From: a virus
Strand: one strand, 5' to 3'
DNA: 64,000 nucleotides
IMG/VR virus record: IMGVR_UViG_3300045988_044010
In this document: positions 1-64,000 of the stretch, one piece after another
Numbering within the stretch: the first letter of the stretch is position 1
Layout: every line of letters begins with the position of its first letter
Notes under the pieces: generated by a model
Seen by the model: the letters and a program-made list of their open reading frames with translations, nothing else
The model's database searches: none
Told to the model about the DNA's origin: nothing
Program-made: the position numbers and the translations under genes

Positions 1-3000
1 ATGGTTAGGATGGAGATGGTATATAGTATATATTCTTTAGAACTGGAACAAATAATGATCCAGATAATCCTACTCCAAATAATACTAACTCTGATGCATA
101 TCAAGAAACAGGTGACTTCGAAGGAATAGAATATATTCCTGGAGGTGGTTGGTCTGATAATCCTCAAGGAGTAACTAAAGAACTTCCATACGAATGGGTA
201 TGTCAAAGAAAGTTCAGAGGAGGTAGATGGAGAGCATATACTGGACCATCATTGTGGGCTAAGTATGGTAAAGATGGTCTTGACGGTTTAGGTAGTATTG
301 TATTAGACTTAGATAATGAAATACAGTCTGTAGCCACAGATAGCTTAGGAAATGTAATTAGTGGATTACCACTAAAGACAACCCTAAGTATGTACTATGG
401 AACTGTGCAATTAAATCTAAGTTCATTAACTGTACGTCCTCCAGAGGGAGTTGTAGCAACAGCTGATAGACAAACAGGAGTTATTACTGTTACTTCTATT
501 GCTAATACTACAGATACCACAATACGTATACCTATTGATGCTAGTACAGTATATAACAATGAGTTAATGGAACGTACTACGTACCTTACTATTAACAAAA
601 TCAGACCCGGTGCAGATGGAGAAGATGCTATACTATATTCACTGATGCCTAGTGTAGATGCTATTCATGTAGATAAAAAAGGTGTATCAGACGTAACATT
701 CATTAGTTGTGGTATTAAGAAGACTCAAGGTACTAATACTATAGAACTATCTCAATTACCTAATGGATATGCTTTTAAATACGTAATTGATGAAGACCTA
801 GCTGAAAATTATACCATAGATCAAAATATATCTACTGCATCTATTAAGAAGAAAATAATCTTCATGCTTACTAATGGTGGTCAGTTAGTAGATAAAGAGA
901 CTATCTATAAGATTAGTGATGGTAAAGATGGAGTAGATGGTGTAGGTGGTTTAGTTACAGACTTTGATAATGATATGATTGCTGTAGCTTGTGACTCTGA
1001 AGGTAATGTAGTAAGTGGTTTACCAGTAACATCTACAGTAAGTATGTATTATGGCACTACTAAATTAACTCTATATGAAAATCCTACACTAGGAGAAGTA
1101 ACCGGAGTAACAGCTACATCTTCAGTATTAGGTACTATTACTATAACTGCTATTGACAAATCAGCACCAGAGATAATAAGACTTCCTGTATCAGTAAAAG
1201 CTGTATATGAAGGTAATACATATATAAGACAAGTTACTTTAACTATCACAAAAGTTAAACCCGGTGCGGATGGTCAAACTCCTAAGATATATCAACTAGC
1301 TCCTTCTGTTAGTGCTATTCATGTAAATAAGAATGGTACTCCATCTGTAGCTAATGTATCATGTGGTATAAGATTGTTCGAAGGTGATTCTACTACTACT
1401 GTAGATAGTACTCCGTATGGTTATTACTTTGCTTATAAGATTGATAATGCTAATGAGGTAAGATATTATGCTAACAATACTATTAGTACTAGTAGTATAG
1501 TTGCTTATATTACATTCTCGCTATATGATCAAAGAAATAGTAGTAATATACTTGTAGATCAAGAGACACTATATGTACTGAAAGATGGTGAGGACGGAGA
1601 ATCAGGATCAGTGCCTAATTGGAGCACATATGTATATAAGAAATCTAATTCTAGACCAGCTAAACCAACATTTAAGAACCCTAGACCGGGTACTACTGGT
1701 ATAGACGGATGGTTAGATTATCCAACTACTTCAGATGGTCAATGGTGGCAATGCGTTGGTATGGTAGATGGACCTAAAGATGAAGTACAAACATGGTCTG
1801 AGGTTATACAATTGAATGGTAGAGATGGAGAAGCTCTAGATGGTCAGCATACAGAGTTTAGATTTATGTCTATGACCAAAGGTTATTCTCCTAGCATTGC
1901 TTCTACTGTTAGAAACCCAGCAGGTTGGACTACTACTGTACCAGTAGTTAATAGTTATGAGTACTTGTGGATGTCGCATGCCGAAATATCTGCTAACGAT
2001 GATTTGATTGGAGTATGGGACCAACCTGTCAGAATTAGTGGTGAAGATGGTGCTGCAGGTGAACCGGGTACTAGTTTATACACTTGGATTAAGTATTCTG
2101 ATGATCAACCTACATCTGACTCATAGATATACGACAAACCTAATATGTATACTAAGTATATAGGTTTAGCTTATAACCAAACTAGTTAGGTAGAAAGTAC
2201 TCGCTATACAGACTATGAATGGGTTAAATGGGTAGGTAATGATGGTGTAAATGGTACTAATGGATTAAGAGGAAGACTTGTATATCCAGCAGGAACTTAT
2301 ATTCATAGTAAAACATATGAAGCAACTGATACTCAAGCACCGTTTGTGTTAGAAGGAGAAGCATTCTATGTAATGAATAAAACCACTACATGGAATGGTC
2401 AAAATTTAGGAATTACTCCAGAGCAAGATTGGAATTCTAATGGCGTCAATGCTACTTGGATATTGATGGATGATTTTGAAGCAGTATATACTAAGCTATT
2501 AATTGCAGATAACGGTACACTTGGCGACTTTGTATTCAATAAAGAGTATATGTTCAGTAAACAAGGTACTGATACACTTGGACAAGATTCAACTGATTAT
2601 TAGAACTTTAATAGTACTGTTAAACCGTTTTCATTCACAGATACATCTATATGGTCATATAATTTTAAAAGTAGCAGTAGTAACTACAATGGAACTATAA
2701 CAAGTGATATTATCACTGTTACTGGCAAAACATCATCTTCTACTGCATCAGATTATTTAGTATGGACTCAAAGTAGTCATAAAGATCTCCCAGAATTTAA
2801 TATAAGTGTAAAAGGAGTTTCTAATAATGCTAACATATATCTCTTATATAACTATATGACAGAAGGTGGAACAAGGGACTCTATAAGAATGGATTATGAT
2901 GGAACCTATGCTCTACCTAAAAGTTTTATACGAAGTGGTTCTCTAAAATATGGTTTATAGTTAGTAGTAAATCTTGCAAGTACCTATTTGAGTGAGAATG

Positions 3001-3599
3001 TTGTAGTTACTTTGTTGCCTAATAAATTCAATCCAAATTTCTAGGTAAATGGAGTTACTGGTGAAGTAATAATGAATAAAGCAACTGTAAAAGGAAGATT
3101 TAGTACGAATGCTGTAATTCATAAGGTTACTTCACTTACTACCACACATTCTCTAACTATACCTAATGATTATTCTTTTAAAACTTTGTATATAGTCAGA
3201 TAGAGAGACGATGTAACTGTAACCAATAATACCATAGACTTATACACAGCTTCTTTTGCAACTCCAGATCCTGAATTTTACCCAGATGAATATTAGGCAG
3301 ATCAAATGGTATAGGCTTAGCTAAATATAGTAAACTTAACTAGTTATAATGTAGATATACACAAAGGACCTAGTAGACTAGATCCCGGTTTTGTATTGCC
3401 TAATTCGGGCGGTTTTGGAAGTTGTGATACTATTCGACTATACAATGGAGGTAATGTTACTATAGATTTTATATATTTTAAGAATGAGTTATACGCCATG
3501 GGTAGTTAGACTAATGAATTAAGAGTAGTAAAAAATTCTGGAGATTTTGTGAAGACTACAATAGGAAATTATACATATGCTGTTAATAAATCATTCTAA
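1..3599 (+). CDS. Tail fibre protein, 5'-partial (continues upstream of the window), read with TAG=Gln
   Basis: Frame 0 is open from the window edge to TAA 3597-3599. I checked 2121-3599 codon by codon and found only TAG interruptions. There are two tandem ~220-aa modules, plus recurring W.D.P...W...G.DG fibre-type motifs. Confidence 0.8.
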
Positions 3600-3601
3600 A
3601 A

Positions 3602-3859
3602 ATGACAAACAAAGTAGATAATAAATTAAGATATAGCGCTATCATAGACAATAGATCTGTGGTAGCAGCTATATGTATAAATGAACTAGAGTTTCTAATA
3701 ACACAAACTGATTTCGTATAGGACAGATAGATGTTACAATCTATGATTTGTGGATGTAATAGACAGATTGATACTGACAATCCGTTGAAATTAGAAACAC
3801 TATGTAATATTATAGATTGTAAAGTTTGTAATTCATGTAAGACATGTAACATTTTTTAA
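3602..3859 (+). CDS. Small Cys-rich hypothetical protein (85 codons, 2 in-frame TAG)
   Basis: ATG 3602 to TAA 3857-3859, checked codon by codon. The C-terminal half reads CGCN...LCNIIDCKVCNSCKTCN. The minus-strand ORF 3583..3852 is its antisense shadow. Confidence 0.5.
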
Positions 3860-3895
3860 CGTTAATAAATATTATTAATTTTAAAACTAAATATT

Positions 3896-4213
3896 ATGTT
3901 GATTGATTTTAGAAACATTACAATTAAGAACATTGAGGGAGAAGAATCTACAGTTGATATTTCTAAAGATTTAGGAAATCTATTGTATAATTCTGCAGTA
4001 AGTCAAGAAGGTTTAGAAATATCTAGAGAACTGTATCATAATGGTGAAATGGATGTTACTAAAGAAAATGTAGAAGTACTTAAAGGCATTATAGCTGGTA
4101 ACTTCTTAGCAGTTATACAAGAATCTTTGAACCCTATTTTTGATAAGATCATGAACACTGAAGAAATCGAAACTAGTGCAGAGGAGATTAAGGATGAACA
4201 AACAACTCGCTAA
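3896..4213 (+). CDS. Hypothetical acidic protein
   Basis: Intact ORF in the track with a TAA stop and no TAG. Confidence 0.6.
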   Translation: MLIDFRNITIKNIEGEESTVDISKDLGNLLYNSAVSQEGLEISRELYHNGEMDVTKENVEVLKGIIAGNFLAVIQESLNPIFDKIMNTEEIETSAEEIKDEQTTR

Positions 4214-4385
4214 ATATACTGATAGAGAATTGTTAGAGTGGATCTACTTAATGTAGATCCATATTCTATCCAAAGTAAATGAGATAGATAATGATGATAA
4301 ACAGTTTGGAATGAACTTAGCTGCAGATTTATTGGGTAGTGTAGTATATGATGCTCAACCAAGAACTACAAGATATGCAAATTAA
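4194..4385 (+). CDS. Small hypothetical protein (1 in-frame TAG)
   Basis: ATG 4194 to TAA 4383-4385, hand-translated. It overlaps the upstream gene by 20 nt. Confidence 0.4.
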
Positions 4386-4396
4386 AAAGATATAAA

Positions 4397-4798
4397 ATGA
4401 AATACTTTACTATAAAAGAATTAACAGAATCTACTACAGCTACAGCTAAGAAATTAGATAATACTCCTACAGAGTAGGCAGAGAAGAATCTAATTACTCT
4501 AGTAGAAAAGGTACTTGATCCACTTAGAGAATTGTATGGTAAACCTATTATAGTTAATTCAGGTTATCGCAGTCCAGAAGTAAATAAAGCAGTTAAAGGA
4601 GCTAAGACAAGTCAACATGTATTAGGAGAGGCTGCTGATATAACAGCAGGTAGCAAAGAAGAGAATAAGAAGTTATTTGAGTTAATCAGAGATAACTTTG
4701 AGTTTGATCAACTTATTAATGAGAATGACTACTCATGGATACATGTATCATATAGAGAAGGAAGACTTAGAAAACAAATATTAAAGCTTGGTAAATAA
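4397..4798 (+). CDS. Peptidase M15-type cell-wall hydrolase (endolysin)
   Basis: The sequence reads ...NSGYRSPEVNKAVKGAKTSQHVLGEAADI..., matching the M15 (VanY / L-Ala-D-Glu peptidase) H..G.A.D signature. ATG 4397 is joined to ORF 4532..4798 through one in-frame TAG. Confidence 0.8.
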
Positions 4799-4800
4799 AG

Positions 4801-7800
4801 ATGGTAAGATTTGTTAATTTTAGAGCAAGTGATATATAGCCCAATCCTGATGAAGTAATGTACTGGGTTGACCTTAATACTGATCCACTTGGTGGTAGTA
4901 TAAAGGTATGGAATGCAGAAGGATATTGGGAGACTATAAAAGTACTTCAAGGAACTCTACCTGAATTTGAAAACAGAATAAAGAAATGGGTAGAACAACA
5001 ATTAAAGAACTTTGATGAGCATCTGAATGAAGAGATACGTCAATTTGACGGTAGGATTGCTATCATAAGTTAGGATATAGAGACATTAAAACTAACTAAA
5101 TAGGATAAACTTATTGCTGGTTCAGGCATAGATATTACTGATAATGTAGTATCATGTGTACTGGATCTAACTTTATATAAGATAGTATCAGAACTGCCTA
5201 CAGAAGATATTGATACTACTAAGATATATCTAGTAGTTGATAGTGAAGGTACTCATGGTAATCTCTATAAAGAGTATATCTATGTAGATGGAGAGTGGGA
5301 ACTGTTGGGCGAATATAAAGCCGATATAGATCTATCTCCTTATCTTACTAAGGTAGAAGCTGCTGATACTTATGCTACTAAACTAGAACTGCAACAAGAA
5401 GTAAATCGTGCAACACAAGCAGAGGTTACTGAGAAGAATAGAGCATTAGCTGCAGAGGAACAACTGTCTAAAGACATTGATGCAGAAAAGGATAGAGCTC
5501 TTATTGCAGAAAGAGATAACTTCAACCGTATTATAAATGAAATTGCACGTGCAGAAGCTGCAGAAAAAGCTAATGCTAAAGCAATAGAAGATGAGGCAAA
5601 GCGTGCTATAGAAATTGAAACAGCTCTTGCTTCAGGAATGGTAGAAGAACAGAACAGAGCAATTGAAGCGGAAGAACAGTTACAAGGTGAAATATGGGCT
5701 GTAGATGCTAAAATATCTGAACAGGGTGGTTCTTTAATTGATGCTATAAATTCTAATACACAAGCTATAGCTGATGAAACTGCTAGAGCTACTCAAGCTG
5801 AAGATAATAATAGGAATCTTATTAATGCAATGGATACAGCTTATAAGGCTGCTGATACTGCAACTAACACTAAATTAGACAATGAGATTACTAGAGCTAA
5901 AGCAGCTGAGAAAACAAATGCAGATGCTATAGTAGTAGAAGCGGATCGTAATGATGCACAAGATACTTTAATCAGCAATCTGCAATCAAGCAAAGTTTCT
6001 ACTGTTAACTTAGTATAGGATCCTGATAATGAGTTACATTATACATTGATGGTAGACTCTACTAATGCTGGTGAAATAAGCATACCTAAGGATAGATTCT
6101 TAAAGCAAGCTTATTACGATCCACAGAAGAAGAGCCTTATTTTTATATTTGTAACTGAGGATGGTGAACAAACTGTACCTGTAGATATTAGCGATCTAGT
6201 AGATACATATACTGCCGGTAATGGTTTAAGTCTAGCGAATAATAAGTTTAGCATTACTATTGATAGTACTTCTGATTCTTACTTAACTGTAGGAGCTAAT
6301 GGAATCAAATTATCTGGTGTAGCAGCAGCTATTAACAAACTAGATACTGACTATAAAGCAGCAGATACTGCAACTCTTAATTCAGCTAAAGCATATACAG
6401 ATACTAAAGCATCTGATATAACTGATGCAGTTACACAACTACAATCAGATATAGAAGCTGAAGAAATCAGAGCTACAGATGCAGAGAATAGATTGGCAGG
6501 ACAAATATTTGCGTTAGACGCTGCGAAACAAGAAAGACTAGTTAGTGGTGAAACCATTAAGACTGTCAATGGTAGTTCATTACTAGGAGCTGGTAACATT
6601 GTTATTGAAGGTGGTAGTAGTGGAGGAATTGATGATGCTCCATCTGATAGTAAAGAATACGTTAGAAAGAATGCAGCATGGTCAGCATTACCTACTAGAT
6701 CTGTAACTCCAGTTGCTGATTCGTTAGTATAGAGAGACGGTTCAGGTAATCTGATAATTAATAAAGGCTCCATTAATTTCAACAATAATATGGAATGGTG
6801 GATGCAGGTTAATTCTGATGGTAACTTCATACTTAACAGTACTGGTAATGCAAATAAGTTCTTATATCATGGAGACGAAGTAGGTACTTTAAAGAATCTT
6901 TATGTTTTGAAAGAAACACTAATAGATACTACATCATTAGATCAATACACATACTATCCTGTAACTATAGAAATATCTTCAGCTTATAATTCTAGAATAG
7001 AAGTTCATTCAGCATTATATCTTTCTGGTACACCAGAATGGTCTACACATGGCAATGGATTTACTACTCATTTTATAGAAGAAGTTTATGGTAGTGGATG
7101 GGGAGCTAATTATTCTACTCACAGAAGAATAATTGATTACCAATATAAATATACTAATAATGTACAACCTATTGGTAAAGTAAGACAGATGGGAAATTCC
7201 TCAGAAGAGGTCATTTGGGTAAGAGGGGGAGCTAAGTATTATTTTGAAACTAGTAGAAACGCTACTCCTATATTACATACCGTTGCTTACACGAATAGTA
7301 ATGATACGGTGTATCCTACAGGAGCTGCTGATATGACTAATGCCGATTATAGTACTCTTAAAAGAACTATGGTTGAAACTTCTGATACGAATGTTTCTGC
7401 TACTGGAGATTCGCTTGTAAAAAGAGATGGTAACGGTAGTATAATAAATATCAGTTATTAGACTACACAAAGAGTAAATGACGATGGAACTATATCTGTT
7501 ATCTGGGTAGACAATGGAGATGGTTGGTTAAGACGAAGAACTTTATCTAGCTTTAAAACACAAATATCAGGTACAGGTCTAGATGCAGATACATTAGATG
7601 GTCAATAGGATACTGCTTATTTAAGATATAGAAGTACTACGACAACGCATGATGATAATACACTATGGGATAAGATAGGTATTAAAGAATATTCTTCAGC
7701 TAATCCAGATCAGCTAGATGCGCCGTTTAATTATGGAGCCGCTATATCATTACCTGCAGGTTCGAGAAGATTTGATATATGGTATTCTGATAACTCGTCA

Positions 7801-9642
7801 ACTAATTCTACTTAGAGAGGAATATTCTATAGAACTGGTTGGAATGTAACTAAAAATCCATGGGTTAGATTTTTAGATGCCAATGATATGAGTGCTACTA
7901 ATACAGCAGACAAAATTCCAGTTAGAGACGCTAACAAACAGATACTAACTAGTGGTTATAAGAAAGAAGGATCTAGTGATTCATACGTACTACTTGGTGG
8001 TGGAGGTCATGTACTGTTGGCAAAAGGAACAACTGGTAATACTATGGTACAGAGAGATGCTGATGGTATTGTATATGGTAAGTATTTTTACACAGAACAA
8101 GAAGATGAAGCAGCTGGTACATCTATATCTTCAGTGTATATAAAGAGTACAGATAAAATTATTAGAAGAGTATCCTTTGCTAACTTTAAATCAGCATTAA
8201 ACATTCCTTCTGCATACACATTACCAACCGCATCTAGTACTACTTTAGGAGGTATCAAGGTAGGAGCAGGATTGTCTATTAGTAATGGAGTATTATCTGC
8301 TAATGGAGGTGGCACAGCTGATTCAGTTGCATGGGCTAACGTAACAGGAAAGCCAACGTGGATTGGAACTACTAAACCAACTTACAGGCTAGACGAGATA
8401 GCTTCATCTACTAATCAAACTGTAGATGCTAGTACTACCCCTGTATCTAGAAAGAAGATAGTTTATGTAGGCAAATCAGGTAATGGATGTATTAGTGCTG
8501 TAGCTTTAGGTATACGTAATGTAAATGGATCATTTGGTCCAGCTGTATTATCGTTAGGAACTAAAGATACGCCATCAGATACAGCAGCTATTGATGACGG
8601 ATGGGTAGATTACCAATTCCAAACTAGTGGTAGAGTTGTATCTAAAGCAGGTACATTTGCTGTCACTTCTGATATTCCTACTTCATTAAAGAATCCTAAC
8701 GCCATTAAGTTTACAGGAGCAGTTACGGGTACTTATGATGGTTCTTCTGCTGTTACTTTGAATATACCAACTATTGCTGGACCAAAAGGCGATACTGGTG
8801 AGAAGGGAGAAAAAGGTGATTAGGGTCCGTAGGGTTTGAAAGGTGACACTGGGGATCAAGGACCTAGAGGATATGCTGGTTCAGATGGAGCTAATGGTAA
8901 ATCGTTAGAGTTTGTATGGAGTGGTTATACTCTTGGTGTAAGACAAGAAGGTACTACATCATATACTTATTCAACTAGTTTACGTGGAGCAACTGGAGCG
9001 AAGGGTGATAAAGGAGATAAGGGTGATACAGGTCCAGCTGGTACTACAACGTGGTCTGGTATTACTGGAAAACCATCATGGATTGGTAGTAGCAAACCAA
9101 CGTATACATGGTCGGAAATCACAAGTAAGCCATCATGGATCGGTTCAAGTAAACCTTCCTATTCATATTCAGAAATATCTGGTACTCCATCTCTTGCTGA
9201 TGTAGCCACATCTGGATCATATAATGATCTAAGTAATAAACCAGTTATTGATACTGCTCTATCTTCTACTAGTACAAATGCAGTTCAGAACAAAGTAATA
9301 TATGAATAGTTAGTAAAGAAGGCTGAGATAGTAGGATATTAGGCAGGTTAGAATGGTTACATAAAGTTTGACAATGGTTTATTAATGCAATGGGGGTATA
9401 AAACAGCAAGTTCTACTGGTACTAATACTACTTATACACCTATAGCTTTTTATAATGCTACATATGTTCCCGTTATTACTTATTATGAACCGGGCAACGG
9501 TATGAATATTGTCACAGGTCTTATTATAAATAAACAGACTAGTTATTTCACGATAAGGAGTAGATATACAGTGGGAGATTCAAACGGTACTGGCGCGGGA
9601 ACCAATGATTTTTATTGGGTAGCCGTTGGTAGATGGAAATAA
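4801..9642 (+). CDS. Large tail fibre protein (1,613 codons): coiled-coil, collagen-like and C-terminal receptor-binding-like domains
   Basis: Seven ORF-track fragments (4858, 5305, 6046, 6790, 7888, 8836, 9385) all lie in frame 1. Every gap I translated holds only TAG. The ORF ends at TAA 9640-9642. A Gly-X-Y run at 8790-8900 stays in register across two TAGs. Confidence 0.85.
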
Positions 9643-9655
9643 AAAATTAACTATT

Positions 9656-10186
9656 ATGAAATATTGGAAATAGGGATTCTATGATGAATTTCAAGAAGGT
9701 TCGGTTGAAATAACCGAAGAATATTGGCAGAAACTATTAGTCGGGTAGTCATCAGGAAAAGAAATAAAAGAAAACGAAGTTGGATATCCCATATTGGTCG
9801 ATTATCAGTATACTATTGATGAATTAAAAGAAATGAAAATAGCTGACATTAATGCTTATGATAAATCAGATGCGGTAAATTCATTTTATCTTTCAGGAAA
9901 AAAAATGTGGTTAGATAAAGAAGACCGAGTAGGGCTTGTTAACTCAATTAATATTGAGAAACATACTGGTAAACTAGATACAGTTTTATGGTTTGATACA
10001 ATAAAATATACTATACCTATAACAGATGCTATATCTATGCTAAATTCATTAGAGTTATATGCACTTAATTGCTATAATACTACCCAACAACACATTTCGG
10101 CAATCTATAAATTACAAACAAAAGAGGAAATAGAGTCTTATAACTATAAGACAGGTTATCCAGATAAGCTATAGTTTACATTATAA
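9656..10186 (+). CDS. Tail-fibre-associated protein (DUF4376-like by memory; possible fibre chaperone)
   Basis: ATG 9656 is joined to ORF 9794..10174 through TAGs, ending at TAA 10184-10186. The N-terminus reads MKYWKQGFYDEF...EEYWQKLL. It sits directly after a fibre gene. Confidence 0.55.
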
Positions 10187-10213
10187 ACATATAAAATTAA
10201 ATAATTTTTTCAT

Positions 10214-10744
10214 ATGAAAGAGAAAATAATATTTCTAGCCCAAACGTATGCTCCAAATCCATCGGAGTGTACTTATTGGATTGATTTAAAAGAAGATCCG
10301 ACTGGAGCTGTCATCAAAGTATGGAATGGCGCTACATGGAAACCTATTAGTGGAGACACTGAAGTGGTAGCTATGTTACAGGAAGAGATTAAAAAGAAAG
10401 CTACTAAGGCTACTACTTTATCTGGTTATGGCATTCAAGATGCATATACCAAAGATCAAGTAGATGCAAAAGTAGCATCAGTATACAGAGTAAAAGGATC
10501 GGTTGCTGATTTTGATTCATTACCAAGTACAGCATCAGTTGGTGATGTGTATAACTTGGATGATACAGGAGCTAACTATGTATGTATTACAGCTAGTCCT
10601 GCAGAATGGGATAAATTATCTGAAACTGTAGACTTAACAGGGTGCATTGCATCTGACGTAGTATCTAATGTAGTTTATATGACTCAGGCACAATACGAAG
10701 CATTATCGGTTAAAGATTCCAAAACATTATATTTAATTTACTAA
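10214..10744 (+). CDS. Short fibre-like protein sharing the N-terminal module of the 4801 fibre
   Basis: Intact ORF. Its NPSECTYWIDLKEDPTGAVIKVWNG parallels NPDEVMYWVDLNTDPLGGSIKVWNA in the 4801 gene. Confidence 0.65.
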   Translation: MKEKIIFLAQTYAPNPSECTYWIDLKEDPTGAVIKVWNGATWKPISGDTEVVAMLQEEIKKKATKATTLSGYGIQDAYTKDQVDAKVASVYRVKGSVADFDSLPSTASVGDVYNLDDTGANYVCITASPAEWDKLSETVDLTGCIASDVVSNVVYMTQAQYEALSVKDSKTLYLIY

Positions 10745-10748
10745 TAAT

Positions 10749-12017
10749 ATGAAATTACAGAATAATGACATAATAGCAGCTTATCTAGGTGCTTAGACTA
10801 TTTCTGATATTAATTTAGGAGATAACAATGTCTTCTCTAATTACTATGGAGTTAGCTTTCCATTAGAACCTCAGAATACTCTTATGACTAGAATAGGTTA
10901 TATGCCTTGGCATAAGTCATTACCTATTCAATCTAAAATGAAAACATGTACTATTACTTCTGATGGTACTGTTAAATATATCAATGCATCTGATAGAACT
11001 AAGTATGAAGATGGAACTGACAGAGATATGACGCTTAATACTATGGTAGAAATACCTGAATTCTGGTATAAGTGTATGAAGAATGATACAGACGTTTTCC
11101 TTAACTTGTATGTTAATGATCCTAAACTAGCAGACGTGGAACATGTAACTAAATTCTATATTTCAGCATATGAGGCTACTACAGTAGATGATAAGTTGAT
11201 GTCAGTTAATAATGGTTCTACCCCTACAGTATCTATCCCCAGAACTACTATGCAATCTAGAGCTAGAGCAAATGGTAGTGAAAAATGGAATATGTATACT
11301 TATAAAGCACATAGAATACTTACTATTCTTTACTTAGTAGAATACGCATGTACTAATAGTCAAGCAACTTACAATGCTACATTAACTTCAGAAGGATATA
11401 GACAAGGCGGACTTGGCGCAGGTGTAACTGGTGCAGGTCAACCAGTTAAGAACGGTTCTAATATATACTCAATTGTTCCATGTGGCACCACAGATTCTTT
11501 AGGTAATTCTACGGGTGTGGTTTCGTTTGCTTGGAACAATACTAATGCAGAAGGTGCTACTACATCTACATTCAATTATAATGTACCTAGTTATAGAGGT
11601 GTTGAGAATCCATTTGGACACTTATGGAAGAATGTAATAGATGCATTAGTACACTTTAACTCTACTGATAATTGTAATGATGTAATGTTGAATAGTAATC
11701 TCGCTACATTTGGTTCAACCACAATAGGTGATTATACATTACAAGGGCAGACAACAATTAGAGAAGGATATAAAAAGCAGTTGATATATAACTCTGCCTT
11801 TGATTTATTCCCATCTAAAGACGAAGCATTTGGAGGAAATACTACAACATATTGGTGTGATTATAATTACAGCAATAATAGTACATCAGACAGAACTATC
11901 CTTTTGGGTGGTAGCGCGGCTCACGGCGGTATTGCTGGGTTGCTCCATGTGGGTTCTAACAATGGGCTTGGTCATTCCTATGCTTCTGTCGGTACTCGGT
12001 TAATCTATATACCGTAA
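10749..12017 (+). CDS. DGR target protein (fibre/receptor-binding protein with C-terminal variable region)
   Basis: ATG 10749 is joined to ORF 10884..12017 through one TAG. The C-terminus (...YWCDYNYSNN...LLGGSAAHGGIAGLLHVGSNNGLGHSYASVGTRLIY) contains the VR that matches the downstream TR. Confidence 0.85.
11901..11999 (+). repeat. DGR variable region (VR)
   Basis: It aligns base for base with 12059-12157. In the alignment, 23 of 24 differences fall where the TR has A. Confidence 0.9.
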
Positions 12018-12058
12018 AAATATAGAATTTTATTGAAAAATAATAGGTTGTTCTCTTG

Positions 12059-12157
12059 CATTTAGGTAGTAACACGACTAACAGCAGTAATGCTAGGTTA
12101 CTCAATGTGAATTCTAACAATGAGCTTAGTAATTCCAATGCTAATGTCAGTACACTG
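12059..12157 (+). repeat. DGR template repeat (TR)
   Basis: A-rich, AAY-rich copy of the VR lying 41 nt after the target stop codon. ORF-track entry 12056..12247 is just its translation. Confidence 0.9.
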
Positions 12158-12280
12158 ATCCCCAAAACAGAAAAAATATTTAAAGAAGCACTGTTAGAGA
12201 AGACCTTACCTCTTGGTAAAAAACGACATTTTAAAACACTGTATTAGTAGCGCAAGCGAAAATTCGGTATGGGATTTCAG

Positions 12281-13303
12281 ATGAAAAGATATAATAATTT
12301 ATTTGAACAGATTGTTAGCTTAGACAATCTACGTCTAGCTGAAAAGAAAGCTAGAAAAAACAAGACTCACAGACCAGAAGTTATTGAGTTCGATAAGAAT
12401 AAAGAACAGTTACTGTTAGAGTTATAGAAAATGTTAATTGATGGTACATATGTGACATCTCCGTATTATATCTATAAGATATATGAACCAAAAGAAAGAG
12501 AAATCTTTAGGTTGCCATATTATCCAGATAGAATAGTACACCACGCAATAATGAATATATTAGAACCTATATGGGTTTCAACCTTCGTGAAAGGTACATA
12601 TAGTTGCATTAAGAAACGTGGTATTCATAAAGCTATGAGAGATGTAAAAGAATCATTAAAGGACATACAAGGAACTCAGTATTGTCTAAAGTTAGATATC
12701 AGAAAGTTCTATCCTTCAATTGATAATGATATACTCAAACAAGTAATAAGAAGAAAGATAAAGGACGTTAAGTTATTAAATCTATTAGATAGTATAATAG
12801 ACTCTGCTGAAGGAGTACCTATTGGAAATTACTTATCACAATTCTTTGCAAACTTATATTTAACTTATCTAGATCACTATATTAAGGAAGTTCAGAAAGT
12901 TAAACACTATTTCAGATATGCAGATGATATTGTAATATTACATAGTGATAAGAAATATCTTAGATATCTATATGAAGATATTAAGGATTATTTAGAGAAT
13001 AAACTTAATTTACATTTCAAAGATAACTGGCAGATATTTAAAGTAGATTCTAGAGGAATAGATTTTGTAGGATACAGATTGTTTCATACACATATACTTC
13101 TTAGAAAGAGAATCAAACAAAACTTCTGCAGAAAGATAACAAAACTAAATAAAAAAGATATTGATAAGGATGATTATAAACAAAAAATATGTAGTTATAT
13201 AGGTTGGATTAAACATTGTAATGGAAGGAATTTGTTCAGTAAAATGTTGAAATATAAAGAGCTATTAGAATACGTTAACATCCATAGACCAAGTAAAACA
13301 TAA
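12281..13303 (+). CDS. DGR-type reverse transcriptase (1 in-frame TAG at 12425-12427)
   Basis: N-terminus MKRYNNLFEQIVSLDNLRLAEKKARKNK...; then YYPDRIVHHAIMN; PIGNYLSQFFANLYL (the DGR-type xGNxxSQ motif); and FRYADDIVIL (the YxDD catalytic box). Confidence 0.9.
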
Positions 13304-13398
13304 CATACTTATATACGTTTTATAGTTATATCTCAAAACGATTATCAGCCCTAGCAGATCAAGTTCAGCCGGGGTTTTTACTTTTAAACTATTATCAA

Positions 13399-14022
13399 AT
13401 GTTTTTAGAATTCTTGCCACAAATACTTACAGGAGTAGCTTCAATTTTAGCTTTATGGTTCACTTATAATCAGTACACAAAGAATAAGATAACTGACTAT
13501 AAGATTGAAAGATGGAAAAAGCAAGAGCATGTTAACAATGTTAAAAATGCTGGAAATATAGCTACAATTTATGGAGAACTATGGGAACTCCTATACTTCT
13601 TAAAAGCTGACAGGGTATATCTTATCCAACCACATCCTCTATATAGAGAGATGTACATATCTGCTACATTAGAAGTAAAACAATATGGAGTATCTTCAGT
13701 AAGAGATAGTTTGTCTGATATCAAGATTGAAACAATCTCTAAGTTCGTATCTGATTTGGCAAATACTGAATATACATTTATAAACGATATAGATTCATCA
13801 GACTTTCTGGATAACAAGATTAAGTCAATCATGACAGGTAATGGTTGTCACTCCGTTGCTATCAGAAGATTAAGCGATGAAAAGAATAATTGGATAGGAT
13901 CTATAGTAATAGGTTACATACATACTTTTGATGATAACGTAGATCCTCAACTTATCGAAAAAATGTCTAGGTCAAGTGCACTTTCGATCTAGTACATATT
14001 ACCAGAATTCAAAACAGAATAA
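13399..14022 (+). CDS. Membrane-anchored hypothetical protein
   Basis: ORF 13399..13992 extends through TAG 13990-13992 to TAA 14020-14022. The N-terminal stretch LPQILTGVASILALWF is hydrophobic. Confidence 0.55.
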
Positions 14023-14023
14023 C

Positions 14024-14635
14024 ATGTTATTAAAAAGCTTTTTCAACAAATTGGCAGTCACTATCATAATTGGTTTGACTGCCTTTTGTTTTTTTTAGAG
14101 ATAGAAAATAAAGACACTAGATAAAAGTCTAGGTCAAGTAACAAACAATTACAAGTATTATCAGGAATTAAATAGCAAACTAAAAGAAGATAATAGAACC
14201 TTACAACTTACTATAGGTGAATTGAATAATAGTAAAGATAGTTTAATTACTGAAGTAAAGAAGGTTTAGAAGGAACTTAAAATCAAAGATAAGAATCTCT
14301 AGTAGGTACAAGTAATCAATACAGAAATGAAAGACTCAGCATCCGTTGAAATAAAAACTAAGAATGTTGACTTTAGTGAAAAACTAAAGCTAAATGAATT
14401 AACTACTATCACAGTAAATAGAAAAGACTCAATCTTAACTGCCATACTAGATCTAAGAAATTCCCAGATACTATTTGTAGAAGAAAAAAAAGAATATCGT
14501 AATTAGTATAAAAATGGCTTCTAGAGGTTCTTGCACTTTGATTGGAAGAAAGATCGTGTCAGAAAGTATCAAATACATAATAGCAACAAACTTATAAAGG
14601 TAACTGATACTAGAATCGTAGAAGTTACTAAATAA
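14024..14635 (+). CDS. N-terminal TM plus coiled-coil protein (spanin-like lysis candidate)
   Basis: ATG 14024 to TAA 14633-14635, checked codon by codon (8 in-frame TAG). The sequence starts MLLKSFFNKLAVTIIIGLTAFCFF and continues as a heptad-like charged region. It is absent from the ORF track because of the TAGs. Confidence 0.55.
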
Positions 14636-14674
14636 AAAATAAATCAATCTATTAATATATTAATCAATAATAAT

Positions 14675-15271
14675 ATGCATAGAATAATCCGTATAAAAGC
14701 TTATGAAGCTGAACACGGTCCTCATTTCAATGATGAGCATGCTCGCAAAGCTGTAAACAAGATGGAAAATGAAGACGGAACAAGAGGTCAGCATTGGTCA
14801 CTTGAGGAAACTACAGCATTAGCTAATCAGTATGGTATTCGTTTGGATGAAAAGATAAACAAATATGACTGGTACGTAGCATTAAATATGGTATACTCAG
14901 ATTACTACCGTGTAGTTGTTAGCATGACAGGCTCTAATAATACGAAGTACTTCGTAGAATTAGCTAAAGCATGGCTGCATGACAAAGACATAGATGAAGG
15001 TAAAATGTGGTTCTACTATATTTATGTAATGTGTGATAAGATTAGAAATGCTGAAGAGGATCTTTTCGAAAGACATTACAGCAAATATGAAGATGACGAC
15101 GAAGAGGAACGTTACGGTAACTACCGTAGAATGGGCAGATCTTCATATGGTAGACGTAAAGAGTACGACAGAGAATACGATGAAAGAGACTTTGAAAGGG
15201 AAAGAGAGAAATTTTTTCCTATGGAAGAAGAATCCAAACGTGGTCGTTCTGTGCGCTACATTAGATATTAA
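14675..15271 (+). CDS. Hypothetical protein with an R/E/Y-rich C-terminal tail
   Basis: Intact ORF with a TAA stop. Confidence 0.6.
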   Translation: MHRIIRIKAYEAEHGPHFNDEHARKAVNKMENEDGTRGQHWSLEETTALANQYGIRLDEKINKYDWYVALNMVYSDYYRVVVSMTGSNNTKYFVELAKAWLHDKDIDEGKMWFYYIYVMCDKIRNAEEDLFERHYSKYEDDDEEERYGNYRRMGRSSYGRRKEYDREYDERDFEREREKFFPMEEESKRGRSVRYIRY

Positions 15272-15303
15272 TCAAATTAAATCAATCCTAAATAAAATCA
15301 ATT

Positions 15304-16158
15304 ATGTTAGAAGATAAAATTATCGTTCAAGATCGCGGTTTTGACGCTGGTCTAGCTGCTTTAATGCAGAATGCAAACAAAGGTAATATGGACCCTGCAG
15401 CTCTCATGGCTATGATGAATAACAATGGTATGGGTGGCAATGGTTGTTGGTGGATTTGGATCATCTTACTGTTCTTTGTATGGGGCGGTTGGGGTGGAAA
15501 CGGCTTTGGCAACAGAGGCGGTGAAGCTTCACAATTGGCTTCTCAACTGAACACAGATGCTAACACTAATCTGTTGATGCAGGCAATCAATGGTAACAAA
15601 GAAGCTATCAGCACATTATCTAATACTTTGAATTGCGATATCAACTCAGTACAGTCTGCATTAAACACTATTAATACTAGCGTAAGTCAGATCGCTTGTG
15701 ACACTAAACTTTCTGGTGCTCAGGTAATAAATGCTATCCAGAGTGGAAATGCTAGTCTTGCATCACAGCTCGCTTCTTGCTGCTGCGACGTAAGAAATGC
15801 CATAACTACTTAGGGTTATGAAAGTCAATTAGCAATAGTAAATCAGACAAATACATTAACTAGCAACGCTAATACTCAGTTCAATATCCTAGGAGCTAAG
15901 ATAGACGCTTAGACTCAGATTATCAATGATAGATTCTGTCAACTTGAAATGCGTGAAATGCAGAACAAGATTGACTCATTACGTCAAGAAAACACTCAGT
16001 TGGCTTTGGCTGCTTCTCAGCAAGCACAAACAGCTAATATTGTTTCTCAGTTGAAAGCTCCGTGCCCAACTCCTGCGTACGTAGTTCCTAATCCTAACTG
16101 CTGCTATGGTGGGTTTGCAGGCTATGGATATGGCTACAACGAAGGATGTGGTTGCTAA
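15304..16158 (+). CDS. Membrane protein with Gly-rich TM region and Cys/Gly/Tyr-rich C-terminus
   Basis: ORFs 15304..15813 and 15949..16158 share frame 1 and are joined through two TAGs. Notable stretches are CWWIWIILLFFVWGGWGG and the C-terminal CCYGGFAGYGYGYNEGCGC. Confidence 0.6.
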
Positions 16159-16174
16159 TAGAAAGGAGGTAATT

Positions 16175-16618
16175 ATGTATCCTTTCTATAATCTAGGTTA
16201 CGGTTTTCCTCGTAGAAATGTATAGAGATTAGATAGAGCTGGTATACCTGTAGCACGTACAATATACGTGACTACAGATACCGAAGCTAATCAGGTTACT
16301 TATGGTCTGTGCCCATACCAATGGAGACAATTGCCAAATGAAGGTATCTTACTGTTGAACGTACAGCACACTCCTTCAGCTAGTACTGCTGCGGATGCAG
16401 CTATCCTGATTGATCCTACTCATACTACATCTTCTGTTAACACAGTAAGCAATGTATCTGCGGGAGGAAAACAATTGGTAAATGGTTCTGGTGATCAGAT
16501 GGTTAATCAAGAAGTTACTGTTGGAAATAAATATTTCGTATACTATAATAAGTGTAATGGAATATTCCAAGTAGTAAACCATATTGTTACTCCAGCTGCC
16601 CCAGCTCCAGCAGCTTAA
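16175..16618 (+). CDS. Hypothetical protein
   Basis: ATG 16175 is preceded by AAAGGAGGT and joined to ORF 16268..16618 through one TAG. TAA stop. Confidence 0.6.
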
Positions 16619-16633
16619 TAATAAGGGCTCTAT

Positions 16634-17227
16634 ATGAGCCCTTTAAACACTATACTAATTATGATGACATTTTCCCAATTAAATATTGGTCAACCAATTC
16701 ATGTGCTTGAGGTAGTAGGCACATTTAAAAAGAGTACTACTTACTATAGAGGTATGGTTACTAGCGTATCTAAGATATACGAAGAGCAACTACCACCACA
16801 ACAATTTCCAATGCCTAATTAGACTAGAAAGAAATTAGTAGATATAGTAATTAGTTGTGATGGAGAATCTAAGAAGTTGTCAGTAGAAGAAAACAAATCT
16901 ATAGTGACAGATGGGTCAATAGGTTTAACAGTGGCTACTGATAAACAACAAATAATAAACATGGTTAAAGCTAACTACGATGAATGCAAAGCTAAGAAAG
17001 AAGCAATGGCTAAGTATGATGAAGAGATGAACAAATGCGAGAACATACTTAAGTAGTTAGACTATAATGACAAAGAACCTGAGAAAGAAGATCCAAAGAT
17101 AAAGGAGCTGCAAGATCAGGTAGAAGAACTCAAAGGTTTAATAAAACAAGCGAGTAACATGGTTCCACCTTAGATGAAGTAGATGTTACCATAGAATATT
17201 CAAAAAGCAATGAATGAGGCTAGTTAA
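16634..17227 (+). CDS. Hypothetical protein
   Basis: ORF 16634..16822 extends in frame 2 through five TAGs to TAA 17225-17227, checked codon by codon. The start codon lies inside the hairpin 16623-16643. Confidence 0.55.
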
Positions 17228-17241
17228 TACTAGCCTTTTTT
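17218..17241 (+). terminator. Rho-independent terminator
   Basis: GGCTAGT-TAAT-ACTAGCC (7-bp perfect stem) followed by TTTTTT. It overlaps the stop codon of the preceding gene. Confidence 0.7.
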
Positions 17242-17360
17242 CATTTATAGCCCCAAGAACAAACGCTATTAGTTCATATGGTCTATTGTATTACTTACTA
17301 CGTAAAGTGGCTAGAAACGCCTTAAAATACGTTATTATTATATTTAATAAATAATGCATT

Positions 17361-18017
17361 ATGAAATTAAACACATTGAATACTATTATTGATGATATTC
17401 TACTTGAATTGCGCAACAGTTCTATTGCCGAATCAGAACATATAAGTAGAATACAAATCGAGCAATGGATTCATAACTACAGAGCTATGTTAATTAAATA
17501 GGATATTGATAAAGGAAGAGATATCAATCCTATGTATGTGTAGACTCTGCCTTGTATTCATCTAGATCGTGTTGAGTGCACTCCCGGTCATATTGAATAC
17601 GTAAGTAATATTGAATTACCAAAGCTTATAGACTTTCACTTTAGAACTGGATTAGTATCTGTAAAAGATATGTTCGGCAATTTAATCTAGTTAGGAAGTG
17701 AAACTAAAAACAAATATCAAAAGTATAGAAAATATACATGCAAAGACTACATAGCATATCTGAAAGGTAACAGAATATATGTAGATGGAGGTAATCATCA
17801 GTTAGAATATATCGAGGCAGATGTTATATTAGAGAATCCAGCTGATGCAAATGAATGCTTTGATCCAGATATGCCTTATCCAGCACCAGCTCACATGATA
17901 CCAACTATTAAAGATTTAATCTTTAGTAAAGAGTTAAATATAATGCCAAAAATGCCTACTGATGAGACTAATAACTCTAGAGATGATATGTAGAACATTT
18001 ATAAACAGCAGAAATGA
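17361..18017 (+). CDS. Conserved virion protein (possible head-tail adaptor; function not established)
   Basis: ATG 17361 to TGA 18015-18017 with four in-frame TAGs. It is the first gene after the terminator and heads the tail/ejection-protein run. Confidence 0.55.
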
Positions 18018-18463
18018 CACACAGAAAATCTTACACAATAAGTGACTTCTATTAGTTCTACCTATCTAATATTGAAAGAGATACTGTATATGATATTGAT
18101 TATAAAGTGTACAGACAAATAATAGAAGACTATTTTAAATTTATAGCAGACTAGGTTATTGAACATAGTAGAGAATTTAAACTACCATGCAGATTGGGTA
18201 ATCTAAGTATAGTGAAACGTAGACCTAAGAACTTTGATAATAAGAGTCTAAGGATTGATTATCATGAAAGTGCTATACAAGGTAAAGCAGTATACTTTAT
18301 CAACGAACATTCCAATTTTTTTAAATTCAGATTTTTGTGGTCAAAAAAAGACAGTCTTCTAAAAAATAAAACCAGATATTAGTTTGTTGCCACCAGAGCA
18401 AACAAGAGAAGATTAGCACAAATAATAAAAAATAGAGAGCATGATTACGTGGAGATTCGCTGA
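18014..18463 (+). CDS. Hypothetical basic protein
   Basis: ATG 18014 overlaps the upstream TGA (ATGA) and joins ORF 18194..18382 through TAGs. It ends at TGA 18461-18463. Confidence 0.55.
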
Positions 18464-19196
18464 TGTTAACAAATTACCTGAGGAATCTGGTATTTATATG
18501 ATATTGAATATATTAAACAATCATAAATACGTAGGTAGCACCAATAACTTTAAGAGAAGACTAACCAGACATCGCGGAGAATTACGTAAGGATAAACATC
18601 ATTCCACTTACTTGTAGAGGGCGTATAATAAATATGGTGAAGACAAATTCATAATATATATACTAGAGAGATGTTAGCCTATAAAAGATACTTTGATATA
18701 TTTAGAGTAGAAGTATTTGGATTTAAATCCAGAATATAATATCGAGAAAGTAGCAGATAGAAGATTTACTAAATAGGCAAAGATAAAAACAAATAAGGTA
18801 AAGCATCCAATACAACAATATAGTTTAGACGGTAATTTTATCAGAGAATTTGACAGTATAACACAGGCAGCCAAATGGTGTGGAAATAAAAACAAACACC
18901 CTCAAATATCTTTGTGTTGTTAGGGTAAATTGATCCAAGCGTGCGGGTATCTATGGAAATATAAGAATGATGATAGAAGCATTATGCAAGTAACAAAACA
19001 ACCTTGTGATAAAGGAATAAAAGTTGATCAATTAGACATAAACGGGAACTATATTAAAACTTATGATAATATGAGAATAGCTGCAGAATCAAATGGATCA
19101 ATACAAAATAGATCTGCTATAAATAGAGTATGTAGAGGATAGAAGAAAACAGCTTTTGGGTATAAGTGGAGATACCATACAAATAATATATTATGA
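18441..19196 (+). CDS. Free-standing GIY-YIG homing endonuclease (5 in-frame TAG)
   Basis: The N-terminal half reads SGIYMILNILNNHKYVGSTNNFKRRLTRHRGELRKDKHHSTYL-Q-RAYNKYGEDKF. Two C-terminal repeats follow the pattern Q.D.NG..I..(F/Y)D....AA......I...C.G (NUMOD-like). Confidence 0.85.
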
Positions 19197-20104
19197 TAGA
19201 CAATAATATGATATCATCTAAAGCAGTTATAGCCAAAATAATTGCTGATTTAGATTTAAAAGAAGATGAAGTTAAAATAACCGATATAAGAGAATATATT
19301 GGTGAGGCTATGGAAAAGATAGGTGCTATATAGCAACTAGAACATAAAGTAGAAAATATTCCTGTAATAGGTTACTAGGCAAAGTTGCCATGTGATCTAT
19401 ACAGATTAAATTAGGTAGCATTTTCATTTGAGAATAGTTGTGGTTGGTTACCCATGAGAAAGGTTACCAACTCTTTTGGTGTTTATACCAAATGTGATAA
19501 ATGCGATCCTAATATGATAATTGGAGATAACGCTCTTATACCTTTGGTAAAGAATTTATACAACCTTATAGATGATAGGTCTGCATTAGATATCATTAAC
19601 TCTGATCCTAACGTTAAAAAGACATTAAGTGCTTTAGTAAATCAATATACTATACCTAGTGTAAATGGTAGACTTATAGTAGGTAATCCAGCATCATTAA
19701 ACGGATCATTACAATACTCTACTAAACCGGGGTATATTACAGTTAATGTTCCTTGTGGTTGGGTTAAGATATCTTATCATGCTATCATTACTGATGAAGA
19801 TAGTATGCCTATGATACCTGACAATCCTTCTTATTTCGAAGCTATATTTTGGTATGTAGCTATGAAGTTATCTTATCCTAAGTATCTAAAAGGACAACTG
19901 AATCAAAACATATACTATGATATGAAGAACTCATGGAACTTCTATCGTAGACAGGCTTACGCAGAAGCTATGATGCCGGGTGTAGATGAAATAGAATCTA
20001 TCAAGAATGATTGGCATAAGTTATATACAGAGTTTGATGATCATGATACGTTCTTTGCTACTACTGGAGATGAACAAATAATATATAATTAGAATAGATT
20101 ATGA
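19193..20104 (+). CDS. Virion/tail protein (function not established)
   Basis: ATG 19193 is joined to ORF 19454..20092 through TAGs. Read-through of TAG 20090-20092 ends at TGA 20102-20104, giving an ATGA overlap with the next gene. Confidence 0.6.
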
Positions 20105-23100
20105 CAAATACTTTACAAACTAACAGTTTCGTAGGTGGTATGAATATGGATATTGATATTCATGCAATACCTGAGAATCAGTATAGATATGCTGAGAACA
20201 TCAGAATCATTACTGATACTGAAGGTACTAGTGGAGTATTGCAAAATATTTAGAATATTCGCCCAGTAGATGGTGGCGGATTTATATCAGATGATGAAAC
20301 TGTATTATATGCTGTTACTGTAGATAAGTATGCTGTTATTCTTACTGTAGATAGTAAAAACATAAATAGAGTATATAGAGTATCTGATTATAATAATCTA
20401 CCTCTAAAGAACACTGTAATAATAAAAGGTAAACTATAGTATGGTAAGTCTAATAGGGTTAAAATAGTAGCTAACTATGAGGCTGAGAATAATATTAAGA
20501 TATACATAACAGATGGAAATACTCCTATTAGAGTATTAAACATTATGGATAATAAGTATGTATATGAACCGGGTGTTACCAATGACTTGTTAGATAGTGA
20601 AGGCAATATTAAAGATCTAAGTATATTAGATTTAACTCCGAGTTCATTACTATCTCCTCCAAAAATAACAGAACTAGGCTCTGGTAATTTATCATCTGGT
20701 ATTGTACAATATGTATACCAATTATTTAATGTTAGAGGATCTAACACTATTATGTCTCCTTGTAGTGGTTTAGTGCATTTAACAGACAGTAATACTTCTA
20801 GTAGCCTAAATGAATATCATGGGTTAGATAAAGAGGTATCTACAGGTAAGTCTGTTAAAATGACTATTGATCTGGTAGATAAAACTACAGGAATAAACTA
20901 TAATAGTTATTATACTAATTGTAGGATATTTAGGATATTTTATAATGATAACACGGCATTACCAACTATTGATGTTATTGCTGAAATTAAATCATCTAGT
21001 ACAGCTACTAGTATTGAGTATGAAGATTTAGGTGGAACTCCAATTAATACTATTACTTTAGAAGAATTAAATTCTTTAACAAACAATTCATTTGTAGCTT
21101 CTACTATTGAGAAGAAAGATAATAGATTATTTGCTGCTGGTATTAAAGAAAATACTTGGAGAACAGATTATGATGCTAGAGCTTATAGATGTACTAAGGA
21201 AGGGAGACTTATTCTTAAATCTGCTAGCGGGTAGAATGATATTGATGTAATGCTACCAGAGTATGGTTCGCAAGCATGGAAGAATATATTATCAGATATA
21301 GATCCTGAACATGATTGCATCAATCCCTATAACTCTGTAAAGGGATAGCCAACTGCTAACGATAATCTACAATATAGTAATAAGGTTGAAAGAGGTGCTA
21401 GAATATTAGGAGGTAGTGGTATAAATGTAAGCTATAGATTTGTTTATACTGAGCTTACTATGGATACCATGTAGTCTATGAATACATCTGCAACAGAAGG
21501 TCATGACTATGCTAAGATTCAAGTACTCCCTCAGACTACATCTTCTATGACATTCTATTTCTTAGATGGACTGAAGGATACATCAATAAATCGTAGTATT
21601 CCAGAGTATTCTAGATAGATGAATTATGCAGATCCATATATTGATGCTAATTTCAGAGGATATTAGAGAGATGAAATATATAGATTTGGTATTGTATTCT
21701 ATAACAATAAGAGTATTCCATCTAATGTTAGTTGGATTGGAGATATTAGAATGCCTAACGCTCATGAGTACCCAACCTTCTTTGCAGGAGAAAATCTTAT
21801 TGGTAAAGCATTAGGATTACAATTTGAAGTATCTAATGTACCAGAAGAAGCAGTGGCGTACGAAATAGTAAGGTGTAGACGTACTATTGATGATAGAACT
21901 GTATTGATGCAAGGAGTTATATCAGAGATAACCAACTATCCATATAAGTATATCAATAAAGGTGATGAACCAGATAATAGTTATAGACCTAGAATACCGC
22001 TTGGATACACAGATCAGGACATACCTGTTAAGTATGCAAAAGCTTATCCTTATGGAGAACTAGGGGCTGAGCAATCCTCTATGTTCTATAATGATAGAGT
22101 TACAAAATACTATGTTACATTCATAAGCCCAGAACTAGATATAACAGGTGAAAGCTTGGTAGGCAAACTTAAGAATGCTCATGCTGAATTACTATATTAT
22201 TTACACCCAATAGCTAGTAAAGGATACTGGTATAAAGCTACTGATAGTTCTAATGTATTTTCTAATAAATACTTTATAACTCCTAATAATACAAATTGGG
22301 GATTTTCTTCTGACAGAGTAACAGAATCAAAGCTCATAGGATGTTATAATAGTAGCATTAATGGATTTGTAATAGCATCTGAAGAATTTGGTACACATTA
22401 GACTGTACACTCTATATCAAACTTAATAGGCAAAAGATACATATTACATAATACTGCAATATCTGAAAATAGGTTAACTGTAGATATTAATAATAACTCT
22501 ATATTTCCACCAATTATGGCTGGAGGAAATATTATGGCAGAAAAGATGCAGTACTATAGAACTATTGGTGATATTAATTATCTAAACTTAGGTCATATAC
22601 ACAACAGTGATGGCGATAATAATGGTGCACGTAGAGCAGGACCATTTGGTTATTGCGCAGTATTGAATGGAGATTTTACTAAGATACCAAAGTTTCATAG
22701 AGTGGATGGTGTTATACAGGCTAACTACAACATAACAAGCGTAATAGGTTCTCAAGATATATTCTTGAATAAGGCTTGGTTTGAGTTACCAGTAGTAAAC
22801 ATAAAACTTAGTAATATACCATATGGTGGGAATAGTTATATAGCTAGAACTAACTCTACATATATTAGTACTAACTCATTTACTACAGTAGGACCTAGTG
22901 GTGGTCAATCTTTAGTATATGGTGGCGATACTTTTATTGGTGTTCATGATCATAGGACTGCCAACGCATTCCCAGATCCGGGTGACGGAGATTATAGAGC
23001 ATCATTAATTAGCTGTACAGATTATATTCCAGTAGAAAGTAGTATTAATCTAGCATTGCAATATGGTGAAACTACTAGTCGTAGTTGTGAAGGTATGGAT

Positions 23101-24267
23101 GATTATACTAACCCATATTTAGGTACTACTATAGATGGGGGTACGTTGGGTAATTATAATAAATAGACTAAACCATACTATGCATATAATGATGCATATT
23201 CAGTTCAAGGTGATGCAAAGAAGTATGTTACAGAATCAGCTTATGCAATAACTAATGCTAATAATATAAATAGAATTGTATATTCACAAGCTAAGATTAA
23301 TAATGAAGTAACGGATAGTTGGTTACAGTTTAAGTTTGCAGATTACTTAGATGTAGACAATCAGTATGGTAAGATAACCAATCTTAAGTCATTTAATGAC
23401 AAACTGTTCTTCTGGCAAGATAGCGCATTTGGAGTAGCTTCTGTAAATGATAGATCACTTATTACTGATAACAATATTAGTGAACTTACTTTAGGTACTG
23501 GTGGTATATTGACAAGATACGATTATATTACTACTGGTAATGGGTCATCTGTTATAAACGACAATAGTATAACTAACTCTGACTTCGCATTATATTGGCA
23601 TGATAGAGATAAAAATGAGTTATGCCAATTCTCTGATACTATACATAAGTTGTCTAAAGAGAAAGGAGTATAGACTTATTTGAATGCAAATCCTAACTTT
23701 GTAGTTCATGATTCATTCTATGATAATGAATTCAACGAAGTTAGATTCTGTTTCAATACTAAGACATTAGTATATAATGAATATACCCAAAGTTTTACTT
23801 CATTTTATACTGAAAATCCTACTAGTCACTTGAAATTTTCTGACAAGTTGTTATATATCAAAGACAATAAAGTGATGCAAACCGAAGATCGTGCGTTAAA
23901 TGTAATGGAGTGTAAGATATAGTATATTATTAATAAAGATATACTATATACTAAGACATTTGACAATGTATTCTTTAGCGGTCAGTTTAGAGATATAAAG
24001 AATATGCTTACTGATGCTACATTTAGAACTACAGATCAAGTAGGTACTATTACTTAGGATTATGTAAATGGTGGTTATGCTATAGATCATAGAGAAAATA
24101 CATATAGATTTGCTATAGGCAGAGAATAGAATAGTGATGATACATTATCATATCCGGGCAGATTAAGAGGTAAGTACTTAATATGTGATCTTACTTTGAA
24201 TTGTGGAGAACAACACAACTTTACTCTCCCTAATATTAATACAACATATAGATACTCATTAGTATAA
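20101..24267 (+). CDS. Large tail protein (1,388 codons; nozzle/tube-like, assignment tentative)
   Basis: Four track ORFs (20545, 21751, 22516, 23680) all lie in frame 1. All gaps were hand-translated and hold only TAG. TAA 24265-24267 overlaps the next ATG. Confidence 0.7.
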
Positions 24268-26456
24268 TGAAAAAAAAGAATAAGATAAATAAATACCAAA
24301 CGGGCGGGTATAATTTTAATAGTGATTATATAAAGTCAAGATACTAGAATATTACTAGTAATCCTTTGCGACCTATTAGTCCTGCAATGTCTGCACAAGT
24401 TCCATAGAAACTATCAGGAAATCCTATACAGACACAACCATATAATCCTAGTACAAGTACTAATATCATGGGAGTAGCTGGTAATATGATAAGTGGAGCA
24501 GGTGATATGTTAACTCTAGTAGGAGGTAATTCTAATGCTGCTACTGGAGGTGAGGCTGCTAAAGAATCTGTATAGAGTGTATTCAAGGGAGCTGCCACTG
24601 GAGCTAAAATGGGAGCTGAATTAGGACCTGTTGGAGCCGTTGTTGGTGGAATAGGTGGAGCTGTAGTTGGTTCCATAGGTAAAAGTGGTAAAGTACAAGT
24701 AAACGGATTCTATGAAGATCCTACTCTTACATTAGGTACTGGATTTAAAGGAGCTGTATAGAACAAAGGTCTTAGAGAAAAGTACAGAAGAGAAAAAGAA
24801 AGAGTACTGGGTAATAGATTTGCATTGCAAAATAGTGCATTATTGAATGCTGATTGGAATGAAACATATGATCAGTATGTAGATACTATGGCATATGGAG
24901 GTACTACTTCTAGTCTGGCTTATGTAGATGATGGTGAGCTTATTAATACTCCAGATGGTAACATATTAGAAGTACCAGAAGAAGGTAAACCTACAGATAG
25001 TAATTTAGTAAATATTCCGGAAGGCAGTAGAATATTAAGTGATACTTTGAAAGTGCCCGGAAGTAAAGAAACATTTGCACAAATGGGTAAAAGAATGATG
25101 TCTAAAAAGAAAAGTAAAGGCAAAGACAAATATGCTGAGAATTCAGCTAAATTGAATTAGATGAATGATCAAATGATTCATGATCAATTATTTAACCTAC
25201 AAGAATCTATAAAGAGTTCTAAAAATCAATCTATAGACAAGTTTAAGGATGGTGGAACTAAACGAGGCTTCAGATATAGAGATAATTCTGGAAAAGAATA
25301 TGATTATCAAATAGGTGATACATTTGATTATAAAGGAAGAAAATATAAAGTAACAGATAGAAATAGTGCTGTACCATTAGATGACAAATACTCTGGTTTC
25401 AACGCAAACATGAATCCAGATAATATATTGACTTCTTTATATTAGACAGAAGGATTACCTATTAATTTGCCGAATGTAGATGCTTCAGCATCAGCCATTG
25501 CCGCCAATAGAATAGCTAGAAGACCTAGAGCAAAGATGGTAGATACTGTTAATAACGAATTAGATCTTAGTAATGAGGCTATAGATAGACTAGGAACAGA
25601 GAGAATACCTACAAGCTACTCAGCGTCTCCCACTCGTAAAAGAACAGTATCAAGTGCTACTGCTGTACCTACTGCTACTAGATCTACTAGAACCAATGCA
25701 ACTACTACTGATCTACCACTAATAGATAATGCATTAGATTTAAGTGCAGAATACCCTTCTAGACTTGGACAGGAAACAATTTATACTACTCCTTCTACAG
25801 TATCATCTGAAGTACCAGAAGCAGGTTCTACAAGGAGCCCACGTATCAGAAATAGTTTTGATTGGAGAAAATTAGGTCAAGGATTGACAGATTTAGCAGC
25901 TTTAACTCCAGTATTATCTAACCTAGGAACTACCGCAGAAAGTTTTGATACAGTATATAATCCATACTCTAGTCAAATACTTAGTACTATGGCTGGTAGA
26001 AAATATGATATTACTCCAGCTAGAAGAGCTATCAGAGAGAACAGAGCTATATCAAACTACAATGCTTCTCAATCTAATACAAATACAGGAGCTAGTATGG
26101 CTTATAGATTACAAAGTCAGGTAGCTGCAGATAAAGCTATAGCAGATTTATATTCACAGAAGAGTAATATTGAGAATCAATATAAAGGAGAATACGCAAA
26201 TACTCTCAATAACTTAGGACAGCAATTTGTATCTGCTCGTAACATGTCTACTGATCTGAATGCTAGAAGTAGAGCAGCAGCTAGAAATATTAACAGAGAA
26301 GCTTTATCACAGATAAGTAACTACGCACAGAATAGAAGATTAATGAATAATCAAAAGTATAGAGATATGGCTATGTTGGATGCATACGCTCCTTTCTTAG
26401 AATCTATATATAAGACAGAAGATTATTCTAACTTAATGAGTAAATTTAGAAGATAA
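24267..26456 (+). CDS. Gly-rich internal/ejection-type virion protein
   Basis: ATG 24267 is joined to ORFs 24825, 25161 and 25467 (frame 0) through TAGs. TAA stop. The minus-strand ORF 24344..24676 is its shadow. Confidence 0.65.
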
Positions 26457-26457
26457 T

Positions 26458-28416
26458 ATGGCAGCAAATATGTACGATCAAGCCGCATAGGCTTAGTTTA
26501 TTAATACTTATGCTCCAATTAATTTTGGAGAATTGTTTAGAATTGGTGCAGCGCAGAAAGAAGAAATGGATAGAGCTGCCCAACAATTTGGAGCATAGTT
26601 ATAGAAGTTTGGAGAATTTAGATCACCGTCTGCTGTAGATACTCAAAGATATTATGATCTTACTACTGGTAGACAGGATATACAAGATGCTATAAATCAA
26701 ATGGTATCCAACCCAGATGCTTTGAAGGATGCTTCCTTTAGATCTAGCTTACAGTCGTTAATTAATAATGTAGATTATTCTTCATTAAGTAAGCTAAAAC
26801 AGAGTGCTGAAAATCTGGATGCTAGACAGAAGATGATAGCTCAGATGAGGGCTGCTGGTAAATATAATTAGAATTGGGATGATATAAATATAGGAGAATG
26901 GAATACTTTAGAAGGTGGTATTATGACAGATCTTGCTCCTATAGAGTATTTAACAGCTAACGCACTGAGTAACGCATACTTTGATAACTTAAAACCCAGT
27001 ACACTTAGTCCTGTATATAAAGATGGAGTAAAATATCAAAGACAAGGCATTACCTATGATACTTTGAAAGGTATAGCAGACGCTAGATTCAATGACTTAA
27101 TCAGAACTCCACAAGGTCAAAAGTATTATGAAGATGCATTAAGATCTGCTAACGGTAATGAAGATATAGCTAGAGAAGCATTTACTACCATGATAGCTGA
27201 TTCTCAGAGAGATAGAATAGTAGAACAAGAAACTGTAGATCCATATTGGTTAGCTCAAGCTAAACATTCAATGACAAGATCAGGTAGTACTGAGATAGTT
27301 AGACCTCAACCTACAAGACTTGATTTTCTTAATGATACCATGTATAAGTCTGTTAAGAATAAGGTAGGAGCTAGATTAGATACTGGTTATAGGGATTACA
27401 TACAAAGTCTTATCACTAAATACCCTAATACCAAAATAGCAGAAGATGCTAAGAAGGGATTAGCAAATATAGATAATATGACTGACAAAATGGTACAGTT
27501 AGGAGAAATGGCTAATTTATATGCTAAGAGATATGAAGCTACTGGTAGTGATCAAGATTTTATCAATTACAATACAGCTTTTAATATGGCAAGAGACTAT
27601 CAAAATAGATTACTACAACAAGGAAATAAATATGTATTAAGAAATGAGTTTCAAAATGTTGCTGGATTTTCTCCAATATCTGTATCTACTAATAAAGAAT
27701 TTAATACAGAGAAATATTTATCTGGTATAAATTCAGCATTAGATGTTATTAAAGGTAAAATAGGTATTACTAAGGATGATGAGTTATTAACTGCAGTAGG
27801 AGGAAGACCATCTACAGTGGTAAATGATAATGGTACTACTAACGAAATATTTAACTTTGATTCTAGTAATGGTTTCTTAATGCCTGAAACTGTATTCAAT
27901 ATAGCAGCAGATGTGAAACCTAGAGAAATTAAAAGAGCTGCTGGTACATTTAGAAGTGGAGACTTCCCTTTGAAAGAATTAGTAGAAGGCGGGAAGCTTA
28001 AGGATGTACAATTCAAACCAGATAATGGAGTTATTAAAATAGGAGATAATTTTGCTTTATCTGGAAAAATAAGAATACCCAAGGATGAAATAACTAGGTA
28101 TATCAGTACCGGCATATTCTCATTACCTAGAGGAAAGCAATACGAAACTACCAACTTCCCAACTACAGTGTAGAGCATTAGATCATCTATAGAAAATTTA
28201 TTTGGTGGTAGAAAGGTAACTGAGAAAGTAGGAGAAGACGGAAAAGAATTCTATGAAATTGAAAGTTATAAAGTATTACCTAAGGAAGATATATCCTCAG
28301 AATATTGGCAAAGAGTAAATCAATCTTGGCAAGGAGGAAAATCAGGGCTTGGCGGAGCTTCGTAGGCAAAAGATACTTATATGGATTCAGCAGAACAATT
28401 ATTATCAGGAGTATAA
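26458..28416 (+). CDS. Virion (ejection/cargo-type) protein
   Basis: ATG 26458 is joined to ORF 26923..28173 (frame 1). Read-through of TAG 28171 ends at TAA 28414-28416. Confidence 0.65.
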
Positions 28417-28421
28417 TTAAT

Positions 28422-31400
28422 ATGGCAAAACAAAAAATATATGATCCTAGTTTGATCAGTAGTGTAAGACAAAGAAGTCGTGATTATAGTAACTATCTAT
28501 CTCCCAAAGCGGATTTAGATAGTTATGTTCATACTATGTCAAATATTCCTACATAGGATAGTGCGCCAGATTCATTTGGTGTTTCAGATTATTTGTCTAA
28601 TGCATTCTATGATTGGAATCTTACTAGAAATGAAACTAATAAAGATACTGCTTTAGGTGAGTATGTCTTTCTACAAAAAGACTATGATATACTAACAGGA
28701 GCTCAATAGTACTTAGAAGGGGTAAAGAATGTTCTTTAGTTACGCAAAGCTATGGATACGGATCCTAATGCTAACACTCCAGAAAATAAACAGTTACTAA
28801 GAGAAGAATCTATCAAAGTATAGAACAATAAAGTTAATTATGACAAATTATTAGCTAAAGACTTTAATGATCAAGCTGTTCGTGATAATATATTTCCTGA
28901 AAGATTTGCTGGTAGACCTATAGACTTACAGATAGAGATCATACAAACTGTACTAGGTGATGGTGAAATAGATAGACAAGGTGTAATAGCTAGAAGAGAC
29001 GATGCTTTAAAGAAAGCTGAGAAATATAAAAAATTTGCAGAATATTGGCAAAGTAAAATGACATCTCAATATTATAGTGATAAGAAGAATTCTCCCGGTA
29101 TGGATCTAACGGATATAGACACGTATCTGTATAAACTACCGGGTCTTTTAGGTTCATCTGCTTCTAGCGCTGGCTCCTAGTTAATAGGTACTCTTGGTGC
29201 TATGTTTAGTACAAGAGGAGCAGGTGGTGTTATGGGTACTTTAGGCTCATTGACTGCGTTTGTAACAGGAAATGTGTACGCAAGAGATCAAGAATCTAAA
29301 GCTGAAGTATATCAAAACTATAAGTAGAATGTAATGAATTCTGCTAAAAAAGATGGTATAGACAAATAGGTACTTAAAGATGCTAAATCTCAAATGCAAG
29401 AAATGGGTTATACACAAGAACAAATAGATAATGATGATTTTGTGTATGAACAAATATTGTCTAATAAAGTAAAGGTAAATAACAATTCTTTAAACCGTAT
29501 AAGACTTAATAAAATGGATGGTTTAAAGTCTCTTTATACAGACAATATGGCTTTATCTGGAAGTGATATAGTTCAGACAGTACTAGAAGTAACTCCATTG
29601 GGTCCTATAGCTAAAAAAGTAAGAGGATTATCGTCTTTAAAAAAACTTGCTAACAGCAAATATGGTAAAACAGCTTAGGTAATTGCTAGTAAAACTGGAA
29701 ATCTTAAACAACAGTTAGCAGATAGAATTGACGATGTTGTAGCATTTGGCATAGAGAGTATAGACAAATTACCTAGACTTACTAGAAGAAAGGCAATAAA
29801 AGACATAGCTGGTAGAATTGTAATAACATCGGCTTTAGAAGGAGCAGAGGAAGGAGTTCAGTATATAAAAGGTCAAAGATATATAGATGGAGATTTTGAG
29901 TCTGATCCTAATCTGATCAGTAGCTACGTACGTAATTTAGGTACTGGCGCTAGATCTGTATTTGCTGCTATTACTCCATGGGATCCAGTATATTCAGATG
30001 ACTAGGAGTTTATGGAGAACTTTAAAGGTGGTGCTCTATTAGGCGGTTTGATGACTTCTGTAATAGGTACTGCAACTAGTATTAAACCTTTAAATGATCA
30101 GATATCTGGTGATAGATTCTTAGCTGCTTTATATGCAGATAGAGAGGCATAGAAAGATCAAGTTCGTAAGAACATACTATATGGTTCTAAGATAAGAGAA
30201 GGTAAATGGAATACTGTTGAAACAGCGTTTGATAATCTTGTTAACTCTAAAATAGATGGTATAGATGTAGCTGAAATCTAGGAAGAACAGAAAAGAGCTA
30301 GATAGATGTATAATATATTTACCTCTAATAGAACTGTAGCACAAGCTCAACAGTTAGACATAGATCCAAGAACCGAAGATTATGATATATTTGTAGCTTT
30401 AAAAGATCACCACGATCAGCAAGTAAGAGATGCTAGAGCTACTGCTACTGAACACAGAAGTGAAGCTGATAATTTACTGTATAGTCCTCAAGTATAGGAA
30501 TACATTGAGAAACTTAATATAAAAGATATAGATCAAGTATCTACTATGAGAAGCGCTATAGCAGCTAAAATTCAACTTGATACTATGTTCCAGTTATATA
30601 ACGAGTTTGAAAATAAACAAAAGACTAAACTAGAGTAGATACAAAAACATACTGGTACTAAAACATCAAAAGCAGATGTAGTACAGTTTGCTGGAATGCT
30701 TAACAAAGATATTAAATCATTCTAGGAACAGTATGAGAATCTGAAAAAACAGGTTACAGCTCTGGGTATCAAGGAAGAAGATTTAGAGGTTCCATCATTG
30801 CATCAAGATTTAAAAGAAGCTTATGAGAAAGTTATAGCTTCTGAATTAGATCTTAGACGAGCTGAAATGGAACAAACTATTATGGAATCCACAGATAAAG
30901 AAGCCATATAGGCTAAGATAAATAAGTGGAAAGATGTAGAGGATGCTAGTAATAAGTTTATGTAGCGTCTGGATGACTTATACTCAGGTAAAACAGAAAA
31001 GCAGAATGAACAAGATTCTGAAGATGTCAAACCTGAAGTGTATGAGCAATCACCAGAACCAGTACCTTCTACTATAGAGGATGAGGTTAAAGAACCCACT
31101 GATATTTCTGATAAAAGAAAATAGATAGTTTAGAACAGAGAATAGTATTTTACTCAGGAAAGAGATTCTAGAGGAAGTAATAAATTTGTTTTAAATCCAG
31201 ACAATACATTTGGTGATGCCTATAAAAATGCTAATATAAAACTTCAGCAGTCATATAAATTATTATTCCCAAATACAAAAAACTATTCTGACAATGCTGC
31301 ACAATCTAGGTTAGCATCTTCTAATCGTCATGGTGAAGTAGCTGATGCTTGGGAAGAGGTGTATAATCTTCGTAATCAATTAGAAGAAGAAGTAGGAGAA

Positions 31401-34400
31401 AATGGAGCAACACCTAAAGCAGAAGAATTAGCCAAAGCGTTAACTCAAAAATCTAATCAATTAATAGATAAAGCTAAGGAATCAGTAGAAATGTGGGAAG
31501 CATATAGTGATTTTATAAGCTCTGGAGAATACTATATTCATCAGCAATTAGAGAGAATTAAGGATAAACAACATAAATTAACTGAACAACAGAATGATGT
31601 AACTCCTACTAAAGTTCAAGAAGCTCCGAGTACTATTCCAGTACAAGATAAAACAAAGACAGAGCCAGCCCAAGTTGAAGATATGCCCACATTAGGTTCT
31701 ATACTGAGAGGTTTGATTAGTGAAGAAGATGCTAAAGTGATAGACTAGGCAGTAGAACCAGAAGTACCAACAGAACAAGTGACAGTACCTATAGAAGAAC
31801 CAATAACTGATAGTGATAACGATAAGGTGGCTCCTTTAACATATGATCAACAATTAGATCCATATTCTCATGAATTAAACTACCGTTTAAGTAGAATTAC
31901 ACAAGACAAAGATGGTAATTGGACTGTAGTAACTTATAATAAATTCCAAGGTATGGAAGAATACCTTAATAATAAGGAATTTTCAGAAATAAGCGCAGCA
32001 CCAGATTTTGTATCTGAAGTTACTAAAAACGGAGTACACTTTGAAGTACGACCATATACTGATGAAAATGGAGTTACGTCTGATGCTATATATGCAATAT
32101 TTAAATATAAAGATAAAGAATATGTAGCTTCTGTTAGAACAGAGAAAGGTTTAGCAGCTAAAAGAGGTGGTAGATTTAACAGATTACCTTATGAGCAACA
32201 ATAGTATATTAAGGAGAATTTGCAAAATCTCAGAAACAAAATACTTGAATTGAACAAACAAGTAAAACTTGATGCAGATTTATAGATAGTTCCAACATTT
32301 ATAAGAACTACTTCAGGTAGTATTGTGAATGAAGTAAATGCTGATGGAACCCCTAAGAATAGAAATATAATTGACTCTGCTTGGTAGAAAGTAAAGGATC
32401 CGTATTAGATTAATCCAAGTAATACTGAGATGGGTATTAGCACTGGACCTAAAGGTAAATCTATTATCCGTCTTAAAGATAGAGTATTATCATATAATGG
32501 TAAGTCTATGGGTAAACCATTCTGGATTATAAAAGCTCCTAATTCAGAAGGTGCAATGATAGATAAACCAATTCAGCTTAATTACAAGTACTTTAAAGAC
32601 CAACCTAAAGTAGCTGATCTAATATTAGATTTAGTAACCAGTAATGATCAATTTTACACAGATGCTAATGGAGTACAAACTTCTATTAATCCAAAATAGC
32701 TGTTGCACTTTATAGTTAACTTTGGTTCACATACTGCTACTAATCCTGAAGACACTAGATTAAATAATGAACAAATTCAATAGAGACTTAAAAAACAATT
32801 CTATATTGATGATAATAATAATGTAGTAATTGGTACTACTACATACAGTATAAGTGATCTATTAACTGACAAGAATATAAGAGAGCAAGCCAAACAGTAC
32901 ATAATGGACAATTTCCATTATGCTATTGATGAAGATGGTCTTAATAAAAATTGGTTAGGTGGAGATTTACAGAATGAAAACAGGGATCCTCACTTTGAAT
33001 CATTGCACTCTTTTTTCAAGAACAGCAATGTAGATAAATTGGTTATTGTTCCCGGAGAAATAGAATTTACTCCTAAAGATTTTGGTATAGAATATTAGGA
33101 TGGTAAGAGAGTTGTATCAAAAACTAATCCAAATGGTATAAGCGTATTAGGCTGGTATATCAAACAAGGTATACTTATGACTGATATTGCTGATACTTTA
33201 CAAGATGCTAACATATATGTAGATGATGTTACTATCCAAAGTAAGTCATAGAGGTCTGAACAGCAACAGGCTCAGCAACATATCAGTGAGGCTGTAGAAA
33301 GGGACTTTAGAAAAGAAAGTATCAGTTATACTGATGAGCAAGGTAATCAATAGAAACTTGATCTTGGTGAAATCTATAAGATATTAGATGGAAAGAAACG
33401 TGGTCCTAATATGACTGTAGAAGATTCTGTTAAAGACGGAATATGGTATAATGCTACAGAAAAGATGGATGTAGATCAAGCTAAACAGTGGATAGAAAAA
33501 ACTCTTGGCATTACTCCAGAAATAACCAATTATGTTATAGATGTTACGGAAGCAGGTCAAAGTGTAGTAGGTAGAGTAACTGTAGATTCTATTAAATTGT
33601 ATAATGATGCTCCAAAAGGAGTAGAATTTCATGAGGCTTGGCATAGAGTATCTCAGCTATGCATAGATGAAAAACATAGAAGAAAGATATATGATAGATA
33701 TAAGAAGAAGAGCAAGTCAAATCTCTCTGATGCGGCTATAGATGAAATCTTAGCAGAACAGTTCAGAGAATTTATGTTAAATGATGCTGCTAAATATGAT
33801 TTTGATACAAAGAATTGGTTTAGACGTATATTGAACTTTATTAAACTATGGGCTAGAACTGGTCAATATGCTTTAGCTAAAATATATGCAGACATTAATA
33901 GAGGTAAATATTACGGTATAAAACCTAATGAGGCTAATGTAGAAAGATTTAAATCAATATACAGTGACGAAGGTCCAAACTTTGAAGTAAATGGTCACCA
34001 ATTTAAAGCCATTACTAAGACTAAATAGTTTGATGATATAGTAAAAAGTCTCACTTATGCTTTCTTCCAATGTTCTTTTGTAGAAGGTAAATCTATTGAT
34101 TATACTGATATTAATCCAAAAGATTATAGTTTTGAAAGACTTAAATTAATAGTAGAAGCTTAGAAAAACAAGTTTCCTTCTGAAGCTCTTACTGAAATAT
34201 ATGACAACTTTGATAATATATTTGCTCCAGCTATAGCCTCTAAACTTAAATCATTAAATATAAGAACTATAGATAATGATAATGTTACAGCTAAAGAAGA
34301 GGGTGAAGAAGGAATAGATATAGGACAGCATACAGTAGAAGGGATGAATATATCTATTAAAGACAACGCCCCTGCTGAAGTTAAATTCTTCTTCTAGACT

Positions 34401-37400
34401 ATACCAATGAGACAAAGGAATGCCGATGGTTCATATTCAGCTAAGATAGATGCAGTTACCAAATTTCCTAGTTTTGTAGATTCTAATACTGCTTGGAATA
34501 ATGTACTAAAAGATTTAGCAGGGTGTAGAACTATTGCCAATATTATGGATAGAATAGTTCTACTGTCTCAAAATGATCAATTCTATGCATCGTTGTTGAT
34601 AAAGTTCGCAGATTTAGTTCAAAGATCTACTAATTCAGATCCTAATGTTGCTATAAACGCGGAAGCTATGTTAACTAAGTTAGAAACTGTGATTACTTCT
34701 GATATAAACAACTATGTTACTGCAAAAATATCATAGGATGAAGCCGGAATGACTACTATGAAATTAACAGACAATACTGTTGATATGAAAGCTATGCAAT
34801 ATCCTAAAGTGTGGTCTAGGAATATGTTTGAAAATTCTGGCATATTTAAATATAATGAGGATGGTATAGTAGTTGCACAGGATAACGCTAAGAGCAAAAT
34901 AAACACAGTTCTTAATGCCCTAAGTACGATCAAACAAGCATTTGTAAATAATAAGGGTATTATACGTACTAAGGATGGTAATTTTGATTTACATGAAATT
35001 CAGAATCAAGAGAGGCTTAAAGATTACATAGTTTCTATATTATAGGAAGTAGGAATTGGGATGGATAAACCTACTATAAATAAGATGTTGTTATCTGGTG
35101 ATTATGGTAATCCTAAGTCTGATCCATATACATTGCTAAACACATTTGTAGTAAATACTGTCAACTTTGGTGGATTAAGTAAAATATCTGATACATTAAA
35201 GATAATTCAAGATGCTATAAAACCTGATAATACTTTGTCTACTATAACAATAAGTGGTAAAGATACATTACCTACACAAATATGGAATGAAGTTGGCTAT
35301 GTTAAAGCATTGGCTAATTATTATGCTTTTGTACATGCTACAGACAAAGGATTAGGTAGTTTAGGTCCAGATGGTAATAGTTATTATATGGTTTCTCAGA
35401 ACAATTTTGCTAAAGACCGAGTAAACGAATTAATAACTGATCCAGAATTGTTCCACAATCTAGAAGCTGTAGTATATAATGAACATTCTATTATACTGAG
35501 TGCAGTAAGAAATGGTAATAAAAATATCCAAGTAGAGACTTTCATTAATTTTAAAGATGAAACTAGTTATGATGCTGGTAGAGATTACTTTAATATAACT
35601 CAAAGAGAAGACTACCTTGCAAAAATGACTGCTATCTTTAATGACAGAATAATATTCCCTACAGTAGCAGATAAGAAGACATATCATTTCATTAGAGGAA
35701 TTAAATTGCCTCACGAAAGAATTAGATTTACTAAAACAGGTAATGGTGTTAACATATTATACGGTGAACAATCGTTAGATACAATTATAGGTTATTGTCA
35801 AGATGAATTAAATCAGATTGAATTGTGTTTAAGACAAATTGACGATGATCCTACTCATTATGATAAAGATAAGAATATCCACTATAATGCTGATGGAACT
35901 ATAAACAACGACTGGTTGGATCCTTCTCGCAGAATTAAGAACTTTCATACTCCTAATGAATATAAGTATACAGATGATAAAGGTACAGAGCATACTGTAA
36001 TGTTAGAAGGTAACGGATCTAGATTCTTATTCTTAACCGGAGTATATGTTAATGGGAAGTTCATAGATTTTAACGATCCATCTAAATCTGCTATAGAAAA
36101 TTTATAGACTGCTAAAGATTATTTCTTTAATGCTCCTATTGATACTCAGAAACAATTGATAAGTGGACTGATCAATAGAAGAATGAAGGATGAATTAAAG
36201 ACAGCTAGAGATTTAGGGCTTATAGAAATTAATGAAAATCTAGATATCTGGAGTATTAGAAACAAACTATTAGATGATAATGTGCTTGCAGAAAGACAAC
36301 AAGCGTATGAATCATTGGATGCTAATAATGCAGAAGGCTATGCAATATTTGATATGCTTGCAGATTATACTATTAATAGTATTATATCTGTAAGTGAAAT
36401 AGAGAAAATATTCAATGGAGCACCTGCTTACTATAAAGTAAAATATGACAGAACCGGTATATTAGACTTATCTGTAGATAAGATTAAACGTCTTGGTTCA
36501 TTAACTTCTACTGGTACTAATAATAGGTTAGACTTCTTCAGTAATGATCCTATGAGAGAAGAATACGTAGTAGCTGAACTCAAAGATCATGAAATCCAAA
36601 GTAAACAATATTATACATATCGTAATCTATTTACTTTAGGTAATATAAAAGAAACCATTCAAGAAATGAATGGTGAAGAGGCTTGGAATGAAGTTAAGGA
36701 TCTATCTATACAAGAAATAGAGAAACAATATCCAGAAGAAGTAAAAATAGCCAAACAAGCTGCTGAAGTAGAAGTTAGAGGTTATAAAGAGGGAATAAAC
36801 GTAGCTGACGCTGCTGTTTACATAAGTCCTATAATGACCAGAGATCTTCTTAGAATGCGTGGACAGTGGAGCCCTGAAATAAAAGAAGCTTTCGATATAC
36901 TTATGAATGAAGATACTGCTGAACAGTGGGATTCTAATCCTGAGTTATATGCGAGAGCTAATAAGGTAATACTTAATGCTATGAAGTATATGGCATTTGG
37001 TACGAGATTTAATGAAATTCCCGGTTTAGGAATACCTTATTTTAATAAAATGGCTTTGTTCCCATTATTTAAATCTGTAGCTACTGGAGATATAAGAGCT
37101 TTGTATGATAGGATGATGGATGAAGATCCTAACAGGAGAATTGATATGGTTATGTTTGATTCTGCTGTTAAGGCTGGATCTAGAGCACCAATGAAAGCAT
37201 ACAGAGCTGCTAAAGACAGTGAAATAGAGTTAAAAGATGGACAGACTGTATTATCGGCTCATTTAACAGATCAATTACAAAGTGGAGAAGGTAATACTCT
37301 GAATGACTTTAATAACCTAGTTACATATACTTAGAAGTTTAAATACTTACGTCAACAGTTGGCTACAGATCCTCATATTCACGAGGAAACTATGGCTGGT

Positions 37401-40400
37401 ACACAGTTTATGAAAGTTAATCTATCTAACATACGTATGAATGATATGTATGGTAAAGAAGGAGAACAAGTATCTGGACAAACTATTAAGGACACAGTAA
37501 TGAATGCTCTAAATAGATTGTCTGATATAGGTAAAGCTAAACTACAAGGTCAACTATTTACTGAAGACGGTTAGGTAAATATAACAGCATTAGGAGAAAT
37601 GCTTACTGCTGATGCAAGAGAATCTGATGCCAATGATAATATTATCTCTGGTTTAAATACTAAAAATAATGCGTTTACTATACCATTGTCGGCATTATCT
37701 GACAATAAATGGTTGGAAAGCAGATTCATTTCTATGATCAACAAAGAAGTGATTGACGTACACATGCCAGGAGGTGCGTTTATTCAGCGTTCAGCATTTG
37801 GACTAGAAGCTACTAGTAAGAATGTTATTACTCCTAGTATGATAAATGATGGTAGAGCTTTAAAGGCTATAAATGAAGAAGGTTCTATGGATGCAGTAGT
37901 AAGTATAAATCTATTTAAGCACTTTATACCTGACTACAAAAAAATGACATTCAGACAAGCTAGACAATGGCTTATTGATCACGATATAATAGGACAAAAA
38001 GCTACTGCTAATTCTATAGGTTATCGTATTCCTACACAGTCAATTGCTTCTATATCTCCACTTAGATTTGTAGACGTATTCCCTGAAATAATGGGAGACA
38101 CAATCATGCTTCCAGAAGACTTTACGAAGTTAACTGGTTCTGACTTTGATATTGATAAACTATATGTAGCCAGATTCTCATATAACAAAGATGGTGTAAA
38201 GATAAACCACGATATAGCTAATAGTACAGAACAGGTTGCAAATGCCATTAAGAACGAAATGCTTGATGCATACATGAAAGTATTACTTACTAAAGATAAT
38301 ACCAATTCTCTCAAACTTTCTATTGATAATGCTACTGAGAATACAAAGGAAGTACTTAAAGATATAGAAAGTAATAGAGAAGTGCATCATGTACAACCAT
38401 TTGAAGTATATACTCCTTCATATCAAGAAGCTAGAAAAGCAGAATATACTGGAGGTAAAGCAGGTATTGGACCATTTGCATTGAATAATGCTCATCATAT
38501 TCTTACTTAGTTAGTAGGTTTAAAGATGGAAAGTAATGCATTTACAGAAGCTATGAAGATTGTAGATCTTGGTAGAATATACGATTATCCTACAGTAGGT
38601 ACTAAAAAGGGTGGTAGAATATTAGATTGGTTATCTGCTATGATTAATGGTTTTGTTGATATAGCTAAGGACCCATATATTGTACGTCTTAATGTAAACG
38701 CTTGGACATATAACATGGTATCCTTTTTACTACGTACAGGTAAAGGTAAATGGGCATTCTATTTTGTAGGTCAACCTATATTGAAAGAAATGGCAGAAGA
38801 AGTTCTTAAAACTAAAGGAAAATATGGTGTAGATAGAACTAAGTCACCATCGCAACTTGAGAAAGAAGCAATAGAATCTGTACTTGACAAATACGATCCA
38901 ACTGGTTCTTATAGGAAGGAATTCCAATATATTAATTCTAAACCAGAATTGAAAGCTAATGCTTATAAGAACTTGTTTGAAACATTTTTTGATGAAGATG
39001 GAAAAGAAACTAGCTATTGTAGAGAGTTATTGTTGAATAATGGAGCATACAATTATTTGAATAAGAGACAAGTAGGTATATATTACGCTTGGCTTGCTCT
39101 TAAACCATATGCTGATGATCTAGCTAATCTAGTAAAGTACTCCAAGATAGATACTAAAAAAACTGGTAAAACGTTTGCAGAACAACAAATATATTATAAT
39201 GGTATGCAAGATCTAGCAGAAGAGAGTCACTTTGCTCCGGGAGAGGTAAGACGTTTTTATGATGAAACTTTTATAGCTAGAAAAACAGAAAATAGTATTC
39301 CATTTGGATCTTCTATATTTAGGAATTTACTATTTAGAAATACTGATACCTTTATTAGCTAGTATAATACTGTATTATCACTTCTTGGTAGAAAAAATAA
39401 CGCAAACTCTAAACTATTAAATCCAATTATATCTGGAATGGAGGCTCAACTGAAAGCTGAATTCTTCAATCAATATGTAGAAGATAATAACATTGATGTA
39501 AAAGGTTTGTTCTACGGTAGAAATAGTATAGCTAAGAGGCTTAATAAGTTCAAAAATATGATATTTAAGGGAGAATATAAATATTTATTGAACGCTGATG
39601 GAACTATAAATAATGATTTCTTAAATTATTTATTACCTAATATAACACATGATGGTTTAGATTTTATTGATACTTCTGAATTATTAAGTTCTGACCAATC
39701 TCAGGCTAATAATCTTATTAATTACTGGAGAGAATTACTGGATGATCCAAATCCAGAGATTAAGAGATTGGCTAGAGATTTAGCAATATATGCTTTTTAC
39801 GTATCAGGGGACAATCCTTCAATGAATTCGTTCTTCCAATATCTTCCAAATAGTTTTAGAAAAGAAATAGGTTACACAGATTATATCCAAGGAAAGTTAG
39901 ATCAACTAGTAAACGGTTCCCAACTGGGGTATAAAAATAAAACTGATTTATTCTTAAACAATTGGACTAACGATAGTTTGGTTAAGCCAGTTAGCATGTA
40001 TAGTGGTAAGAACAATGAATAGCTTAGAGGAGTATACATAAACGATAAAGCCGCTATGCCAAACATAATAATGGGCTAGAGAGTAGGATCAGATAAACCA
40101 GCCATTAGACCTATTAATTGGATTAAAGTAGCTAATCAAGATGGTGTAGAAGAATCTTTCCCGTTATTTCCGCCTTATATTAAATTAAGAGATGGTTTGG
40201 GATTTGGTCCATAGAATTGGCACGTTTATACCATAATTGGTTATAAGTCATTTGTAGAGATACAGCCTAATGGTAAACCCGGTAAAACTGTTTATATACC
40301 TTTATATGGTTTAATATCTAAAAAAGGTTATAAATATAAAGGTCACTCTATAGTAGAGTATGGAAGAGAAACTGCATTTGATTTTAATAAAGAAAATGAA

Positions 40401-41918
40401 TGGGATTATGTAGAAGCATTGAATAATAAAGATGCTTTAGCAGATATGGCTCTTCAACAAGAAAGACAAGATTGGATAGACGATGCTCCTTATATTCATC
40501 ATATAACAGAACTACCTAGTTATTAGAACATGAATTATGCGTTAGCTAGACAAGATAGAGTATATACTGAAACGGAAGATGATATGAATGTGGACGATGA
40601 GTTCTTTCCTGTATTAGAAGAAAGAGAAGAACCTACAATTTTGGCTGATTATAGTAATATAAAAAATTACTTGAAAACATATAGTGGTATAATAACTAAT
40701 CTAGAACCTAATCAAATATTTGTATTTGGTTCAAATACACAAGGTAGACATGGTAAAGGAGCTGCTTTAACAGCAAAAAATAAATTTGGAGCAGTGTATG
40801 GACAATCAGAAGGTATACAAGGATAGTCTTATGCTATAATAACTAAAGATTTGACAAGTAGTGTACAACCATCTAGAACTCCAGAATAGATAGTTGAATA
40901 GATAAACAAATTATACACTTATGCTAGGCAGCATAGAGACAAAGAATTTTTAGTAGCATATTCTGGCACAGGTACTAATCTAAACTACTATTCTAATGAA
41001 GACTTAGCACGTATGTTTGCTAAATACCCTATACCAGATAATATAGTGTTTGAAAAATCTTTTAGTGAACTTGTGTTTAAATACATAAATAAAGAAATAG
41101 ATAAAATGTTTAATAACACGAATGCTGCAAAATTTATTAATCACTCTGGAGGAGCTCTTGGATCAGATACTATGTGGGGTAAAATAGGTGAAGAATATGG
41201 AGTATATTCTAAACACTATTACGCAGAAGGTCAAAAGACGCCTAATGGAAATACCGCATTGGGTAAACAATTATTATCTGAATCAGATGTTCATCTGAAG
41301 GAAGCTAATAAAAAATTAGGTAGATTATTTCCTACTAGTAAAGACTATGTGAATAATTTACTTAGACGTAATTGGTTTCAAGTAAAGAATGCTGACGCAG
41401 TATTTGCTATAGGAACTATAGCTGATAATGGTACTGTAAATGGTGGTACTGGTTGGGCTGTTCAAATGGCAATAGATAATAATAAAGATGTATATGTATT
41501 TGATCAAAGTAGGTTAAAATGGTATAGGAATAGAGATCATAAATGGTCAGAGGTAACCACACCAAAACTCACTCCTAATTTTGCAGGTATAGGTACTAGA
41601 GAAATAACGCAAGAAGGAATTCAAGCCATTAGAAATGTTTATGCTCTTACTTTTAGAGGGTAGATTGAAAACTATATTAGTCTAGAAAATAAATCAGATC
41701 TATTCCCATCTAGTTTACCACTAACTGGAGTTGAATTAATGGCATTATATGAACAAGGAAATTCAAGAATAAGTGAAGTACTTGATCAAATGGAAGATCT
41801 TACACCAGAAGAAAGATAGACTTACTTAAATGAATTTGCACAGTTTATGACAGACAATGAAGTTAATACGCAAGATAAACTTGAAGAAGCATTGAGAAAA
41901 TTCATATGTAACTTATAA
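28422..41918 (+). CDS. Giant multidomain virion protein (4,498 codons) containing a crAss-type virion RNA polymerase module
   Basis: Eighteen ORF-track fragments from 28305 to 41663 all lie in frame 0. I translated every gap and found no in-frame TAA or TGA until 41916-41918. A HEAWH zincin-like motif sits at 33630-33644 and a DFDID (DxDxD) motif at 38142-38156. Confidence 0.8.
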
Positions 41919-41930
41919 TAACCAGATAAT

Positions 41931-44900
41931 ATGTATAAATGTCCTAACAAAAATCTTCCTGAATGGAAGGAACTAGAAAAAGTTGTACCAGAAGTCGCAT
42001 ATACTATCTGGGATATGAATAATGGTCATGGTATAGATAAGGCTCCGAATGGGGAGCCTTCTATATTGTTTGACAATTTAATATAGAAACTAGGTAATAG
42101 AGAAGAAGCGATTAAAGCTAAAGCTAAGATATTCTCTAGAGATTTTATACAGAGTAAAGAAGAATACGCTAAAGATTCTAACGGAGAACCTATAGTTGAC
42201 GCTGTATTAACATTGCCACAAGTAACATATAATGAAGTAAATTTTGATTTACTGAATGAGGATCAAATTAGAGTGATATCAGAAGTATCTAACACTTATA
42301 ACAAGATACAAAAAGGTCTAAAAGATAGACTTAATGCTATTAAAAGATACTCAAATAAAAGCCCTAAAGTATGGAGATAGTTACAAACTTTAATACAACA
42401 ATTATCTAATTCTGAGACTGAACAAGGTATGTTACAATTCATGGAGCATATAGATGAATCAGTTAAAGACAGTATCCAGTTCTTGAATAGACCAATTGAA
42501 GATATAAATTCTAAATAGATTAGGTAGCTGTCCAATGATTATGTTGGATTCTACAAACCACTTATAGACGATATTGCATATTTAGTAGATACTACAGATT
42601 TATTCAAAGATAAAGAGAACTATCAACAGATAAAAGATAATCTAAGTCAATTACAACAATAGCTTAATCAAGTAAATAATAAATTTATTAATGTTCTCAA
42701 AAGTAAAGGTTATTAGTATTTGAAGAATTTCTTAAAATAGCAAGGAATGCCTAATGATATCATACAAGAAACTATAAATTGGTTAGATGATCCCAAACAT
42801 GATTCTAACATGTTTATGAATTGGTTCGGTATGGCTACTAATAGTAATAATGCTGTTCAACAAACTATAGCTAAAACGTTAAATGACGTAAAAAATGCTA
42901 CAGATAGAGAAACTCTAGATGTTGGTATAAAATTGACTAAAACATTAAAAGTTGCCAAAGATAAGTATGGTAACGATGTCTAGAAATTACTGTATGAAAA
43001 ACTTGATGATGGTACATATTCTGGATTAAGAGTTAAACCTCTTAATTATGGTCAAATGAGTAAAAACAGAAAGGAATTTCTGTAGAAATTAGCAGAAAAA
43101 TTATCTATAGAAAAAGATAGTGATGGACAATATATACTACCATAGGATGAAGATATTTAGAATAAATGGTATACTGCTATAAATAACTGGTATAATGAAA
43201 ATGCAGACAGAAAATATAAATCTGAATATTATACGGCTCGTAATAAAATATTATCGTTAAAAACCAGAGATGCTGTGAATGAGGTATAGAGATACATTGA
43301 TAACTTAACATCTCCTATTACTATTGATGGTGTAGAATATACTAACTTACTTAGTGAATCTGAATAGATGCAGTTAGAATAGTTGCGTAAACAAAAATCT
43401 CTATTATCAAATCCATATAATCTAGATGGAAGTGAGAAGACTGGAGATGATGCTATAATAGCTAAAGAATTATCTGAATTTAACAAGCTAGTATCTGAAC
43501 ATATAAAATATAAAACAGATAAAGCTAAATATGATGCAGACAGAGCCAAAGTAGCTAGTAAGTATGGGGAAGGATCCGAAGAGTTAAAGCTATGGGAAAA
43601 TAGAAACACTGTAGAGAAATATACTTAGGAATTCTATGACAGAATAGATAATCTAAATAAAGTAGAACAAAGTGATATATACTAGGATTTAGTTCAAAAA
43701 AGAAGACAGCTTCAACAACTGTTTAAAGATCCACGTACAGGCAAAATAGATGTTACTTAGTTATCTGATACTGAAAAAGCTGCACTATTATAGTTAGATC
43801 AAGATATCGCAGATGTAACTGAATTTAAAACAAAGGAAGAAACAGAAAGTAATTCAGATAAGTTCAGTGATTTTGCAGAAATGGCTTTTACTGATTAGTA
43901 TTTTATAGATATGGACAATGCTAAGAAAGCGGGAACATAGGCTTATAATGATTGGTTTATGGCTAACCATTATGAAGACAAAAGAGGATATATGTAGGCT
44001 GCATCTTATTACAAAGAGCTAAAACCGCTTCCTCAATATATACAATAGTATACAGAAAGAGCTCCTATAAACAAATATTCTACATTAGATCCTAGTTCTG
44101 ATTGGTATAATAACAATTGGGATCCAAACGGTCCGGCGATACAACCAAAAAAAGATAAGTATAACAATAAGAAGGCTTATGACGCTATGGCTAATAAACC
44201 AGAGGTATTAGACCTATATAATTAGATTGAAGAAATAATGTCATTAGCCAATAGTTATGTATCTTTCATGTAGTTCGCTAATGACAGTAGAATGCCTCAA
44301 ATACCTGCTAGATTTATGCAAGCACTTAATCGTAAAGATGGTCTTTTATCAAAATTAGGATATGCTTTTGAAGATTTAGCTACAACTAAAGCAGATGACT
44401 TAGACTTCGTGGAAGAATTCGCTACTATGCCTAATGGAGACCCTATAAAAGTAATACCTACTAGATTTATAAAAATGTTAGATGACCCAAATACTATATC
44501 TACAGACGCAGTAGCGGCTACAGTATAGTATTATAATATGGCAGCTAATTATAAAAATATGTCAAAGCATTAGGACGATATAGAGCTTATGCTAAATCTT
44601 TTAAAGTAGGTATCAATTAAAACAAGGAAGGACGTTAAAGGTCCCGGTTCTACTAATGTTTACAAGCAATCACAACTGTTAGTTGATAGACTGATGTATG
44701 GTAGAAATAAGAGTCCTATATTAGTAGAAGCGTTTGGTAAAGAATATAATGTAGGTAAGATGCTAGATATTGCTAGAGGATTTGTTACTAAAGTTAACCT
44801 ATCTGGTAACTTATGGTCTATTGGAACTAGCTTCTTTACAGATGCTACATATACTACTTTAGAGGCAAAAATGGGTAAATACTTTGACTTAGAAGATCTA

Positions 44901-46079
44901 AACTTTGCTAAGAGTGAATTCTTTAGGTAGCTTCCAGATATGATGGCAAACATTGGTAATCCTATACCAAACGGCAAAGTACCATATTTATTGATGTTAA
45001 ATCAAGTAGTAAAAGACAACAGAGAATTATTTGATAGATTAGACCAAAGTCAAGTATTACGTTCTATTAATCAGAACTTTTGGTTTGCAGGATATACACA
45101 AGCAGATTATACTGTTAAAAGCCACACGCTTCTAAGTATCTATCATAATTATCGTTTCGTAGATGGTGAAGGTTTTTTATCTAAACAATAGTATATTGAT
45201 AAATTTTATTCAGATGATAGAAAAAAAGGAGCAGTGGCATTTAAACAGCTTTCTACTACGTTATATGATGCTTATATCACTAATAATAAAGGCGAGGTTT
45301 CTGTAGATTCTAAATACAGTAAGTATGTTACTGAAAAGCTTTTAAATGATGTTAGAAATAGAATTGATATATTATCTAAAAGAATTGACGGTACTTTGAG
45401 AGAAGTAGATAAAGCAGCAGTTCATGCAAGTTCTATTGCATCTTACTTAGTATTACATCGTAACTTTATGGTATCTGCTTTATAGGATAGATTTAAGAAG
45501 AGACAATATAATCTAGATCTTGGTGCTATGGAAGAAGGTTATTATAGATCTGCTGGCAAGTTCTTATCAAATGTGTTAAAGAATAAACATTTTGCTCTTA
45601 CTTAGTTATTAGCAGATTATAATAATATGAAAGACTATGAACAATATGGAGTAAGAAGAGTACTTAATGAGTTAATGTTGGTAGCTGGTTCTACGTCAGT
45701 AGCTATTGCATTTGCTTCATTAGTAGATGGAGATGATGATTATGATATGTGGTTAACACAATCAATTACGTACTTGGCTATGCGTTCAGCATTTGAATTT
45801 AGAACTATGTATAACCCACTCGAATTAATTTCTTTAATCAAATCTCCTACAGCAGCTTTCAATTGGTTTGATAATTTATCAAGCTTCATTAATCTGATAA
45901 ATCCATTTGCATATACTGGAGATAGAACACCTTTTACTATAATAGATAGAGGAGTGTATAAAGGAATGCCTGTTATATTAAAGAATATAATTAAAGTAAC
46001 CCCATTTAAGAGTGCATTTGAAGCTTAGGATCCAAAAACAAAACGAAATTATCTATAGAATCAATTAATGAACTTCTGA
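41931..46079 (+). CDS. Large virion protein (1,382 codons), last gene of the late block
   Basis: Seven track ORFs (42747 to 45627) all lie in frame 0. Gaps were hand-translated and hold only TAG. It ends at TGA 46077-46079. Confidence 0.7.
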
Positions 46080-46126
46080 GTTTCTATATAAATTATCAAT
46101 TCGCAGTGAACACTGCAAAAAAGGAA

Positions 46127-46152
46127 AAGCCTACTAGACAACTAGTAGGCTT
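46127..46152. terminator. Hairpin terminator at the convergence of the late and early blocks
   Basis: AAGCCTACTAG-ACAA-CTAGTAGGCTT forms a perfect 11-bp stem. On the minus strand it is followed by TTCCTTTTTT. A second palindrome, GCAGTGAACACTGC, lies at 46104-46117. Confidence 0.6.
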
Positions 46153-46157
46153 ATTAG

Positions 46158-46658
46158 TTATATGTCATCACCAAATTCCATATAACTATAATAGTCTTCT
46201 TCTGGTATTTCAGCTTCTATAGACTCACCAAATCTATAGTGATTATAAAACAAACGCTCTTCTAATTCTGGAACTGGCACGTTGTTCCAAAACCTGTTTA
46301 TTTCTAATGCTGTTTTCAAATTATAAGTTTTACCATTTATACGAAGCCTATCAATATCTTTTTTATACTTAGGATTACTAAAACAATAGACAGTATAATG
46401 TTTTTTCTTAATAGTTATATAGTGAGTATTATAGATAGTATCTAACTGTCTAAACTTAAGAAATCTGTTTAAAGATTCCTTAGTGTTTACACTACTATCA
46501 TAAACAAAAAAGACCTTATCTTCTAAATAAGGTCTATTCTTATCACTAGTAAACGCATTAACAAAACCACTTTCTACTGTTAAATCTTCCCAAGTAATGT
46601 TATCGTTGCATAACGGAGCTATATATATACTTACATCATTCAAGTTCTTCAGTTCCAT
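46158..46658 (-). CDS. Hypothetical protein
   Basis: Intact standard-code ORF with a TAA stop. Confidence 0.7.
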   Translation of the reverse strand: MELKNLNDVSIYIAPLCNDNITWEDLTVESGFVNAFTSDKNRPYLEDKVFFVYDSSVNTKESLNRFLKFRQLDTIYNTHYITIKKKHYTVYCFSNPKYKKDIDRLRINGKTYNLKTALEINRFWNNVPVPELEERLFYNHYRFGESIEAEIPEEDYYSYMEFGDDI

Positions 46659-47622
46659 CTTCTTCGTAATATTTACGAGTATGGTCCCAATTACCTGTCT
46701 GATAATGATATGATATTTCTGTTAATGCTTCTGCTATTAGGTCTTTGCGATCCAACAACTCTTTCTCATTTAACATATTAAAAACACGTACTTCATTATT
46801 ACCATTACTCTGAATAGCAATAATATACGCTTCTAAATCATATTCTTCTATATCATAACCTTCTTCCTTGAAATACCAAGTAAGAGCTAGTATATAGAAT
46901 GCTATCTGTCTATAATAATCATATTCTTCTACAGAATGCTTGAAATTATAAACATCAGCAGTTGTTTTTAAGTCAATTAATGTAATCCTTCTATTACAAT
47001 GGTCAATCTTGACTCTATCTAATAGTGACTTACAGGATACATTTGCTTTTTCATATTCCCAATTTATATGAAACTCATTATTACATTCTAAACCGGGCTG
47101 ATTTGTAAGTAACTCACTTGCTTTTTTATGATTATCTATGTTTTCCTTAATACGTCTAAGCATAGTTATATCAGCAAATGATATTACTGTTTTGTTAGCT
47201 TTTTCAAGTTTTAAGTATGAAATATATTCTCCGAACGAATCAACTATCTGTTTAGCTTCTTCTAGTTTTTTCTCATTAGATTTACTATTACTATAAGCTT
47301 TATTATAGCTATTAAGCAATAATTTATCATTATCTTCTAGAGGATTTACAGCTAATTCTTGAACATATTCTATACATAAAGTTTTTTGTTGACTTACTTT
47401 AGGTACTACAAAATCTAAGATTATATAGTTATCCCAAAATTCGTCTGGTTGAAGTAGGTACATATGTATCATAGTTCCTTTTTCAAGAAACTTTCCACTA
47501 ATACCTTCTTCTTTACCATCAAGCATATCCTTGAGGTAACGAGGTCCTTTCTTCAAGAACCATCCTATTGCTGAATTTGATATTCGCGTGTTATCTTCAT
47601 AATACGGAATTTCTATTTTCAT
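46636..47622 (-). CDS. PD-(D/E)XK nuclease (RecB/Cas4-like exonuclease family)
   Basis: The sequence contains ...RITLIDLKT... (D-x-K) followed by YYRQIAFYILAL (QxxxY). Confidence 0.7.
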   Translation of the reverse strand: MKIEIPYYEDNTRISNSAIGWFLKKGPRYLKDMLDGKEEGISGKFLEKGTMIHMYLLQPDEFWDNYIILDFVVPKVSQQKTLCIEYVQELAVNPLEDNDKLLLNSYNKAYSNSKSNEKKLEEAKQIVDSFGEYISYLKLEKANKTVISFADITMLRRIKENIDNHKKASELLTNQPGLECNNEFHINWEYEKANVSCKSLLDRVKIDHCNRRITLIDLKTTADVYNFKHSVEEYDYYRQIAFYILALTWYFKEEGYDIEEYDLEAYIIAIQSNGNNEVRVFNMLNEKELLDRKDLIAEALTEISYHYQTGNWDHTRKYYEEDGTEELE

Positions 47623-48521
47623 GCTGCTGTTTTTGTTTCTTCAAATATGTTACTATCTACAATAAAATCTTCTTCTATTGTATTAGTGTCAGTAACAAAG
47701 TTTCCTGAAGTATCCCATTCAACTTCATCTTCCTTTACAGGAATTTCTGCGCGTAGTTCTTCTGAGTAATTCTGTATGAGATCGCTCAGTTGCTTAGAAA
47801 ACTCTACAGTTTGTGTTAAATTGGATATTGTTTGTAATCGTAGAAGAATCTCATCTATGATTTCTTGTCTTTTGTCTTCAGTCATAATATCTATTGTTAC
47901 TATTTCCAAGTTCTTTTTAAAATTATACCCATCGTCCAATATAGAACAATTATGTTGTCCTATATGCCCATATGATACACCATCATGCCAATGTCCAAAC
48001 AAATGATGTTTATATCTTCCAGAACTATAATAAAATAATTCATTATTATAATTAGGATTATCATGAGTAAGCAGTATATCACATTTAGGTATCTTTTTGA
48101 ATGGATTATCTTCTACTTCATCAGTAGGATATTCAAATGCCCATTTACCCGGTTGGTATTCGATAGGTTTTATCCAAGGAGTTCCATAGAAGGTTGTACC
48201 TTCATATGTATATGACTCATCAATAAGCATTTCTACTTTATTACCAGTCATTCCTCTCATAACCTCTTTAGTTTCTGCCCAAGCTTCTTCGTTATAGAGC
48301 TTTTCTAGGTAGAAATCATGATTACCCGGAACTACGATTATCTTTTTACAAGGTAATTCATTAGCCCATTTAGTAAATCTTCTAGTCCACCAAGTAGCAG
48401 ATGCATCCATGGATCTTTGTTCATTTAATGGAATTATGTCTCCACAAATGCACAAAACATCACATTTAGGAATCCCATTATAGAGATTCCCATGTATATC
48501 ACTAATTCCACATATTTTCAT
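47619..48521 (-). CDS. Calcineurin-like metallophosphoesterase
   Basis: Motifs present are SDIHGN, CGDI, GNHD, LTHDNP and GHWH. Confidence 0.8.
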   Translation of the reverse strand: MKICGISDIHGNLYNGIPKCDVLCICGDIIPLNEQRSMDASATWWTRRFTKWANELPCKKIIVVPGNHDFYLEKLYNEEAWAETKEVMRGMTGNKVEMLIDESYTYEGTTFYGTPWIKPIEYQPGKWAFEYPTDEVEDNPFKKIPKCDILLTHDNPNYNNELFYYSSGRYKHHLFGHWHDGVSYGHIGQHNCSILDDGYNFKKNLEIVTIDIMTEDKRQEIIDEILLRLQTISNLTQTVEFSKQLSDLIQNYSEELRAEIPVKEDEVEWDTSGNFVTDTNTIEEDFIVDSNIFEETKTAA

Positions 48522-48572
48522 ACTGTAAGAATTTAGTAAGTTTATATATAAGTATTGAATAAAATAGTATCA

Positions 48573-49406
48573 TTAGAATAAATCATCATCTATATCATCA
48601 GAATTACTTGTTCCTGTCCTTATTACTCCATTTAAGCTAAGATTCATATCTTTAGCTAATTTATCTAATGGAATATCTTCGAAGAGAACAACTTCATCCA
48701 AGAATGCTGAAATATTATCAAATGATTTAACTTCCATATGTTCGACGATGAAGTTCACAACTTCATCTATGTTCTTTACTCCTTTATCTTCTGCCATATA
48801 GCGTACGAATACAGAATTAGAATTTGCTTCATATTCTTTGAAATAACGAACACGTGAACAACGATCAAAGAAGTTATCGTCTATTTTATCTGTTTTATTA
48901 CAGGTCATCAATACCAGTTTCTTTGACGTAGCTTCTACACCATCTAAGAATCCTAACAGATCCTTAGTTTCCCACCAATAACTATTCTTCTCAATTTCGT
49001 CAAACATAACTACTACAGGAGTAGTAAAATGTTTGAAGAAACTAGTAAGTTTATTAGCAGGATAGTCATTTGCGACTATAATAATAGGTAAATTACTTTC
49101 TAAGGCAATACGTTTAGAGAGCATTGTTTTGCCTGTACCTTTAGTACCAGCAAGCAATATACCTGTTGTCTTTCCAGAATTTTCGGAATTAAAATAATTA
49201 AGTACACGCTTGATAAACTTATTATCTTCTTCTAGTTCATATAATTTATTTGGCATGTTTAAATCTCCATTCTCTTTGAGATAAGATCTTCCCTGCATTC
49301 TATCATACTCTAGATCGTATACTTTATTATTTATGAGCTCATAAGAAATACCTTCTAACTTAGGTTTAACTGTAATCTCATTTCCAATCTTAATAAATTC
49401 TGCCAT
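48573..49406 (-). CDS. AAA+ ATPase
   Basis: Walker A is GILLAGTKGTGKTML and Walker B is VVVMFDEIEK. Confidence 0.8.
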   Translation of the reverse strand: MAEFIKIGNEITVKPKLEGISYELINNKVYDLEYDRMQGRSYLKENGDLNMPNKLYELEEDNKFIKRVLNYFNSENSGKTTGILLAGTKGTGKTMLSKRIALESNLPIIIVANDYPANKLTSFFKHFTTPVVVMFDEIEKNSYWWETKDLLGFLDGVEATSKKLVLMTCNKTDKIDDNFFDRCSRVRYFKEYEANSNSVFVRYMAEDKGVKNIDEVVNFIVEHMEVKSFDNISAFLDEVVLFEDIPLDKLAKDMNLSLNGVIRTGTSNSDDIDDDLF

Positions 49407-49419
49407 AACTGTAATTTTT

Positions 49420-49812
49420 TTATGTTTTTAACTTGTTGACCAATTCATCAACTTGTTTTTGCGTATGTACTATATAATAATCTATATCTAGATTATTTAC
49501 ATACAAATAATACTTAAAAAGTTTTTCACGCAAAGCCCATGCATCATTTGGATAGCCTTTGCATTCAATAATAAACTTATCACCTACAAAATCAGGTTTA
49601 TAAGTTATTGCTCTATATTTCTTATCACCAAAAGTAAAAGCTGGAAGCAGTTCGTATCGTTGAGTTTCATACTCAGCTTTGATATTCGACTCTTCCAGCT
49701 TCTTATATGTATATGTCTCAAGTTTGCTTTTAAACTTAATACCATTATACTCATTTGGTGTTGCATTGCGAATTTTGCTTTCGCTAGGTTTATTTCTTTT
49801 CCTCTACATCAT
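49420..49812 (-). CDS. PD-(D/E)XK endonuclease, DUF1064/Holliday-junction-resolvase-like; TAG at codon 3
   Basis: Hand translation gives MM-Q-RKRNKPSESKIRNATPNEYNGIKFKSKLETYTYKKLEE...RAITYKPDFVGDKFIIECKGYPND...LFKYY, ending at TAA 49420-49422. The ORF track misses it because the only ATGs precede TAG 49804-49806. Confidence 0.65.
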
Positions 49813-49945
49813 TAGTAATATTAGATTTTCTGGAAATAGTTTTCCTTTTATGTCCAAAGGCAATAAAAAAATTACTATTTACTAATTTGAATGGAAAAGC
49901 TAATGCTTTACGCAATCCTTTGGAAATATAATTAAGTTTGCTCAT
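49790..49945 (-). CDS. Small hypothetical ORF (51 aa)
   Basis: ATG 49945 overlaps the upstream TGA (ATGA). Its coding status is uncertain. Confidence 0.3.
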   Translation of the reverse strand: MSKLNYISKGLRKALAFPFKLVNSNFFIAFGHKRKTISRKSNITNDVEEKK

Positions 49946-50514
49946 TGTTTTATATAGTTTTTTATGAAATTAGCCAATTTATCAATAGATACAAAGTCAT
50001 AATTTGCAAAACTACTATCAATACCAACATCTATACGAATGTGGTCAGGTAATTCTGCTGAGTTTTGTAAATCTACCGATCCATGGCAATGACCGTGAAG
50101 CATTATACTACCTTTTTCAATATGTTCCCAAGAGAACATAGGAAAATGACACATAATTACTTCAATGTCTTTTGGTAATGACTGAAACACAGTTTTCTTA
50201 AATGTCATATTCTTTATCTGAGTAATATGATTGAAGAAACATCTGTGATTATCTGATACTTTATCATGATTTCCTAGTATAAGTACTTTATTTCCATTTA
50301 ATCTCTGAAATAGTTTTCGTTTTTCATCTGTTGTTCCAAATGCAAAATCTCCTAGAATATATACAGTATCATGTTTATCAATTCTACTGTTCCACTTTTG
50401 TATCATTTTCTCTGTTACCTCTTTCATATTATTACCAAATAGTTCTCTCCGTTTAGGATGAAAATCTAGTATTCTATTATGAAAGAAATGCCAATCTGCT
50501 GTGAACCATATCAT
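49942..50514 (-). CDS. Calcineurin-like metallophosphoesterase
   Basis: Motifs present are TADWHFFH, ILGDF, GNHD and HGHCHG. Confidence 0.8.
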   Translation of the reverse strand: MIWFTADWHFFHNRILDFHPKRRELFGNNMKEVTEKMIQKWNSRIDKHDTVYILGDFAFGTTDEKRKLFQRLNGNKVLILGNHDKVSDNHRCFFNHITQIKNMTFKKTVFQSLPKDIEVIMCHFPMFSWEHIEKGSIMLHGHCHGSVDLQNSAELPDHIRIDVGIDSSFANYDFVSIDKLANFIKNYIKQ

Positions 50515-51482
50515 TTGTTAATATTTTTAGTTAACCAATTTTTCACTTTATCAAATCCATTAGCTTTTATAGCATCAGATACATCTTTTGCTTTAAACTT
50601 TTTATGAATTAGCATACCTTCTAAGCCTGTTTTCTGGCTCATTTTACGGAGATATTTTACTCCGGCTTCATCTCTATCAAACAATATAATAATACGTTTA
50701 AAACGCTTCTTAAGTTGTTCTAGAACTCTATCAGGTATGAATGTAGATTCAGATGAAGGTGAGATAGCTGGTATACCCATCTCGTATAGGCACATAACAT
50801 CTTTCATACTTTTGGTTATAACAAGTATATCTCCTGTTTTAGGTAATTGTTTATAACCCTGAATGTCTAATTCAGTTAAGTTGTTACGCCATTTTGTATA
50901 TTTATCTGCATATGGTTTATATATCTTAAAATGATTATATACCTTATATGCGTACATAGGATTTTCTTCTTTGTAAACGCTTTTTACTATGCCGTTACAT
51001 AGGTAGTACTTTATACTACTTACTCCAAACTTCTTTAATGTTTCTACCTGTATATTAAACTGCTTCCAGTAATTGATGTCAGTATCGGTAAATTCCTGAC
51101 GTACTACACCAATTACTGTTTCAGTTGACGGTATATATTGCTTAGAGCTATCGAGATGCGTACTACTAGTAATTTTAAGTTTGTTAACTATATCATTTAG
51201 AATATCTGAATAATTAGTTAAACCTGTTATTAAGGATACGAATTTGATAACATTACCACATTCTCCTGTACCATGATCTTTAAACAACAATTGTTTAGTC
51301 TTTCTACTATAGAAACATCCAAACGATGGTGTTTTATCTTTTCTCAATGGAGAATTATAGATCATGCCAACTTTAAAATTGCCAATATACGCTGCATATA
51401 TATCATACTCACTTACTCTAGATAATATATAATCTAAAGTAATAGTAACTTCTTCTTTTATTTTGTTAGTATCAAAAACCAT
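50511..51482 (-). CDS. DnaG-like (Toprim) primase
   Basis: The sequence PLRKDKTPSFGCF...FKDHGTGECGNVIKFV resembles a DnaG zinc-binding region. IILFDRDEAG resembles the Toprim DxD motif. Confidence 0.7.
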   Translation of the reverse strand: MVFDTNKIKEEVTITLDYILSRVSEYDIYAAYIGNFKVGMIYNSPLRKDKTPSFGCFYSRKTKQLLFKDHGTGECGNVIKFVSLITGLTNYSDILNDIVNKLKITSSTHLDSSKQYIPSTETVIGVVRQEFTDTDINYWKQFNIQVETLKKFGVSSIKYYLCNGIVKSVYKEENPMYAYKVYNHFKIYKPYADKYTKWRNNLTELDIQGYKQLPKTGDILVITKSMKDVMCLYEMGIPAISPSSESTFIPDRVLEQLKKRFKRIIILFDRDEAGVKYLRKMSQKTGLEGMLIHKKFKAKDVSDAIKANGFDKVKNWLTKNINK

Positions 51483-51497
51483 ATGATATATTGTTAG

Positions 51498-51584
51498 TGG
51501 CAGTGTAGAGATTTGAACTCTACAGTAAAGGAAAGCTGTATCTTACTTTCTTTACACCATGCTCCTGACACTCCGGAACTGCCA
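51498..51584 (-). ncRNA. tRNA-like element 1 (87 nt), anticodon not assignable
   Basis: In the minus sense there is a T arm TAGAG-TTCAAAT-CTCTA, abutted by acceptor GGCAGT(T)/(C)ACTGCC with discriminator A. An exhaustive 5-bp/7-nt search finds no canonical anticodon arm. The centre is a 10-bp bulged hairpin. Confidence 0.5.
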
Positions 51585-51590
51585 TTAAAA

Positions 51591-51650
51591 CGTAGGTTGT
51601 GTACTATTTCGTAATCACTCATTTTTCATAGTGCGGTACACTAACCTACG
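51591..51650 (-). terminator. Long hairpin followed by a U-run, downstream of the SSB gene
   Basis: In the minus sense CGTAGGTT-A-GTGTAC pairs with GTACAC-AACCTACG (14 bp, one bulge, 31-nt structured loop), followed by TTTTAA. Its function as terminator or processing site is inferred. Confidence 0.4.
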
Positions 51651-51700
51651 TGTTCGTCGTATTATGCCCGACGTGGCGGCTTTATATAAATCCTAACAGA

Positions 51701-52327
51701 TTAGAAAGGTAGATCGTCAGACGGAGCTTCCGATTTGACTTCTAGAGGATTAACTTCTACAGTCTCTTTATCGGATACTACTGGTTTAACGAACAAGTCT
51801 ATACCTGTTATTTCTCGTATCATGCTTTCATTTTTGCCTTCTTCATAAAATCCCATCGGGATAATCATAGGCTCAATTGCTGCAAATTTTACATAACTTG
51901 GAAGTGTAGTATATCCATCTTTATTATAGACAACTTTCACTTTCAACAATGTGTCTTTGTTTGCTGCATTCAGCATAGCAACTACCCAGTTAGTGAATTC
52001 TTTATAAGAACTACCAGTGAAGTTTAATACTTCTTTAGGATAGAAACATCTCAAGATACGATTAATTCTTGTAACCTGATTTGTTGCTTTATTCTGGTTC
52101 TGTTCTTCAGTATCTTCTGCACGTTCCTTAGGTTCCCATTCTGTATGAACAAGTTCCTTGCCGTCTTTCTCGAATCTAAATTCAATGAAATTCTTTCCTG
52201 TTGGAGATACTGCAGTCTTCACTGACGTAAATTTAACATTATCATGAATACCTGCTTCGAGGTATTTAGTATTACTACTATTATTATTTAATGTTACTTG
52301 GTTTGCTAAATCTGTACTATAAATCAT
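51701..52327 (-). CDS. Single-stranded DNA-binding protein (candidate)
   Basis: The C-terminus ...EAPSDDLPF matches the acidic D-D-(I/L)-P-F tail typical of SSBs. It sits inside the replication module. Confidence 0.65.
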   Translation of the reverse strand: MIYSTDLANQVTLNNNSSNTKYLEAGIHDNVKFTSVKTAVSPTGKNFIEFRFEKDGKELVHTEWEPKERAEDTEEQNQNKATNQVTRINRILRCFYPKEVLNFTGSSYKEFTNWVVAMLNAANKDTLLKVKVVYNKDGYTTLPSYVKFAAIEPMIIPMGFYEEGKNESMIREITGIDLFVKPVVSDKETVEVNPLEVKSEAPSDDLPF

Positions 52328-52348
52328 AACTATTTGTTTTGTATTTTT

Positions 52349-53089
52349 TTATTCAGGTAAATATATCTTATTCCAATAAGTAGTGATTTCATTGTTTTCA
52401 TCACTTTCTGCTACTACGATATTCTTTCCTCTTAAATGAGGAGCTCTAGCTTCTATGACAGAGTTATCTCCACCTTCAAAAGAAATATGAGTTTCATTTT
52501 TCTTTCTATATACATAGCCAACAGCATCTGCTTCGCCACATATAATATTTGCTAGTGCACCTACTAGATCAAGAGACATTTCAGACATTTCTTCACCATT
52601 CTTATTAATCAACTTATCTCTAGTATGACCAATAAGAATAAAGTTATCACATAATCCTCGGAACATGTCAATAACTTTTCTTACAGCTTGTCTTATATAT
52701 AAATAACCAGATCCATTAGGCAAGGTTCTGAGGTCTGTACCTTCATACTTCTTGCCCATTGGAGTAGCTTTATATAACTGTATAGCAAAGCTCATGCACA
52801 TCTCTTCCAGTCTTGATGCATTATCAATAGTAATATACTTATAGGGTTTCTTACCTTCTTTTTTAATTTCTTCTCTTATTGCATTTGCAATCTCGCCTAA
52901 ATCATTTACTGATCTAGCTTGAATAGCTAATGCCTCTAAGAATTCTGAACCACCTTCCAAATCGACAATAAGATTATTATCTAATTTAGATGCTAAGGTA
53001 GTTTTACCAGACTTTGGTTTGCCAAACAATATCAAGAATCTAGGATTCTCAATTCTGGCTTTTAATTTCTCTTTTGGTAATACAATCAT
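52349..53089 (-). CDS. Sak4-like / AAA_24-type recombination ATPase
   Basis: Walker A is FLILFGKPKSGKTTLA. The protein has RecA-fold size and lies next to the SSB and nuclease genes. Confidence 0.65.
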   Translation of the reverse strand: MIVLPKEKLKARIENPRFLILFGKPKSGKTTLASKLDNNLIVDLEGGSEFLEALAIQARSVNDLGEIANAIREEIKKEGKKPYKYITIDNASRLEEMCMSFAIQLYKATPMGKKYEGTDLRTLPNGSGYLYIRQAVRKVIDMFRGLCDNFILIGHTRDKLINKNGEEMSEMSLDLVGALANIICGEADAVGYVYRKKNETHISFEGGDNSVIEARAPHLRGKNIVVAESDENNEITTYWNKIYLPE

Positions 53090-53114
53090 AAAGCTAGTTT
53101 ATTTTATGTATCCC

Positions 53115-53143
53115 TCTGATAAATATCTGATAATTTCTGCTAG
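53115..53143 (-). promoter_or_regulatory. Phased TTATCAGA-type repeat cluster upstream of the ATPase gene
   Basis: On the plus strand, TCTGATAA starts at 53115 and 53126, and TCTGCTAG at 53136 (10-11 nt spacing). The cluster lies 26-54 nt upstream of start codon 53089. Confidence 0.5.
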
Positions 53144-53162
53144 TTATGGGATTTATATGTTA

Positions 53163-53678
53163 TTAGAACCAACCGTTATTCTTTACTTTAATAGTAAGAT
53201 TAATGATTGTCTTCTTTGTTTCGGGTTTCAAATAGTTCAATGAACCCGGAGCGATTGGAATGATATCGTATCCAATCTGTACGAAATTGTGGAAAATTTT
53301 AATCGGTGTACCGTAGATATCCTCGAAATCATAATCCAAATCAAATGGATAATTCTTCTTAGCATATGCATCAAGTGCGTCTAATGCTTTAAAGAACTCT
53401 GTTTCAAGGTTATAGTTGTCGATTTTGTAGCACTTTGAGGCAAGTGGACAATTAGCACAAGTCTTAGGCAACCAGCTTACATTGTGTTTCTTACTCAAAC
53501 CTAATGTAATAGTATCACCTGCACCTGCATATTCGATTCCAAAATTAGATTTCGGATAATCAAATGAACTGTCAATAGTCAGCCACGGATATGCTGTAAT
53601 AACGCGTTCCATCAACGCATCTTTATAAATCTTTGCACTATTTTCTTTCTTCGGTAATGTAAATGTATATGTTTTCAT
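53163..53678 (-). CDS. Hypothetical protein
   Basis: Intact standard-code ORF with a TAA stop. Confidence 0.7.
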   Translation of the reverse strand: MKTYTFTLPKKENSAKIYKDALMERVITAYPWLTIDSSFDYPKSNFGIEYAGAGDTITLGLSKKHNVSWLPKTCANCPLASKCYKIDNYNLETEFFKALDALDAYAKKNYPFDLDYDFEDIYGTPIKIFHNFVQIGYDIIPIAPGSLNYLKPETKKTIINLTIKVKNNGWF

Positions 53679-53704
53679 AAATTCAGCCTTTTTAATTGTT
53701 ATTA

Positions 53705-54673
53705 CTAAAACGAAATCTTCTTTGCTGGTTCTTCATTTCGTATAGTTTCAATTAAATTATTGTATTTCAGATCGTTGTCGAATTCTAATATCGAGCATTG
53801 TCCAGCATCTCTATTCTTTATAAGATGCAAGTAGACTTTGTTATTAACTGGTAAACGATTCGGTCCATACTGTTGGATATTTAGTAACTCTGGTCTGTGA
53901 ATACAAATAACATAATCGGATGCATGAAATATTGTATCAGCAGAAGAAATATCACTACGCATTGGATAATGCATAGATGGATTGTTAATTCTATCAGGAG
54001 TTTCAATGTTACGATTCATCTGTGATAACTGTATTACAGTGGTATTAGGTAACTTTTTTACCTTAATAAACAGTTTCTGTAAATCGGAAATCACTTGCAG
54101 TGCTGACTCGCGAGATTGACCTTCAACAAGTAAAGTATGGTCAAGTATGACTATAAATTTCTTGCCTTTAGCTTTATTCTCATAGAAGTAGTCTATAGTA
54201 GAAGCTATATCTTCAACTGTACCCGGTGTATCTACATAATATATCGGATATGATTTTATCTGTTGAGAAGTCTCTTCGACTTTGGCTAACGATTCATTAT
54301 CTAAATCATTGTTAGCACTATATAGCTCAGCAGTAGTTAGCCTTAACTTACTGCTTAATTTTCTACCAACCTGCCTAGAACTTAACATCTCAAATGAGAA
54401 GTTAAGTACTATAACATCCTGATCAGAATTTAGATCTATTAAATCATTTTCTAACGTATTAACAAATGATGACTTTCCACTACCTGATATACCCACTATT
54501 GTATATACAGTATTCGGTTCAATACCGCCCATACAGACAGCATTAAACTTATTCCATCTTGTTTTAAGAGACTTTACCTCATGGTTCTTTCTCTTCTTAA
54601 TATACTCCGTAGCTTCTTTTGTTGCTGCTGATATATGCTGGAATTGTAGTATTTTAGTAGAGATCTGTTCCAT
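53705..54673 (-). CDS. DnaB-like (RecA-fold) replicative helicase
   Basis: Walker A is IVGISGSGKSSF and Walker B-like is FIVILDHT. The gene stops at TAG, immediately followed by TAA. Confidence 0.7.
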   Translation of the reverse strand: MEQISTKILQFQHISAATKEATEYIKKRKNHEVKSLKTRWNKFNAVCMGGIEPNTVYTIVGISGSGKSSFVNTLENDLIDLNSDQDVIVLNFSFEMLSSRQVGRKLSSKLRLTTAELYSANNDLDNESLAKVEETSQQIKSYPIYYVDTPGTVEDIASTIDYFYENKAKGKKFIVILDHTLLVEGQSRESALQVISDLQKLFIKVKKLPNTTVIQLSQMNRNIETPDRINNPSMHYPMRSDISSADTIFHASDYVICIHRPELLNIQQYGPNRLPVNNKVYLHLIKNRDAGQCSILEFDNDLKYNNLIETIRNEEPAKKISF

Positions 54674-55220
54674 AACTATTTGTCATAATTGGTTCTTCTA
54701 CTTTCATCTGTTCCTCGTAAGTCTCCCACTCATGTTGAGTGAGCCATTTCCACATAGTTTTCATATAACCTAATTTGCCGGTAAGCATTTTATTATCTAT
54801 CTCATACTTAAGACAGTTACAGATATGCTGATGCATAGCTTTGCTTTTTCCAACTATTCTATTATATTCCTTCCTACATTTGTTCACATTTGCTCTAAGG
54901 AAACCTTTGGTTCCATCAGGGCGTATAACATAAACTGGAAATAGGTCATAAAATTCATCAAACATAGATTTATCTTCTTTAAGAAGTTCTTCTAGTTCTT
55001 TTGTTTTCTTTATGACAGTAGTATCATCTACTATTTTGGTAGTGATTAGTTTACGAGACTCTAACTCTTGTATCTCTTCTTCATTAACTAGGCTGAGAAG
55101 TTTCTGAATGTCTTGATTGATGGTTTGATTATCACTCAATACAAGTGTTAGGAATACTAATTGATTCATAGATAAATCTGAAATTCTATCTAAGATAGAA
55201 GTGTCTATTTCTAAAATCAT
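54654..55220 (-). CDS. Hypothetical replication-module protein
   Basis: Intact ORF lying between the polymerase and helicase genes. Confidence 0.6.
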   Translation of the reverse strand: MILEIDTSILDRISDLSMNQLVFLTLVLSDNQTINQDIQKLLSLVNEEEIQELESRKLITTKIVDDTTVIKKTKELEELLKEDKSMFDEFYDLFPVYVIRPDGTKGFLRANVNKCRKEYNRIVGKSKAMHQHICNCLKYEIDNKMLTGKLGYMKTMWKWLTQHEWETYEEQMKVEEPIMTNSYGTDLY

Positions 55221-55249
55221 ATTCTCATATTATTATATGAGCTATGGTC

Positions 55250-55279
55250 TCTGAAATATATCTGATAAGCCTCTGTTAA
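55250..55279 (-). promoter_or_regulatory. Phased TTATCAGA-type repeat cluster upstream of gene 54654..55220
   Basis: On the plus strand, TCTGAAAT starts at 55250, TCTGATAA at 55261 and TCTGTTAA at 55272 (exact 11-nt spacing). The last copy overlaps the polymerase stop codon. Confidence 0.5.
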
Positions 55280-57225
55280 TCCCATAGGCTCATTTGTAAC
55301 GGTTTTAATTCTCTGATTATCTTATAGGCTTCCATAATGTAATACCTATAATTAATCTTTCTCTCTTCAATTGGTTTATCATCTAAGTAATTTAATAAAG
55401 TAACACCAGATGCAGTAAGCATATTCTGATACTGTTTTTCTGTAGGACATGGAATACTTATATCGAAACGATTAGTATCCTTTTCCTTCCATTTCCACAA
55501 GTAAGCACCATTAGTACTTGCATAGAAACGGTTTGTTCTCTGTTGTTCTTTATTATTATACTCAACATGCCATTGTTTACCAGTCTTTTCAGACATTAGA
55601 AAATCTCTAATATCTTTGCAACCTTTTATAGTTTCTTCTACTGGTACTCCGTTCTTAAAAAAGTTTATTACTGCTTTCGGTATGATCTTCGGAGTTAGAC
55701 CTTTCCCTAATTTCACAGTAGTAATAAACATACCCTTCTCTTTTACCTTATCATCTTCAGTAATAGCAAAGTAGTCATTTATAGCATATTGATACATAGC
55801 TTTAAAACGTTCTTCCTCAAGCGTTAGCCTAGTAAGTTGTTCCCATTCTCTGCAAACGTTGTTAACTTTTGAATATACGTCTTTCTTAAGTAAGACAAAT
55901 AATCCATCAGTATTTGCTTGGACGATTCGACATCCTAATTGGGTAAGTTTCTCTGCTAGCATTAGTAATAGTAACTGTCCATTTATTCTGATTTGCATTA
56001 CAGCAAATGGACTATAACAGAAATTGTGTTCATTCTGTAAGTTACCAGATAATCCATTGAGAGCAAGCTTTAAGGTTTCATTTTTAACCTTATTGCCATT
56101 GTGTTTAGCTTCAATTCGCTCATCTTTAATTTGTTTATATACTTCTAGGAATTCAGGACCTAAATGTTTAGGATAGAATTCATATTCTATTAGCATACTT
56201 GGATATAGAGATGCAACATCTATATCAATGAGCATTTCATCTTCTTTCGGAATAATTATTTCAGGTTTATTCACTGAGTGAATTCCTCCGACTCCTACAG
56301 AATACTGTAATCCTTCAAATACGAATTTATTTTCGTATCCTTTTCTACCTGGAGATACTATTTGACTTTTCATGTCATTTAGTACTCTAGTTAGTATAGG
56401 ACTATCATATTTAATAAAAGGTAGTATAACACTATTTAATGGTATTACTGACATAGGAGATCTTAAATCTTTAATATCCCACCATGTTTGACCTGTTTTC
56501 TCAAGATACTTCTGAGTCAAGATCTTCATACCAATGTTTACACCATCTTTACTAAGTACACGTACTCCATATTCATCTTCAATAGCTATTCTTAAGTCGA
56601 TGTCTTTTTTACATCTATTGAGTAATTCCTCAGTAGAATTAACATCATTAATATTATAATCAATCATTGAATCAATTTGATTCTCAGGCAAATCTGCCTG
56701 CCAATCAGCAACAAATTCTTGTACATTCTTGTACTGCATTGTTACTTGAATTTCTTTCAAACCTACTCTTAGCTTATTACTATATAACATAGTAAGAATA
56801 TCAAAAGAGTCAAAACAAATCATATACTTCCACTTTCTCCAAGCAGAATTATCATCCTCACTTGAAGTAGTAATTACTTTACTTAGGTTAAACACAGACC
56901 TACAAATGTCTCTATAACCTTTATATTTCATTATATTGTAACAATCTATTATATAGTTTATAATAGCATTATCATAATGAAGATTATTATAACCACAAAA
57001 TAATATGTTAGTATCTAACTTAATATCTGTAGTATATAAATCTCCGAAAGTATATTTTGTATTAACTGTATGAAAGAATTCAACTAATTCATCTAATTGA
57101 TTTCTTCTGCAAGATATTTCAAATTTATGCAATTCACCTGTTTCTGTATTTTTTACAGTACAATGGAAGACATTGGGGAATACCTCAATATCATATACAT
57201 AAACAATCTTATCTCGTATAATCAT
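55276..57225 (-). CDS. Family B DNA polymerase
   Basis: ExoI is VYDIEVF, ExoII is YNNLHYDNAII and ExoIII is YNINDVNST. Motif A is DVASLYPSM, motif B-like is KLALNGLSGNL and motif C-like is QANTDGLFV. Confidence 0.9.
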   Translation of the reverse strand: MIIRDKIVYVYDIEVFPNVFHCTVKNTETGELHKFEISCRRNQLDELVEFFHTVNTKYTFGDLYTTDIKLDTNILFCGYNNLHYDNAIINYIIDCYNIMKYKGYRDICRSVFNLSKVITTSSEDDNSAWRKWKYMICFDSFDILTMLYSNKLRVGLKEIQVTMQYKNVQEFVADWQADLPENQIDSMIDYNINDVNSTEELLNRCKKDIDLRIAIEDEYGVRVLSKDGVNIGMKILTQKYLEKTGQTWWDIKDLRSPMSVIPLNSVILPFIKYDSPILTRVLNDMKSQIVSPGRKGYENKFVFEGLQYSVGVGGIHSVNKPEIIIPKEDEMLIDIDVASLYPSMLIEYEFYPKHLGPEFLEVYKQIKDERIEAKHNGNKVKNETLKLALNGLSGNLQNEHNFCYSPFAVMQIRINGQLLLLMLAEKLTQLGCRIVQANTDGLFVLLKKDVYSKVNNVCREWEQLTRLTLEEERFKAMYQYAINDYFAITEDDKVKEKGMFITTVKLGKGLTPKIIPKAVINFFKNGVPVEETIKGCKDIRDFLMSEKTGKQWHVEYNNKEQQRTNRFYASTNGAYLWKWKEKDTNRFDISIPCPTEKQYQNMLTASGVTLLNYLDDKPIEERKINYRYYIMEAYKIIRELKPLQMSLWD

Positions 57226-57245
57226 AATATAATAATGTTAGTTTG

Positions 57246-57368
57246 AGTCCATGAGAAGATTCGAACTTCTAACTTAGGCATTTATTATCAGGCTCTACAG
57301 TCTGTTTATTATGATGCCAGAGGTCGTTGGAACCCCACTTTTTGTTTTGCCTATTAAACTACATGAAC
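57246..57368 (-). ncRNA. tRNA-like element 2 (123 nt) with about 50 extra nt in the core
   Basis: In the minus sense: acceptor GTTCATG/CATGGAC (7 bp, one G-U), D arm GTTT-AATAGGCA-AAAC, and T arm AGAAG-TTCGAAT-CTTCT. Between them lie hairpin GGGGT-TCCAACG-ACCTC and a 42-nt arm GGCAT...ATGCC. That arm contains an ATAATAAA direct repeat flanking 16 nt. Confidence 0.45.
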
Positions 57369-57433
57369 AACCGGTGTTATTACCGACATTGCAATTAAAG
57401 AATCATATAATTATTGTATTTTGCTAGCAGATT

Positions 57434-57937
57434 TTAGGCGGCTAGCTTTACCTTTTTCATTTGGTATATCTTAGCTGTACTCTTTCGAGCAAAACCTCGA
57501 TTTTTCTTTTGTCGATGACAATTTGTATGATCAACGGGTTCAGTATTATACGTACGTTTGTACGTTTCTTTGAACGCTACAAGGGAAGCTTTGTGCTTAG
57601 CCTTGTCTTCTTTGCTCTGCTTAGCAGATGCAATTTTGGCTTGTTTCATATGAATAATCATCATATTGAATTTAGCCTGAGCAGTTGTTAACTTATTATC
57701 CTTATTGAATTGAGGATAATTAGGAGTTTGCAACTTAAAATGTTCTTTTCTAGCTTCTGCTAGTGCTTTTAAGTGAGCTTTTCTTTTAGCTCTCTTCTCC
57801 TGTAATTTAGGATCATCCCACATCGGACATGTGTTCTCTCCCTTTACGTTAGGTTTTCTTCCTGAGATAGCTCTTGCAGCTTTTTTATAAGCATTCTTTG
57901 CTTTTACTATAGCTTCTATTTGTTCTTTTGTCTTCAT
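57434..57937 (-). CDS. Lys-rich basic protein ending in ...KLAA
   Basis: Intact ORF with a TAA stop. Confidence 0.7.
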   Translation of the reverse strand: MKTKEQIEAIVKAKNAYKKAARAISGRKPNVKGENTCPMWDDPKLQEKRAKRKAHLKALAEARKEHFKLQTPNYPQFNKDNKLTTAQAKFNMMIIHMKQAKIASAKQSKEDKAKHKASLVAFKETYKRTYNTEPVDHTNCHRQKKNRGFARKSTAKIYQMKKVKLAA

Positions 57938-57962
57938 ATCTTGATAATGTTAAAAGTTAAAC

Positions 57963-58763
57963 CTATGCTGCTAACAGCGTTGTCTTAGGATAGTAGATAA
58001 TAGCATTATCTTTACTATCTTTTAGTCGTACTCCAGTAAACGAAGTATCATTTTTGTACTTCTTAATTACTGTAGCTGCTTTCTTTTTTGCATCTTCTCG
58101 GCTATTAGCTTTGAAGTAGTCAGTTTGGAAATCATAATCCTTCATAGGATTATCGTCTGAACGGCGCTGAATCGTACAAGTGAATTGGCGCTCTTCTTCT
58201 TTTTCTTTCACGGACAGATCTGCAGCCGTGTAACTTGGCTGTATATGCCTCTTAATAAAATCTAGAACCTTATCCTTGTGAGTTACTTCGGATATGTGTT
58301 TTCTAGATTCTAACAGTTCTTTTTTATGCTTTTTCTTAGCATTTATACGAGCTTTAATGTCTTCATCTGTTAACATAAGCGGTTTTGGTTGAACAAACAA
58401 GTTGTTTTTTACAGCACGAGTGAATTTCTTCTTCTCTGCTCTAGTATACTTAACTGTAGGATCATATCCTACTTTTTCAAGTATCTGTTTAATTCGTTCT
58501 TTCTTGGCTATCTTAGCAGCTTTGTTATCTTCCATAGCCTTCTTTGCTACATCAGTCAAATGATCAGCTAGATGTACTTTCTTGCTGTTACTGATGAAAC
58601 CTATTACTTTCCCATCTTTATCGTATTTAATATACTTTGACAGACCCAGTTCAACTTTAGTAAGGTATTCTACCTTCTTCGATCTACGAAGTTTACTTTT
58701 GTTGGTGGTTGATAATTTAACTCCTGTTCGTTTTCCTTTTTTATTTGCTAATATCTTTTTCAT
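57963..58763 (-). CDS. Lys-rich basic protein ending in ...LLAA
   Basis: Intact ORF. It stops at TAG, then GTT TAA. Confidence 0.7.
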   Translation of the reverse strand: MKKILANKKGKRTGVKLSTTNKSKLRRSKKVEYLTKVELGLSKYIKYDKDGKVIGFISNSKKVHLADHLTDVAKKAMEDNKAAKIAKKERIKQILEKVGYDPTVKYTRAEKKKFTRAVKNNLFVQPKPLMLTDEDIKARINAKKKHKKELLESRKHISEVTHKDKVLDFIKRHIQPSYTAADLSVKEKEEERQFTCTIQRRSDDNPMKDYDFQTDYFKANSREDAKKKAATVIKKYKNDTSFTGVRLKDSKDNAIIYYPKTTLLAA

Positions 58764-58784
58764 CTTGATAATCTTAAAAGTTAT

Positions 58785-58991
58785 TTACTTGCTAAAACCT
58801 TTTATAACTTGTTTAGTTTCAGCGTTTGTATTCTCTGTATAATATATGACTAGATTCTTATCTTCATAAGTTATCTGTACTAATTCTCCAGAGGAGTAAG
58901 CACTTGCTATAGCTTTGTTTACTCGCTTTTCGTAGTGCTTACTAGTCTCTAGAAAATGTTTCCTTAGAAATACTGCATTCCTTTTTATCAT
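58785..58991 (-). CDS. Small hypothetical protein
   Basis: Intact ORF, start-stop coupled to its neighbours. Confidence 0.55.
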   Translation of the reverse strand: MIKRNAVFLRKHFLETSKHYEKRVNKAIASAYSSGELVQITYEDKNLVIYYTENTNAETKQVIKGFSK

Positions 58992-59497
58992 GCTACTAAC
59001 GCTAACGGAGCAGATTCAATATCTAACTCTGCTTTATCATTAAACTCTTCAAGATCCTTGTTGAGTTTGTTTATTTCTAATTGAATTTTGTTCTTAATAG
59101 TGTTAAGATAAGCTGAAGTCAGCTCTTCTGTAACCTTTAAGTTCTTTTTACCTTTTGCACGTTTGATTTTTGGATCAATTGTACGAATCTTATTAAGATG
59201 GAACAACTGTTCTGTCTTTTCACTTAGAGCAAAGATAGTATAATAATTATTATCTACTGGAAGCTCTGAGAACTTCTTATATCCCATATTGATACACTGC
59301 AAGTACAGTTTCATCAACAGACGTTCCTCTGACATCTCAGAGATCTTTGTAAGCATTACTTTCAGATCAAAATTACGCTTAGCCTCTGTTGAGATTACAT
59401 TCTCATTTTTAATAATATTCCAGTATTTAGTAATTTCCTTACTTAACTCGTCACGACGAGTTTTTGCATATTTAGATGTAATTGATTTCATATTCAA
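58988..59497 (-). CDS. Hypothetical protein ending in ...LALVA
   Basis: Intact ORF with a TGA stop. Confidence 0.7.
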   Translation of the reverse strand: MNMKSITSKYAKTRRDELSKEITKYWNIIKNENVISTEAKRNFDLKVMLTKISEMSEERLLMKLYLQCINMGYKKFSELPVDNNYYTIFALSEKTEQLFHLNKIRTIDPKIKRAKGKKNLKVTEELTSAYLNTIKNKIQLEINKLNKDLEEFNDKAELDIESAPLALVA

Positions 59498-59546
59498 GTG
59501 ATTTGTTTTTTAAATTAATACTTGACCGAAATACATCTACCAGTTG

Positions 59547-59610
59547 TGGTATGTAGCGGAATCAAACCGCTGTCTCCTTAAAGGCAACTCTATCACTAAG
59601 CTAACATACC
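59547..59610 (-). ncRNA. tRNA-like element 3 (64 nt, truncated core)
   Basis: In the minus sense: perfect 7-bp acceptor GGTATGT/ACATACC with discriminator A, and T arm AGCGG-TTTGATT-CCGCT. Only 32 nt remain for the D arm, anticodon arm and variable region. The best anticodon-like arm is GTTGC-CTTTAAG-GAGAC, with one mismatch and one G-U. Confidence 0.45.
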
Positions 59611-59702
59611 GAATATAGAAACTGCCCATCCAGCAGCCTCTATTATAATAGTACCCGTCCAGTACTATAAAGAATAGAAGAGTTGTATCCAATCCAACAC
59701 AA

Positions 59703-60275
59703 CTAATTTCTTATTATTTTATTCTTGACTTGACCCACAACATTTGCTATGCGTCCGCCACCTAAGTCAATACCAAGAGTTGCTAATAGAGGTCCCTCTA
59801 TAGTAATCTCTTCTTTGGTACGATGTCCATTCTCTTTAGCATACTTCTGTATAGCTTCCTGATTGATATATTTTGAGTGTAAAGCCCCGTCCGAACAATT
59901 TCTCATACTATCAAACAAGATATCTACTACACAGTCGTAGTCTTTTTTCTTTATAGCTTCATCTAAAATACTTTTAGTAATTCCATCAAAAGCTAATTCA
60001 TTACGAGTTCCATGAGAACCTGTAATAACATCTGCTACACGTAAAGCGACGTCTACAATGCTTACCAGTTCATAATCATTGCAACATCTCTGCCACCATA
60101 AAGGTCCTTTTCCACAGTAAAAGATGACCGTTCCATCCTCTCTTACTTGTAGTTTTTTACCTGTTTTTCTTCCACTTCCATCCTGAAAGGATATCTTTGA
60201 AAGGATTGCTGGTTCGCAACTAATAAGTATTCGCAGAAGTTCTACCCGTACAGGGTCAATTCTGCACGTAGCCAT
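59703..60275 (-). CDS. Hypothetical protein (GC-enriched gene), TAG stop
   Basis: Intact standard-code ORF. The next in-frame TAA lies 20 codons downstream, at 59643-59645. Confidence 0.7.
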   Translation of the reverse strand: MATCRIDPVRVELLRILISCEPAILSKISFQDGSGRKTGKKLQVREDGTVIFYCGKGPLWWQRCCNDYELVSIVDVALRVADVITGSHGTRNELAFDGITKSILDEAIKKKDYDCVVDILFDSMRNCSDGALHSKYINQEAIQKYAKENGHRTKEEITIEGPLLATLGIDLGGGRIANVVGQVKNKIIRN

Positions 60276-60277
60276 AC

Positions 60278-60925
60278 CTATTGTTGTTCGATGTTAATGT
60301 TAAGGTTTACTTCCTCGCTATTCTGCGGTTCTACGCCACACTGGCGAGCATACTCAACCTGCATGCGTTCCTGCTCTTCCTGCATGCTCCGAACAGTACC
60401 ACTAAGTTTAGTATACTTACGAGCAAGCTCTTCATAGAATGTGCATACACTTGTGTTATGAAGTGCCAGCAATTCATTGAGCATTGGCAATTCTTCAGCT
60501 GAGAAGAAGATAGGTTTACCACCTTTCTTTCCAATCCGGCTAATACAATCAGCGATTGTATCACGAGTTGCTTTAGCAAGCTGGGGCGGAACAAGGTTAA
60601 ATACTAAATTCGGATCGTTACTTTCCGGATTCAACATGATCTTCGGTTCACCGTCAAAATCTTTCGGTAAGAACTTCAAACCGGTAATGTCGATAGGTTT
60701 AATCAGGAACACAGTTACTTCTTTCCGTAACGTATTCTTATCATTAAGTACGTCTTCCTTGTACTTAAGATCTGGATTTGTACCTACGATAGTATAGATC
60801 TGTTCTGAGAAGAAACGACCATACTGTTTTGCTACAGCCCGATAACGAGCAAGAATCTGAGAAGCAATATTAGCTTCAGGGTTTGTCTGAGCACTATTTG
60901 TGCTAGCAGTTACTTGTACTTCCAT
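60278..60925 (-). CDS. Hypothetical protein (GC-enriched gene), TAG stop
   Basis: The track ORF starts at TTG 60964. I prefer ATG 60925 (MEVQVTAS...), but the start is uncertain. Confidence 0.65.
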   Translation of the reverse strand: MEVQVTASTNSAQTNPEANIASQILARYRAVAKQYGRFFSEQIYTIVGTNPDLKYKEDVLNDKNTLRKEVTVFLIKPIDITGLKFLPKDFDGEPKIMLNPESNDPNLVFNLVPPQLAKATRDTIADCISRIGKKGGKPIFFSAEELPMLNELLALHNTSVCTFYEELARKYTKLSGTVRSMQEEQERMQVEYARQCGVEPQNSEEVNLNINIEQQ

Positions 60926-61113
60926 AAAAATGTTTCCTTTCTGAGTCCGTACTTGATATACCAATACGAACCATTTTTATACTCTTGGTTAATAATTAAT
61001 TTTAAGCTCTCCACCTTTCGATTATTTAATAGCACTACAGTAATGGTAGTGGTGAATTCAATCACATAATCTACTCAGCATAAAAATAATAAATGTTAAT
61101 TTATTTGAAAATA

Positions 61114-61150
61114 TCTGATAATGATAAGATCTCTGATAATTTTCTGATAA
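61114..61150 (-). promoter_or_regulatory. TTATCAGA-type repeat cluster next to an AT-rich tract (early promoter/operator or origin candidate)
   Basis: On the plus strand TCTGATAA starts at 61114, 61132 and 61143, and TGATAAG lies at 61122-61128. An AT-rich run at 61081-61113 is adjacent. Confidence 0.45.
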
Positions 61151-61160
61151 ATATCGTTTT

Positions 61161-63004
61161 AACGTCCCGTTTCGACGGTTAAGATTCAACTCCTTCGATG
61201 CTTAACGCACCTCTCACCGTTATTTCATATCGCTATTAGATGCAATATGAAAGACTTTATCATCAGTTCACGATGAACCTACTTAGTATTTCCGGATTTA
61301 TCGAAATTCGTTTGAATTACGGTCGTTTATCTAACGTTACCAACTCACAAGCTCATTACCTATAGTATGACCCACTTGTACCTCTCGGATTTCTTATTTA
61401 TACTGCACGAACACGAGGATTTCCACCTCTCATCGTCTCCTTGCTTGCTTAGCTGCTATTGCTACTAAGTGTACTCTCCCTTAAATCTACCGAGACAGGG
61501 TGATAGGAGGCAGGTCATTGACGAATCAGCGTTCTCTTTACATATATACTTGCGGTATATACTTTATGAGTTTCTAATGTCAGCGATGACGGTTGGCAGT
61601 CTGGGGTGACTCGTACTCCATGCGGTCTATCTTACAACTGATAATTTGCTACTTCTGTACTATCATTGAACTTCCCAATTTCATATATCAGGTTATCAGC
61701 CTAATACGAGATTAAACAATTTGAAAACACATTTTACCATTAGCTGGTTTTCTTCAGCTTTTACTGTTTTCAGATTAAGAATATATCTGTCATCACATCT
61801 ATATTCACTACCTTCTGGTTGTAGGATTCCAACCCTACAGCAGCTGTATTCTTACTTTAGTAAACTTAGTTTAAAGTACTTCTACTATATAGTTATTACT
61901 TCTCTTCAACTCAGGAGTGAGGCGATGCTTGTAATTAACCAGTCTTTACATATCTTGAAAAACATAAGCTCTGCTGTTTTTTAGTAGGAGTTCCTAGCGT
62001 CTCCTTAAAATCATTTTATATCATAATCATACTTGCTAAAGGTATGTGATAACTAGAATCAGGGTTATCGCGCCCTCAAACCGCTTAGACACTCTGGGTC
62101 TATTCATTCCTCATTCAATTATACTCACACGAACGAATAAGCACGTGAGTCACCTTAGACTTGAAAGACGGTATCAATCTCATATACCTCATCCCTTATA
62201 CGTAAGTTCTTTTGCGGCACGCTAGTTACGGTAGCGCACAGGATTGGCTCCTGCTCCCTGGTAATCAGTCTATTTTCACCACAGTTTAGCATGGTTACTT
62301 AGGATCATTGCATGTCCAGCCTTCATATCCTTACTTTGTATAAGTATGTACCATAACACGGTTATCCTTACATTAGTATCAGTTATTTACTCCCTTTATA
62401 TTACGAACCAATTATCGTAAAAACACTAGAGTTAGCCTATTTTTCCAATCAGGACGCATAGTTGCGCTTTTGTATGAAGCGAGGTTGGAACCCGCTTGTT
62501 GCGTTAGTCAGCCTTAATATTGTCCAACAATCCTTTTCCAAGGGATTGTTCAAGAACACTTTGTTCTTGTCTCAGCATCGTGTTTATATTCCTTTTTGAG
62601 TCACATCTTGATAGTGCATACGAATATAGGGATTTCGTTCCCTTTGAGCTGTTTGTAATTCAGTGTGTCTTCTCTTAAATTACGAGTCTTTAATTAATCA
62701 AATCACCAATCGGTTCTCATTATCATAATCTTATTTGAAGGTTGCTCACTCTCACCTCCTCTTACACAGGTTTCACGTGTGTAAGCTAACATCTTACCTT
62801 TTGTTATCTCAACTGTTTTAGCAGTATACATATTCTCAGATCATGTACTTTTCGGACCATGTGTAAATGAACACAAGCTTCCTGACACAGTGCGCATTGT
62901 CTTATTTTAGACACCGCTTGCCTTCTGTCGGAGTGATTTACGCTATAGTTTTACTCCTCTCGAACTATGACATAATTATAGTATTTATAAAGCGGCTATT
63001 GTCA
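61161..63004. other. ORF-free, GC-enriched region (candidate large structured RNA or cis-acting region)
   Basis: The track shows no minus-strand ORF of 60 or more codons, and only one low-complexity TTG-initiated plus ORF. TTA, TCA, TAA and TGA are frequent in all frames I sampled, so TAG recoding does not rescue coding. Several perfect local hairpins are present. Confidence 0.5.
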
Positions 63005-63430
63005 TTAACTTTTTTCCGCTGAGGATTTATCTTCTCCTGCATTAAGTTGCTCTGGTTTGATTAGCGCAATTTTTCCAGATGATAAGTTGATATTTGCAAC
63101 TACCTTCTCACCACGGCATATATCTACTATGCCATCGCTTATATCTCTACTACAGATATAATCAATCGGATCCATTTTACCCGGATCAAAACCATCCAAG
63201 CATTTACATAAATACCTTACAGACGAACGTAAGTACTGCTCTAAGTATAGGGTATTATCTACACTCTGCTTTGTCTTAGCTTCAAGAGAGTTACTAGATT
63301 CTCCTTGAATAATAAAATATTCAGTTTGAACTATGGCATTATTTAACTCACGCCTAGCATTCTTGAAGTTACGAATAATCCGAGATAATCTCATCATCGA
63401 ATTAAGCGTAGAAATATTCCTATTCTTCAT
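63005..63430 (-). CDS. Hypothetical protein
   Basis: Intact standard-code ORF with a TAA stop. Confidence 0.65.
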   Translation of the reverse strand: MKNRNISTLNSMMRLSRIIRNFKNARRELNNAIVQTEYFIIQGESSNSLEAKTKQSVDNTLYLEQYLRSSVRYLCKCLDGFDPGKMDPIDYICSRDISDGIVDICRGEKVVANINLSSGKIALIKPEQLNAGEDKSSAEKS

Positions 63431-63821
63431 TATTAGAATCTTTAGTAAAAGGAGAAAGTGGCTTTACATCCTCTGGCAAGTTAGCTATGCTACTTACTTT
63501 TGGAAATCCTGTATTTACTTCTTTTACTTTAGTTCTCCACTTAACAACTGGTTTAACTTCACCTGTTGTTGTTACATTGACGACTGCGTCTGTTGTTCCT
63601 TTTATGGATACTTCCTGAGTGTTTACATCGACAGCGATATTAATTGTGTCGATACTCACAGACGATTTCTCTTTAATTTGAGGCTTTGTCATAGACATTA
63701 GCTCCAAATATGAGGGAATCACAGGCTGTGCCTGTACTTTTTCAGTTGTACCTATTAGATTCCAGCCAACAAAAATACTGGCGAAGAACACTACTAGAAC
63801 TGATAAAACTCTACTAGTCAT
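63420..63821 (-). CDS. Hypothetical secreted/membrane-anchored protein, TAG stop
   Basis: The N-terminus MTSRVLSVLVVFFASIFVGWNLIG is hydrophobic. Confidence 0.65.
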   Translation of the reverse strand: MTSRVLSVLVVFFASIFVGWNLIGTTEKVQAQPVIPSYLELMSMTKPQIKEKSSVSIDTINIAVDVNTQEVSIKGTTDAVVNVTTTGEVKPVVKWRTKVKEVNTGFPKVSSIANLPEDVKPLSPFTKDSNNEE

Positions 63822-63898
63822 ATTGATTATGATTTAATTAGAGTGAAAGATTCTTCTCCATGTGAGAATACGCTTCCACGCACTAAGAATCCACAGCG

Positions 63899-64000
63899 TT
63901 AATTTTTTTTTTCAGCTGGTTTTTCCTCTTCTGCGGGTTTCTGTTCAGTAACAGGATATTCGCCGGATACGACGATATCTTTAGCTACTTCGTATTCTGC
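63899..64000 (-). CDS. 3' end of a CDS continuing beyond the window
   Basis: The reading is ...AEYEVAKDIVVSGEYPVTEQKPAEEEKPAEKKN, ending at a TAA formed directly after an A10 run (T10 on the plus strand, 63903-63912). Confidence 0.5.
   Translation of the reverse strand, partial: AEYEVAKDIVVSGEYPVTEQKPAEEEKPAEKKN

Follow-up and report, generated by a model that had tools for sequence, protein, structure and literature searches.

A DGR without Avd, flanked by tail-fibre and lysis modules, in a TAG-recoded crAss-like phage

The 64,000-nucleotide stretch of virus record IMGVR_UViG_3300045988_044010 (IMG/VR), referred to here as the window, most probably carries an active DGR that lacks Avd (probability about 0.9), in which a target gene with its variable repeat, a template repeat, a structured spacer RNA and a reverse transcriptase lie in a TAG-recoded crAss-like phage, with the tail-fibre module on one side and the lysis module on the other. 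A first-pass annotation of the same DNA had described the DGR as complete, which holds for the target, the two repeats and the reverse transcriptase (TG-VR-TR-RT) and does not hold for avd, since this gene was not found in the 64-kb window, where 26 smaller proteins were without a match to any Avd-type Pfam family. Avd is present in most DGRs, not in all, and is not strictly defining. The parts of the cassette are as follows.

10749-12017, plus strand: target gene, 422 aa, with a variable C-terminus and an in-frame TAG at 10794-10796 that is read as Gln
11901-11999, plus strand: variable repeat (VR), coding target residues 385-417 (of 422)
12004-12026, plus strand: AT-rich inverted repeat of 7 bp (TCTATAT / ATATAGA), just 3' of the VR and spanning the target stop codon
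12046-12056, plus strand: P0 left arm (GGTT g TTCTCT), directly upstream of the TR
12059-12157, plus strand: template repeat (TR), invariant among strains
12158-12186, plus strand: A-rich unstructured linker, occupying the place of the BPP-1 Avd-binding stem-loop
12187-12195, plus strand: candidate primer strand, AGCACTGTT, 2 nt before the P0 right arm
12196-12205, plus strand: P0 right arm (AGAGAA GACC), pairing with the P0 left arm
12206-12223, plus strand: P1 hairpin (TTACC-TCTT-GGTAA, 12206-12219) and an adenosine run (12220-12223)
12238-12268, plus strand: P2 stem (ACTGTAT / ATTCGGT), enclosing TAGTA, the P3 mini-hairpin (GC-GCAA-GC) and GAAA
12281-13303, plus strand: DGR reverse transcriptase (RT), 340 aa, with an in-frame TAG at 12425-12427

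Judged by nucleotide identity and gene content, the source phage is a crAss-like gut phage, a member of Suoliviridae close to Buchavirus. The window region shares 72-75.5% nucleotide identity with Buchavirus cr60_1, cr52_1 and cr109_1 (72-77% in the comparison of the window with cr60_1 and cr52_1), and the window contains the crAss hallmark genes CrAss_Ring_1 (E = 2e-118) and CrAss_Ring_2 (E = 2e-80). Upstream of the cassette are fibre-type genes, namely a collagen-repeat fibre (4795-9642), a DUF4376 / fibre-assembly-like protein and a Phage_tail_C protein; the target closes this tail-fibre run, as had been noted, and the lysis genes come next. No terminator-like site was found, and promoter-like matches were at background level.

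VR and TR align without gaps over 99 nt with 24 differences, 23 of which sit at TR adenines, so that 23 of the 34 TR adenines are changed. The 23 of 24 given in the first-pass annotation was reproduced on recomputation, and the probability of 23 or more of the 24 mismatches landing on the 34 TR adenines by chance is P = 3e-13 (hypergeometric). The only difference at another base, T>G at repeat position 98 of 99, lies 2 nt from the 3' end, again as described. VR/TR similarity was found past neither repeat end, and no second VR was detected on either strand of the 64-kb window when the whole TR and 40-nt sub-windows were used as queries. The gap between the two repeats is 59 nt and is without an ORF. 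That TR adenines lie mostly in AAY codons is broadly right (20 of the 34, in 10 AAY codons), and none of the TR codons is able to mutate into a stop.

The VR/TR differences had been read as adenine-specific mutagenesis. This applies to the tract that is demonstrably mutagenised, repeat positions 13-86 (VR 11913-11986, TR 12071-12144), and does not extend to the last two differences, A>T at position 96 and T>G at position 98, which are present in every related cassette; position 91 is likewise always G in the VR of every related cassette. Positions 91, 96 and 98 are fixed in 49 of 49 cassettes, within a 13-nt 3' segment (repeat positions 87-99), and are boundary differences between VR and TR, not mutagenesis. 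Together with position 94, they never behave as mutagenised among 49 VRs. The VR segment 11987-11999, with its fixed differences from the TR, is a putative IMH-like 3' boundary. The inverted repeat at 12004-12026 is a candidate target-site hairpin; it is kept in cr60_1, cr52_1 and cr109_1, and in cr52_1 its outer pair is changed from T-A to C-G, one compensatory change.

Hypervariability confined to TR-A positions, which the first-pass annotation had proposed to look for in read pile-ups, was seen instead across public assemblies. Three near-identical phages from other samples (L030, L031 and L032, from SRR9333225, SRR18807585 and SRR18807607) carry a TR identical to that of the window, and their VRs differ from the window's at 16, 12 and 12 positions, respectively, all of them TR-A positions. 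Within the collinear block to which this comparison was restricted, the mismatch density was 12-16% in the VR versus ~0.8% in flanks of 2.7-5.8 kb (~99.2% identical). At the protein level, P0130 agrees with the window target at all 389 residues outside the VR but differs from it at 12 of the 33 inside, and the 90%-identity cluster of the target holds 2,469 member sequences. The TR thus remains constant while the last ~33 codons of the target change only at TR-adenine positions. Differences between assemblies are what points to activity here, and they date it only to the time at which ~99% identical strains diverged.

For the population spectrum, 49 distinct VRs belonging to 11 TR variants were compiled. 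At AAY adenines the VR base is A in 38%, G in 26%, C in 19% and T in 17% of cases, and non-A cells differ in 8 of 2,639 (0.3%). At repeat position 42, G is found in 44 of the 49 VRs, a silent change that goes against the phage's own codon preference. Two explanations for such always-G sites were tried and failed: dinucleotide context (5' or 3' neighbour), since full variability is seen at AAY adenines with identical neighbours, and codon usage, since TTA is the preferred Leu codon.

The target matches phrog_5302, a 'tail protein' family (E = 9.5e-76), and has no match in Pfam. Its AlphaFold2 model (pLDDT 93.2, pTM 0.92) finds only TaqVP chains among PDB entries at E <= 0.001 (5vf4, E = 1.4e-8); the next matches are Mtd structures 1yu0-1yu4 (E = 8e-3 to 4e-2), and TvpA (2y3c) is not significant at E = 0.23. 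The predicted structure thus shows the CLec fold of DGR variable proteins, in agreement with the earlier expectation for the C-terminus. Compared with the other crAss-like DGRs, the target has a 10-residue insertion near the N-terminus, which carries the TAG. From the fold of the model and the position of the gene we infer that the target probably binds a receptor, and the tropism switching proposed in the first-pass annotation would follow from the same two observations.

The DGR could also be active on a target that serves another purpose, such as evasion of host defence or binding of mucus or glycans. Neither a Pfam domain nor an experiment points to what the target does, CLec-fold DGR targets of cellular genomes have varied and mostly unknown ligands, and the protein, last in the fibre cluster, is only 422 aa long and has no obvious fibre shaft. 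Such a role is nevertheless considered unlikely, given the match to a PHROG 'tail protein' family and the closest structural matches, which include crAss 'tail fiber' and 'tail collar fiber' proteins as well as Mtd, the receptor-binding protein of BPP-1. Moreover, target-homologous modules of ~400 aa occur at the C-termini of long proteins (up to ~1,590 aa), as is usual for receptor-binding tips, and the upstream neighbours have tail-tip and fibre-assembly-like domains.

Whether the two proteins of the cassette are intact depends on the genetic code. In-frame TAG occurs 137 times in 12,305 codons of the plus-strand late ORFs and 0 times in 2,535 codons of the minus-strand block, and its read-through opens a frame of 4,544 aa in the late genes. 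A standard-code reading fragments the region, and the TAG read-through model was chosen after stop-codon models had been compared. The 422-aa homologues of the target have Q where its TAG lies, at residue 16, and the TAG of the RT, at residue 49 of the 340 aa, aligns with Q in cr60_1 and cr52_1. Recoding of TAG to Gln in late genes of Suoliviridae has metaproteomic support (PMC10136315), and amber codons inside RT genes are already known for Zeta crAss-like phages (PMC12386605). On these counts and alignments, TAG stands for glutamine in the late genes of this phage. Because TAG is a sense codon, target and RT are both intact under the phage's code; the standard code would break both. The frames given in the first-pass annotation are therefore present, and what it missed are the in-frame TAGs within them.

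Under the standard code the RT is split into ORFs of 52 aa and 290 aa, and it might be argued that the DGR is a relic, once active, in which a stop codon (TAG at 12425) has since turned the RT into a pseudogene and only a fossil VR/TR pattern is left. The tRNA search of the 64-kb window returned no tRNA, hence no suppressor tRNA, and incomplete cassettes exist in relatives: cr109_1 is without TR and RT, and many Alpha crAss genomes carry DGR fragments (PMC7290462). This explanation appears very improbable, marginally more so than a target with another purpose, in view of the use of TAG as a sense codon throughout the late ORFs and its support in Suoliviridae. The TAG of the RT is also kept in L030 and L031, the annotated RT CDSs of relatives contain 5-6 TAG codons, the catalytic motifs of the RT are all intact, and ~99% identical strains already have completely different VRs.

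The RT, for which an alternative start at 12269 is not conserved, matches Pfam RVT_1 (E = 6e-17) and phrog_1423 (E = 2e-126). Its best PDB match is 8ub7 (E = 4e-52, residues 3-319 of 328), a chain that sequence comparison identified as 100% identical to BPP-1 Brt, versus ~1e-18 for retron and group II RTs in the PDB, which is more than 30 orders of magnitude worse. DGR-clade RTs are recognised by the signature [I/V/L]GxxxSQ together with an intact catalytic YxDD, whereas intron RTs have QGxxxSP; the RT contains IGNYLSQ and YADD, as had been pointed out, and the equivalents of Arg74 and Ile181 are conserved. By sequence, the RT belongs with the BPP-1 Brt (DGR) type. No group II intron or retron RNA family of Rfam matched at E <= 1, and only RT-n motifs did. 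An ordinary diverged duplication, with a C-terminus varying by recombination and positive selection beside an unrelated group II intron or retron enzyme, can be dismissed: although the receptor-binding tips of phages often change quickly by other routes and GenBank records of relatives label the RT 'Intron reverse transcriptase' or 'retron-type', the position-specific statistics (P = 3e-13 at TR adenines, 0.3% at non-A cells over 49 VRs) form a pattern that selection and recombination cannot yield and are taken to have already refuted it, while the closeness to Brt, the SQ signature and the Rfam result speak against an intron or retron origin of the RT.

The spacer between TR and RT appears to encode a structured RNA. 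P0 is a long-range helix that brackets the TR; its core pairing scores 5.83/6 within lineages versus 3.5/6 when arms are swapped across lineages, and every core column shows at least two Watson-Crick pair types. The variable part of the P1 stem reads ACC/GGT, GCC/GGC, GGC/GCC or GTC/GGC across lineages with pairing always kept, and the arms of P2 vary between lineages yet still pair. Covariation between lineages is thus seen for P0, P1 and P2, and all three form in unconstrained MFE and centroid folds; for the whole 251-nt RNA, the folding energy is no better than that of shuffled sequence (z = +0.5), and thus gives no thermodynamic support. Covariation of P0, P2 and P3 was counted with anchored, fixed registers, which was needed because RNAalifold, run on ten diverse spacers in a plain MAFFT alignment, recovered P1 alone. 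For nine close sequences, RNAalifold had suggested that the TR 3' end pairs with the region of the RT start codon; this was supported by a few compensatory pairs, with only four lineages represented, and was dropped in favour of P0, for which covariation is far stronger and BPP-1 offers a precedent.

P2 and P3, a motif also found in cr53_1, cr55_1 and a Carjivirus, may form the core of an element like RT-17 of Rfam and are a candidate RT-binding stem. RT-17 (RF03020) matches 12202-12284 over the full model with 35.4 bits (E = 2e-5), below its gathering score of 40.4; RT-18 and RT-14 match the spacer more weakly. Among the relatives, only L005 passes the gathering score (40.8 bits), while L001 (37.2), L033 (33.7), L034 (32.9) and L036 (30.5) stay below it. 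Upstream of P0's right arm, in the window and four related lineages for which the linker was folded, the 40 nt that begin at repeat position 96 and run up to the primer candidate have an MFE of 0.0 kcal/mol, are less structured than shuffles and are ~50% A. ACTG at 12190-12193 can pair with CAGT of the TR at 12148-12151, and on this pairing and the analogy with BPP-1 the primer strand is assigned as a hypothesis, one that covariation does not support. Positions 91, 94, 96 and 98, which do not behave as mutagenised, are consistent with such a primer.

The organisation of the cassette is shared with other crAss-like DGRs. Those of LMMB / Carjivirus, for which the TG-VR-TR-RT architecture was described by Morozova et al. 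2020 (PMC7290462), of the Zeta phages and of cr60_1 and cr52_1 all resemble the window in this gene order without avd, in a tail-fibre-type target with a CLec C-terminus, in an RT with GxxxSQ, and in a VR of ~100 nt that codes the last ~33-35 residues. The same architecture was found in four Suoliviridae genera, a Carjivirus and a Methanosarcinales virus, and the records of cr60_1 and cr52_1 place 'similar to ... major tropism determinant' beside 'Reverse transcriptase'. The absence of avd from the window agrees with avd-less lineage-3 and crAss DGRs, whereas its TR forms a lineage distinct from those of crAss-like relatives. A limited literature search found nothing on the Buchavirus-type DGR itself, its population turnover or its spacer RNA.

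The DGR of Bordetella phage BPP-1 (mtd-avd-TR-brt) is among the nearest described systems. Adenine-specific VR/TR differences and the CLec fold of the target are common to both, and the homology between Brt and the RT is full-length and extends to conserved Arg74, Ile181 and signature motif. The BPP-1 RNA architecture is known from the cryo-EM structures of bRT-Avd-RNA (8ub7 series; bioRxiv 10.1101/2023.10.23.563531), and the predicted elements of the window follow the same order: a duplex formed upstream and downstream of the TR, a short stem-loop, adenosines, a single-stranded stretch and a stem with an interior loop. In this order P0 resembles the cPRT Stop duplex, P1 with its A-run corresponds to cPRT Stop's short stem-loop plus its A-minor adenosines, and the primer candidate stands at the same distance from the duplex, 2 nt before its right arm. 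In contrast, BPP-1 Brt cannot function without Avd, whereas the window has no avd gene and an A-rich unstructured linker in place of the Avd-binding stem-loop. The 3' boundary of the window is short and AT-rich, and neither it nor the hairpin at 12004-12026 is like the GC-rich IMH and its GC-rich element in BPP-1; in addition, the VR-TR gap is only 59 nt, the Rfam match is to RT-17 instead of RT-10, and the genes need TAG read-through.

The RT-17, RT-18 and RT-14 motifs, for which Weinberg et al. 2017 offered no function except speculation on DGRs or retrons (PMC5737381), lie directly upstream of RT genes, as does the element of the window. The RT-17-type core in common is GACCUU, a hairpin and AAAA, followed by a stem enclosing U(A/G)GUAG ... 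CGAA. In the window, the RT-17-like motif sits between a verified TR and its RT, and the Rfam model omits the P0 partner upstream of the TR.

A possible mechanism for the active, Avd-less DGR can be described as follows. The late transcript (~12040-12290) would fold so that the P0 helix closes the TR into a loop, followed by the P1 hairpin and A-run, a single-stranded linker and the RT-binding stem (P2/P3, RT-17-like). The RT would prime itself near the 3' end of the TR, copy the TR with misincorporation at adenines and be halted by P0, and the cDNA would then replace the VR. Up to ~1e11-1e17 tip variants of the receptor-binding protein could result, allowing adaptation to changing host surfaces. 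How the RT is positioned on its RNA without Avd, we infer by analogy with BPP-1. Since TAG has to be read through to make the RT, it is probably only late in infection that diversification takes place. Taken one step further, the cassette may be a natural minimal Avd-free DGR, RNA-only and gated to the late phase, in which the RT-17 motif and the TR-bracketing helix are the whole scaffold for self-primed and self-terminating reverse transcription, and in which a constraint at the nucleotide level or a site-specific bias of the RT forces G at particular TR-adenine sites such as position 42. This joint reading is tentative, and the odds are somewhat against it.

As a DGR, the cassette adds little, since avd-less TG-VR-TR-RT cassettes on tail-fibre genes are known in crAss-like phages and the nearest relatives are so annotated. 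It gives reason for caution in annotation: with DGR finders and gene calling under the standard code, RT and target would each be cut at TAG, which could lead to the element being missed or called defective. At least 49 independent VRs on invariant TRs, with ~2,500 protein variants in one cluster, amount to a natural experiment, and this data set could be used to follow the mutation spectrum in vivo and the selection to which the receptor-binding tip of a phage is exposed in the human gut. The compact Avd-free template-RNA architecture, with its clear covariation, makes the positioning and stopping of the RT testable in many Avd-less DGRs, and may also help in the design of small mutagenesis tools based on DGRs. 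If the joint reading were true, the phage would carry an RNA-only, late-phase-gated variant of the DGR mechanism.

The DGR of the window is real, and the interpretation given in the first-pass annotation holds. The variable repeat (VR, 11901-11999) and the template repeat (TR, 12059-12157) form a 99-nt ungapped alignment at the coordinates claimed, and similarity stops at both ends of it. As had been reported, 23 of the 24 differences lie at TR adenines, the remaining one being a T>G at position 98 (positions 1-99 are counted along the alignment). The TR holds 34 adenines, 23 of them changed in the VR; at least 23 of 24 mismatches would fall on adenines by chance with P = 3e-13. The claimed codon bias is present too, with 20 of the 34 TR adenines in 10 AAY codons, and a stop codon cannot be reached by mutation from any TR codon. 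No second VR-like copy was found on either strand of the window.

Activity was assessed from public assemblies, i.e. as variation between samples; an exact search with a TR-specific pattern gave 26 loci in IMG/VR and 29 in metagenomes. In the TR lineage of the window, with 91-96% identity in the flanks and the same TR in six of seven sequences, the VR varies at 21 of the 34 TR-A columns, as against 4 of the 65 other columns. Three near-identical strains (L030, L031 and L032) share the TR of the window and have 16, 12 and 12 VR differences, every one at a TR adenine; VR mismatch is 12-16%, compared with about 0.8% in the collinear flank (2.7-5.8 kb). Two proteins of the target cluster, P0130 and P0123, differ from the window target at 0/389 and 1/344 residues outside the VR, and at 12/33 and 13/33 residues inside it. 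When 49 distinct VRs across 11 TR variants were pooled, AAY adenines were read as A (38%), G (26%), C (19%) or T (17%), and non-A positions differed in 8 of 2,639 cells. The hypervariability predicted at TR-A positions is therefore found, between assemblies and not within one sample. The 90%-identity protein cluster of the target has 2,469 members, which slightly overstates the number of target variants, since this cluster (P0001) also includes copies of an unrelated upstream 176-aa Phage_tail_C protein (window 10214-10744; P0121, P0124, P0127), probably an artefact of clustering gene calls that were fused or fragmentary.

The hypervariable adenines are all within repeat positions 13-86. Further 3', the VRs have G at position 91 (49/49) and A at position 94 (45/45); position 96 is T in 44/45 and, despite ACA>ACT being silent, never A (P about 5e-10 for an A retention of 38%), and at position 98 the VR always differs from the TR. 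The same 3'-end differences are shown by the Buchavirus relatives cr60_1 and cr52_1. This places the end of the copied tract between positions 87 and 95. The last two VR/TR differences in the first-pass alignment are fixed boundary differences rather than adenine mutagenesis, and are analogous to IMH versus IMH*. One element lies just 3' of the VR:

12004-12010 / 12020-12026, candidate AT-rich hairpin of 7 bp, spanning the stop codon

The hairpin is conserved; in cr52_1 it carries one compensatory change.

Several TR adenines are G in nearly all VRs. Since most of these changes turn Ser, Arg or Glu codons into Gly codons, selection for scaffold glycines can explain most such sites; positions 25, 28 and 70 occasionally retain A, and thus are copied. 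Two sites are silent (TTA>TTG). Position 42 (VR 11942, TR 12100) has 44 G, 3 A and 2 T among 49 VRs (P about 2e-18 when the A:G ratio of comparable sites is the reference), and position 6 (VR 11906, TR 12064) is G in 14/14 VRs of the window lineage; the preferred Leu codon of the phage is TTA (424 vs 117 TTG). Protein selection, codon usage and dinucleotide or neighbour context were each considered, and none explains positions 42 and 6. It is possible that G at these silent sites reflects a constraint on the VR at the nucleotide level or a bias of the reverse transcriptase (RT) at specific sites.

The 422-aa target (10749-12017, + strand), in which the VR encodes residues 385-417, matches phrog_5302 'tail protein' (E = 9.5e-76) and no Pfam family. 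Among 1.84 billion cluster representatives searched, 1,648 clusters are related to it, and in many of these the module of about 400 aa is the C-terminus of a far longer protein. A fold prediction had been suggested as a check and was run; the AlphaFold2 model was built from 45 diverse sequences (mean pLDDT 93.2, pTM 0.92). In the PDB, only TaqVP chains matched it at E <= 0.001 (5vf4, E = 1.4e-8, probability 1.0, TM about 0.5), followed by Mtd (1yu0-1yu4, E = 8e-3 to 4e-2) and, not significantly, TvpA (2y3c, E = 0.23), so that the top-ranked matches are all DGR variable proteins. Among viral models, the matches are crAss 'tail fiber' and 'tail collar fiber' proteins. The target presumably binds a receptor.

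The closest annotated genomes are the Buchavirus (crAss-like, Suoliviridae) genomes cr60_1, cr52_1 and cr109_1 (72-75.5% nucleotide identity), whose records already read 'tail protein; similar to sulfatase, major tropism determinant', then 'Reverse transcriptase'. CrAss_Ring_1 and CrAss_Ring_2 domains downstream of the DGR confirm the crAss-like affiliation. The target is the final gene of a fibre-gene run, as claimed, with a 1,615-aa collagen-like-repeat fibre, a DUF4376 / fibre-assembly-like protein and a Phage_tail_C protein upstream; holin-like and spanin-like genes lie 3' of the RT. Among the structural genes, directly 5' of the CrAss_Ring_1 gene, is the following:

18429-19196, + strand, homing endonuclease gene (GIY-YIG / NUMOD1) containing in-frame TAG codons

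In relatives, GIY-YIG or HNH genes occupy varying places of the same structural module. Within the otherwise densely coding minus-strand block, about 61000-63000 has no long ORF in either code and could be a regulatory or origin region.

The RT (12281-13303, + strand, 340 aa) matches Pfam RVT_1 and phrog_1423 (E = 2e-126). Its top solved-structure match is 8ub7 chain A (E = 4e-52, residues 3-319 of 328), identical in sequence (100%) to brt of the Bordetella phage BPP-1 (DGR order mtd-avd-TR-brt); retron and group II intron RTs rank next, at about 1e-18. The DGR-type motifs were correctly recognised, [I/V/L]GxxxSQ being present as IGNYLSQ and YADD being intact. Arg74 and Ile181 of Brt promote adenine mutagenesis (bioRxiv 10.1101/2020.04.29.068544), and their equivalents are conserved in the window RT. 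The conserved start is ATG 12281; ATG 12269, chosen by some gene callers, is missing from relatives.

TAG is a sense codon in this phage, so that genes look broken under the standard code. Summed ORF length rises from 16.6 to 26.0 thousand residues once TAG is dropped from the stop set, and read-through opens a very long frame:

28284-41918, + strand, 4,544-aa frame with 49 TAG codons inside

A long open frame also lies on each side of it (20089-24267 and 41922-46079). In-frame TAG occurs 137 times per 12,305 codons in the + strand late ORFs (1-46079; structural, lysis and DGR genes) and 0 times per 2,535 codons in the minus-strand block (46158-63833). The target and the RT carry one TAG each (10794-10796 and 12425-12427), both retained in L030 and L031; opposite that of the RT, relatives have Q, and their own annotated RT CDSs hold 5-6 TAG codons. 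Late-gene TAG-to-Gln recoding is established for Suoliviridae (PMC10136315). No tRNA gene of any kind, hence no suppressor, was found within the 64-kb window. With TAG read through, TR, spacer and RT form a single open frame of 419 codons (12044-13303, + strand) in the VR reading frame. This is probably a coincidence, since relatives are without an upstream start for it and the spacer is constrained as RNA.

Over the full model, the TR-RT spacer (12202-12284) matches Rfam RT-17 at E = 2e-5, its 35.4 bits being below the gathering score of 40.4; matches to RT-18 and RT-14 are weaker. A further relative, L005, scores above the gathering score, and cr60_1, cr53_1, cr55_1 and one Carjivirus fall just under it at the equivalent position. 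The RT-n motifs were defined by proximity to RT genes, and the sole one assigned to a DGR was RT-10, in BPP-1 (Weinberg et al. 2017, PMC5737381). The elements of the template RNA are:

12046-12056 (GGTT g TTCTCT) / 12196-12205 (AGAGAA GACC), P0 helix, arms just 5' of the TR and just 5' of P1
12206-12219, P1 hairpin TTACC-TCTT-GGTAA, covarying stem with a run of A directly 3'
12238-12244 / 12262-12268, P2 stem enclosing TAGTA, mini-hairpin P3 and GAAA

The P0 pairing would close the TR into a loop. Taken in fixed register, its 6-bp core forms every pair in five of six lineages (cr53 has 5/6 pairs), as UUCUCU/AGAGAA, UUCCUC/GAGGGA, UUCUCC/GGAGAA, AUGUCA/UGACAU and CAGUCG/GGGCUG among its variants; at least two Watson-Crick pair types occur in every column, and mean pairing is 5.83/6 within a lineage vs 3.5/6 with arms swapped between lineages. 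In cr52_1, a G>A 5' of the TR is compensated by a C>U about 150 nt away. The P2 arms change in sequence from lineage to lineage with pairing kept. Unconstrained MFE and centroid folds both contain P0, P1 and P2; total folding energy is no better than that of shuffles (z = +0.5), and therefore support for the RNA model comes from covariation.

The VR-TR gap is only 59 nt, and no Avd-type family matched among the 26 smaller window proteins scanned. The same avd-less TG-VR-TR-RT architecture is found in crAssphage LMMB and RT lineage 3 (PMC7290462) and in most Zeta crAss-like phages (PMC12386605). In the cryo-EM structure of BPP-1 bRT-Avd-RNA, from a study whose survey covered only Avd-bearing DGRs, the spacer starts with an Avd-binding stem-loop and a primer strand pairing with the TR 3' end; two nt further, a strand pairs with sequence 5' of the TR ('cPRT Stop'), followed by a short stem-loop, A-minor adenosines, a single-stranded 'Thumb Ring' and, last, a bRT-binding stem with interior loops (bioRxiv 10.1101/2023.10.23.563531). 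From the primer strand on, the window has the order of BPP-1: P0, P1, A-run, 14-nt linker, P2/P3. The Avd-binding stem-loop is replaced by a segment of about 50% A, predicted to be wholly unpaired, as in four related lineages; this fits the lack of avd. By its position in BPP-1, the hypothesised primer strand would be 12187-12195, in which ACTG (12190-12193) can pair with CAGT of the TR (12148-12151). Such priming would leave repeat positions >=90 uncopied and would thereby account for the differences fixed at 91, 96 and 98; covariation gave no support for this pairing. A short direct repeat lies on both sides of the A-rich linker (12153-12157 and 12189-12193; also in cr60_1 and cr52_1) and differs in step from lineage to lineage, as ACTG...ACTG in the window and cr60_1 and GCTG...GCTG in cr52_1; both copies could pair with the TR CAGT.

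In cr109_1 (NC_055892.1, 5953-7450), the target gene, a VR-like 3' end, the post-stop hairpin and the P0-left sequence AGGTTGTTC are retained, the TR, spacer RNA and RT are absent, and the holin gene is directly next; cr109_1 represents a natural loss of the DGR that has left the VR frozen. A distant cassette (549-2999) occurs in Caudoviricetes sp. vir525 (BK063673.1), whose host belongs to the Methanosarcinales (methanogenic archaea). It shares the target-TR-RT layout, an RT 44% identical to that of the window, a VR/TR pair with A-specific differences (16 at A, 2 elsewhere) and the spacer core hairpin-AAAA / UAGUA...GAA. Therefore, the DGR lineage of the window occurs in viruses of both bacteria and archaea.

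CrAss-like DGRs with this architecture, amber codons in their RT genes and late-gene recoding have already been published, and the annotation of the closest genomes is in line with this architecture. What is added here is strain-level proof of activity from assemblies, corrected boundaries of the VR/TR tract, a TAG-recoding caveat for annotation, and an Avd-free template-RNA architecture that links an Rfam RT-17-like element to a verified DGR.

What the first reader, a model, noticed from the sequence alone, without database searches (positions are those of the whole stretch)
49420..49812. Resolvase-like gene on the early strand, missed by the ORF track, with TAG as its third codon
The 535-nt gap between two minus-strand genes encodes a 130-aa PD-(D/E)XK endonuclease (...ITYKPDF...IIECKG...) resembling DUF1064/RecU-type Holliday-junction resolvases. 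Its only ATG codons (49812 and 49809) are followed immediately by TAG 49804-49806. No other ATG, GTG or TTG start would give a full-length product. It is the only minus-strand gene I found with an internal TAG. Placing TAG at codon 3 would make a DNA-maturation enzyme depend on the late suppressor, even though it lies in the early operon. That would amount to a translational timer.
Basis: partly seen in the sequence, partly recalled or inferred. Interest (0 to 1): 0.65.

Follow-up and report, generated by a model that had tools for sequence, protein, structure and literature searches.

The report
Amber-gated nuclease gene in a crassvirus
A gut crAss-like phage keeps a stop codon (TAG) at the third codon of its DNA-junction-cutting nuclease gene, so the enzyme can probably be made only once the phage's own stop-codon-reading tRNA appears; this is a conserved single-gene example of the already proposed "genetic-code switch as a timer".

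Summary
Window 49420-49812 (-) reads ATG ATG TAG followed by 127 codons of a DUF1064 / PD-(D/E)XK nuclease, and no other canonical start gives a full-length product. The window is a Suoliviridae (Buchavirus-like) crAss-like phage. Its + strand late genes are full of in-frame TAG (11.6 per 1000 codons). Its 19 other minus-strand genes use TAG only as a stop. Public annotations already read the orthologues with TAG=Gln.

The new result is comparative. A TAG at codons 2-10 is kept across diverged lineages whose synonymous sites are near saturation. Only 24% of late-gene TAGs survive at comparable divergence. TAG density is 78 per 1000 codons in the basic N-terminal tail and 1 per 1000 in the core. 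A CUA-anticodon tRNA lies on the same contigs, at the head of the TAG-rich late block.

The frameshift, alternative-start and pseudogene rivals fail. The gate is not universal: recoded Oafivirinae and Buorbuivirus lack it.

The most likely reading is that nuclease synthesis depends on the suppressor, which delays and probably limits it. This is a gene-specific variant of the published recoding-as-timer idea. Neither the timing nor the resolvase activity has been tested experimentally.

The parts
49420..49812 (-). Nuclease ('Holliday junction resolvase', DUF1064) coding sequence, 130 aa if TAG is read as Gln; TAA stop at 49420-49422
   Evidence: Orthologues are annotated in cr56_1, cr113_1, cr109_1 and cr60_1. 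Core dN/dS is 0.05-0.33.
49807..49812 (-). Tandem ATG ATG start codons
   Evidence: Every gated orthologue has an ATG 1-9 codons upstream of the TAG. Homology among recombinant variants begins at this ATG.
49804..49806 (-). In-frame amber codon (codon 3), the proposed translational gate
   Evidence: It is conserved at codons 2-10 in diverged lineages. TAG density is 78 per 1000 codons in the tail and 1 per 1000 in the core.
49768..49803 (-). Basic, predicted-disordered N-terminal tail (RKRNKPSESKIR) between the gate and the conserved NATPNEY motif
   Evidence: AF2 pLDDT is below 50 for residues 1-12. TAG-free homologues also have a K/R-rich tail.
49717..49719 (-). Invariant Glu (E29 in the 127-aa numbering) in helix 1, the putative first catalytic acidic residue
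   Evidence: Invariant in alignment A1; helix 27-38 in the model.
49558..49593 (-). PD...ExK catalytic motif (D71, E80, K82 in the 127-aa numbering)
   Evidence: Invariant in 35 sequences. Coordinates read.
49790..49945 (-). 51-aa ORF overlapping the nuclease start in another frame; its start is ATGA-coupled to the phosphoesterase stop; possible coupling ORF or insertion scar
   Evidence: No family hit. Upstream ORFs overlap the start in 15 of 17 representative loci.
49942..50514 (-). 190-aa phosphoesterase gene, an insertion between primase and nuclease relative to most relatives
   Evidence: PHROG 547 at 1e-45. Absent in cr56_1 and cr113_1, which have primase directly followed by resolvase.
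48573..49406 (-). Downstream AAA-type ATPase gene, which starts 13 nt after the nuclease stop
   Evidence: PHROG 2376.
390..46079 (+). TAG-recoded late and virion gene block (context that defines the code switch)
   Evidence: 131 TAG in 11,331 codons of seven large ORFs.

Best explanation
The gene is a functional DUF1064 / PD-(D/E)XK nuclease, annotated by homology as a Holliday-junction resolvase. Translation starts at ATG 49812 or 49809 and must then pass a UAG at codon 3. While only host release factor 1 reads UAG, ribosomes release a di-peptide and no nuclease is made. Once the phage tRNA with anticodon CUA accumulates, UAG is read as Gln and the full 130-aa protein is produced. That tRNA is encoded on the late strand at the head of the TAG-rich block. 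The protein yield is capped by suppression efficiency. The amber codon therefore delays, and probably also limits, synthesis of a branch-cutting nuclease that sits in the otherwise standard-code replication module. The enzyme then appears when branched replication products must be cleared for packaging and not while replication forks and recombination intermediates are needed. Shown here: the gene, the TAG, its conservation and positional bias, the tRNA in the same lineage, and purifying selection. Inferred: Gln decoding in this phage, the timing, the selective reason, and resolvase activity.
For: Sequence facts are. The genome is split into a TAG-rich late block and a TAG-free replication block. 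The nuclease family is supported. An orthologous TAG aligns with Gln codons: cr113_1 and L028-31 have HT#K where the window has HTQK, and ME#KKK# matches MEQKKK#. Gate conservation: of 64 IMG/VR loci and 12 named genomes, every lineage in the Buchavirus-like clade except cr4_1/L036-37 has TAG in the tail (cr6_1 has it at codon 33 instead), and so do Uncouvirinae cr115_1 and cr125_1. The neutral baseline is low: only 19 of 79 late-gene TAGs are retained between the window and cr113_1, and 0-16% at greater distance. dS between gated lineages is 0.8 to above 3. Within the gene, TAG makes up 44 of 66 Gln-type codons in the tail and 5 of 113 in the core. The flanking same-strand genes are TAG-free in all loci. 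A CUA tRNA occurs in cr56_1 and on the very contigs that hold the 96-98% identical gated gene. In cr56_1 it sits between 1,423 codons with 2 TAG and the TAG-rich terminase and portal genes. TAG=Gln has been shown by metaproteomics in crAss-like phages (PMC9523058). In crAss001, replication-module transcripts persist into the late phase, so later suppression can act on them (PMC8375218).
Against: There are no expression or proteomic data for this gene. No tRNA lies in the 64-kb window itself. TAG-recoding Oafivirinae (cr131_1, cr273_1, cr7_1) and Buorbuivirus cr4_1 have the same gene without any TAG, so the gate is dispensable. The lineages are not phylogenetically independent, so the Fisher p-value overstates significance. 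In many loci the TAG lies inside an overlap with the upstream ORF, which could add constraint, although in L041 and cr125_1 it does not. Resolvase activity of DUF1064 has not been shown by anything found here, and there is no significant PDB match.
Confidence: 0.7

Rival explanations
1. Neutral tolerance. The nuclease is needed only late, so a TAG is simply tolerated in this one gene. It has no selected regulatory role and persists through phylogenetic inertia.
For: The gate is missing in several recoding relatives with no obvious replacement. The tail is low-complexity and disordered, so Gln is easily accommodated there. AAG or CAG to TAG is a single-base change.
Against: Under neutrality TAG should spread over the gene at late-gene frequency, which is about 37% of Gln-type codons in cr113_1. 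Instead it is 67% in the tail and 4% in the core. TAG is retained across lineages with saturated synonymous sites, while late-gene TAGs turn over, with 24% retention or less. Double-TAG tails (MKKN#KK#, ME#KKK#) and the relocated TAG in cr6_1 suggest renewal rather than decay.
Confidence: 0.15
2. Dosage limiter rather than timer. The single amber codon mainly caps the amount of a potentially toxic nuclease at the suppression efficiency, and timing is incidental.
For: The sequence evidence is the same as for the gate. A single TAG competes with RF1, so yield must be below 100%. Nucleases are commonly kept at low levels (established knowledge).
Against: This cannot be separated from the timer reading by sequence alone. 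Placing the TAG at the very N-terminus is equally expected under both readings.
Confidence: 0.1
3. The TAG is bypassed. A +1 ribosomal frameshift from the overlapping upstream ORF (the 51-aa ORF here, primase elsewhere) enters the nuclease frame downstream of the TAG and produces a fusion protein.
For: In 15 of 17 representative loci an upstream ORF overlaps the ATG and TAG in the frame from which +1 leads into the nuclease frame, and it ends 14-56 nt after the ATG. One database protein, P0001, is such a fusion.
Against: In L041 (ATGA overlap) and cr125_1 the upstream ORF stops before the TAG. In L021, L063 and cr115_1 it runs into the DNA that encodes the invariant RNATPN motif. No common shift site exists. 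The fusion partners are unrelated proteins: primase, phosphoesterase and small ORFs. P0001 joins the frames upstream of MMQ and still contains the TAG. The conserved in-frame ATG would be left unexplained.
Confidence: 0.03
4. ATG...TAG is a mini leader ORF, and the nuclease initiates or re-initiates at a non-canonical codon downstream of the TAG, independently of the suppressor.
For: L063/64 have ATG immediately followed by TAG, a 'start-stop'. The window has an in-frame ATT 11 codons after the TAG.
Against: No ATG, GTG or TTG lies between the TAG and the conserved motif in any lineage, and the ATT is not conserved (Val GTA/GTT elsewhere). TAG-free homologues start at an ATG that gives the same K/R-rich tail, so the tail is part of the protein.
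Confidence: 0.02
5. The gene is a pseudogene, or the TAG is an assembly error.
For: A stop at codon 3 would inactivate the gene under the standard code.
Against: The same TAG is found in dozens of independent assemblies. The core shows dN/dS of 0.05-0.33 and invariant catalytic residues.
Confidence: 0.01

Closest known systems
TAG-to-Gln (code 15) recoding of late genes in crAss-like and other gut phages, with a phage suppressor tRNA proposed as a temporal switch (Yutin 2021 PMC7886860; Borges 2021 bioRxiv 10.1101/2021.08.26.457843; Pfennig 10.1101/2022.06.29.495998; Peters 2022 PMC9523058)
   Same: The phage family (Suoliviridae, formerly Delta) is the same. So are the codon, the CUA tRNA at the head of the recoded block, and the logic that an in-frame stop blocks translation until the code changes.
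   Different: Those papers describe block-wise recoding of structural and lysis genes and call the replication block standard or 'dual-coded'. None mentions the resolvase (0 occurrences). Here a single gene inside the TAG-free block carries one TAG, confined to the first 10 codons, while its core avoids TAG like its neighbours.
Annotated orthologues: cr56_1 gp33 YP_010112291.1, cr113_1 gp33, cr109_1 gp47, cr60_1 gp20 'Holliday junction resolvase'
   Same: The gene is the same, the position next to primase and ATPase is the same, and the TAG at codon 3-4 is read through in the annotation.
   Different: The window has a phosphoesterase gene and a 51-aa ORF inserted upstream. The records make no comment on the TAG.
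Pfam DUF1064 (PF06356) / T7 endonuclease I-like PD-(D/E)XK nucleases
   Same: The sequence match is above the Pfam threshold. The E...PD...ExK residues are invariant. BFVD structural neighbours are DUF1064, Endonuclease I, a TnsA-N domain and a 'Holliday junction resolvase'. DUF1064 was predicted to be a PD-(D/E)XK nuclease related to T7 endo I and TnsA (PMC1189080).
   Different: There is no significant match to any solved structure (best Foldseek E=0.42; T7 endo I by sequence E=0.19). Junction-resolving activity is an annotation, not a measurement.
Phage T4 gene 49 (endonuclease VII), the late-acting resolvase needed for packaging, with post-transcriptional control of its synthesis (from my own knowledge; Barth et al. 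1988 Genetics 120:329, seen only as a reference title in PMC2988022; the paper itself is not held)
   Same: The functional logic is the same: a branch-cutting nuclease whose synthesis is held back until late by control at the level of translation.
   Different: The nuclease fold is unrelated and the mechanism differs (mRNA structure and alternative transcripts rather than a stop codon plus suppressor tRNA). It is an analogy only.

Membership tests
Pfam DUF1064 (PF06356) | Score above the curated gathering threshold of the family HMM | tested here: met
   40 bits against a cut-off of 24.7, E=6e-10, profile positions 8-101 of 117. All 120 listed homologues carry PF06356.
PD-(D/E)XK nuclease superfamily | Conserved acidic residue in helix 1 plus the (P)D...(D/E)xK motif on the central beta-strands | tested here: met
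   E29, D71 (in PDF), E80 and K82 (in ECKG) are invariant in 35 sequences. They lie on helix 27-38 and strands 66-68 and 77-81 of the model.
PD-(D/E)XK nuclease superfamily | Alpha/beta restriction-endonuclease-like core fold | tested here: inconclusive
   AF2 model pLDDT is 85.5. PDB Foldseek gives no significant hit, though the list is dominated by PD-(D/E)XK enzymes such as BstYI, BglII, Can2, VRR-NUC and RecU. BFVD gives significant hits to DUF1064, Endonuclease I and TnsA-N models, E from 1e-6 to 1e-4.
Holliday-junction resolvase (functional class; T7 endonuclease I type) | Structure-specific cleavage of four-way DNA junctions by a dimer | not testable with these tools
   Only annotation-level support: PHROG 190 at 1e-14 and a sub-threshold Pfam Phage_endo_I hit at E=0.008.
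RecU-type resolvase | Detectable sequence or structural similarity to RecU | tested here: not met
   No sequence hit. RecU 5fdk ranks 18th in Foldseek at E=2.7, TM 0.33.
Code-15 (TAG=Gln) recoded phage gene dependent on a phage suppressor tRNA | In-frame TAG inside a gene under purifying selection, aligned with Gln codons in relatives | tested here: met
   ME#KKK# matches MEQKKK#, and HT#K matches HTQK.
Code-15 (TAG=Gln) recoded phage gene dependent on a phage suppressor tRNA | tRNA with anticodon CUA encoded by the same genome | tested here: inconclusive
   None lies in the 64-kb window. It is present in cr56_1 and on IMG/VR contigs 074447, 029815 and 036074, which carry the 96-98% identical gated gene.
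Code-15 (TAG=Gln) recoded phage gene dependent on a phage suppressor tRNA | Gln actually inserted at UAG; protein absent before tRNA expression | not testable with these tools
   TAG=Gln has been shown by metaproteomics for other crAss-like phages only (PMC9523058).

The most novel reading that the evidence does not exclude
The N-terminal amber codon is a dedicated gate maintained by selection. It is a single-codon device that ties synthesis of one potentially dangerous DNA-branch nuclease, sitting in a standard-code replication operon, to the appearance of the phage suppressor tRNA. It has been kept, or repeatedly re-created, at codons 2-10 across several Suoliviridae subfamilies. That would be the clearest natural evidence so far that phage stop-codon recoding is used for gene-specific temporal control rather than being a genome-wide drift in codon usage.
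Probability: 0.55. Interest if true: 0.65.

Novelty: new variant of a known kind. Interest (0 to 1): 0.5.

Why it matters
The idea that phages recode stop codons to time late-gene translation rests mainly on the block-wise distribution of TAG, which could also reflect strand, operon or codon-usage history. Here one gene in the TAG-free module carries a TAG only at its extreme N-terminus. That TAG is retained across lineages in which ordinary TAG codons turn over, while the rest of the gene avoids TAG. This is the signature expected of a codon kept for regulation. It also gives a simple experiment: change TAG to CAG in a single small gene, or use a reporter with and without tRNA-CUA. For annotators, it shows that 'standard-code' blocks of recoded phages can hide genes that are lost under code 11.

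Tried and rejected
+1 frameshift from the overlapping upstream ORF: rejected, because the position of the upstream stop relative to the TAG and to the invariant motif is inconsistent between lineages, and the one fused database protein, P0001, still contains the TAG.

Alternative or non-canonical start downstream of the TAG: no conserved candidate.

Pseudogene or assembly error: rejected by dN/dS and recurrence in independent assemblies.

TAG conserved only as a by-product of the overlapping primase C-terminus: weakened, because L041 and cr125_1 have the TAG outside any overlap and the window-type loci overlap different ORFs.

3' context of the TAG: late-gene TAGs are followed by A in 44% of cases against an A frequency of 37%, so this is uninformative.

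PDB sequence search: nothing significant. PDB Foldseek: nothing significant.

Barth et al. 1988 on T4 gene 49 could not be read, so the T4 comparison rests on my own knowledge.

I could not determine whether the TAG-free IMG/VR lineages L060-L068 are recoding phages, because only the replication-block flanks were held.

Full report
**1. What is in the sequence**

Read on the minus strand, window 49812-49420 is ATG ATG TAG followed by 127 sense codons and TAA. The 535-nt interval lies between an AAA-type ATPase gene (48573-49406) and a 190-aa phosphoesterase gene (49942-50514). The only other in-frame canonical start is TTG 49533, which would give 37 aa.

The translation downstream of the TAG matches Pfam DUF1064 above the curated threshold (40 bits against 24.7, E=6e-10). 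It also has a sub-threshold match to T7 Phage_endo_I and matches PHROG 190 'Holliday junction resolvase' at 1e-14.

Its ATG overlaps the phosphoesterase stop (ATGA), and it runs across the ATG-ATG-TAG in another frame, ending 14 nt after the TAG.

**2. Genomic context**

The window is a crAss-like phage of the family Suoliviridae. The nuclease region is 92% identical to Buchavirus cr56_1.

The + strand genes at 390-46079 contain 131 in-frame TAGs in 11,331 codons. One example is 49 TAGs in the 4,498-codon ORF at 28422-41918. The 19 other minus-strand genes contain none. Five of them use TAG as their first stop, with a back-up TAA/TGA 1-45 codons later.

ARAGORN finds no tRNA in the window. The closest complete genome, cr56_1, has exactly one tRNA, with anticodon CTA, on the late strand. 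It lies between 12 small genes (1,423 codons, 2 TAGs) and the TAG-rich terminase, portal and capsid genes. A 26-nt signature that spans its anticodon loop occurs on the same IMG/VR contigs that carry the 96-98% identical gated nuclease gene (074447 = L011, 029815 = L007, 036074 = L042). It also occurs on cr56-like and cr113-like contigs. ARAGORN confirms that these tRNAs are intact.

**3. Orthologues**

Public annotations of cr56_1, cr113_1, cr109_1 and cr60_1 already call this gene 'Holliday junction resolvase' and read through a TAG at codon 3 or 4. Database gene callers give MMQRKRNKP... and similar.

Across 64 IMG/VR loci and 12 named genomes the start region takes these forms:
- MM#RKRNKP and MT#RKRNKP
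- MKR#RKKKEGKV and MRRKR#LNSKV
- MKRKKK#STGKV and MKK#KKQGRV
- MKKN#KK#SKV and MRQKKSIA#KGKV
- MEQKKK#GKV and ME#KKK#GKV
- MKK#GKI and M#NQKIK
- MKRLTKKKG#KKV (cr115_1) and MKPKNKKK#TKGRV (cr125_1)

In every case an ATG lies 1-9 codons before the TAG. No ATG, GTG or TTG lies between the TAG and the invariant (K/R)NAT motif.

TAG aligns with Gln codons in two places. ME#KKK# matches MEQKKK#. HT#K in cr113_1 and L028-31 matches HTQK in the window.

Standard-code relatives (cr1_1, cr10_1, cr118_1, crAss001) have no TAG and start at an ATG that gives the same K/R-rich tail. Some recoding relatives also lack it: Oafivirinae cr131_1, cr273_1 and cr7_1, and Buorbuivirus cr4_1 with L036/37. cr6_1 lacks the tail TAG but has one at codon 33.

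On an NJ tree of the core, the gate fills one large clade, with cr4_1 as a nested loss. It appears again in Uncouvirinae, whose sister group Oafivirinae lacks it.

**4. Is the TAG more than chance or inertia?**

Four comparisons bear on this.
- (a) Other genes on the same strand have 0-1.1 TAG per 1000 codons in all 12 genomes, and none in the flanks of the 64 loci apart from spurious overlapping ORFs.
- (b) Ordinary TAG codons turn over. Between the window and cr113_1 (68-73% aa identity in the giant late proteins) only 19 of 79 TAGs are still TAG, and 20 are CAA or CAG. At about 30% identity, retention is 0-16%.
- (c) Synonymous divergence of the nuclease core between gated lineages is dS 0.8 to above 3, with dN/dS 0.05-0.33. 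The gene is functional, and neutral sites have been rewritten, yet a tail TAG remains.
- (d) Within the gene, across 44 distinct DNA sequences, TAG density is 78 per 1000 codons in the tail and 1.0 per 1000 in the core. TAG makes up 44 of 66 Gln-type codons in the tail and 5 of 113 in the core.

The sequences are related, so the nominal p-value is inflated. The direction and size of the contrast, the double-TAG tails and the relocated TAG in cr6_1 still argue for maintenance rather than drift.

**5. Rivals**

*+1 frameshift from the overlapping upstream ORF.* This was attractive at first. In 15 of 17 representative loci an upstream ORF (primase or an inserted ORF) overlaps the start in the appropriate frame and ends 14-56 nt after the ATG. 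It fails for these reasons:
- In L041 and cr125_1 the upstream ORF stops before the TAG.
- In L021, L063 and cr115_1 it continues into the DNA that encodes the invariant RNATPN motif.
- The would-be fusion partners are unrelated proteins.
- The single fused database protein, P0001, joins the frames upstream of MMQ and still contains the TAG.

*Module boundary.* Four close variants have unrelated sequence upstream, and homology starts at A-ATG-A(T/C)G-TAG. The exchangeable gene module therefore begins at this ATG and includes the TAG.

*Other rivals.* A downstream non-canonical start has no conserved candidate. A pseudogene is excluded by dN/dS and the invariant catalytic residues.

**6. The protein**

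The AlphaFold2 model has pLDDT 85.5. The first 12 residues (the basic tail) are disordered, and the rest is an alpha/beta core. E29, D71, E80 and K82 are invariant.

No solved structure matches significantly. The PDB Foldseek list is nevertheless dominated by PD-(D/E)XK nucleases. BFVD gives significant matches to DUF1064, Endonuclease I, TnsA-N and one 'Holliday junction resolvase' model. DUF1064 was predicted long ago to be a PD-(D/E)XK nuclease related to T7 endonuclease I and TnsA (PMC1189080).

Membership in DUF1064 and PD-(D/E)XK is therefore met. 'RecU-type' is not supported. Junction resolution itself is untested.

**7. Mechanism and what is known**

That crAss-like phages reassign TAG to Gln mostly in late genes, carry suppressor tRNAs, and may use this as a temporal switch is published (PMC7886860, bioRxiv 10.1101/2021.08.26.457843, 10.1101/2022.06.29.495998). 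TAG=Gln has been confirmed by metaproteomics (PMC9523058). None of these papers, nor a 2026 preprint on an amber-reassigned crassvirus, mentions the resolvase or an N-terminal amber codon in the standard-code block.

In crAss001 the replication and recombination module is 'middle' (onset at 10-30 min), and its transcripts persist to the end of the cycle (PMC8375218). The persistence also makes it plausible that a later-appearing suppressor can act on existing nuclease mRNA.

The best-supported model is that nuclease synthesis depends on the suppressor and is therefore delayed and capped. T4 endonuclease VII offers a functional analogy, from my own knowledge: it is a packaging-stage resolvase whose synthesis is held back post-transcriptionally.

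**8. Verdict**

The gene and its read-through are already in public annotation, and the general principle is published. The conserved, N-terminally confined, single-gene gate inside the TAG-free module is, as far as I could find, undescribed. It is a good experimental handle on the recoding-as-timer hypothesis. Interest is moderate (0.5).

Noticed in passing
window 49790-49945 (-): A 51-aa ORF whose start is ATGA-coupled to the phosphoesterase stop. It overlaps the nuclease ATG and TAG in another frame. It matches no Pfam or PHROG family. In 15 of 17 related loci some upstream ORF overlaps the nuclease start in this same relative frame.
   Followed up: partly
window 49813-50514 (-); L001 1483-1536; L042; L006: The primase/nuclease junction is an insertion hot spot. 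The window has a 190-aa phosphoesterase gene there. cr56_1 retains only its first 7 codons (MIWFTAE) fused to the tail of the 51-aa ORF. L042 and L006 have yet other arrangements. Homology among the variants begins exactly at the nuclease ATG.
   Followed up: partly
window 53702-54673, 57957-58763, 59643-60275, 60143-60925, 63402-63821 (-): Five of 19 replication-block genes end in TAG, with a back-up TAA or TGA 1, 2, 20, 45 and 6 codons later. They would therefore gain short C-terminal extensions once the suppressor is active.
   Followed up: partly
window 28422-46079 (+) compared with L069 and L071: Mosaicism. The nuclease region is 92% nt identical to cr56_1, but the giant late proteins are only about 30% aa identical to cr56_1 and 68-73% to cr113_1.
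   Followed up: no
L009 2209-2781: One IMG/VR variant of the phosphoesterase gene has TAG at codon 8 (TGG to TAG at the Trp of MIWFTADW). This is either an inactivating mutation or a second amber in the replication block.
   Followed up: no
L073 (cr6_1) about 20097: The cr6_1 nuclease has no tail TAG, but it has a TAG at the YTY[K]KLKE position, a Lys that is invariant among close homologues. This implies K-to-Q at that site if TAG is read as Gln.
   Followed up: no
L082 (crAss001) 19971-20468: The annotated ATG start of crAss001 gp72 (locus 20064) cuts off the conserved RNATPEVY motif, which is open upstream. A GTG upstream is the likelier start.
   Followed up: no
L074 809-1170, L078 2575-2938, L080 2838-3207, L081 2311-2667: tmRNA (SsrA) genes are annotated in the early or replication blocks of several TAG-recoding Suoliviridae (cr115_1, cr131_1, cr273_1, cr7_1). 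This may be relevant to ribosome rescue during a code switch.
   Followed up: no
L083, L086, L088, L093: A tRNA-Met (CAT) lies about 800 nt downstream of the tRNA-CUA in several related contigs.
   Followed up: no
P0001 (Logan contig, 23 kb): A 174-aa database protein in which an indel fuses the 51-aa ORF homologue in frame to the nuclease upstream of MMQ. It is a single contig and may be an assembly error.
   Followed up: partly

Follow-up and report, generated by a model that had tools for sequence, protein, structure and literature searches.

tRNAs that stand in polycistronic transcripts, and whose excision separates the neighbouring mRNAs, are known from mitochondria, where they act as punctuation, and from the tufB operon of E. 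coli. In the mascRNA/MALAT1 and MEN-beta systems, RNase P cuts at a downstream tRNA-like fold and thereby generates the 3' end of the upstream RNA, which is protected by a terminal structure, while the small RNA that is released receives CCA. Uncharged tRNA-like modules joined to another RNA contribute to processing and stability in the TMERs of MHV68 and in engineered tRNA scaffolds. Hanic-Joyce (1990) is reportedly a source on the t-elements of plant mitochondria. These mimic the acceptor stem and T arm of a tRNA, lack an anticodon arm and, as substrates of RNase P and RNase Z, define mRNA ends (Forner 2007, PMC1920247; PMC5499578). Several phage RNAs other than tRNAs are matured by host RNase P, namely the M3 RNA of phi80, the CI RNA of P4 and the C4 RNA of P1 and P7 (PMC5499578). 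The searchable literature yielded no description of tRNA-like elements in crAss-like phages, which outnumber all other viruses in the human gut. Elements of this kind have been described in organelles and eukaryotic lncRNAs, but their occurrence, multiplicity and turnover in so abundant a phage family appear to be new.

The window, a stretch of 64,000 nucleotides of viral DNA (IMG/VR record IMGVR_UViG_3300045988_044010), has its matches among crAss-like phages of the subfamily Loutivirinae (Suoliviridae), with cr109_1 and cr53_1 as the nearest deposited genomes. The genes of its replication module, from ~46 kb to 60 kb, are all located on the minus strand. A strict scan of both strands (5-bp T stem, G53-C61, T54, T55, R57, A58 and at least six Watson-Crick acceptor pairs) returned four sites, where 0.48 were expected from first-order Markov simulations of the dinucleotide frequencies (maximum of two in 60 simulations). 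One of these sites falls inside a coding sequence and is probably due to chance. The other three, all oriented with the genes, occupy the three 208-218-nt intergenic gaps of the replication module, as follows:

51498-51583, minus strand: tRNA-like element 1, 86 nt, from G+1 to the discriminator A73
57246-57368, minus strand: tRNA-like element 2, 123 nt, separated by 20 nt from the PolB ATG downstream, with a 65-nt insert in place of the anticodon arm (RF00005, 39.2 bits)
59547-59610, minus strand: tRNA-like element 3, 64 nt, upstream of a 167-aa ORF, with 10 nt in place of the 17-nt anticodon arm (RF00005, 40.9 bits)
58988-59491: the 167-aa ORF downstream of element 3, its ATG ~56 nt from the element

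A further gap without ORFs, 198 nt long (49407-49604), contains no element. Elements 2 and 3 exceed the gathering score of the Rfam tRNA model RF00005 (29 bits), albeit with the anticodon arm skipped; of the three, element 1 has diverged most. ARAGORN called no tRNA anywhere in the window and no Rfam family was matched there at gathering score. The 121-nt search with RF00005 left element 1 unmatched even at E<=10, and neither this model nor ARAGORN made a standard tRNA call for it. The locus of element 1 comprises the following features:

50511-51482, minus strand: DNA primase gene (phrog_12622, E = 6.8e-38), its ATG 15 nt downstream of element 1
51483-51497, minus strand: C74, which is nearly invariant, and a 15-nt leader rich in A/U, CUAACAAUAUAUCAU, that runs up to the primase ATG
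51499-51504, minus strand: 3' strand of the acceptor stem, ACTGCC
51505-51523, minus strand: T arm, with 6-bp stem GTAGAG/CTCTAC and loop TTCAAAT
51525-51555, minus strand: long bulged arm (indices 29-59 of the element) with 10-nt loop UAAGAUACAG, adjoining the T arm like a type II variable arm
51557-51560, minus strand: single-stranded, conserved AUGG, candidate equivalent of the elbow residues G18/G19
51563-51577, minus strand: D-position hairpin (T7-A21, C8-G20, C9-G19, G11-C17, A12-T16)
51578-51583, minus strand: 5' strand of the acceptor stem, GGCAGT, paired with 51499-51504 and covarying across types
51587-51651, minus strand: 15-bp hairpin with one bulge (51651-51590) followed by UUUU, 6 nt upstream of element 1
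51701-52327, minus strand: 208-aa ORF upstream of element 1, with an SSB-like C-terminal DDLPF only

A sequence-only reading of this locus had described an 87-nt element composed of a T arm (TAGAG-TTCAAAT-CTCTA) on a 6-7 bp acceptor stem, a bulged hairpin with a 10-nt loop and a 5' hairpin, but without an anticodon arm. The element runs from G51583 to A51498 and measures 86 nt, the count of 87 including U-1 at 51584. Six Watson-Crick pairs form the acceptor stem (GGCAGT/ACTGCC), with a mismatch at position 7 (T7.C79). The T arm is as described, extended by a sixth pair, G61-C79, which becomes A-U in relatives; acceptor stem and T arm together give a stack of 6+6 = 12 bp. On this stack the T arm carries the G53, T54, Psi55, C56, R57, A58 and C61 of tRNAs. 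Both of the other hairpins, the 5' hairpin and the long bulged arm (strands GTAAAGAAAG / CTTT-C-CTTTAC), appear in the minimum-free-energy fold (z = -2.65) and covary in relatives, where pairs 7-21, 8-20 and 9-19 of the 5' hairpin change on both sides. The anticodon arm is indeed missing, the core offering no 5-bp/7-nt-loop register and at best four of the five pairs. A canonical D arm (U8, A9, a 3-4-bp stem and a loop with G18 G19) is likewise absent, in that the hairpin begins at position 7 without an 8-9 linker and the GG is located outside it, in the AUGG. The latter is invariant across 13 type-A sequences, and GG occurs at this position in every type inspected by eye.

The hairpin upstream of element 1 had been placed at 51591-51650 as a 14-bp stem followed by UUUU. 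Hairpin and U run are both present, with a stem of 15 bp and the span given above. It is more stable than shuffled sequences (z = -4.36; 0/200 shuffles fold equally well) and is kept in relatives, of which L014, L024 and L030 have a compact version of 11 bp with a 5-nt loop, followed by UUUUAU. A simple terminator scan did not flag the hairpin in the window, because it has only four U and a large apical region (32 nt), where an intrinsic terminator is expected to combine a G+C-rich stem, a small loop and a run of at least five U. A strong hairpin is also found directly upstream of element 3, and a weak one upstream of element 2. The primase assignment of the downstream gene is borne out by its PHROG match. 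The 208-aa ORF on the other side has no significant Pfam, PHROG or PDB sequence match, and the SSB identity previously proposed for it was not retained, the C-terminal DDLPF being its sole SSB-like trait. A scan for sigma-70 promoters returned as many sites as expected from shuffles and was uninformative.

Several other identities were considered for element 1 and rejected. A tmRNA would combine a tag reading frame with G3:U70 as third pair, whereas here this pair is C3-G70, and neither ARAGORN nor Rfam made a tmRNA call. Permissive scans with Rfam gave no match of element 1 to a Y RNA-like RNA (YrlA), a riboswitch or any other curated RNA family. An attP site or copy of a host tRNA found no support in a scan of 185,579 species genomes, in which the 3' half was present in no bacterial genome, the only hit being a mis-binned crAss-like contig; the element also has both acceptor strands. 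A replication origin or single-stranded DNA cloverleaf is not indicated by the GC skew, which flips only at ~46 kb, where gene orientation changes, and has no inflection at 51.5, 57.3 or 59.6 kb. The 42-aa ORF that covers the element (51494-51622) is not coding, as indels of 1-3 nt and replacement of the whole cassette in relatives leave no frame intact.

Comparison of the primase slot was based on 80 IMG/VR loci whose primase shares at least 84% identity with that of the window. An acceptor stem and T arm are present in all 80, ending 14-20 nt before the ATG and preceded by a hairpin and U run, and the element is shared by all close relatives. The middle part varies widely, from nothing in the 42-48-nt forms, which consist of acceptor stem, D-loop remnant and T arm only, to inserts of ~70 nt (64-71 nt). 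The following types were distinguished at the primase slot:

Type of the window and two sister types, 86-89 nt: long arm preceded by the 5' hairpin
Type B, 66-68 nt: arm of 7 bp
cr109_1 type, 71-72 nt: short arm
D series, total of 47-48, 77, 90 or 124 nt: genuine D arm, with a middle that is absent to large
cr53_1 type, 42 nt: acceptor stem, AATGGTTAAT and T arm only
Type F, 136 nt: canonical acceptor stem, D arm and an anticodon-type stem around a 66-71-nt insert

Covariation in the type of the window and the two sister types extends to the long arm and 5' hairpin as well as to the sixth pair of the T stem, and the loop of the long arm keeps GAUAYA. This loop motif of type A is complementary to UAUAUC in the leader; loop-leader pairing was dismissed as a general mechanism since it is limited to type A lineages. 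With the insert skipped, the Rfam tRNA model scores L063 at 49 bits and L037 at 42 bits, both above threshold. ARAGORN made no convincing call among the primase-slot relatives, with low-quality calls for L056/L058 and L035. In family-wide sampling the same kind of element was found in cr114_1, cr115_1, cr50_1, cr10_1 and cr273_1, and none was found at the primase slot of cr118_1 and crAss001. The genome cr131_1 instead encodes a genuine 87-nt tRNA-Leu(UAA), 24 nt upstream of the primase ATG. Element 1 probably descended from such a type II tRNA-Leu that lost its anticodon arm, because the two share length and discriminator A and the long arm abuts the T arm in the manner of a type II variable arm. 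The distance from the 3' end of the element to the ATG is 14-24 nt at the primase slot and 19-21 nt at the PolB slot. An unrelated cassette occupies the primase slot of L010, in a near-identical genome whose flanks are 94-100% identical.

At the PolB slot, at least 65 of 70 loci have a 7-bp acceptor stem and T arm, whose end lies 19-21 nt upstream of the ATG; the middles range from none (58 nt in total) to ~70 nt. The cr109_1 and cr131_1 genomes likewise have an element here, and distant PolB loci have none. L093 contains an unrelated cassette although the N-terminal 300 aa of its PolB are 100% identical; inserts of the L093 type include three ATTCGYAT repeats and keep a TCCTG/CAGGG stem.

The third slot holds a 74-nt tRNA-Arg(UCU), as called by ARAGORN, in 42 of the 80 relatives and arm-deleted versions of 64-67 nt, with a covarying mini hairpin in place of the anticodon stem-loop, in the other 38, which include the lineage of the window. 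Both forms are equally far from the ATG. After arm loss the acceptor stem changed from GGTATGT/ACATACC to CATGCAT/ATGCATG with full compensation, and the T stems have also changed, always with compensation. The tertiary pair 19:56 covaries between G:C and A:U, a D loop with GG being combined with the T loop TTCGA and one with GA with TTTGA. Real tRNAs and derivatives have in common the 3' context N73-C74 without an encoded CCA.

For covariation statistics, the 48 distinct upper halves of the primase and PolB slots were combined. Stem cells are paired in 95.8% of cases, a value biased somewhat upward since the 5' acceptor strand was located partly by its own pairing; shuffling of columns gives 50.4%, and a shift of the partners by one gives 46%. 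Homology, the adjacent U8-A9/D arm or the hairpin upstream nevertheless fixes where this strand lies, and many of the stems have 7/7 Watson-Crick pairs. Both sides have changed in 11 of the 12 stem pairs. G53, T54, C56, A58 and C61 are invariant, and the base that follows the discriminator is almost always C. Mismatches occur in L031/L047 (A3.C70) and L093 (G.A). Within lineages, the 20-nt bin of the T arm has few variable sites (0-3), in a profile that is blurred by indels and adds little to the pairing statistics.

What is conserved is the 12-bp acceptor/T stack, the T loop and a GG for the elbow, while the anticodon region is lost or variable. RNase P, RNase Z and the CCA-adding enzyme need no more of a substrate than stack, T loop and elbow (PMC5499578). 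This suggests that the elements are derivatives of tRNA genes which no longer decode but retain what RNase P and RNase Z recognise, and that they most likely serve these enzymes as sites of cleavage, a reading based on sequence comparison and held here with middling confidence. Of the roles put forward in the sequence-only reading, that of an RNase P/Z processing signal best fits the comparative evidence, since only the enzyme-recognised part is conserved, the distance to the start codons is fixed, the elements follow the gene orientation and real tRNAs occur at the same slots.

From the structure, conservation, covariation, position and descent from real tRNAs documented above, a course of transcription, cleavage and effects on mRNA stability and translation may be predicted. 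Element 1 would be transcribed within the leftward transcript of the replication genes and its RNA would fold into a tRNA-like L shape. Cleavage by RNase P at G51583 would leave the upstream mRNA ending in the 15-bp hairpin and UUUAAU, shielded from 3' exonucleases, and partial termination at the hairpin may in addition reduce read-through into the primase gene. Cleavage by RNase Z after A51498 would free the primase mRNA. Its leader, short and A/U-rich, would suit the Shine-Dalgarno-independent initiation of Bacteroidota. Elements 2 and 3 would play the same role upstream of PolB and the 167-aa ORF. As to their origin, on the simplest account tRNA genes within the replication transcript would always have been excised by host enzymes, with the mRNA being cut at these points; once decoding became dispensable the cutting signal may have been kept, and clean removal of the anticodon arm would have avoided miscoding.

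A number of observations sit less easily with the processing reading. In type A the 5' hairpin and long arm are kept by covariation and GAUAYA is conserved, features that a bare processing signal does not need. The differing cassettes of near-identical genomes (L010 at the primase slot, L093 at the PolB slot) also fit less neatly. Some relatives do without an element (cr118_1, crAss001 and distant PolB loci), and the hairpin upstream of element 2 is weak.

Like the t-elements of plant mitochondria, which are degenerate tRNAs that adjoin mRNA ends within co-transcribed regions and signal to RNase P and RNase Z, element 1 mimics the acceptor stem and T arm, has a conserved T loop and lacks an anticodon arm and canonical D arm (definition in PMC5499578). 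The placement is also t-element-like, the three elements lying 15-56 nt upstream of ATGs in the largest gaps of a long array of co-oriented genes. Unlike their organellar counterparts, they belong to a bacteriophage, occupy three syntenic slots with rapid turnover of cassettes, descend from identifiable tRNA-Leu and tRNA-Arg genes and have a cleavage that is predicted. The scheme proposed for the phage parallels the 3' processing of mascRNA/MALAT1 and MEN-beta, which are, however, eukaryotic nuclear lncRNAs with a triple helix rather than a hairpin and no coding mRNA downstream. Whereas the tRNAs of mitochondrial punctuation and the tufB operon decode, the decoding part is gone in the phage elements. 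The phi80 M3, P4 CI and P1/P7 C4 RNAs are hairpin-like and have no equivalent of the T loop, while T loop and elbow are both complete in the elements described here. TMERs belong to a eukaryotic virus, are transcribed by Pol III and carry their cargo 3' of the tRNA-like part, and the tRNA scaffolds are artificial constructs. If the elements are indeed RNase P/Z sites, they would, as far as could be found, provide the first example from a bacteriophage of mRNA punctuation of the t-element type and would exemplify a repeated evolutionary route from decoding tRNA to pure processing signal. They would also allow precise, testable predictions of transcript ends upstream of the primase and polymerase genes.

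Among the alternatives, it is conceivable, if rather unlikely, that the elements are released as stable small RNAs acting in trans. The upper half of the tRNA would then be a scaffold for processing and stability, and the RNA would be a sponge or decoy for host factors that bind the acceptor end or elbow, such as abortive-infection toxins with nucleotidyltransferase or acetyltransferase activity, or would display a cargo arm that varies. Such a role is compatible with the conserved upper half; to it the cassette-like replacement between genomes otherwise 94-100% identical and the highly varied middles also lend themselves, some of the latter having conserved structure or repeats of their own (the GAUAYA arm of type A and the three ATTCGYAT copies of the L093 type). 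However, minimal forms exist without any cargo, no cargo motif is common to the types, and strict placement just before start codons would be unnecessary. The decoy for host defences proposed in the sequence-only reading cannot be aimed at anticodon nucleases, given that no anticodon loop is conserved, and survives as a possible decoy for acceptor-end or elbow factors. More broadly, Suoliviridae could carry an undescribed class of non-decoding, tRNA-scaffolded small RNAs, a proposition that we regard as doubtful. Former tRNA genes would in this case have become stable L-shaped RNAs, with the anticodon position empty or filled with interchangeable arms, that are swapped as cassettes between near-identical genomes and act in trans, for instance against host factors or defences that read the acceptor end or elbow, besides any role in cutting mRNA.

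That the elements are neutral relics, i.e. functionless tRNA pseudogenes decaying in place, is improbable. Real tRNAs at the same slots in relatives, the mismatches in L031/L047 and L093 and the lack of an element in some genomes would be in keeping with decay, but the loss is non-random and confined to the anticodon region, with the 12 stem pairs 95.8% paired through many double changes. Furthermore, the arm-deleted forms of the third slot outlasted a complete, compensated turnover of the acceptor stem, the primase-slot element persists in 80 of 80 close relatives, and compact phage genomes would be expected to delete useless DNA.

Little probability is also attached to a cis-acting operator in the 5'-UTR, an uncut tRNA-like fold beside the start codon that, by pairing with the leader or by binding a protein of phage or host, would control translation of the primase and polymerase, akin to the autoregulation of the T4 gene 43 and gene 32 mRNAs. 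The short and constant distance to the ATG, the replication proteins encoded by the genes concerned and the complementarity of GAUAYA to the leader in type A are all in keeping with an operator. This complementarity is, however, missing in the other types, and element 3 lies ~56 nt from its own ATG. Moreover, the invariant nucleotides of the T loop and the 19:56 covariation indicate a genuine tRNA elbow, a hallmark of recognition by tRNA enzymes rather than of a gene-specific operator.

A functional tRNA of unconventional form, as also suggested in the sequence-only reading, or one that decodes after splicing of an intron, is very improbable: the anticodon-type stem around a large insert and above-threshold Rfam scores of L063 and L037, the TCCTG/CAGGG stem of the L093 type and the low-quality ARAGORN calls for L056/L058 and L035 are outweighed by the lack of a 5-bp/7-nt register and of a tRNA-model match in element 1, by middle-less 42-48-nt forms at the same slot and 58-64-nt forms, none with room for an anticodon, by inserts far too short for group I introns, and by an Arg-derived form without the tRNA-Arg anticodon that ArgRS requires under established identity rules.

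Annotation programs miss the elements or may call some of them as pseudo-tRNAs or odd tRNAs (ARAGORN 'tRNA-Ser(aga)' and 'tRNA-???'), and such miscalls can mislead inference on codon use and recoding in crAss-like phages.

The differing cassettes in near-identical genomes (L010, L093) hint at diversifying selection or frequent recombination. Swaps of this kind can be explained by recombination across the conserved flanks, and this could be promoted by homing endonucleases and group I introns, the latter being known to target the PolB and primase genes in the crAss-like group (PMC7886860).

Two of the three acceptor-plus-T-arm elements in the minus-strand replication module of the window lie upstream of the PolB gene (element 2) and of a 167-aa ORF (element 3).

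57246-57368, minus strand: tRNA-like element 2, with the PolB ATG 20 nt downstream
59547-59610, minus strand: tRNA-like element 3, 64 nt

Element 2 combines the acceptor stem GTTCATG/CATGGAC with a D arm (GTTT-AATAGGC-AAAC) and a T arm (AGAAG-TTCGAAT-CTTCT), while a 65-nt insert takes the place of the anticodon arm. The Rfam tRNA model scores 39.2 bits on this element, which was not picked up by the whole-window Rfam scan at the gathering score. In element 3 the D loop is AGTGATA and the T loop TTTGATT, so that A19:U56 stands in place of G19:C56. Two strong hairpins are located directly 5' of this element (59611-59668; z = -4.18), and in relatives its slot is occupied by a real tRNA-Arg(UCU).

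Unrelated tRNA-like cassettes are found at the primase slot of L010 (1400-1500, versus window 51483-51600) and at the PolB slot of L093 (740-880, versus window 57246-57368), in genomes that share 94-100% identity with the window in the flanking genes. The replacement is precise in both, its borders being the conserved hairpin and the leader. The PolB-slot elements of L093, L094, L100, L118-L120 and L125 (at about 760-860) carry an insert of approximately 52 nt within an intact anticodon-type stem, TCCTG/CAGGG. The motif ATTCGYAT occurs three times in this insert and might constitute a protein-binding array.

At the primase slot, complementarity exists between the conserved motif GAUAYA in the loop of the long arm (51536-51545, minus strand) and the sequence UAUAUC of the primase leader (51486-51491, minus strand), extending over 4-5 bp in the window and 6 bp in relatives with the A'' element. 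This complementarity is limited to the type A lineages, comprising that of element 1 and its sister types. The 98.9-kb contig CANRPT010000002.1 also has the hairpin, together with a type A'' element and the beginning of the primase gene. It is binned under an 'uncultured Bacilli bacterium' MAG and is evidently a mis-binned crAss-like phage genome.

The early region of the related phage cr131_1 contains clustered tRNAs and self-cleaving RNAs. Its annotated RNAs and Rfam matches (L167) include:

40862-40931 and 41530-41636: two RAGATH-1 hammerhead ribozymes, at 70.9 and 59.8 bits, both higher than the gathering score
40589-40668: RAGATH-12 match below threshold, adjoining tRNA-Gln and tRNA-Met
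35572-35935: annotated tmRNA, which the permuted tmRNA model matches weakly

A minimal tRNA-like element of 42 nt (TATCGG AATGGTTTTA GAGAGG-TTCGATT-CCTCTC CCGATA A C) lies directly 3' of the SSB-like gene in cr131_1 (L090:530-575). Between this element and the genuine tRNA-Leu there are about 200 nt of RNA that appears to be structured. The sole genuine tRNA of cr109_1 (L083:11608-11687), with a homing endonuclease and the terminase downstream of it, has the amber suppressor anticodon CUA and is annotated as tRNA-Gln and called Pyl by ARAGORN. CCA is encoded in this tRNA and is not encoded in the tRNA-like elements.

Elsewhere in the window, the tRNA-like-element scan found none in the 198 nt (49407-49604, minus strand) that lie between two genes of the replication module and have no called ATG ORF. 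An RT-17 RNA match at 12202-12284 (plus strand) scores 35.4 bits (E = 0.005), short of the Rfam gathering score of 40.4. A stretch of about 2 kb (60926-63004, minus strand) is nearly devoid of ORFs and has a raised G+C content (0.37-0.38). Rfam gave no match for this stretch, which includes several T-loop-like hairpins, such as GTAGG-GTTGGAAT-CCTAC and GAGG-TGGAAAT-CCTC, and a CCGTCGAAACGGGACG hairpin in common with cr109_1, and may represent a large structured non-coding RNA.

What the first reader, a model, noticed from the sequence alone, without database searches (positions are those of the whole stretch)
57246..57368. tRNA-like element 2: a normal tRNA frame carrying about 50 extra nucleotides, with an 8-nt direct repeat flanking a 16-nt insert
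The acceptor (7 bp), D arm and T arm (AGAAG-TTCGAAT-CTTCT) are canonical. However, 72 nt lie between position 26 and the T arm, where about 22 are expected. This core folds as GGGGT-TCCAACG-ACCTC plus a 42-nt arm GGCAT...ATGCC. If the first hairpin is the anticodon arm, the anticodon is CAA, but positions 33 and 37 are then C, which is atypical. Inside the long arm, ATAATAAA occurs twice and flanks CAGACTGTAGAGCCTG, resembling a target-site duplication around a mini-insert. The element could be an oversized type-II (Leu-like) tRNA, an interrupted tRNA, or a stable tRNA-like RNA. It lies just upstream of the DNA polymerase gene.
Basis: seen in the sequence. Interest (0 to 1): 0.65.

Follow-up and report, generated by a model that had tools for sequence, protein, structure and literature searches.

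The report
tRNA-shaped leader without an anticodon
This is a real tRNA-shaped RNA element in a gut crAss-like phage that has lost its decoding arm and carries a two-hairpin RNA module in its place; it belongs to an apparently undescribed set of such elements that sit directly in front of the phage's DNA polymerase and primase genes, most likely as RNA-processing signals.

Summary
On the minus strand (57368-57246) there is a perfect tRNA frame of acceptor, D arm and T arm (Rfam tRNA 39.2 bits, gathering score 29, found only in sensitive mode). It has 73 nt where about 23 are expected, and it ends 20 nt before the DNA polymerase ATG. It is not a decoding tRNA, an intron-containing tRNA or a transposon insertion. 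In about 155 related Suoliviridae loci the same slot always holds something tRNA-shaped: a genuine tRNA-Met or tRNA-Arg, or a frame whose anticodon arm is absent (8-nt linker), reduced to a capped mini-hairpin, or replaced by a long structured arm. The frame covaries strongly (14 of 16 pairs compensatory) and no anticodon is conserved. The "direct repeat plus insert" is an intrinsic part of a two-hairpin module also found, outside any tRNA frame, in crAss phage cr111_1. A near-identical phage (L007) carries a different element, swapped as a 170-nt cassette. A second tRNA-like element precedes the primase gene, and that slot shows the same variability in 68 of 80 relatives. The best explanation is a tRNA-derived RNase P/Z-type punctuation element, possibly also serving as a scaffold for a small RNA. 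The function is inferred, not shown.

The parts
57362..57368 (-). Acceptor stem, 5' strand (GTTCATG)
   Evidence: Pairs 7 of 7 with 57247-57253. All 7 acceptor pairs show compensatory changes across lineages.
57344..57359 (-). D arm GTTT-AATAGGCA-AAAC, with G18 G19
   Evidence: A14, G18, G19 and A21 are invariant across 22 distinct frames.
57320..57336 (-). Module hairpin H1: GGGGU-UCCAACG-ACCUC
   Evidence: Folds in isolation. The same hairpin occurs in cr111_1 with altered stem pairs (G-C to U-A, G.U to A-U). The loop is 1 nt shorter in L089.
57277..57318 (-). Module hairpin H2: outer stem GGCAU/AUGCC, two AUAAUAA(A) internal-loop strands (57312-57305 and 57288-57281), and inner hairpin CAGAC-UGUAGA-GCCUG (57304-57289)
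   Evidence: In cr111_1 the outer stem is replaced by AUCUGU/ACAGGU and the inner A.C becomes G-C, while both AUAAUAA strands are kept.
57254..57270 (-). T arm AGAAG-TTCGAAT-CTTCT
   Evidence: G53, T54, T55, C56, A58 and C61 are invariant, and 4 of 5 stem pairs are compensatory.
57246..57253 (-). Acceptor stem 3' strand (CATGGAC) plus discriminator T (57246). No CCA is encoded.
   Evidence: The discriminator varies (T, A or C) among lineages.
57226..57245 (-). 20-nt leader CAAACTAACATTATTATATT between the element and the polymerase ATG (57225), containing the conserved CTAAC
   Evidence: The distance from the acceptor end to the ATG is 19-23 nt in all but one parsed polymerase locus, and CTAAC or ACTAAC follows the element in nearly all lineages.
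57251..57420 (-). Exchangeable cassette: the element plus its 5' spacer, including a small hairpin at 57386-57371
   Evidence: The window and L007 are 93.8% identical up to 57421 and 98.0% identical from 57250 onward, and non-homologous in between (170 nt against 115 nt). The small hairpin has a compensatory change in L089 (CGGT/ACCG to CGGC/GCCG).
51497..51584 (-). Second tRNA-like element ('element 1'), upstream of the DNA primase ORF (ATG at 51482): acceptor TGGCAGT/ACTGCCA, long arm, T arm (G)TAGAG-TTCAAAT-CTCTA(C), then C-TAAC
   Evidence: (z=-2.78). The primase is phrog_12622. The same slot is occupied in 68 of 80 relatives.

Best explanation
The element is a tRNA-derived, non-decoding tRNA-like RNA. 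It keeps exactly the parts of a tRNA that form the acceptor/T-arm helix and the D-loop/T-loop elbow, and the anticodon arm has been replaced by a two-hairpin module. It lies inside the early (replication) transcription unit, between a 167-aa ORF and the DNA polymerase gene.

Proposed mechanism (inferred): host tRNA-processing enzymes recognise the tRNA shape. RNase P cuts at its 5' end (57368), and RNase Z or an equivalent enzyme cuts after the discriminator (57246). This separates the upstream message from the polymerase message, gives the polymerase mRNA a defined 20-nt AU-rich leader starting at CAAACUAAC, and releases a small RNA of about 123 nt that displays the module. Any tRNA shape can do this job, which is why the slot holds true tRNAs in some lineages and anticodon-less frames in others, and why elements are swapped as cassettes.

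Shown: the structure, its conservation and covariation, the absence of any conserved anticodon, the slot's fixed position, the cassette exchange, and the second slot at the primase gene.

Inferred: co-transcription, cleavage by RNase P/Z, and any effect on polymerase expression.
For: (1) The frame is a genuine tRNA fold: Rfam 39.2 bits.

(2) Across 22 distinct frames from the same slot, 97.7% of cells are paired and 14 of 16 pairs have double compensatory changes. The covariation score is 0.755, against 0.27 for shuffles (0 of 500 reach it) and at most 0.185 for slid controls. The invariant positions are U8, A14, G18, G19, A21, G53, T54, T55, C56, A58 and C61.

(3) The only domain that is free to vary is the anticodon domain: an 8-nt linker, GNRA- or triloop-capped mini-hairpins, a 12-nt loop, a 68-69-nt UUCG-capped rod with 3 compensatory pairs, or the window's 73 nt. 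From established knowledge of RNase P, RNase Z and the CCA-adding enzyme, this is the one arm those enzymes do not require.

(4) True tRNA-Met(CAT) (7 loci) and tRNA-Arg(TCT) (9 loci) occupy the identical slot in other lineages. They lack an encoded CCA and are followed by the same CTAAC.

(5) The 3' end is always 19-23 nt from the ATG. In type B relatives the element starts about 12 nt after the upstream stop codon, leaving no room for a promoter on either side.

(6) An independent second slot in front of the primase behaves the same way: 68 of 80 loci, centres of 10-104 nt, and a nested insertion series at the D-T junction.

(7) The discriminator and acceptor sequences are not conserved, so no aminoacylation identity is maintained.

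(8) The lineage has a normal amber suppressor elsewhere (cr109_1 tRNA-CTA), so this element is not needed for decoding the TAG-recoded late genes.
Against: There are no RNA data, so transcription, cleavage sites and the existence of a stable ~123-nt RNA are all untested. A bare acceptor/T minihelix would suffice for RNase Z, so the strong retention of the D arm and GG needs the additional assumption that elbow recognition by RNase P matters. The replacement modules are themselves conserved and structured, and the window's module recurs in cr111_1; pure punctuation does not require either. Cleavage would leave a 5'-monophosphate mRNA, which in many bacteria is destabilising. The host is not identified here: the relatives' records give no host, Bacteroidales is assumed from the literature on crAss-like phages (PMC7886860), and that host's processing enzymes were not examined. 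Element 1 is preceded by a terminator-like hairpin plus a U-tract, which complicates simple read-through co-transcription at that slot.
Confidence: 0.5

Rival explanations
1. Cis-acting leader element that stays attached. The tRNA-like fold remains at the 5' side of the polymerase (and primase) mRNA and controls its translation or stability. It might act as a protective 5' structure, or as an operator bound by a phage or host tRNA-binding protein. This would be analogous in logic to the T4 gp43 polymerase translational operator or to tRNA-mimicking operators such as thrS.
For: The distance to the ATG is tightly fixed (19-23 nt at the polymerase, 14-21 nt at the primase) and a CTAAC/AU-rich leader is conserved. 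Both slots precede replication genes.
Against: An operator for a specific protein would be expected to conserve sequence, yet acceptor, T-stem and discriminator sequences all vary freely and true tRNAs of two different specificities can fill the slot. The conserved positions are the generic tRNA tertiary nucleotides, which suggests generic tRNA-handling enzymes.
Confidence: 0.2
2. Trans-acting tRNA-scaffolded small RNA or decoy. The tRNA frame serves mainly to produce and stabilise a small RNA whose active part is the variable central module, or the frame itself acts as a decoy or sponge for host tRNA-targeting defence or tRNA-binding factors. Diversifying selection would explain the cassette swapping.
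For: The window's module is homologous (81.5% over 53 nt, E=9e-5) to a segment of cr111_1 that is not in a tRNA frame and is followed about 35 nt later by an intrinsic-terminator-like hairpin, so it resembles a stand-alone sRNA. The type B/C module has a conserved structure with compensatory pairs and a UUCG cap. There is a nested series of inserts at the same junction in the primase slot. Near-identical phages carry different cassettes.
Against: The commonest Buchavirus form has no cargo at all (8-nt linker), and several lineages have only a capped stub, so cargo cannot be the conserved function. The module is very rare: two phage lineages, and none in species-representative bacterial genomes. 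No target or partner was identified. A decoy for anticodon nucleases is excluded because there is no anticodon loop.
Confidence: 0.17
3. A functional decoding tRNA of unusual form: either an oversized class II (Leu-CAA-like) tRNA, an intron-containing tRNA, or a cryptic suppressor for the TAG-recoded late genes.
For: Hairpin 1 has anticodon-arm geometry (5 bp plus a 7-nt loop). Intron-tolerant ARAGORN returns a call (Ser-AGA). The late genes of this phage are TAG-recoded, and undetected suppressors have been postulated for some crAss-like phages (PMC7886860; bioRxiv 10.64898/2026.08.21.746148).
Against: C33 and C37, 6 extra nt 5' of hairpin 1, and a 6-nt loop in L089. The ARAGORN solution has a mismatched stem and a non-canonical intron position, and anticodon calls disagree among close relatives. 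No CUA lies in any loop with U33. The closest frames (type A) have no arm at all. No group I intron signal was found and the insert is far too short for one. A canonical tRNA-CTA suppressor exists in the complete relative cr109_1.
Confidence: 0.03
4. A decaying tRNA pseudogene that has been hit by a small mobile insert (8-nt target-site duplication), with no function.
For: True tRNAs occupy the slot in distant relatives, so the element is tRNA-derived. 5'-truncated remnants exist in some lineages (L081/82/84, L098, L103). The 8-nt repeat flanks a 16-nt hairpin.
Against: Strong compensatory covariation maintains all three stems and the tertiary nucleotides across lineages, which neutral decay would not do. 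The repeat-hairpin-repeat unit is conserved as a whole in a different genomic context in cr111_1. No empty site is seen. The same architecture is maintained independently at the primase slot.
Confidence: 0.03

Closest known systems
tRNA punctuation of polycistronic transcripts (animal mitochondria; also tRNA-mRNA co-transcripts such as the E. coli tufB operon and phage T4 tRNA cluster). From my own knowledge, not tested here.
   Same: tRNA-shaped units sit directly between coding regions. Processing by RNase P/Z would define the ends of the neighbouring mRNAs. True tRNAs fill the same slot in some lineages.
   Different: Here most units are not tRNAs at all: the anticodon arm is deleted or replaced. 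The system is in a dsDNA phage of gut bacteria, and the cleavage is not demonstrated.
mascRNA / MALAT1 and MEN-beta tRNA-like 3' elements, and the tRNA-like parts of murine gammaherpesvirus 68 TMERs. From my own knowledge.
   Same: They are non-decoding tRNA-like folds whose role is to recruit RNase P/Z so as to process a longer transcript and release a small RNA. MHV68 is a viral precedent.
   Different: Those are eukaryotic nuclear systems (the MHV68 units are Pol III-driven) and they retain a reduced anticodon-like stem. None has a module swapped into the anticodon position, and none acts as the leader of a replication gene.
Engineered 'tRNA scaffold' for recombinant RNA expression (anticodon arm replaced by a cargo RNA). 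From my own knowledge.
   Same: The architecture is identical: acceptor, D and T arms are kept and a structured cargo is inserted where the anticodon stem-loop was. There is a nested series of cargo sizes at the same junction.
   Different: That is a laboratory design. A natural counterpart in phages is, as far as the searchable literature shows, not described. Many natural members carry no cargo.
tRNA-like domains of tmRNA and of bacterial Y RNA-like YrlA. From my own knowledge.
   Same: Acceptor plus T arm with a D-loop remnant that keeps GG and forms an elbow without an anticodon arm. This is most like the 10-nt-centre primase mini-form.
   Different: There is no G3.U70 alanine identity, no mRNA-like ORF or pseudoknots, no Ro-binding stem, and ARAGORN makes no tmRNA call. 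The genomic context is different.
Canonical phage-encoded tRNAs (Rfam RF00005)
   Same: It is derived from them, scores above the tRNA gathering threshold, and occupies the same slot as true tRNA-Met and tRNA-Arg.
   Different: It has no anticodon stem-loop at the canonical position, no conserved anticodon and a variable discriminator.

Membership tests
Canonical decoding tRNA (RF00005) | Cloverleaf frame: 7-bp acceptor, D arm with G18 G19, T arm with TTCRANY loop, and a score at or above the Rfam gathering threshold | tested here: met
   39.2 bits against a gathering score of 29, full model 1-71. Stems pair 16 of 16. Found only with permissive filters; default cmscan and default ARAGORN miss it.
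Canonical decoding tRNA (RF00005) | A 5-bp anticodon stem with a 7-nt loop (U33, purine 37), one nt after the D stem and 4-5 nt (or a class II arm) before the T stem | tested here: not met
   73 nt occupy the centre. The only 5-bp/7-nt hairpin is offset by 6 extra nt and has C33 and C37. The Rfam alignment skips 65 nt.
Canonical decoding tRNA (RF00005) | The anticodon (and hence specificity) is conserved among orthologues | tested here: not met
   L089 has a 6-nt loop in hairpin 1. Type A orthologues have no arm. ARAGORN -i calls differ (Ser, His, Ile, Tyr or none) among related elements.
Canonical decoding tRNA (RF00005) | Conserved aminoacylation identity elements (discriminator, acceptor pairs) | tested here: not met
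   The discriminator is T, A or C, and all 7 acceptor pairs vary with compensation. Charging itself is not testable here.
Class II (long variable arm) tRNA, Leu/Ser/Tyr type | A variable arm of roughly 10-24 nt emerging between the anticodon stem and the T stem, with an otherwise canonical anticodon arm | tested here: not met
   The arm is 42 nt plus 7 flanking nt, the putative anticodon arm is displaced by 6 nt, and it is not conserved.
Intron-containing tRNA (bacterial group I intron in the anticodon loop, or archaeal/eukaryal bulge-helix-bulge intron at 37/38) | A recognisable intron (group I core of about 200 nt or more, or a BHB motif) whose removal restores a 7-nt anticodon loop | tested here: not met
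   No group I intron hit at E<=10 and the insert is at most 65 nt. The best intron-tolerant ARAGORN model puts a 39-nt intron at 32/33 with 2 non-pairs in the stem.
tmRNA tRNA-like domain | G3.U70, a tag-peptide ORF, and detection by ARAGORN | tested here: not met
   ARAGORN finds no tmRNA. Pair 3:70 is U.G in the window and U-A in L089.
Mobile mini-insert (MITE/IS-like) with target-site duplication | The flanking direct repeat is target-derived, so it differs between insertion sites, and empty sites exist in relatives | tested here: not met
   The same AUAAUAA strands flank the hairpin in cr111_1 at an unrelated locus. All window-type copies (L089, L092) have the full unit and no relative has a single-repeat site.
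tRNA-like processing / punctuation elements (mitochondrial punctuation, mascRNA, MHV68 TMER type) | The acceptor/T-arm helix and elbow are retained while the anticodon domain is dispensable | tested here: met
   Covariation and invariant tertiary nucleotides in the frame. The centre ranges from 8 to 73 nt at the polymerase slot and from 10 to 104 nt at the primase slot.
tRNA-like processing / punctuation elements | Embedded in a longer transcript, directly abutting another functional RNA | tested here: inconclusive
   The position is intercistronic with no space for a promoter: about 12 nt after the upstream stop in type B, and 19-23 nt before the ATG. Transcription itself was not observed.
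tRNA-like processing / punctuation elements | Cleavage by RNase P at the 5' end and RNase Z at the 3' end, with release of a small RNA | not testable with these tools
   This needs RNA-end mapping or in vitro cleavage.

The most novel reading that the evidence does not exclude
Suoliviridae (delta-group crAss-like) phages use tRNA frames as natural, exchangeable scaffolds. The acceptor, D and T arms recruit host tRNA-processing enzymes, and the anticodon position is a docking site into which structured RNA modules of 0 to about 90 nt are inserted, swapped between phages by recombination, and released as stable small RNAs. The same cleavage would also set the 5' ends of the polymerase and primase mRNAs. 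The window's cargo would be a two-hairpin sRNA module shared with a stand-alone locus in a phage of a different crAss family. This would be a natural counterpart of the engineered tRNA scaffold, and a new class of phage small RNAs.
Probability: 0.25. Interest if true: 0.8.

Novelty: new variant of a known kind. Interest (0 to 1): 0.66.

Why it matters

These results define a conserved, easily recognisable RNA element at two fixed slots, in front of the DNA polymerase and primase genes. Standard tRNA finders and annotation miss it. In the related genomes examined it is either unannotated (cr109_1, cr113_1, cr56_1, cr52_1 and cr60_1) or receives a forced ARAGORN call such as "tRNA-His(atg)" or "tRNA-???".

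It gives a natural experiment on which parts of a tRNA are needed for non-decoding roles, because everything but the anticodon arm is kept. It also gives a testable model for mRNA punctuation in a phage, and possibly a natural tRNA-scaffold system for small RNAs.

In practical terms, it warns that tRNA counts and "pseudogene" calls in Crassvirales genomes include functional non-decoding elements. It also shows that the search for "missing suppressors" in recoded phages should not rely on these loci.

Tried and rejected
- **Hidden amber suppressor.** The window's late genes are TAG-recoded and no tRNA is called in the window. However, there is no CUA in a proper loop, the orthologues are armless, and the complete relative cr109_1 has a normal tRNA-CTA with encoded CCA.
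It gives only forced, mutually inconsistent calls.
- **More copies of the central module.** I tried three exact-pattern scans of IMG/VR, metagenomes and species-representative bacterial genomes, plus two BLAST searches. They found only L089 (a sister phage), L092 (the same phage as the window) and cr111_1. The other hits (L090, L091, L093, L094, H27, H33) are chance matches in coding DNA. There are therefore too few sequences for a statistical covariation test of the module, and the compensatory pairs were read directly.
- **Known RNA family for the module or for the cr111_1 noncoding region.** No Rfam hit at E<=10.
- **Covariance model from full-length elements.** MAFFT misaligned the D arm when the long centres were included, so I used a stem-based parser and centre-trimmed alignments instead.
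- **Promoter and terminator scan.** It is uninformative in this AT-rich genome, and the consensus used is not the Bacteroidetes one.
- **Pairing between the AUAAUAA strands and UUAUUAU in the polymerase leader.** I considered this, but the leader is the same in type A phages that lack the module, so there is no co-variation to support it.
- **Literature.** Six full-text searches found no description of these elements. Absence from that library is not proof of novelty.
Full report
**What is there.** The window is a crAss-like phage of the Suoliviridae (Buchavirus-like). Its closest database relatives are cr109_1, cr113_1, cr56_1, cr52_1 and cr60_1. The finding lies on the minus strand at 57368-57246.
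- acceptor GTTCATG/CATGGAC
- D arm GTTT-AATAGGCA-AAAC
- 73 nt of centre
- T arm AGAAG-TTCGAAT-CTTCT
- discriminator T

A 20-nt leader follows (CAAACTAACATTATTATATT), then the ATG of a DNA polymerase (phrog_1252, E=4e-148). Default ARAGORN and default Rfam filters report nothing. With permissive filters the Rfam tRNA model matches end to end at 39.2 bits (gathering score 29), skipping 65 nt where 15 are expected. A stem-based scan finds no other full-scoring frame in the window. The 8-nt direct repeat alone is only mildly unusual (7% and 1.8% of shuffles).

**What the relatives show.** I anchored on the polymerase protein and collected 160 IMG/VR loci in two scans, plus five RefSeq crAss genomes. 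In essentially every locus a tRNA-shaped element ends 19-23 nt upstream of the polymerase ATG and is followed by CTAAC or ACTAAC. What fills the slot differs by lineage:
- Genuine tRNA-Met(CAT), of two sequence types.
- Genuine tRNA-Arg(TCT) (ARAGORN).
- A 5'-truncated tRNA-Met.
- Frames with acceptor, D arm and T arm joined by only an 8-nt linker, with no anticodon arm at all (cr109, cr113, cr60 and cr52, and 13 IMG/VR loci).
- Frames with a 5-6-bp stub capped by GTAA, GAAA, a triloop or a 12-nt loop, with compensatory stem changes between lineages.
- Frames with a canonical anticodon stem closing a 52-nt structured "loop" that ends in a UUCG-capped hairpin and has three compensatory pairs (cr56-like, 15 loci).

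The window's 73-nt centre occurs in none of the 77 informative loci of the first scan. It was found only in L089 (a sister phage) and in L092 (the same phage as the window, from a metagenome).

**The frame is under selection and the anticodon is not.** I aligned 22 distinct frames from this slot with the centre removed. 97.7% of cells form standard pairs, and 14 of 16 pairs show changes on both sides. The covariation score is 0.755, against 0.271 for shuffles (0 of 500 reach it) and at most 0.185 for slid controls. The invariant columns are the classical tertiary positions U8, A14, G18, G19, A21, G53, T54, T55, C56, A58 and C61.

A caveat applies: the frames were delimited with a parser that required mostly paired stems. 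However, they are positional orthologues, and all but four of the 77 loci passed.

By contrast, no anticodon is conserved under any reading:
- L089 has a 6-nt loop where the window has UCCAACG.
- Type A has no arm.
- The discriminator varies (T, A or C).

This is therefore neither a decoding tRNA nor a neutral pseudogene.

**The "insert with target-site duplication".** The central module matches an unannotated noncoding region of cr111_1, a phage of a different crAss family (Steigviridae), at 81.5% over 53 nt (E=9e-5). That copy keeps both AUAAUAA strands and the hairpin between them, and the stems differ in a structure-preserving way:
- H1: G-C becomes U-A, and G.U becomes A-U.
- H2 outer stem: GGCAU/AUGCC becomes AUCUGU/ACAGGU.
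- Inner hairpin: the A.C mismatch becomes G-C.

In cr111_1 the module is not inside a tRNA frame, and a terminator-like hairpin with a U-tract follows about 35 nt later. The repeat is therefore an intrinsic part of a two-hairpin RNA module and not a target-site duplication. No relative shows an empty site. The module has no Rfam match, and I found it in no bacterial species-representative genome.

**Cassette behaviour.** L007 encodes a polymerase 100% identical to the window's but carries a type B element. At the nucleotide level the two phages are 93.8% identical through the upstream ORF to 57421 and 98.0% identical from 57250 onward. The 170 nt in between (115 nt in L007) are non-homologous. 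The element is thus exchanged as a unit, between a conserved GCTAGC...GCTAGC hairpin at the upstream stop codon and the 3' end of the acceptor stem.

**A second slot.** While checking whether CTAAC is a general leader motif, I found a second tRNA-like element at 51584-51497 on the minus strand. It has acceptor TGGCAGT/ACTGCCA, a 10-bp long arm, T arm TAGAG-TTCAAAT-CTCTA, then C-TAAC and 10 nt to the ATG of the DNA primase (phrog_12622). Rfam and ARAGORN miss it. In 80 primase-anchored loci, 68 have an acceptor plus T arm ending 14-21 nt before the ATG, with centres of 10-104 nt. They include:
- another armless form
- a mini-form of about 40 nt that keeps only a TGG D-loop remnant
- a nested series of 15/16, 45, 58 and 92 nt inserted at the same D-T junction
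- a frame with a canonical D arm and an anticodon stem closing a 77-nt loop

None is a real tRNA. The phenomenon is therefore general for the replication genes of this phage group.

**Genetic-code context.** The + strand late genes of the window are TAG-recoded. ORF content rises from 7,792 to 15,366 aa when TAG is read as sense, and 23 of 28 long ORFs end at TAG. The minus-strand early genes use the standard code. Because undetected suppressors have been proposed for some recoded crAss-like phages (PMC7886860; bioRxiv 10.64898/2026.08.21.746148), I tested that idea and rejected it. The complete relative cr109_1 carries a canonical tRNA-CTA with encoded CCA just upstream of its late genes, a region outside this window, and the polymerase-proximal elements have no usable anticodon.

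**Mechanism.** The shown facts are a fixed intercistronic slot, strict maintenance of the acceptor/T helix and D/T elbow, free loss or replacement of the anticodon domain, interchangeability with true tRNAs of different specificity, no conserved charging identity, and no encoded CCA.

It is established knowledge, not tested here, that RNase P, RNase Z and the CCA-adding enzyme recognise the acceptor/T-arm helix and elbow and do not need the anticodon arm. The simplest model is therefore tRNA-type punctuation. Host enzymes would excise the element from the early transcript, which would set the 5' end of the polymerase (and primase) mRNA about 20 nt before the ATG and release a small stable RNA. 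I rate this at about 0.5.

The main rivals are:
- A leader element that stays attached and controls translation or stability (0.2).
- A primarily trans-acting tRNA-scaffolded small RNA or decoy (0.17). This is favoured by the conservation of the modules and by the cassette swapping, and disfavoured by the many cargo-less members.
- A decoding tRNA (0.03).
- A dead pseudogene with a mobile insert (0.03).

The first three models are not mutually exclusive.

**Comparison and novelty.** Functionally the closest known systems are mitochondrial tRNA punctuation, the mascRNA/MALAT1 and MHV68 TMER tRNA-like processing signals, and, architecturally, the engineered tRNA scaffold. These comparisons come from my own knowledge. 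The element passes the structural membership test for "tRNA-like processing element". It fails the tests for decoding tRNA, class II tRNA, intron-containing tRNA, tmRNA and target-site-duplication-flanked insert. Cleavage itself could not be tested.

Six full-text searches, including the main crAss comparative-genomics paper, found no description of these elements. RefSeq records leave them unannotated. I therefore classify the finding as a new variant of a known kind. The specific window element is one rare cargo-bearing member of a broader, apparently undescribed set.

Noticed in passing
It lies 15 nt upstream of the DNA primase ATG (51482). Both ARAGORN and Rfam miss it. The same slot is occupied by diverse tRNA-like forms in 68 of 80 related loci.
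   Followed up: yes
window 1-46000 (+ strand) compared with 46000-64000 (minus strand): The late/structural genes are TAG-recoded: ORF content doubles when TAG is read as sense, the largest ORF becomes 4,544 aa, and 23 of 28 long ORFs 'end' at TAG. The early minus-strand genes use the standard code. No tRNA, and hence no suppressor, is called within the window. The relative cr109_1 has its tRNA-CTA just upstream of the late block.
   Followed up: partly
window 10749-13303 (+ strand): A diversity-generating retroelement. The variable repeat is at 11903-11995, at the C-terminus of a 422-aa ORF. The template repeat is at 12061-12153, 77% identical, with the differences mostly at template A positions. 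A sub-threshold RT-17 RNA (RF03020) match lies at 12202-12284 (35.4 bits against a gathering score of 40.4). A reverse transcriptase ORF is at 12269-13303 (RVT_1, E=6e-17).
   Followed up: partly
window 51590-51651 (minus strand); cr109_1 L088 ~33355-33420: A long conserved hairpin ACGTAGGTT...AACCTACGT followed by TTTTA lies immediately 5' of the primase tRNA-like element. It is nearly identical in cr109_1. It looks like a terminator or attenuator, or another structured RNA.
   Followed up: no
window 57422-57445 (minus strand): A palindromic pair GCTAGC...GCTAGC brackets the stop codon of the 167-aa ORF upstream of the element. In cr52-like phages it is replaced by GCAGGC...GCCTGC, a compensatory change, so it is probably a conserved RNA hairpin. 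It marks the 5' boundary of the swapped cassette.
   Followed up: partly
L002 (cr111_1) 2858-3443: A 590-nt noncoding region holds the module homologue. It also has two terminator-like hairpins (ATCTCCTC...GAGAGGAGAT+TTTTT and CCTACTC...GAGAGTAGG+ATTTTT) whose loops are nearly identical (AATGACTTGGTAA and AATGACTTAGTAA). This suggests a pair of related small RNA genes. There are no Rfam matches.
   Followed up: no
L098, L103, L081, L082, L084 (about 40 nt upstream of the polymerase ATG): In these lineages only the 3' half of a tRNA-Met (AAGGTCGTAGGTTCGAATCCTACCCCCGCA) remains in the slot, with its 5' half replaced by unrelated sequence. These are natural truncations that could show whether the complete frame is required.
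   Followed up: no
L032, L038, L066, L069, L076, L078 (1.4-2.2 kb upstream of the polymerase): In the more distant lineages a genuine tRNA-Arg(TCT) lies 51-54 nt (68 nt in L066) upstream of an ORF of about 167 aa that corresponds in size and position to window ORF 57937-57434. The window has no tRNA at that position.
   Followed up: partly

What the first reader, a model, noticed from the sequence alone, without database searches (positions are those of the whole stretch)
60965..63004. About 2 kb with no plausible coding capacity in any code, GC-enriched and rich in perfect hairpins: candidate large non-coding RNA
This stretch lies between two co-oriented early genes and has no minus-strand ORF of 60 or more codons. 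It has only one low-complexity, TTG-initiated plus ORF. Hand translation of sampled parts shows TAA and TGA in all frames, so TAG recoding does not help; the longest minus ORF I met is about 45 codons, near 62.1-62.3 kb. Sampled 60-nt lines are about 38-52% GC, against about 28-30% in the late genes. The plus strand is pyrimidine-rich, so a transcript co-oriented with the flanking genes would be purine-rich. Local structures include CCGT-TTCG-ACGG (61167-61178), an 8-bp hairpin (62526-62550) directly abutting a 7-bp hairpin (62551-62569), and ACGA/GAGG...CCTC/TCGT (61409-61437). There is also a possible long-range pair, CCTCTCGG (61381) with CCGAGA-CA-GG (61490). A T-arm-like hairpin, GCGGG-TTCCAAC-CTCGC in the minus sense (62479-62495), shares the 9-mer GTTGGAACC with tRNA-like element 2 (57326-57334). 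Large ornate RNAs of unknown function (GOLLD and ROOL types) are known to associate with phages and tRNA genes, which makes this the best candidate for something undescribed.
Basis: partly seen in the sequence, partly recalled or inferred. Interest (0 to 1): 0.8.

Follow-up and report, generated by a model that had tools for sequence, protein, structure and literature searches.

The report
Giant structured RNA of gut crAss-phages
The 2-kb "empty" stretch is real and encodes a very large, intricately folded non-coding RNA that is conserved in every branch of one family of crAss-like gut phages (Suoliviridae), matches no described RNA family, and has no known function.

Summary
Window 60926-63004 has no coding capacity under any stop-codon recoding and no codon periodicity. 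The window is a Buchavirus-like crAss phage (Suoliviridae).

The interval is conserved in place, length (about 1.9-2.5 kb) and sequence in all five Suoliviridae subfamilies. It is better conserved than the genes beside it.

On 19 non-redundant homologues, the consensus fold has 416 pairs:
- 94% of cells are paired, against 38-41% in slid controls.
- 169 pairs change on both sides, against 42-52 in slid controls.
- The consensus energy lies about 44 SD below column shuffles.
- G-U outnumbers A-C 747 to 114, so the RNA is minus-sense, like the flanking genes.

A covariance model of one 162-nt core domain finds full-length matches in four other subfamilies.

Rfam 15 gives nothing: not GOLLD, ROOL, OLE, an intron, RNase P or tmRNA. 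No paper found describes it.

The nearest precedent is phage phi14:2, where long intergenic regions of the early operon are transcribed early, abundantly and stably. No homology to them is detectable.

Verdict: a new, rRNA-scale structured ncRNA family, body about 1.85 kb. It is followed by a promoter-like TTATCAGA array and a structured leader. Transcription, transcript ends and function are inferred, not shown.

The parts
60926..63004 (-). Whole non-coding interval between the stop of the 141-aa gene and the ATG of the 215-aa gene.
   Evidence: No ORF under any recoding. No period-3 signal. Syntenic 1.9-2.5 kb gene-free gap in all five Suoliviridae subfamilies.
61160..63004 (-). Body of the structured RNA, about 1.85 kb. 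The ends are inferred from conservation and structure, not mapped.
   Evidence: RNAalifold consensus -478 kcal/mol against -185 +/- 6.6 for column shuffles. 416 pairs, 94% of cells paired, 169 pairs with changes on both sides. G-U 747 against A-C 114.
62836..62982 (-). 5' domain: a closing helix (62963-62958 with 62840-62836) around four hairpins. It starts 22 nt after the upstream stop codon.
   Evidence: Helices 2-9. Hairpins 62928-62887 and 62875-62860 have 3-4 compensatory pairs each.
62737..62835 (-). Three consecutive hairpins (62835-62803, 62796-62765, 62759-62737), followed by the motif UGAGAACCG, which is invariant in the 19-sequence set.
   Evidence: This block (profile positions about 155-430) is recognisable in seven of the eight other-subfamily records tested; cr118_1 gives no hit.
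62587..62642 (-). A hairpin with an invariant ACGAAA loop (62642-62629), then a nested hairpin (62626-62587) and the motif UAUAAACACGAUG.
   Evidence: The loop is identical in 19 of 19 sequences. 2-4 compensatory pairs per helix. The motifs are shared with Bearivirinae.
62526..62569 (-).
   Evidence: 10 pairs with 7 compensatory, and 7 pairs with 3 compensatory (helices 25-27).
62478..62496 (-). Hairpin with a 7-nt loop and the conserved loop sequence YUCCAAM (T-loop-like).
   Evidence: 6 pairs, 3 compensatory, 99% paired. No tRNA model match in the gap at E up to 10.
62162..62372 (-). Central multi-branch domain. It has two stacked long-range helices (62372-62364 with 62169-62162; 62348-62338 with 62201-62190). 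It is the best-conserved block in Loutivirinae and holds the 16-mer AACCGUGUUAUGGUAC.
   Evidence: 8 pairs with 2 compensatory, and 10 pairs with 6 compensatory, 99-100% paired. The inner hairpins have invariant loops GCCAA and AUGAGAUUG.
62028..62140 (-). Three hairpins (62140-62100, 62085-62051, 62046-62028), including the invariant segment GAGGGCGC.AUAACCCUGA.
   Evidence: 2-4 compensatory pairs each. Conservation 0.83-0.92.
61690..61925 (-). Variable middle region with lineage-specific insertions and deletions. It holds one covarying hairpin (61843-61815) that is absent in cr4-like genomes.
   Evidence: Lowest conservation, 0.32-0.64. Indels are visible in A1 and A2. The hairpin has 6 compensatory pairs.
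61402..61681 (-). 3' core domain: a three-way element at 61676-61603, then helices closed by 61600-61595 with 61408-61402. It contains a GCAA-type loop hairpin and the invariant UGGAAAU-loop hairpin.
   Evidence: Covariance model R1 (61518-61681) gives full-length hits in Bearivirinae (80 bits), Boorivirinae (51), Oafivirinae (50-51) and Uncouvirinae (47). Across subfamilies 93% of cells are paired and 24 of 31 pairs change on both sides.
61163..61380 (-). 3' cluster of hairpins, ending with the CCGUCGAAACGG hairpin at 61178-61163.
   Evidence: Helices with 2-7 compensatory pairs (61380-61346, 61336-61324, 61287-61254, 61252-61223, 61206-61178).
61108..61152 (-). Array of TTATCAGA repeats with 11-nt spacing in an AT-rich stretch. 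Inferred to be the promoter or operator of the next gene, and the likely 3' limit of the RNA.
   Evidence: Tandem repeat of period 11. The same tandem motif lies just upstream of three other minus-strand genes, at 46698-46716, 53115-53133 and 55250-55279. It gives 9 matches against 2.9 expected.
60946..61079 (-). Structured leader of the 215-aa gene: a nested element at 61079-61013 with the invariant AGUAGAUUAUGUGAUUGAAUUCAC, and a hairpin at 60970-60946 just before the ribosome-binding site and ATG 60925.
   Evidence: Helix 61051-61046 with 61038-61033 has 6 of 6 compensatory pairs. Helix 61071-61066 with 61025-61020 has 2.
63005..63430 (-). Upstream flanking gene (141 aa, no known family). 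Its stop codon abuts the RNA.
   Evidence: ORF list. No Pfam or PHROG match. Clear period-3 conservation, ratio 38.
60278..60925 (-). Downstream flanking gene (215 aa, no known family).
   Evidence: Only 40-63% amino-acid identity in relatives whose RNA is 74-83% identical at the nucleotide level. Period-3 ratio 183.

Best explanation
The interval encodes, on the minus strand, a very large multi-domain structured non-coding RNA. The body is about 1.85 kb (63004 to about 61160), with about 50 hairpins and about 90 helices.

SHOWN
- It is not coding.
- Its secondary structure is under strong purifying selection.
- The RNA-sense strand is the one shared with the flanking genes.
- It is a syntenic hallmark of the whole family Suoliviridae. 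It sits between the sigma-factor/early-gene block and the PolB replication module.
- It belongs to no Rfam family.

INFERRED
- It is transcribed with, or like, the early leftward operon. By analogy with phi14:2, that operon would be read by the injected virion RNA polymerase.
- It accumulates as one or more stable RNAs and acts in trans as a folded RNA: a scaffold, a ribonucleoprotein core or an RNA-only assembly, used in host take-over or in the switch to replication. It is probably not a cis leader.
- The invariant hairpin loops and A-rich joiners (44% A in unpaired positions) point to tertiary contacts or bound partners.
- The TTATCAGA array at 61152-61108 probably restarts transcription for the next gene, whose 5' leader is itself structured.
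For: NON-CODING
-.

STRUCTURE
- Consensus MFE -478 against -185 +/- 6.6 for shuffled columns.
- 94.0% of cells paired against 38-41% when slid. 169 pairs with a change on both sides against 42-52. Covariation score 0.303 against about 0.06. 0 of 500 shuffles reach the observed value on four of the five measures; the count of further pair types does not exceed the shuffles (294 of 500).

STRAND
- G-U 747 against A-C 114, and minus-sense folds 30 kcal/mol better than plus-sense.

CONSERVATION
- 74-83% nucleotide identity across three genera, where the neighbouring protein is 40-63% identical.
- 80 full-length homologues among 119 IMG/VR hits.

FAMILY-WIDE
- A gene-free gap in all subfamilies, in phages from human, pig and macaque.
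- Colinear nhmmer blocks.
- Core-domain covariance-model hits with cross-subfamily covariation.

NOT A KNOWN FAMILY
-.

PRECEDENT FOR EARLY, ABUNDANT, STABLE LONG ncRNAs
- From a long intergenic stretch of a crAss-like early operon: Drobysheva et al., bioRxiv 10.1101/2020.03.07.982082, and the 1.7-kb gene-free region of phi14:2.
Against: - No expression data exist for any Suoliviridae phage; none is cultured, according to the 2023 review PMC10136315. Transcription, transcript ends and stability are inferred.
- No helix longer than about 210 nt in span has covariation support. A mutual-information scan found no run of long-range pairs. The region could be two or more adjacent RNAs rather than one molecule.
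- Single-sequence folding energy is only slightly better than shuffles.
- No recognisable promoter or terminator bounds the RNA.
- No RNA-binding partner was identified among the neighbours.
- The covariance model R1 missed three Suoliviridae genomes: cr10_1, cr118_1 and cr272_1.
Confidence: 0.85

Rival explanations
1. It is a cis-acting giant leader or regulatory region. The structured RNA is the 5' untranslated part of the mRNA for the downstream replication-module genes. It would control their expression, for example by antitermination, attenuation, or control of translation or stability, and would not act in trans.
For: It is co-oriented with the downstream genes and sits immediately upstream of them. 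The last about 170 nt (61079-60946) are clearly a structured leader ending at the ribosome-binding site. No terminator-like site was found on the minus strand inside the gap.
Against: About 90 conserved helices over 1.85 kb is far more than any known leader needs. A promoter-like TTATCAGA array, shared with three other minus-strand genes, separates the RNA body from the leader. The RNA is better conserved than the gene it would regulate. In phi14:2 the comparable transcripts stay abundant after other early mRNAs decline.
Confidence: 0.1
2. It is an origin-of-replication element. Its transcript would prime or activate DNA replication, like ColE1 RNA II or transcription-activated phage origins. 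The 11-nt TTATCAGA repeats would serve as iterons.
For: It lies at the head of the replication module. It has an AT-rich stretch with 11-nt periodic repeats at 61108-61152. The replication origin was not located here.
Against: The same tandem motif lies directly upstream of three other genes, which fits a promoter or operator better than a unique origin. Cumulative GC skew runs monotonically through the region with no turning point. Primer RNAs need one or two structural switches, not 2 kb of conserved helices.
Confidence: 0.05
3. The conserved pairing acts at the level of single-stranded DNA. Examples would be hairpin promoters of the N4 virion-polymerase type, or packaging or replication signals.
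For: The transcription programme of crAss-like phages resembles that of N4, as stated in the review read; that N4's virion polymerase recognises DNA hairpins is from my own knowledge. Covariation alone cannot separate RNA from single-stranded DNA of the same strand.
Against: There are about 90 helices, multi-branch domains and long A-rich joiners. G-U-type pairs are very frequent (747 cells), and these are much less stable as G-T in DNA. The phi14:2 study found no common motif upstream of early transcripts.
Confidence: 0.02
4. It is a degenerate or ORF-less self-splicing intron or other mobile RNA element. Alternatively, it is a region of real small genes read in an unusual way.
For: Delta-group crAss-like phages carry many group I introns and use TAG recoding (Yutin et al. 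2021, PMC7886860). Some deposited genomes annotate small CDSs inside the gap.
Against: No group I or II intron model matches, even at E up to 10. The interval lies between two complete genes with their own stop and start, not inside a gene. Its position and length are fixed across a whole family, unlike mobile elements. There is no period-3 signal and no shared open frame. The annotated small CDSs overlap conserved RNA blocks and are not conserved as frames.
Confidence: 0.02

Closest known systems
Early long non-coding RNAs of Cellulophaga phage phi14:2 (crAss-like, Steigviridae). Source: Drobysheva et al., bioRxiv 10.1101/2020.03.07.982082.
   Same: Both lie in a long gene-free stretch (1.7 kb, NC_021806 2905-4601) in the operon upstream of the PolB replication genes. 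Both are co-oriented with those genes and purine/A-rich in the sense strand. The phi14:2 regions are transcribed above most genes, from the earliest time point, and stay abundant late. Their function is unknown.
   Different: There is no detectable sequence or covariance-model similarity. No structure or covariation analysis is reported in the text read. That phage belongs to a different family and infects a marine host. Here there is structure evidence but no expression evidence. Homology is therefore untested beyond sequence.
GOLLD, ROOL and OLE: large ornate bacterial and prophage RNAs that form RNA-only multimers, shown by cryo-EM (Kretsch et al. 2025, PMC12286853).
   Same: It is of the same kind: a very large, multi-domain, covariation-supported ncRNA with many conserved loops and unknown biochemical function. 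Like this RNA, GOLLD and ROOL are often phage-associated (from my own knowledge).
   Different: It is not a member: no Rfam match at gathering score or at E up to 10. It is two to three times longer (about 1.85 kb, against roughly 600-800 nt from my own knowledge). It sits in the early region of a crAss-like phage, a group described as incapable of lysogeny (PMC8375218), not next to tRNA genes in prophages. Multimerisation is untested.
Ro60/TROVE protein with a Y RNA (YrlA-type, tRNA-like), as apparently present in phage crAss001.
   Same: crAss001 encodes a TROVE protein in its early operon (Gp96). It is followed by a 0.9-kb gene-free gap holding a 144-nt tRNA-like RNA. This shows that crAss-like early operons can encode ribonucleoprotein components.
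   Different: The conserved 491-aa protein upstream of the Suoliviridae RNA shows no TROVE similarity. Pfam gives nothing, hhalign probability is 0.1%, and Foldseek E-values exceed 0.4. No tRNA-like module lies in the gap. The RNA is more than ten times larger than Y RNAs.
Self-splicing group I and group II introns of delta- and zeta-group crAss-like phages.
   Same: They are large structured RNAs, common in the same phage family (PMC7886860).
   Different: There is no model match. It is not inserted in a gene, carries no homing-endonuclease or reverse-transcriptase ORF, and has a fixed syntenic position.

Membership tests
GOLLD / ROOL / OLE / HEARO and all other Rfam 15 families | Match to the family covariance model at or near its gathering score. 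| tested here: not met
   There were 0 matches at gathering score in the whole window. Only five chance-level hits (E 1.2-6.7, 14-22 bits, far below gathering score) appeared in 60800-63200. Nothing was found in the gaps of five related genomes.
Group I / group II self-splicing introns | Catalytic-core model match and insertion within a host gene, with flanking exons forming one reading frame. | tested here: not met
   No intron model hit at E up to 10. The flanking ORFs are separate genes with their own stop and start in all relatives.
tRNA / tmRNA / RNase P / rRNA | Model match (ARAGORN, Rfam). | tested here: not met
   ARAGORN found none. Rfam found none in the gap.
phi14:2-type early long ncRNAs of crAss-like phages | Location in a long gene-free stretch of the operon upstream of the replication genes, in the same orientation. 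| tested here: met
   The window gap lies 3.7 kb upstream of PolB and is co-oriented. The phi14:2 gap 2905-4601 lies 5 kb upstream of PolB.
phi14:2-type early long ncRNAs of crAss-like phages | Early, abundant transcription that persists late in infection. | not testable with these tools
   No RNA-seq is available here, and no Suoliviridae phage had been cultured as of the 2023 review (PMC10136315).
phi14:2-type early long ncRNAs of crAss-like phages | Sequence or structure homology to the phi14:2 RNAs. | tested here: not met
   nhmmer with the 2-kb profile gave no hit at E up to 10. Covariance model R1 gave no hit. Only one phi14:2 sequence was available, so structural homology cannot be excluded.
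Ro60 (TROVE) - Y RNA ribonucleoprotein | A TROVE-domain protein encoded nearby, and a Y RNA with a tRNA-like or Ro-binding stem. | tested here: not met
   The 491-aa neighbour has no Pfam hit. A profile search against PDB sequences gave nothing. The AF2 model (pLDDT 68) gave Foldseek E above 0.4. hhalign against crAss001 Gp96 gave probability 0.1%.
Protein-coding region with recoded stops | An open frame under some code, and three-base periodicity of substitutions. | tested here: not met
Structured non-coding RNA (generic) | Conserved base pairs maintained by compensatory changes, above controls, with strand asymmetry of wobble pairs. | tested here: met

The most novel reading that the evidence does not exclude
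A single RNA chain of about 1.9 kb folds into a defined three-dimensional machine of ribosomal-RNA scale. It could be a catalytic RNA, or a self-assembling scaffold or cage in the manner of ROOL and GOLLD. Every Suoliviridae phage would make it early in infection and need it to take over its Bacteroidales host. That would make it the largest non-ribosomal structured RNA known in bacteria or their viruses, and a new functional class.
Probability: 0.25. Interest if true: 0.95.

Novelty: new variant of a known kind. Interest (0 to 1): 0.82.

Why it matters
[quoted passage not shown] The delta group (Suoliviridae) was the largest group there and held 13-18% of the crAss reads (PMC7886860). A 2-kb RNA kept in every subfamily, and better conserved than the proteins beside it, is likely to be central to how these phages work.

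**Size.** The described large structured RNAs of bacteria and phages (OLE, GOLLD, ROOL) are about 600-800 nt. This one is two to three times larger. It would extend the known size range of non-ribosomal structured RNAs.

**A target for structural work.** It is a natural candidate for cryo-EM.

**A link to experiment.** It ties the unexplained "long non-coding RNAs" seen in phi14:2 to a covariation-supported structure in a second family. Early long ncRNAs may therefore be a general trait of Crassvirales.

**Annotation.** Several deposited genomes carry spurious small CDSs over this RNA, which this result corrects. The RNA also offers a conserved nucleic-acid marker for Suoliviridae.

Tried and rejected
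1. **Rfam.** The gathering-score scan of the window and the E up to 10 scan of the gap gave nothing usable.
2. **ARAGORN.** No tRNA or tmRNA.
3. **Coding under recoded stops, or small conserved ORFs.** Rejected.
4. **TROVE/Ro60 lead.** It was suggested by the TROVE early protein of crAss001. The 491-aa protein two genes upstream of the RNA was tested with Pfam, a profile search of PDB sequences, an AlphaFold model at pLDDT 68 with Foldseek against PDB, and hhalign against crAss001 Gp96. There was no similarity. The model is an all-alpha protein of unknown fold.
5. **Flanking proteins.** Pfam and PHROGs gave no families. The AlphaFold model of the 215-aa downstream protein reached only pLDDT 45, so no fold search was run.
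6. **Homology to the phi14:2 non-coding region and to the crAss001 early region.** None by nhmmer or the covariance model.
7. **Long-range or tertiary covariation by mutual information on 38 sequences.** Only isolated pairs appeared, confounded by phylogeny. There is no evidence for or against a global fold.
8. **Sigma-70-type promoter and intrinsic-terminator scan.** No more sites than in shuffles.
9. **Internal repeats (CRISPR-like or iteron arrays) in the RNA body.** None, apart from the 11-nt TTATCAGA array at its 3' side.
10. **Scan of bacterial genomes for host clues.** Only 4 of 42 16-mer hits are real. All four lie on phage-length contigs (about 98-100 kb) binned into unrelated MAGs, which I take to be mis-binned phage genomes. 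No host could be inferred.
11. **p-crAssphage.** It could not be fetched: the accession is not in the collection.
12. **Literature searches for a prior description.** Searches found none. Yutin et al. [quoted passage not shown] The csRNA catalogue of Fremin et al. holds motifs of 151 nt or less and does not mention crAss.
Full report
**What the window is.** The finding lies in a crAss-like phage of the family Suoliviridae, subfamily Loutivirinae, close to Buchavirus. BLASTN of 60900-63100 against GenBank phages aligns over nearly its full length at 74-83% identity with cr60_1, cr109_1, cr113_1, cr56_1, cr52_1 (Buchavirus) and cr53_1 (Blohavirus), and in several pieces covering about two thirds of the query with cr4_1 (Buorbuivirus). 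In every one of these genomes the match fills a gap of about 2.1 kb between two minus-strand genes of unknown function. That gap lies a few kb upstream of PolB and downstream of a sigma-factor gene.

**The observation.**
- The interval has no coding capacity. The longest stop-free run on the minus strand is 51 codons.
- Recoding TAG, TGA or both does not open a gene-sized frame.
- The downstream gene starts at ATG 60925, so the gap is 60926-63004.
- GC (37.1%) is only modestly above the window mean (32.9%) and equals that of the adjacent genes.
- The pyrimidine bias of the plus strand is shared by the whole minus-strand gene block.
- Folding each half alone gives z-scores of only -1.3 and -2.5 against dinucleotide shuffles.
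- On one sequence, then, the hairpins are not statistically remarkable. The case rests on comparison.

**Homologues.** Eighty of them hold a full-length homologue of 2.05-2.2 kb. Dereplication at 96% left 19 sequences with 66% minimum and 72% median pairwise identity. Conservation is high along almost the whole interval, with one variable stretch at about 61925-61690.

**Not coding.**
- The power of three-base periodicity in column entropy is 0.48 times the median for the whole gap, and 0.05-6.9 in 300-nt windows.
- The same measure is 27-183 in the two flanking genes, aligned from the same genomes.
- On the RNA-sense strand, no stretch of 40 or more open codons is shared by 80% of the sequences.
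- The antisense strand has 40-60-codon open runs, as expected for a pyrimidine-rich strand. None reaches 60 codons in 80% of sequences.
- The small CDSs that some deposited genomes annotate inside the gap overlap conserved RNA blocks.

**Structure.**
- RNAalifold on the 19 sequences gives -478 kcal/mol for the minus sense and -449 for the plus sense. Ten column-shuffled alignments give -185 +/- 6.6.
- Over the 414 predicted pairs of that fold, the cells are 6558 Watson-Crick, 747 G-U, 114 A-C and 352 other. This asymmetry identifies the minus strand as the RNA sense.
- An independent count on the tool-made alignment A2 used a refolded consensus of 416 pairs. It gives 94.0% of cells paired, against 38-41% when partners are slid by 1-3 columns.
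- In that count, 169 pairs change on both sides against 42-52 slid. The covariation score is 0.303 against 0.055-0.069. No shuffle out of 500 reaches the observed values on four of the five measures; the count of further pair types does not exceed the shuffles.
- The fold contains about 50 hairpins. About 40% of nucleotides are paired. Unpaired positions are 44% A.
- Several loops are identical in all 19 sequences: ACGAAA, AUGAGAUUG, UGGAAAU, UAGC.
- The best-supported long helices close domains of up to about 210 nt, for example 62372-62162.
- No helix spanning more than that has covariation support. A mutual-information scan found no run of long-range pairs.
- One molecule or several adjacent RNAs therefore remains open.

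**Breadth.**
- The same gene-free gap of 1.9-2.5 kb sits at the same place in Bearivirinae (cr6_1), Uncouvirinae (cr114_1, cr118_1), Boorivirinae (cr10_1, cr1_1, cr55_1) and Oafivirinae (cr124_1 from human, cr272_1 from pig, cr130_1 from macaque).
- All these gaps are ORF-poor and A-rich in the sense strand.
- A profile of the Loutivirinae RNA finds two to four colinear blocks in cr6_1, cr114_1, cr1_1, cr55_1, cr124_1, cr272_1 and cr130_1, one block in cr10_1 and none in cr118_1 (E from 1e-5 to 1e-26 for the main blocks).
- A covariance model of the 162-nt core domain (61681-61518) gives full-length hits of 47-80 bits in the gaps of four other subfamilies, on the correct strand.
- On that cross-subfamily alignment, 93% of cells pair and 24 of 31 pairs change on both sides. 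The alignment is fitted to the model, so these counts lean towards it.
- The model missed cr10_1, cr118_1 and cr272_1.
- The adjacent 215-aa protein is only 40-63% identical in genomes whose RNA is 74-83% identical. Median nucleotide identity to the window is 74% for the RNA, against 58% and 70% for the flanking genes.

**Boundaries and surroundings.**
- The first helix starts 22 nt after the stop codon of the upstream gene. The RNA is therefore probably co-transcribed with it, or started from within it. This is inference.
- At 61152-61108 lies an array of TTATCAGA units with 11-nt spacing.
- The same tandem motif sits just upstream of three other minus-strand genes. It occurs more often than in any shuffle. 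I read it as a promoter or operator, and as the likely 3' limit of the RNA.
- Between it and ATG 60925 is a separately structured leader. One of its helices has 6 of 6 compensatory pairs.
- A consensus scan for sigma-70 promoters and intrinsic terminators found nothing above chance.

**Comparison with what is known.**
- Rfam 15 has no match at gathering score in the window. It gives only chance-level hits at E up to 10 in the gap.
- The RNA is therefore not GOLLD, ROOL, OLE, HEARO, a group I or II intron, RNase P, tmRNA or rRNA. ARAGORN finds nothing.
- Full-text searches found no description of it.
- Yutin et al. 2021 note only that some crAss-like genomes, mainly zeta, contain regions with no recognisable proteins.
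- The closest precedent is experimental. [quoted passage not shown] Their function is undetermined.
- That region is a 1.7-kb gene-free stretch upstream of the replication genes. It shows no detectable similarity to the present RNA.
- In crAss001 the early operon encodes a TROVE (Ro60-like) protein. It is followed by a 0.9-kb gap holding a 144-nt tRNA-like RNA, presumably a Y RNA of the YrlA type.
- I tested whether the conserved 491-aa protein near the Suoliviridae RNA is a TROVE protein. It is not, by Pfam, a PDB profile search, AlphaFold with Foldseek, and hhalign.

**Mechanism.**
- Shown: a conserved, minus-sense, multi-domain RNA structure under stronger constraint than its neighbours, fixed in position across a phage family.
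- Inferred: it is made early, like the phi14:2 RNAs. It is stable. It works in trans as a folded RNA, as a scaffold, a ribonucleoprotein core or an RNA-only assembly. The invariant loops and A-rich joiners would serve as tertiary or partner contacts.
- Rivals, none excluded outright: a giant cis leader, an origin or primer transcript, single-stranded-DNA structure, and a degenerate intron or cryptic coding region. Each fits the data worse.
- For each rival, the dedicated section names the experiment that would decide.

**Verdict.** This is a new RNA family of a known general kind: large, ornate, phage-borne structured RNAs of unknown function. It is unusual in three ways: its size of about 1.85 kb, its fixed place in the early region of virulent crAss-like phages, and its presence throughout one of the most abundant virus families of the human gut. 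Expression and function remain to be shown.

Noticed in passing
window 57246-57368 (minus strand): Rfam tRNA model hit of 39.2 bits (gathering score 29, E 3.7e-6). About 65 nt sit where the model expects 15, in the anticodon-arm region. ARAGORN and the whole-window gathering scan both missed it. It lies just upstream of PolB, where cr1_1 and cr55_1 carry a tRNA-Val. It could be an intron-containing tRNA, or a tRNA-like (YrlA-type) RNA. The insertion holds the 9-mer GTTGGAACC (plus strand) that is shared with the big RNA. No other tRNA was found in the 64-kb window.
   Followed up: partly
window 46698-46716, 53115-53133, 55250-55279, 61108-61152 (minus strand): Tandem TTATCAGA units 11 nt apart lie 30-60 nt upstream of the start codons of several minus-strand (middle/replication) genes. 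There are 9 matches to the dimer pattern against 2.9 expected, more than in any shuffle. This is probably a phage promoter or operator motif, not described as far as I could find.
   Followed up: partly
L139 (crAss001, MH675552) 35966-36870; tRNA-like hit at 36454-36597: Directly downstream of the TROVE-domain gene Gp96 of crAss001 is a 0.9-kb gene-free gap. It holds a 144-nt Rfam tRNA hit (46.6 bits) that is not annotated in the record. The arrangement is what a Ro60 protein with a tRNA-like Y RNA (YrlA-type) would look like.
   Followed up: partly
L002 and L004 3279-3716 (+); L130 2790-2951; L131 1396-1581: Deposited genomes cr109_1, cr113_1, cr114_1 and cr10_1 annotate small hypothetical CDSs inside, or overlapping, the conserved RNA. 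In cr109_1 and cr113_1 the CDS is on the antisense strand. These frames are not conserved and are probably spurious.
   Followed up: partly
Alignment A1 columns 212-235, 440-508, 645-710, 800-850 (window about 62800, 62650, 62510, 62410): Lineage-specific insertions of 25-100 nt sit at fixed points of the RNA. They resemble expansion segments. cr109/113/56-type genomes carry one set and cr53/cr4-type genomes another. cr4-type genomes also lack the hairpin at 61843-61815.
   Followed up: no
L147, L157, L162, L174 (GTDB genome contigs): Contigs of phage-genome length (about 98-100 kb) carrying this RNA are binned into MAGs labelled Gastranaerophilaceae, Bacilli (rabbit gut) and Sphaerochaeta. 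This is almost certainly mis-binning, and it shows that the family also occurs in rabbit gut samples.
   Followed up: partly
window 60925-60964, and protein P0033: The mechanical ORF call starts the downstream gene at TTG 60964. The alignment shows the conserved start is ATG 60925, preceded by a hairpin and a purine-rich ribosome-binding site. One public gene call (P0033, 260 aa) extends it even further upstream into the structured leader.
   Followed up: yes
window 1-42000 (plus-strand late genes): Under the standard code the plus-strand late region is broken into many short ORFs with gaps, for example 16618-19454 and 28173-31359. That would fit the TAG reassignment reported for delta-group crAss-like phages. 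I did not verify it. No suppressor tRNA was detected in the window.
   Followed up: no
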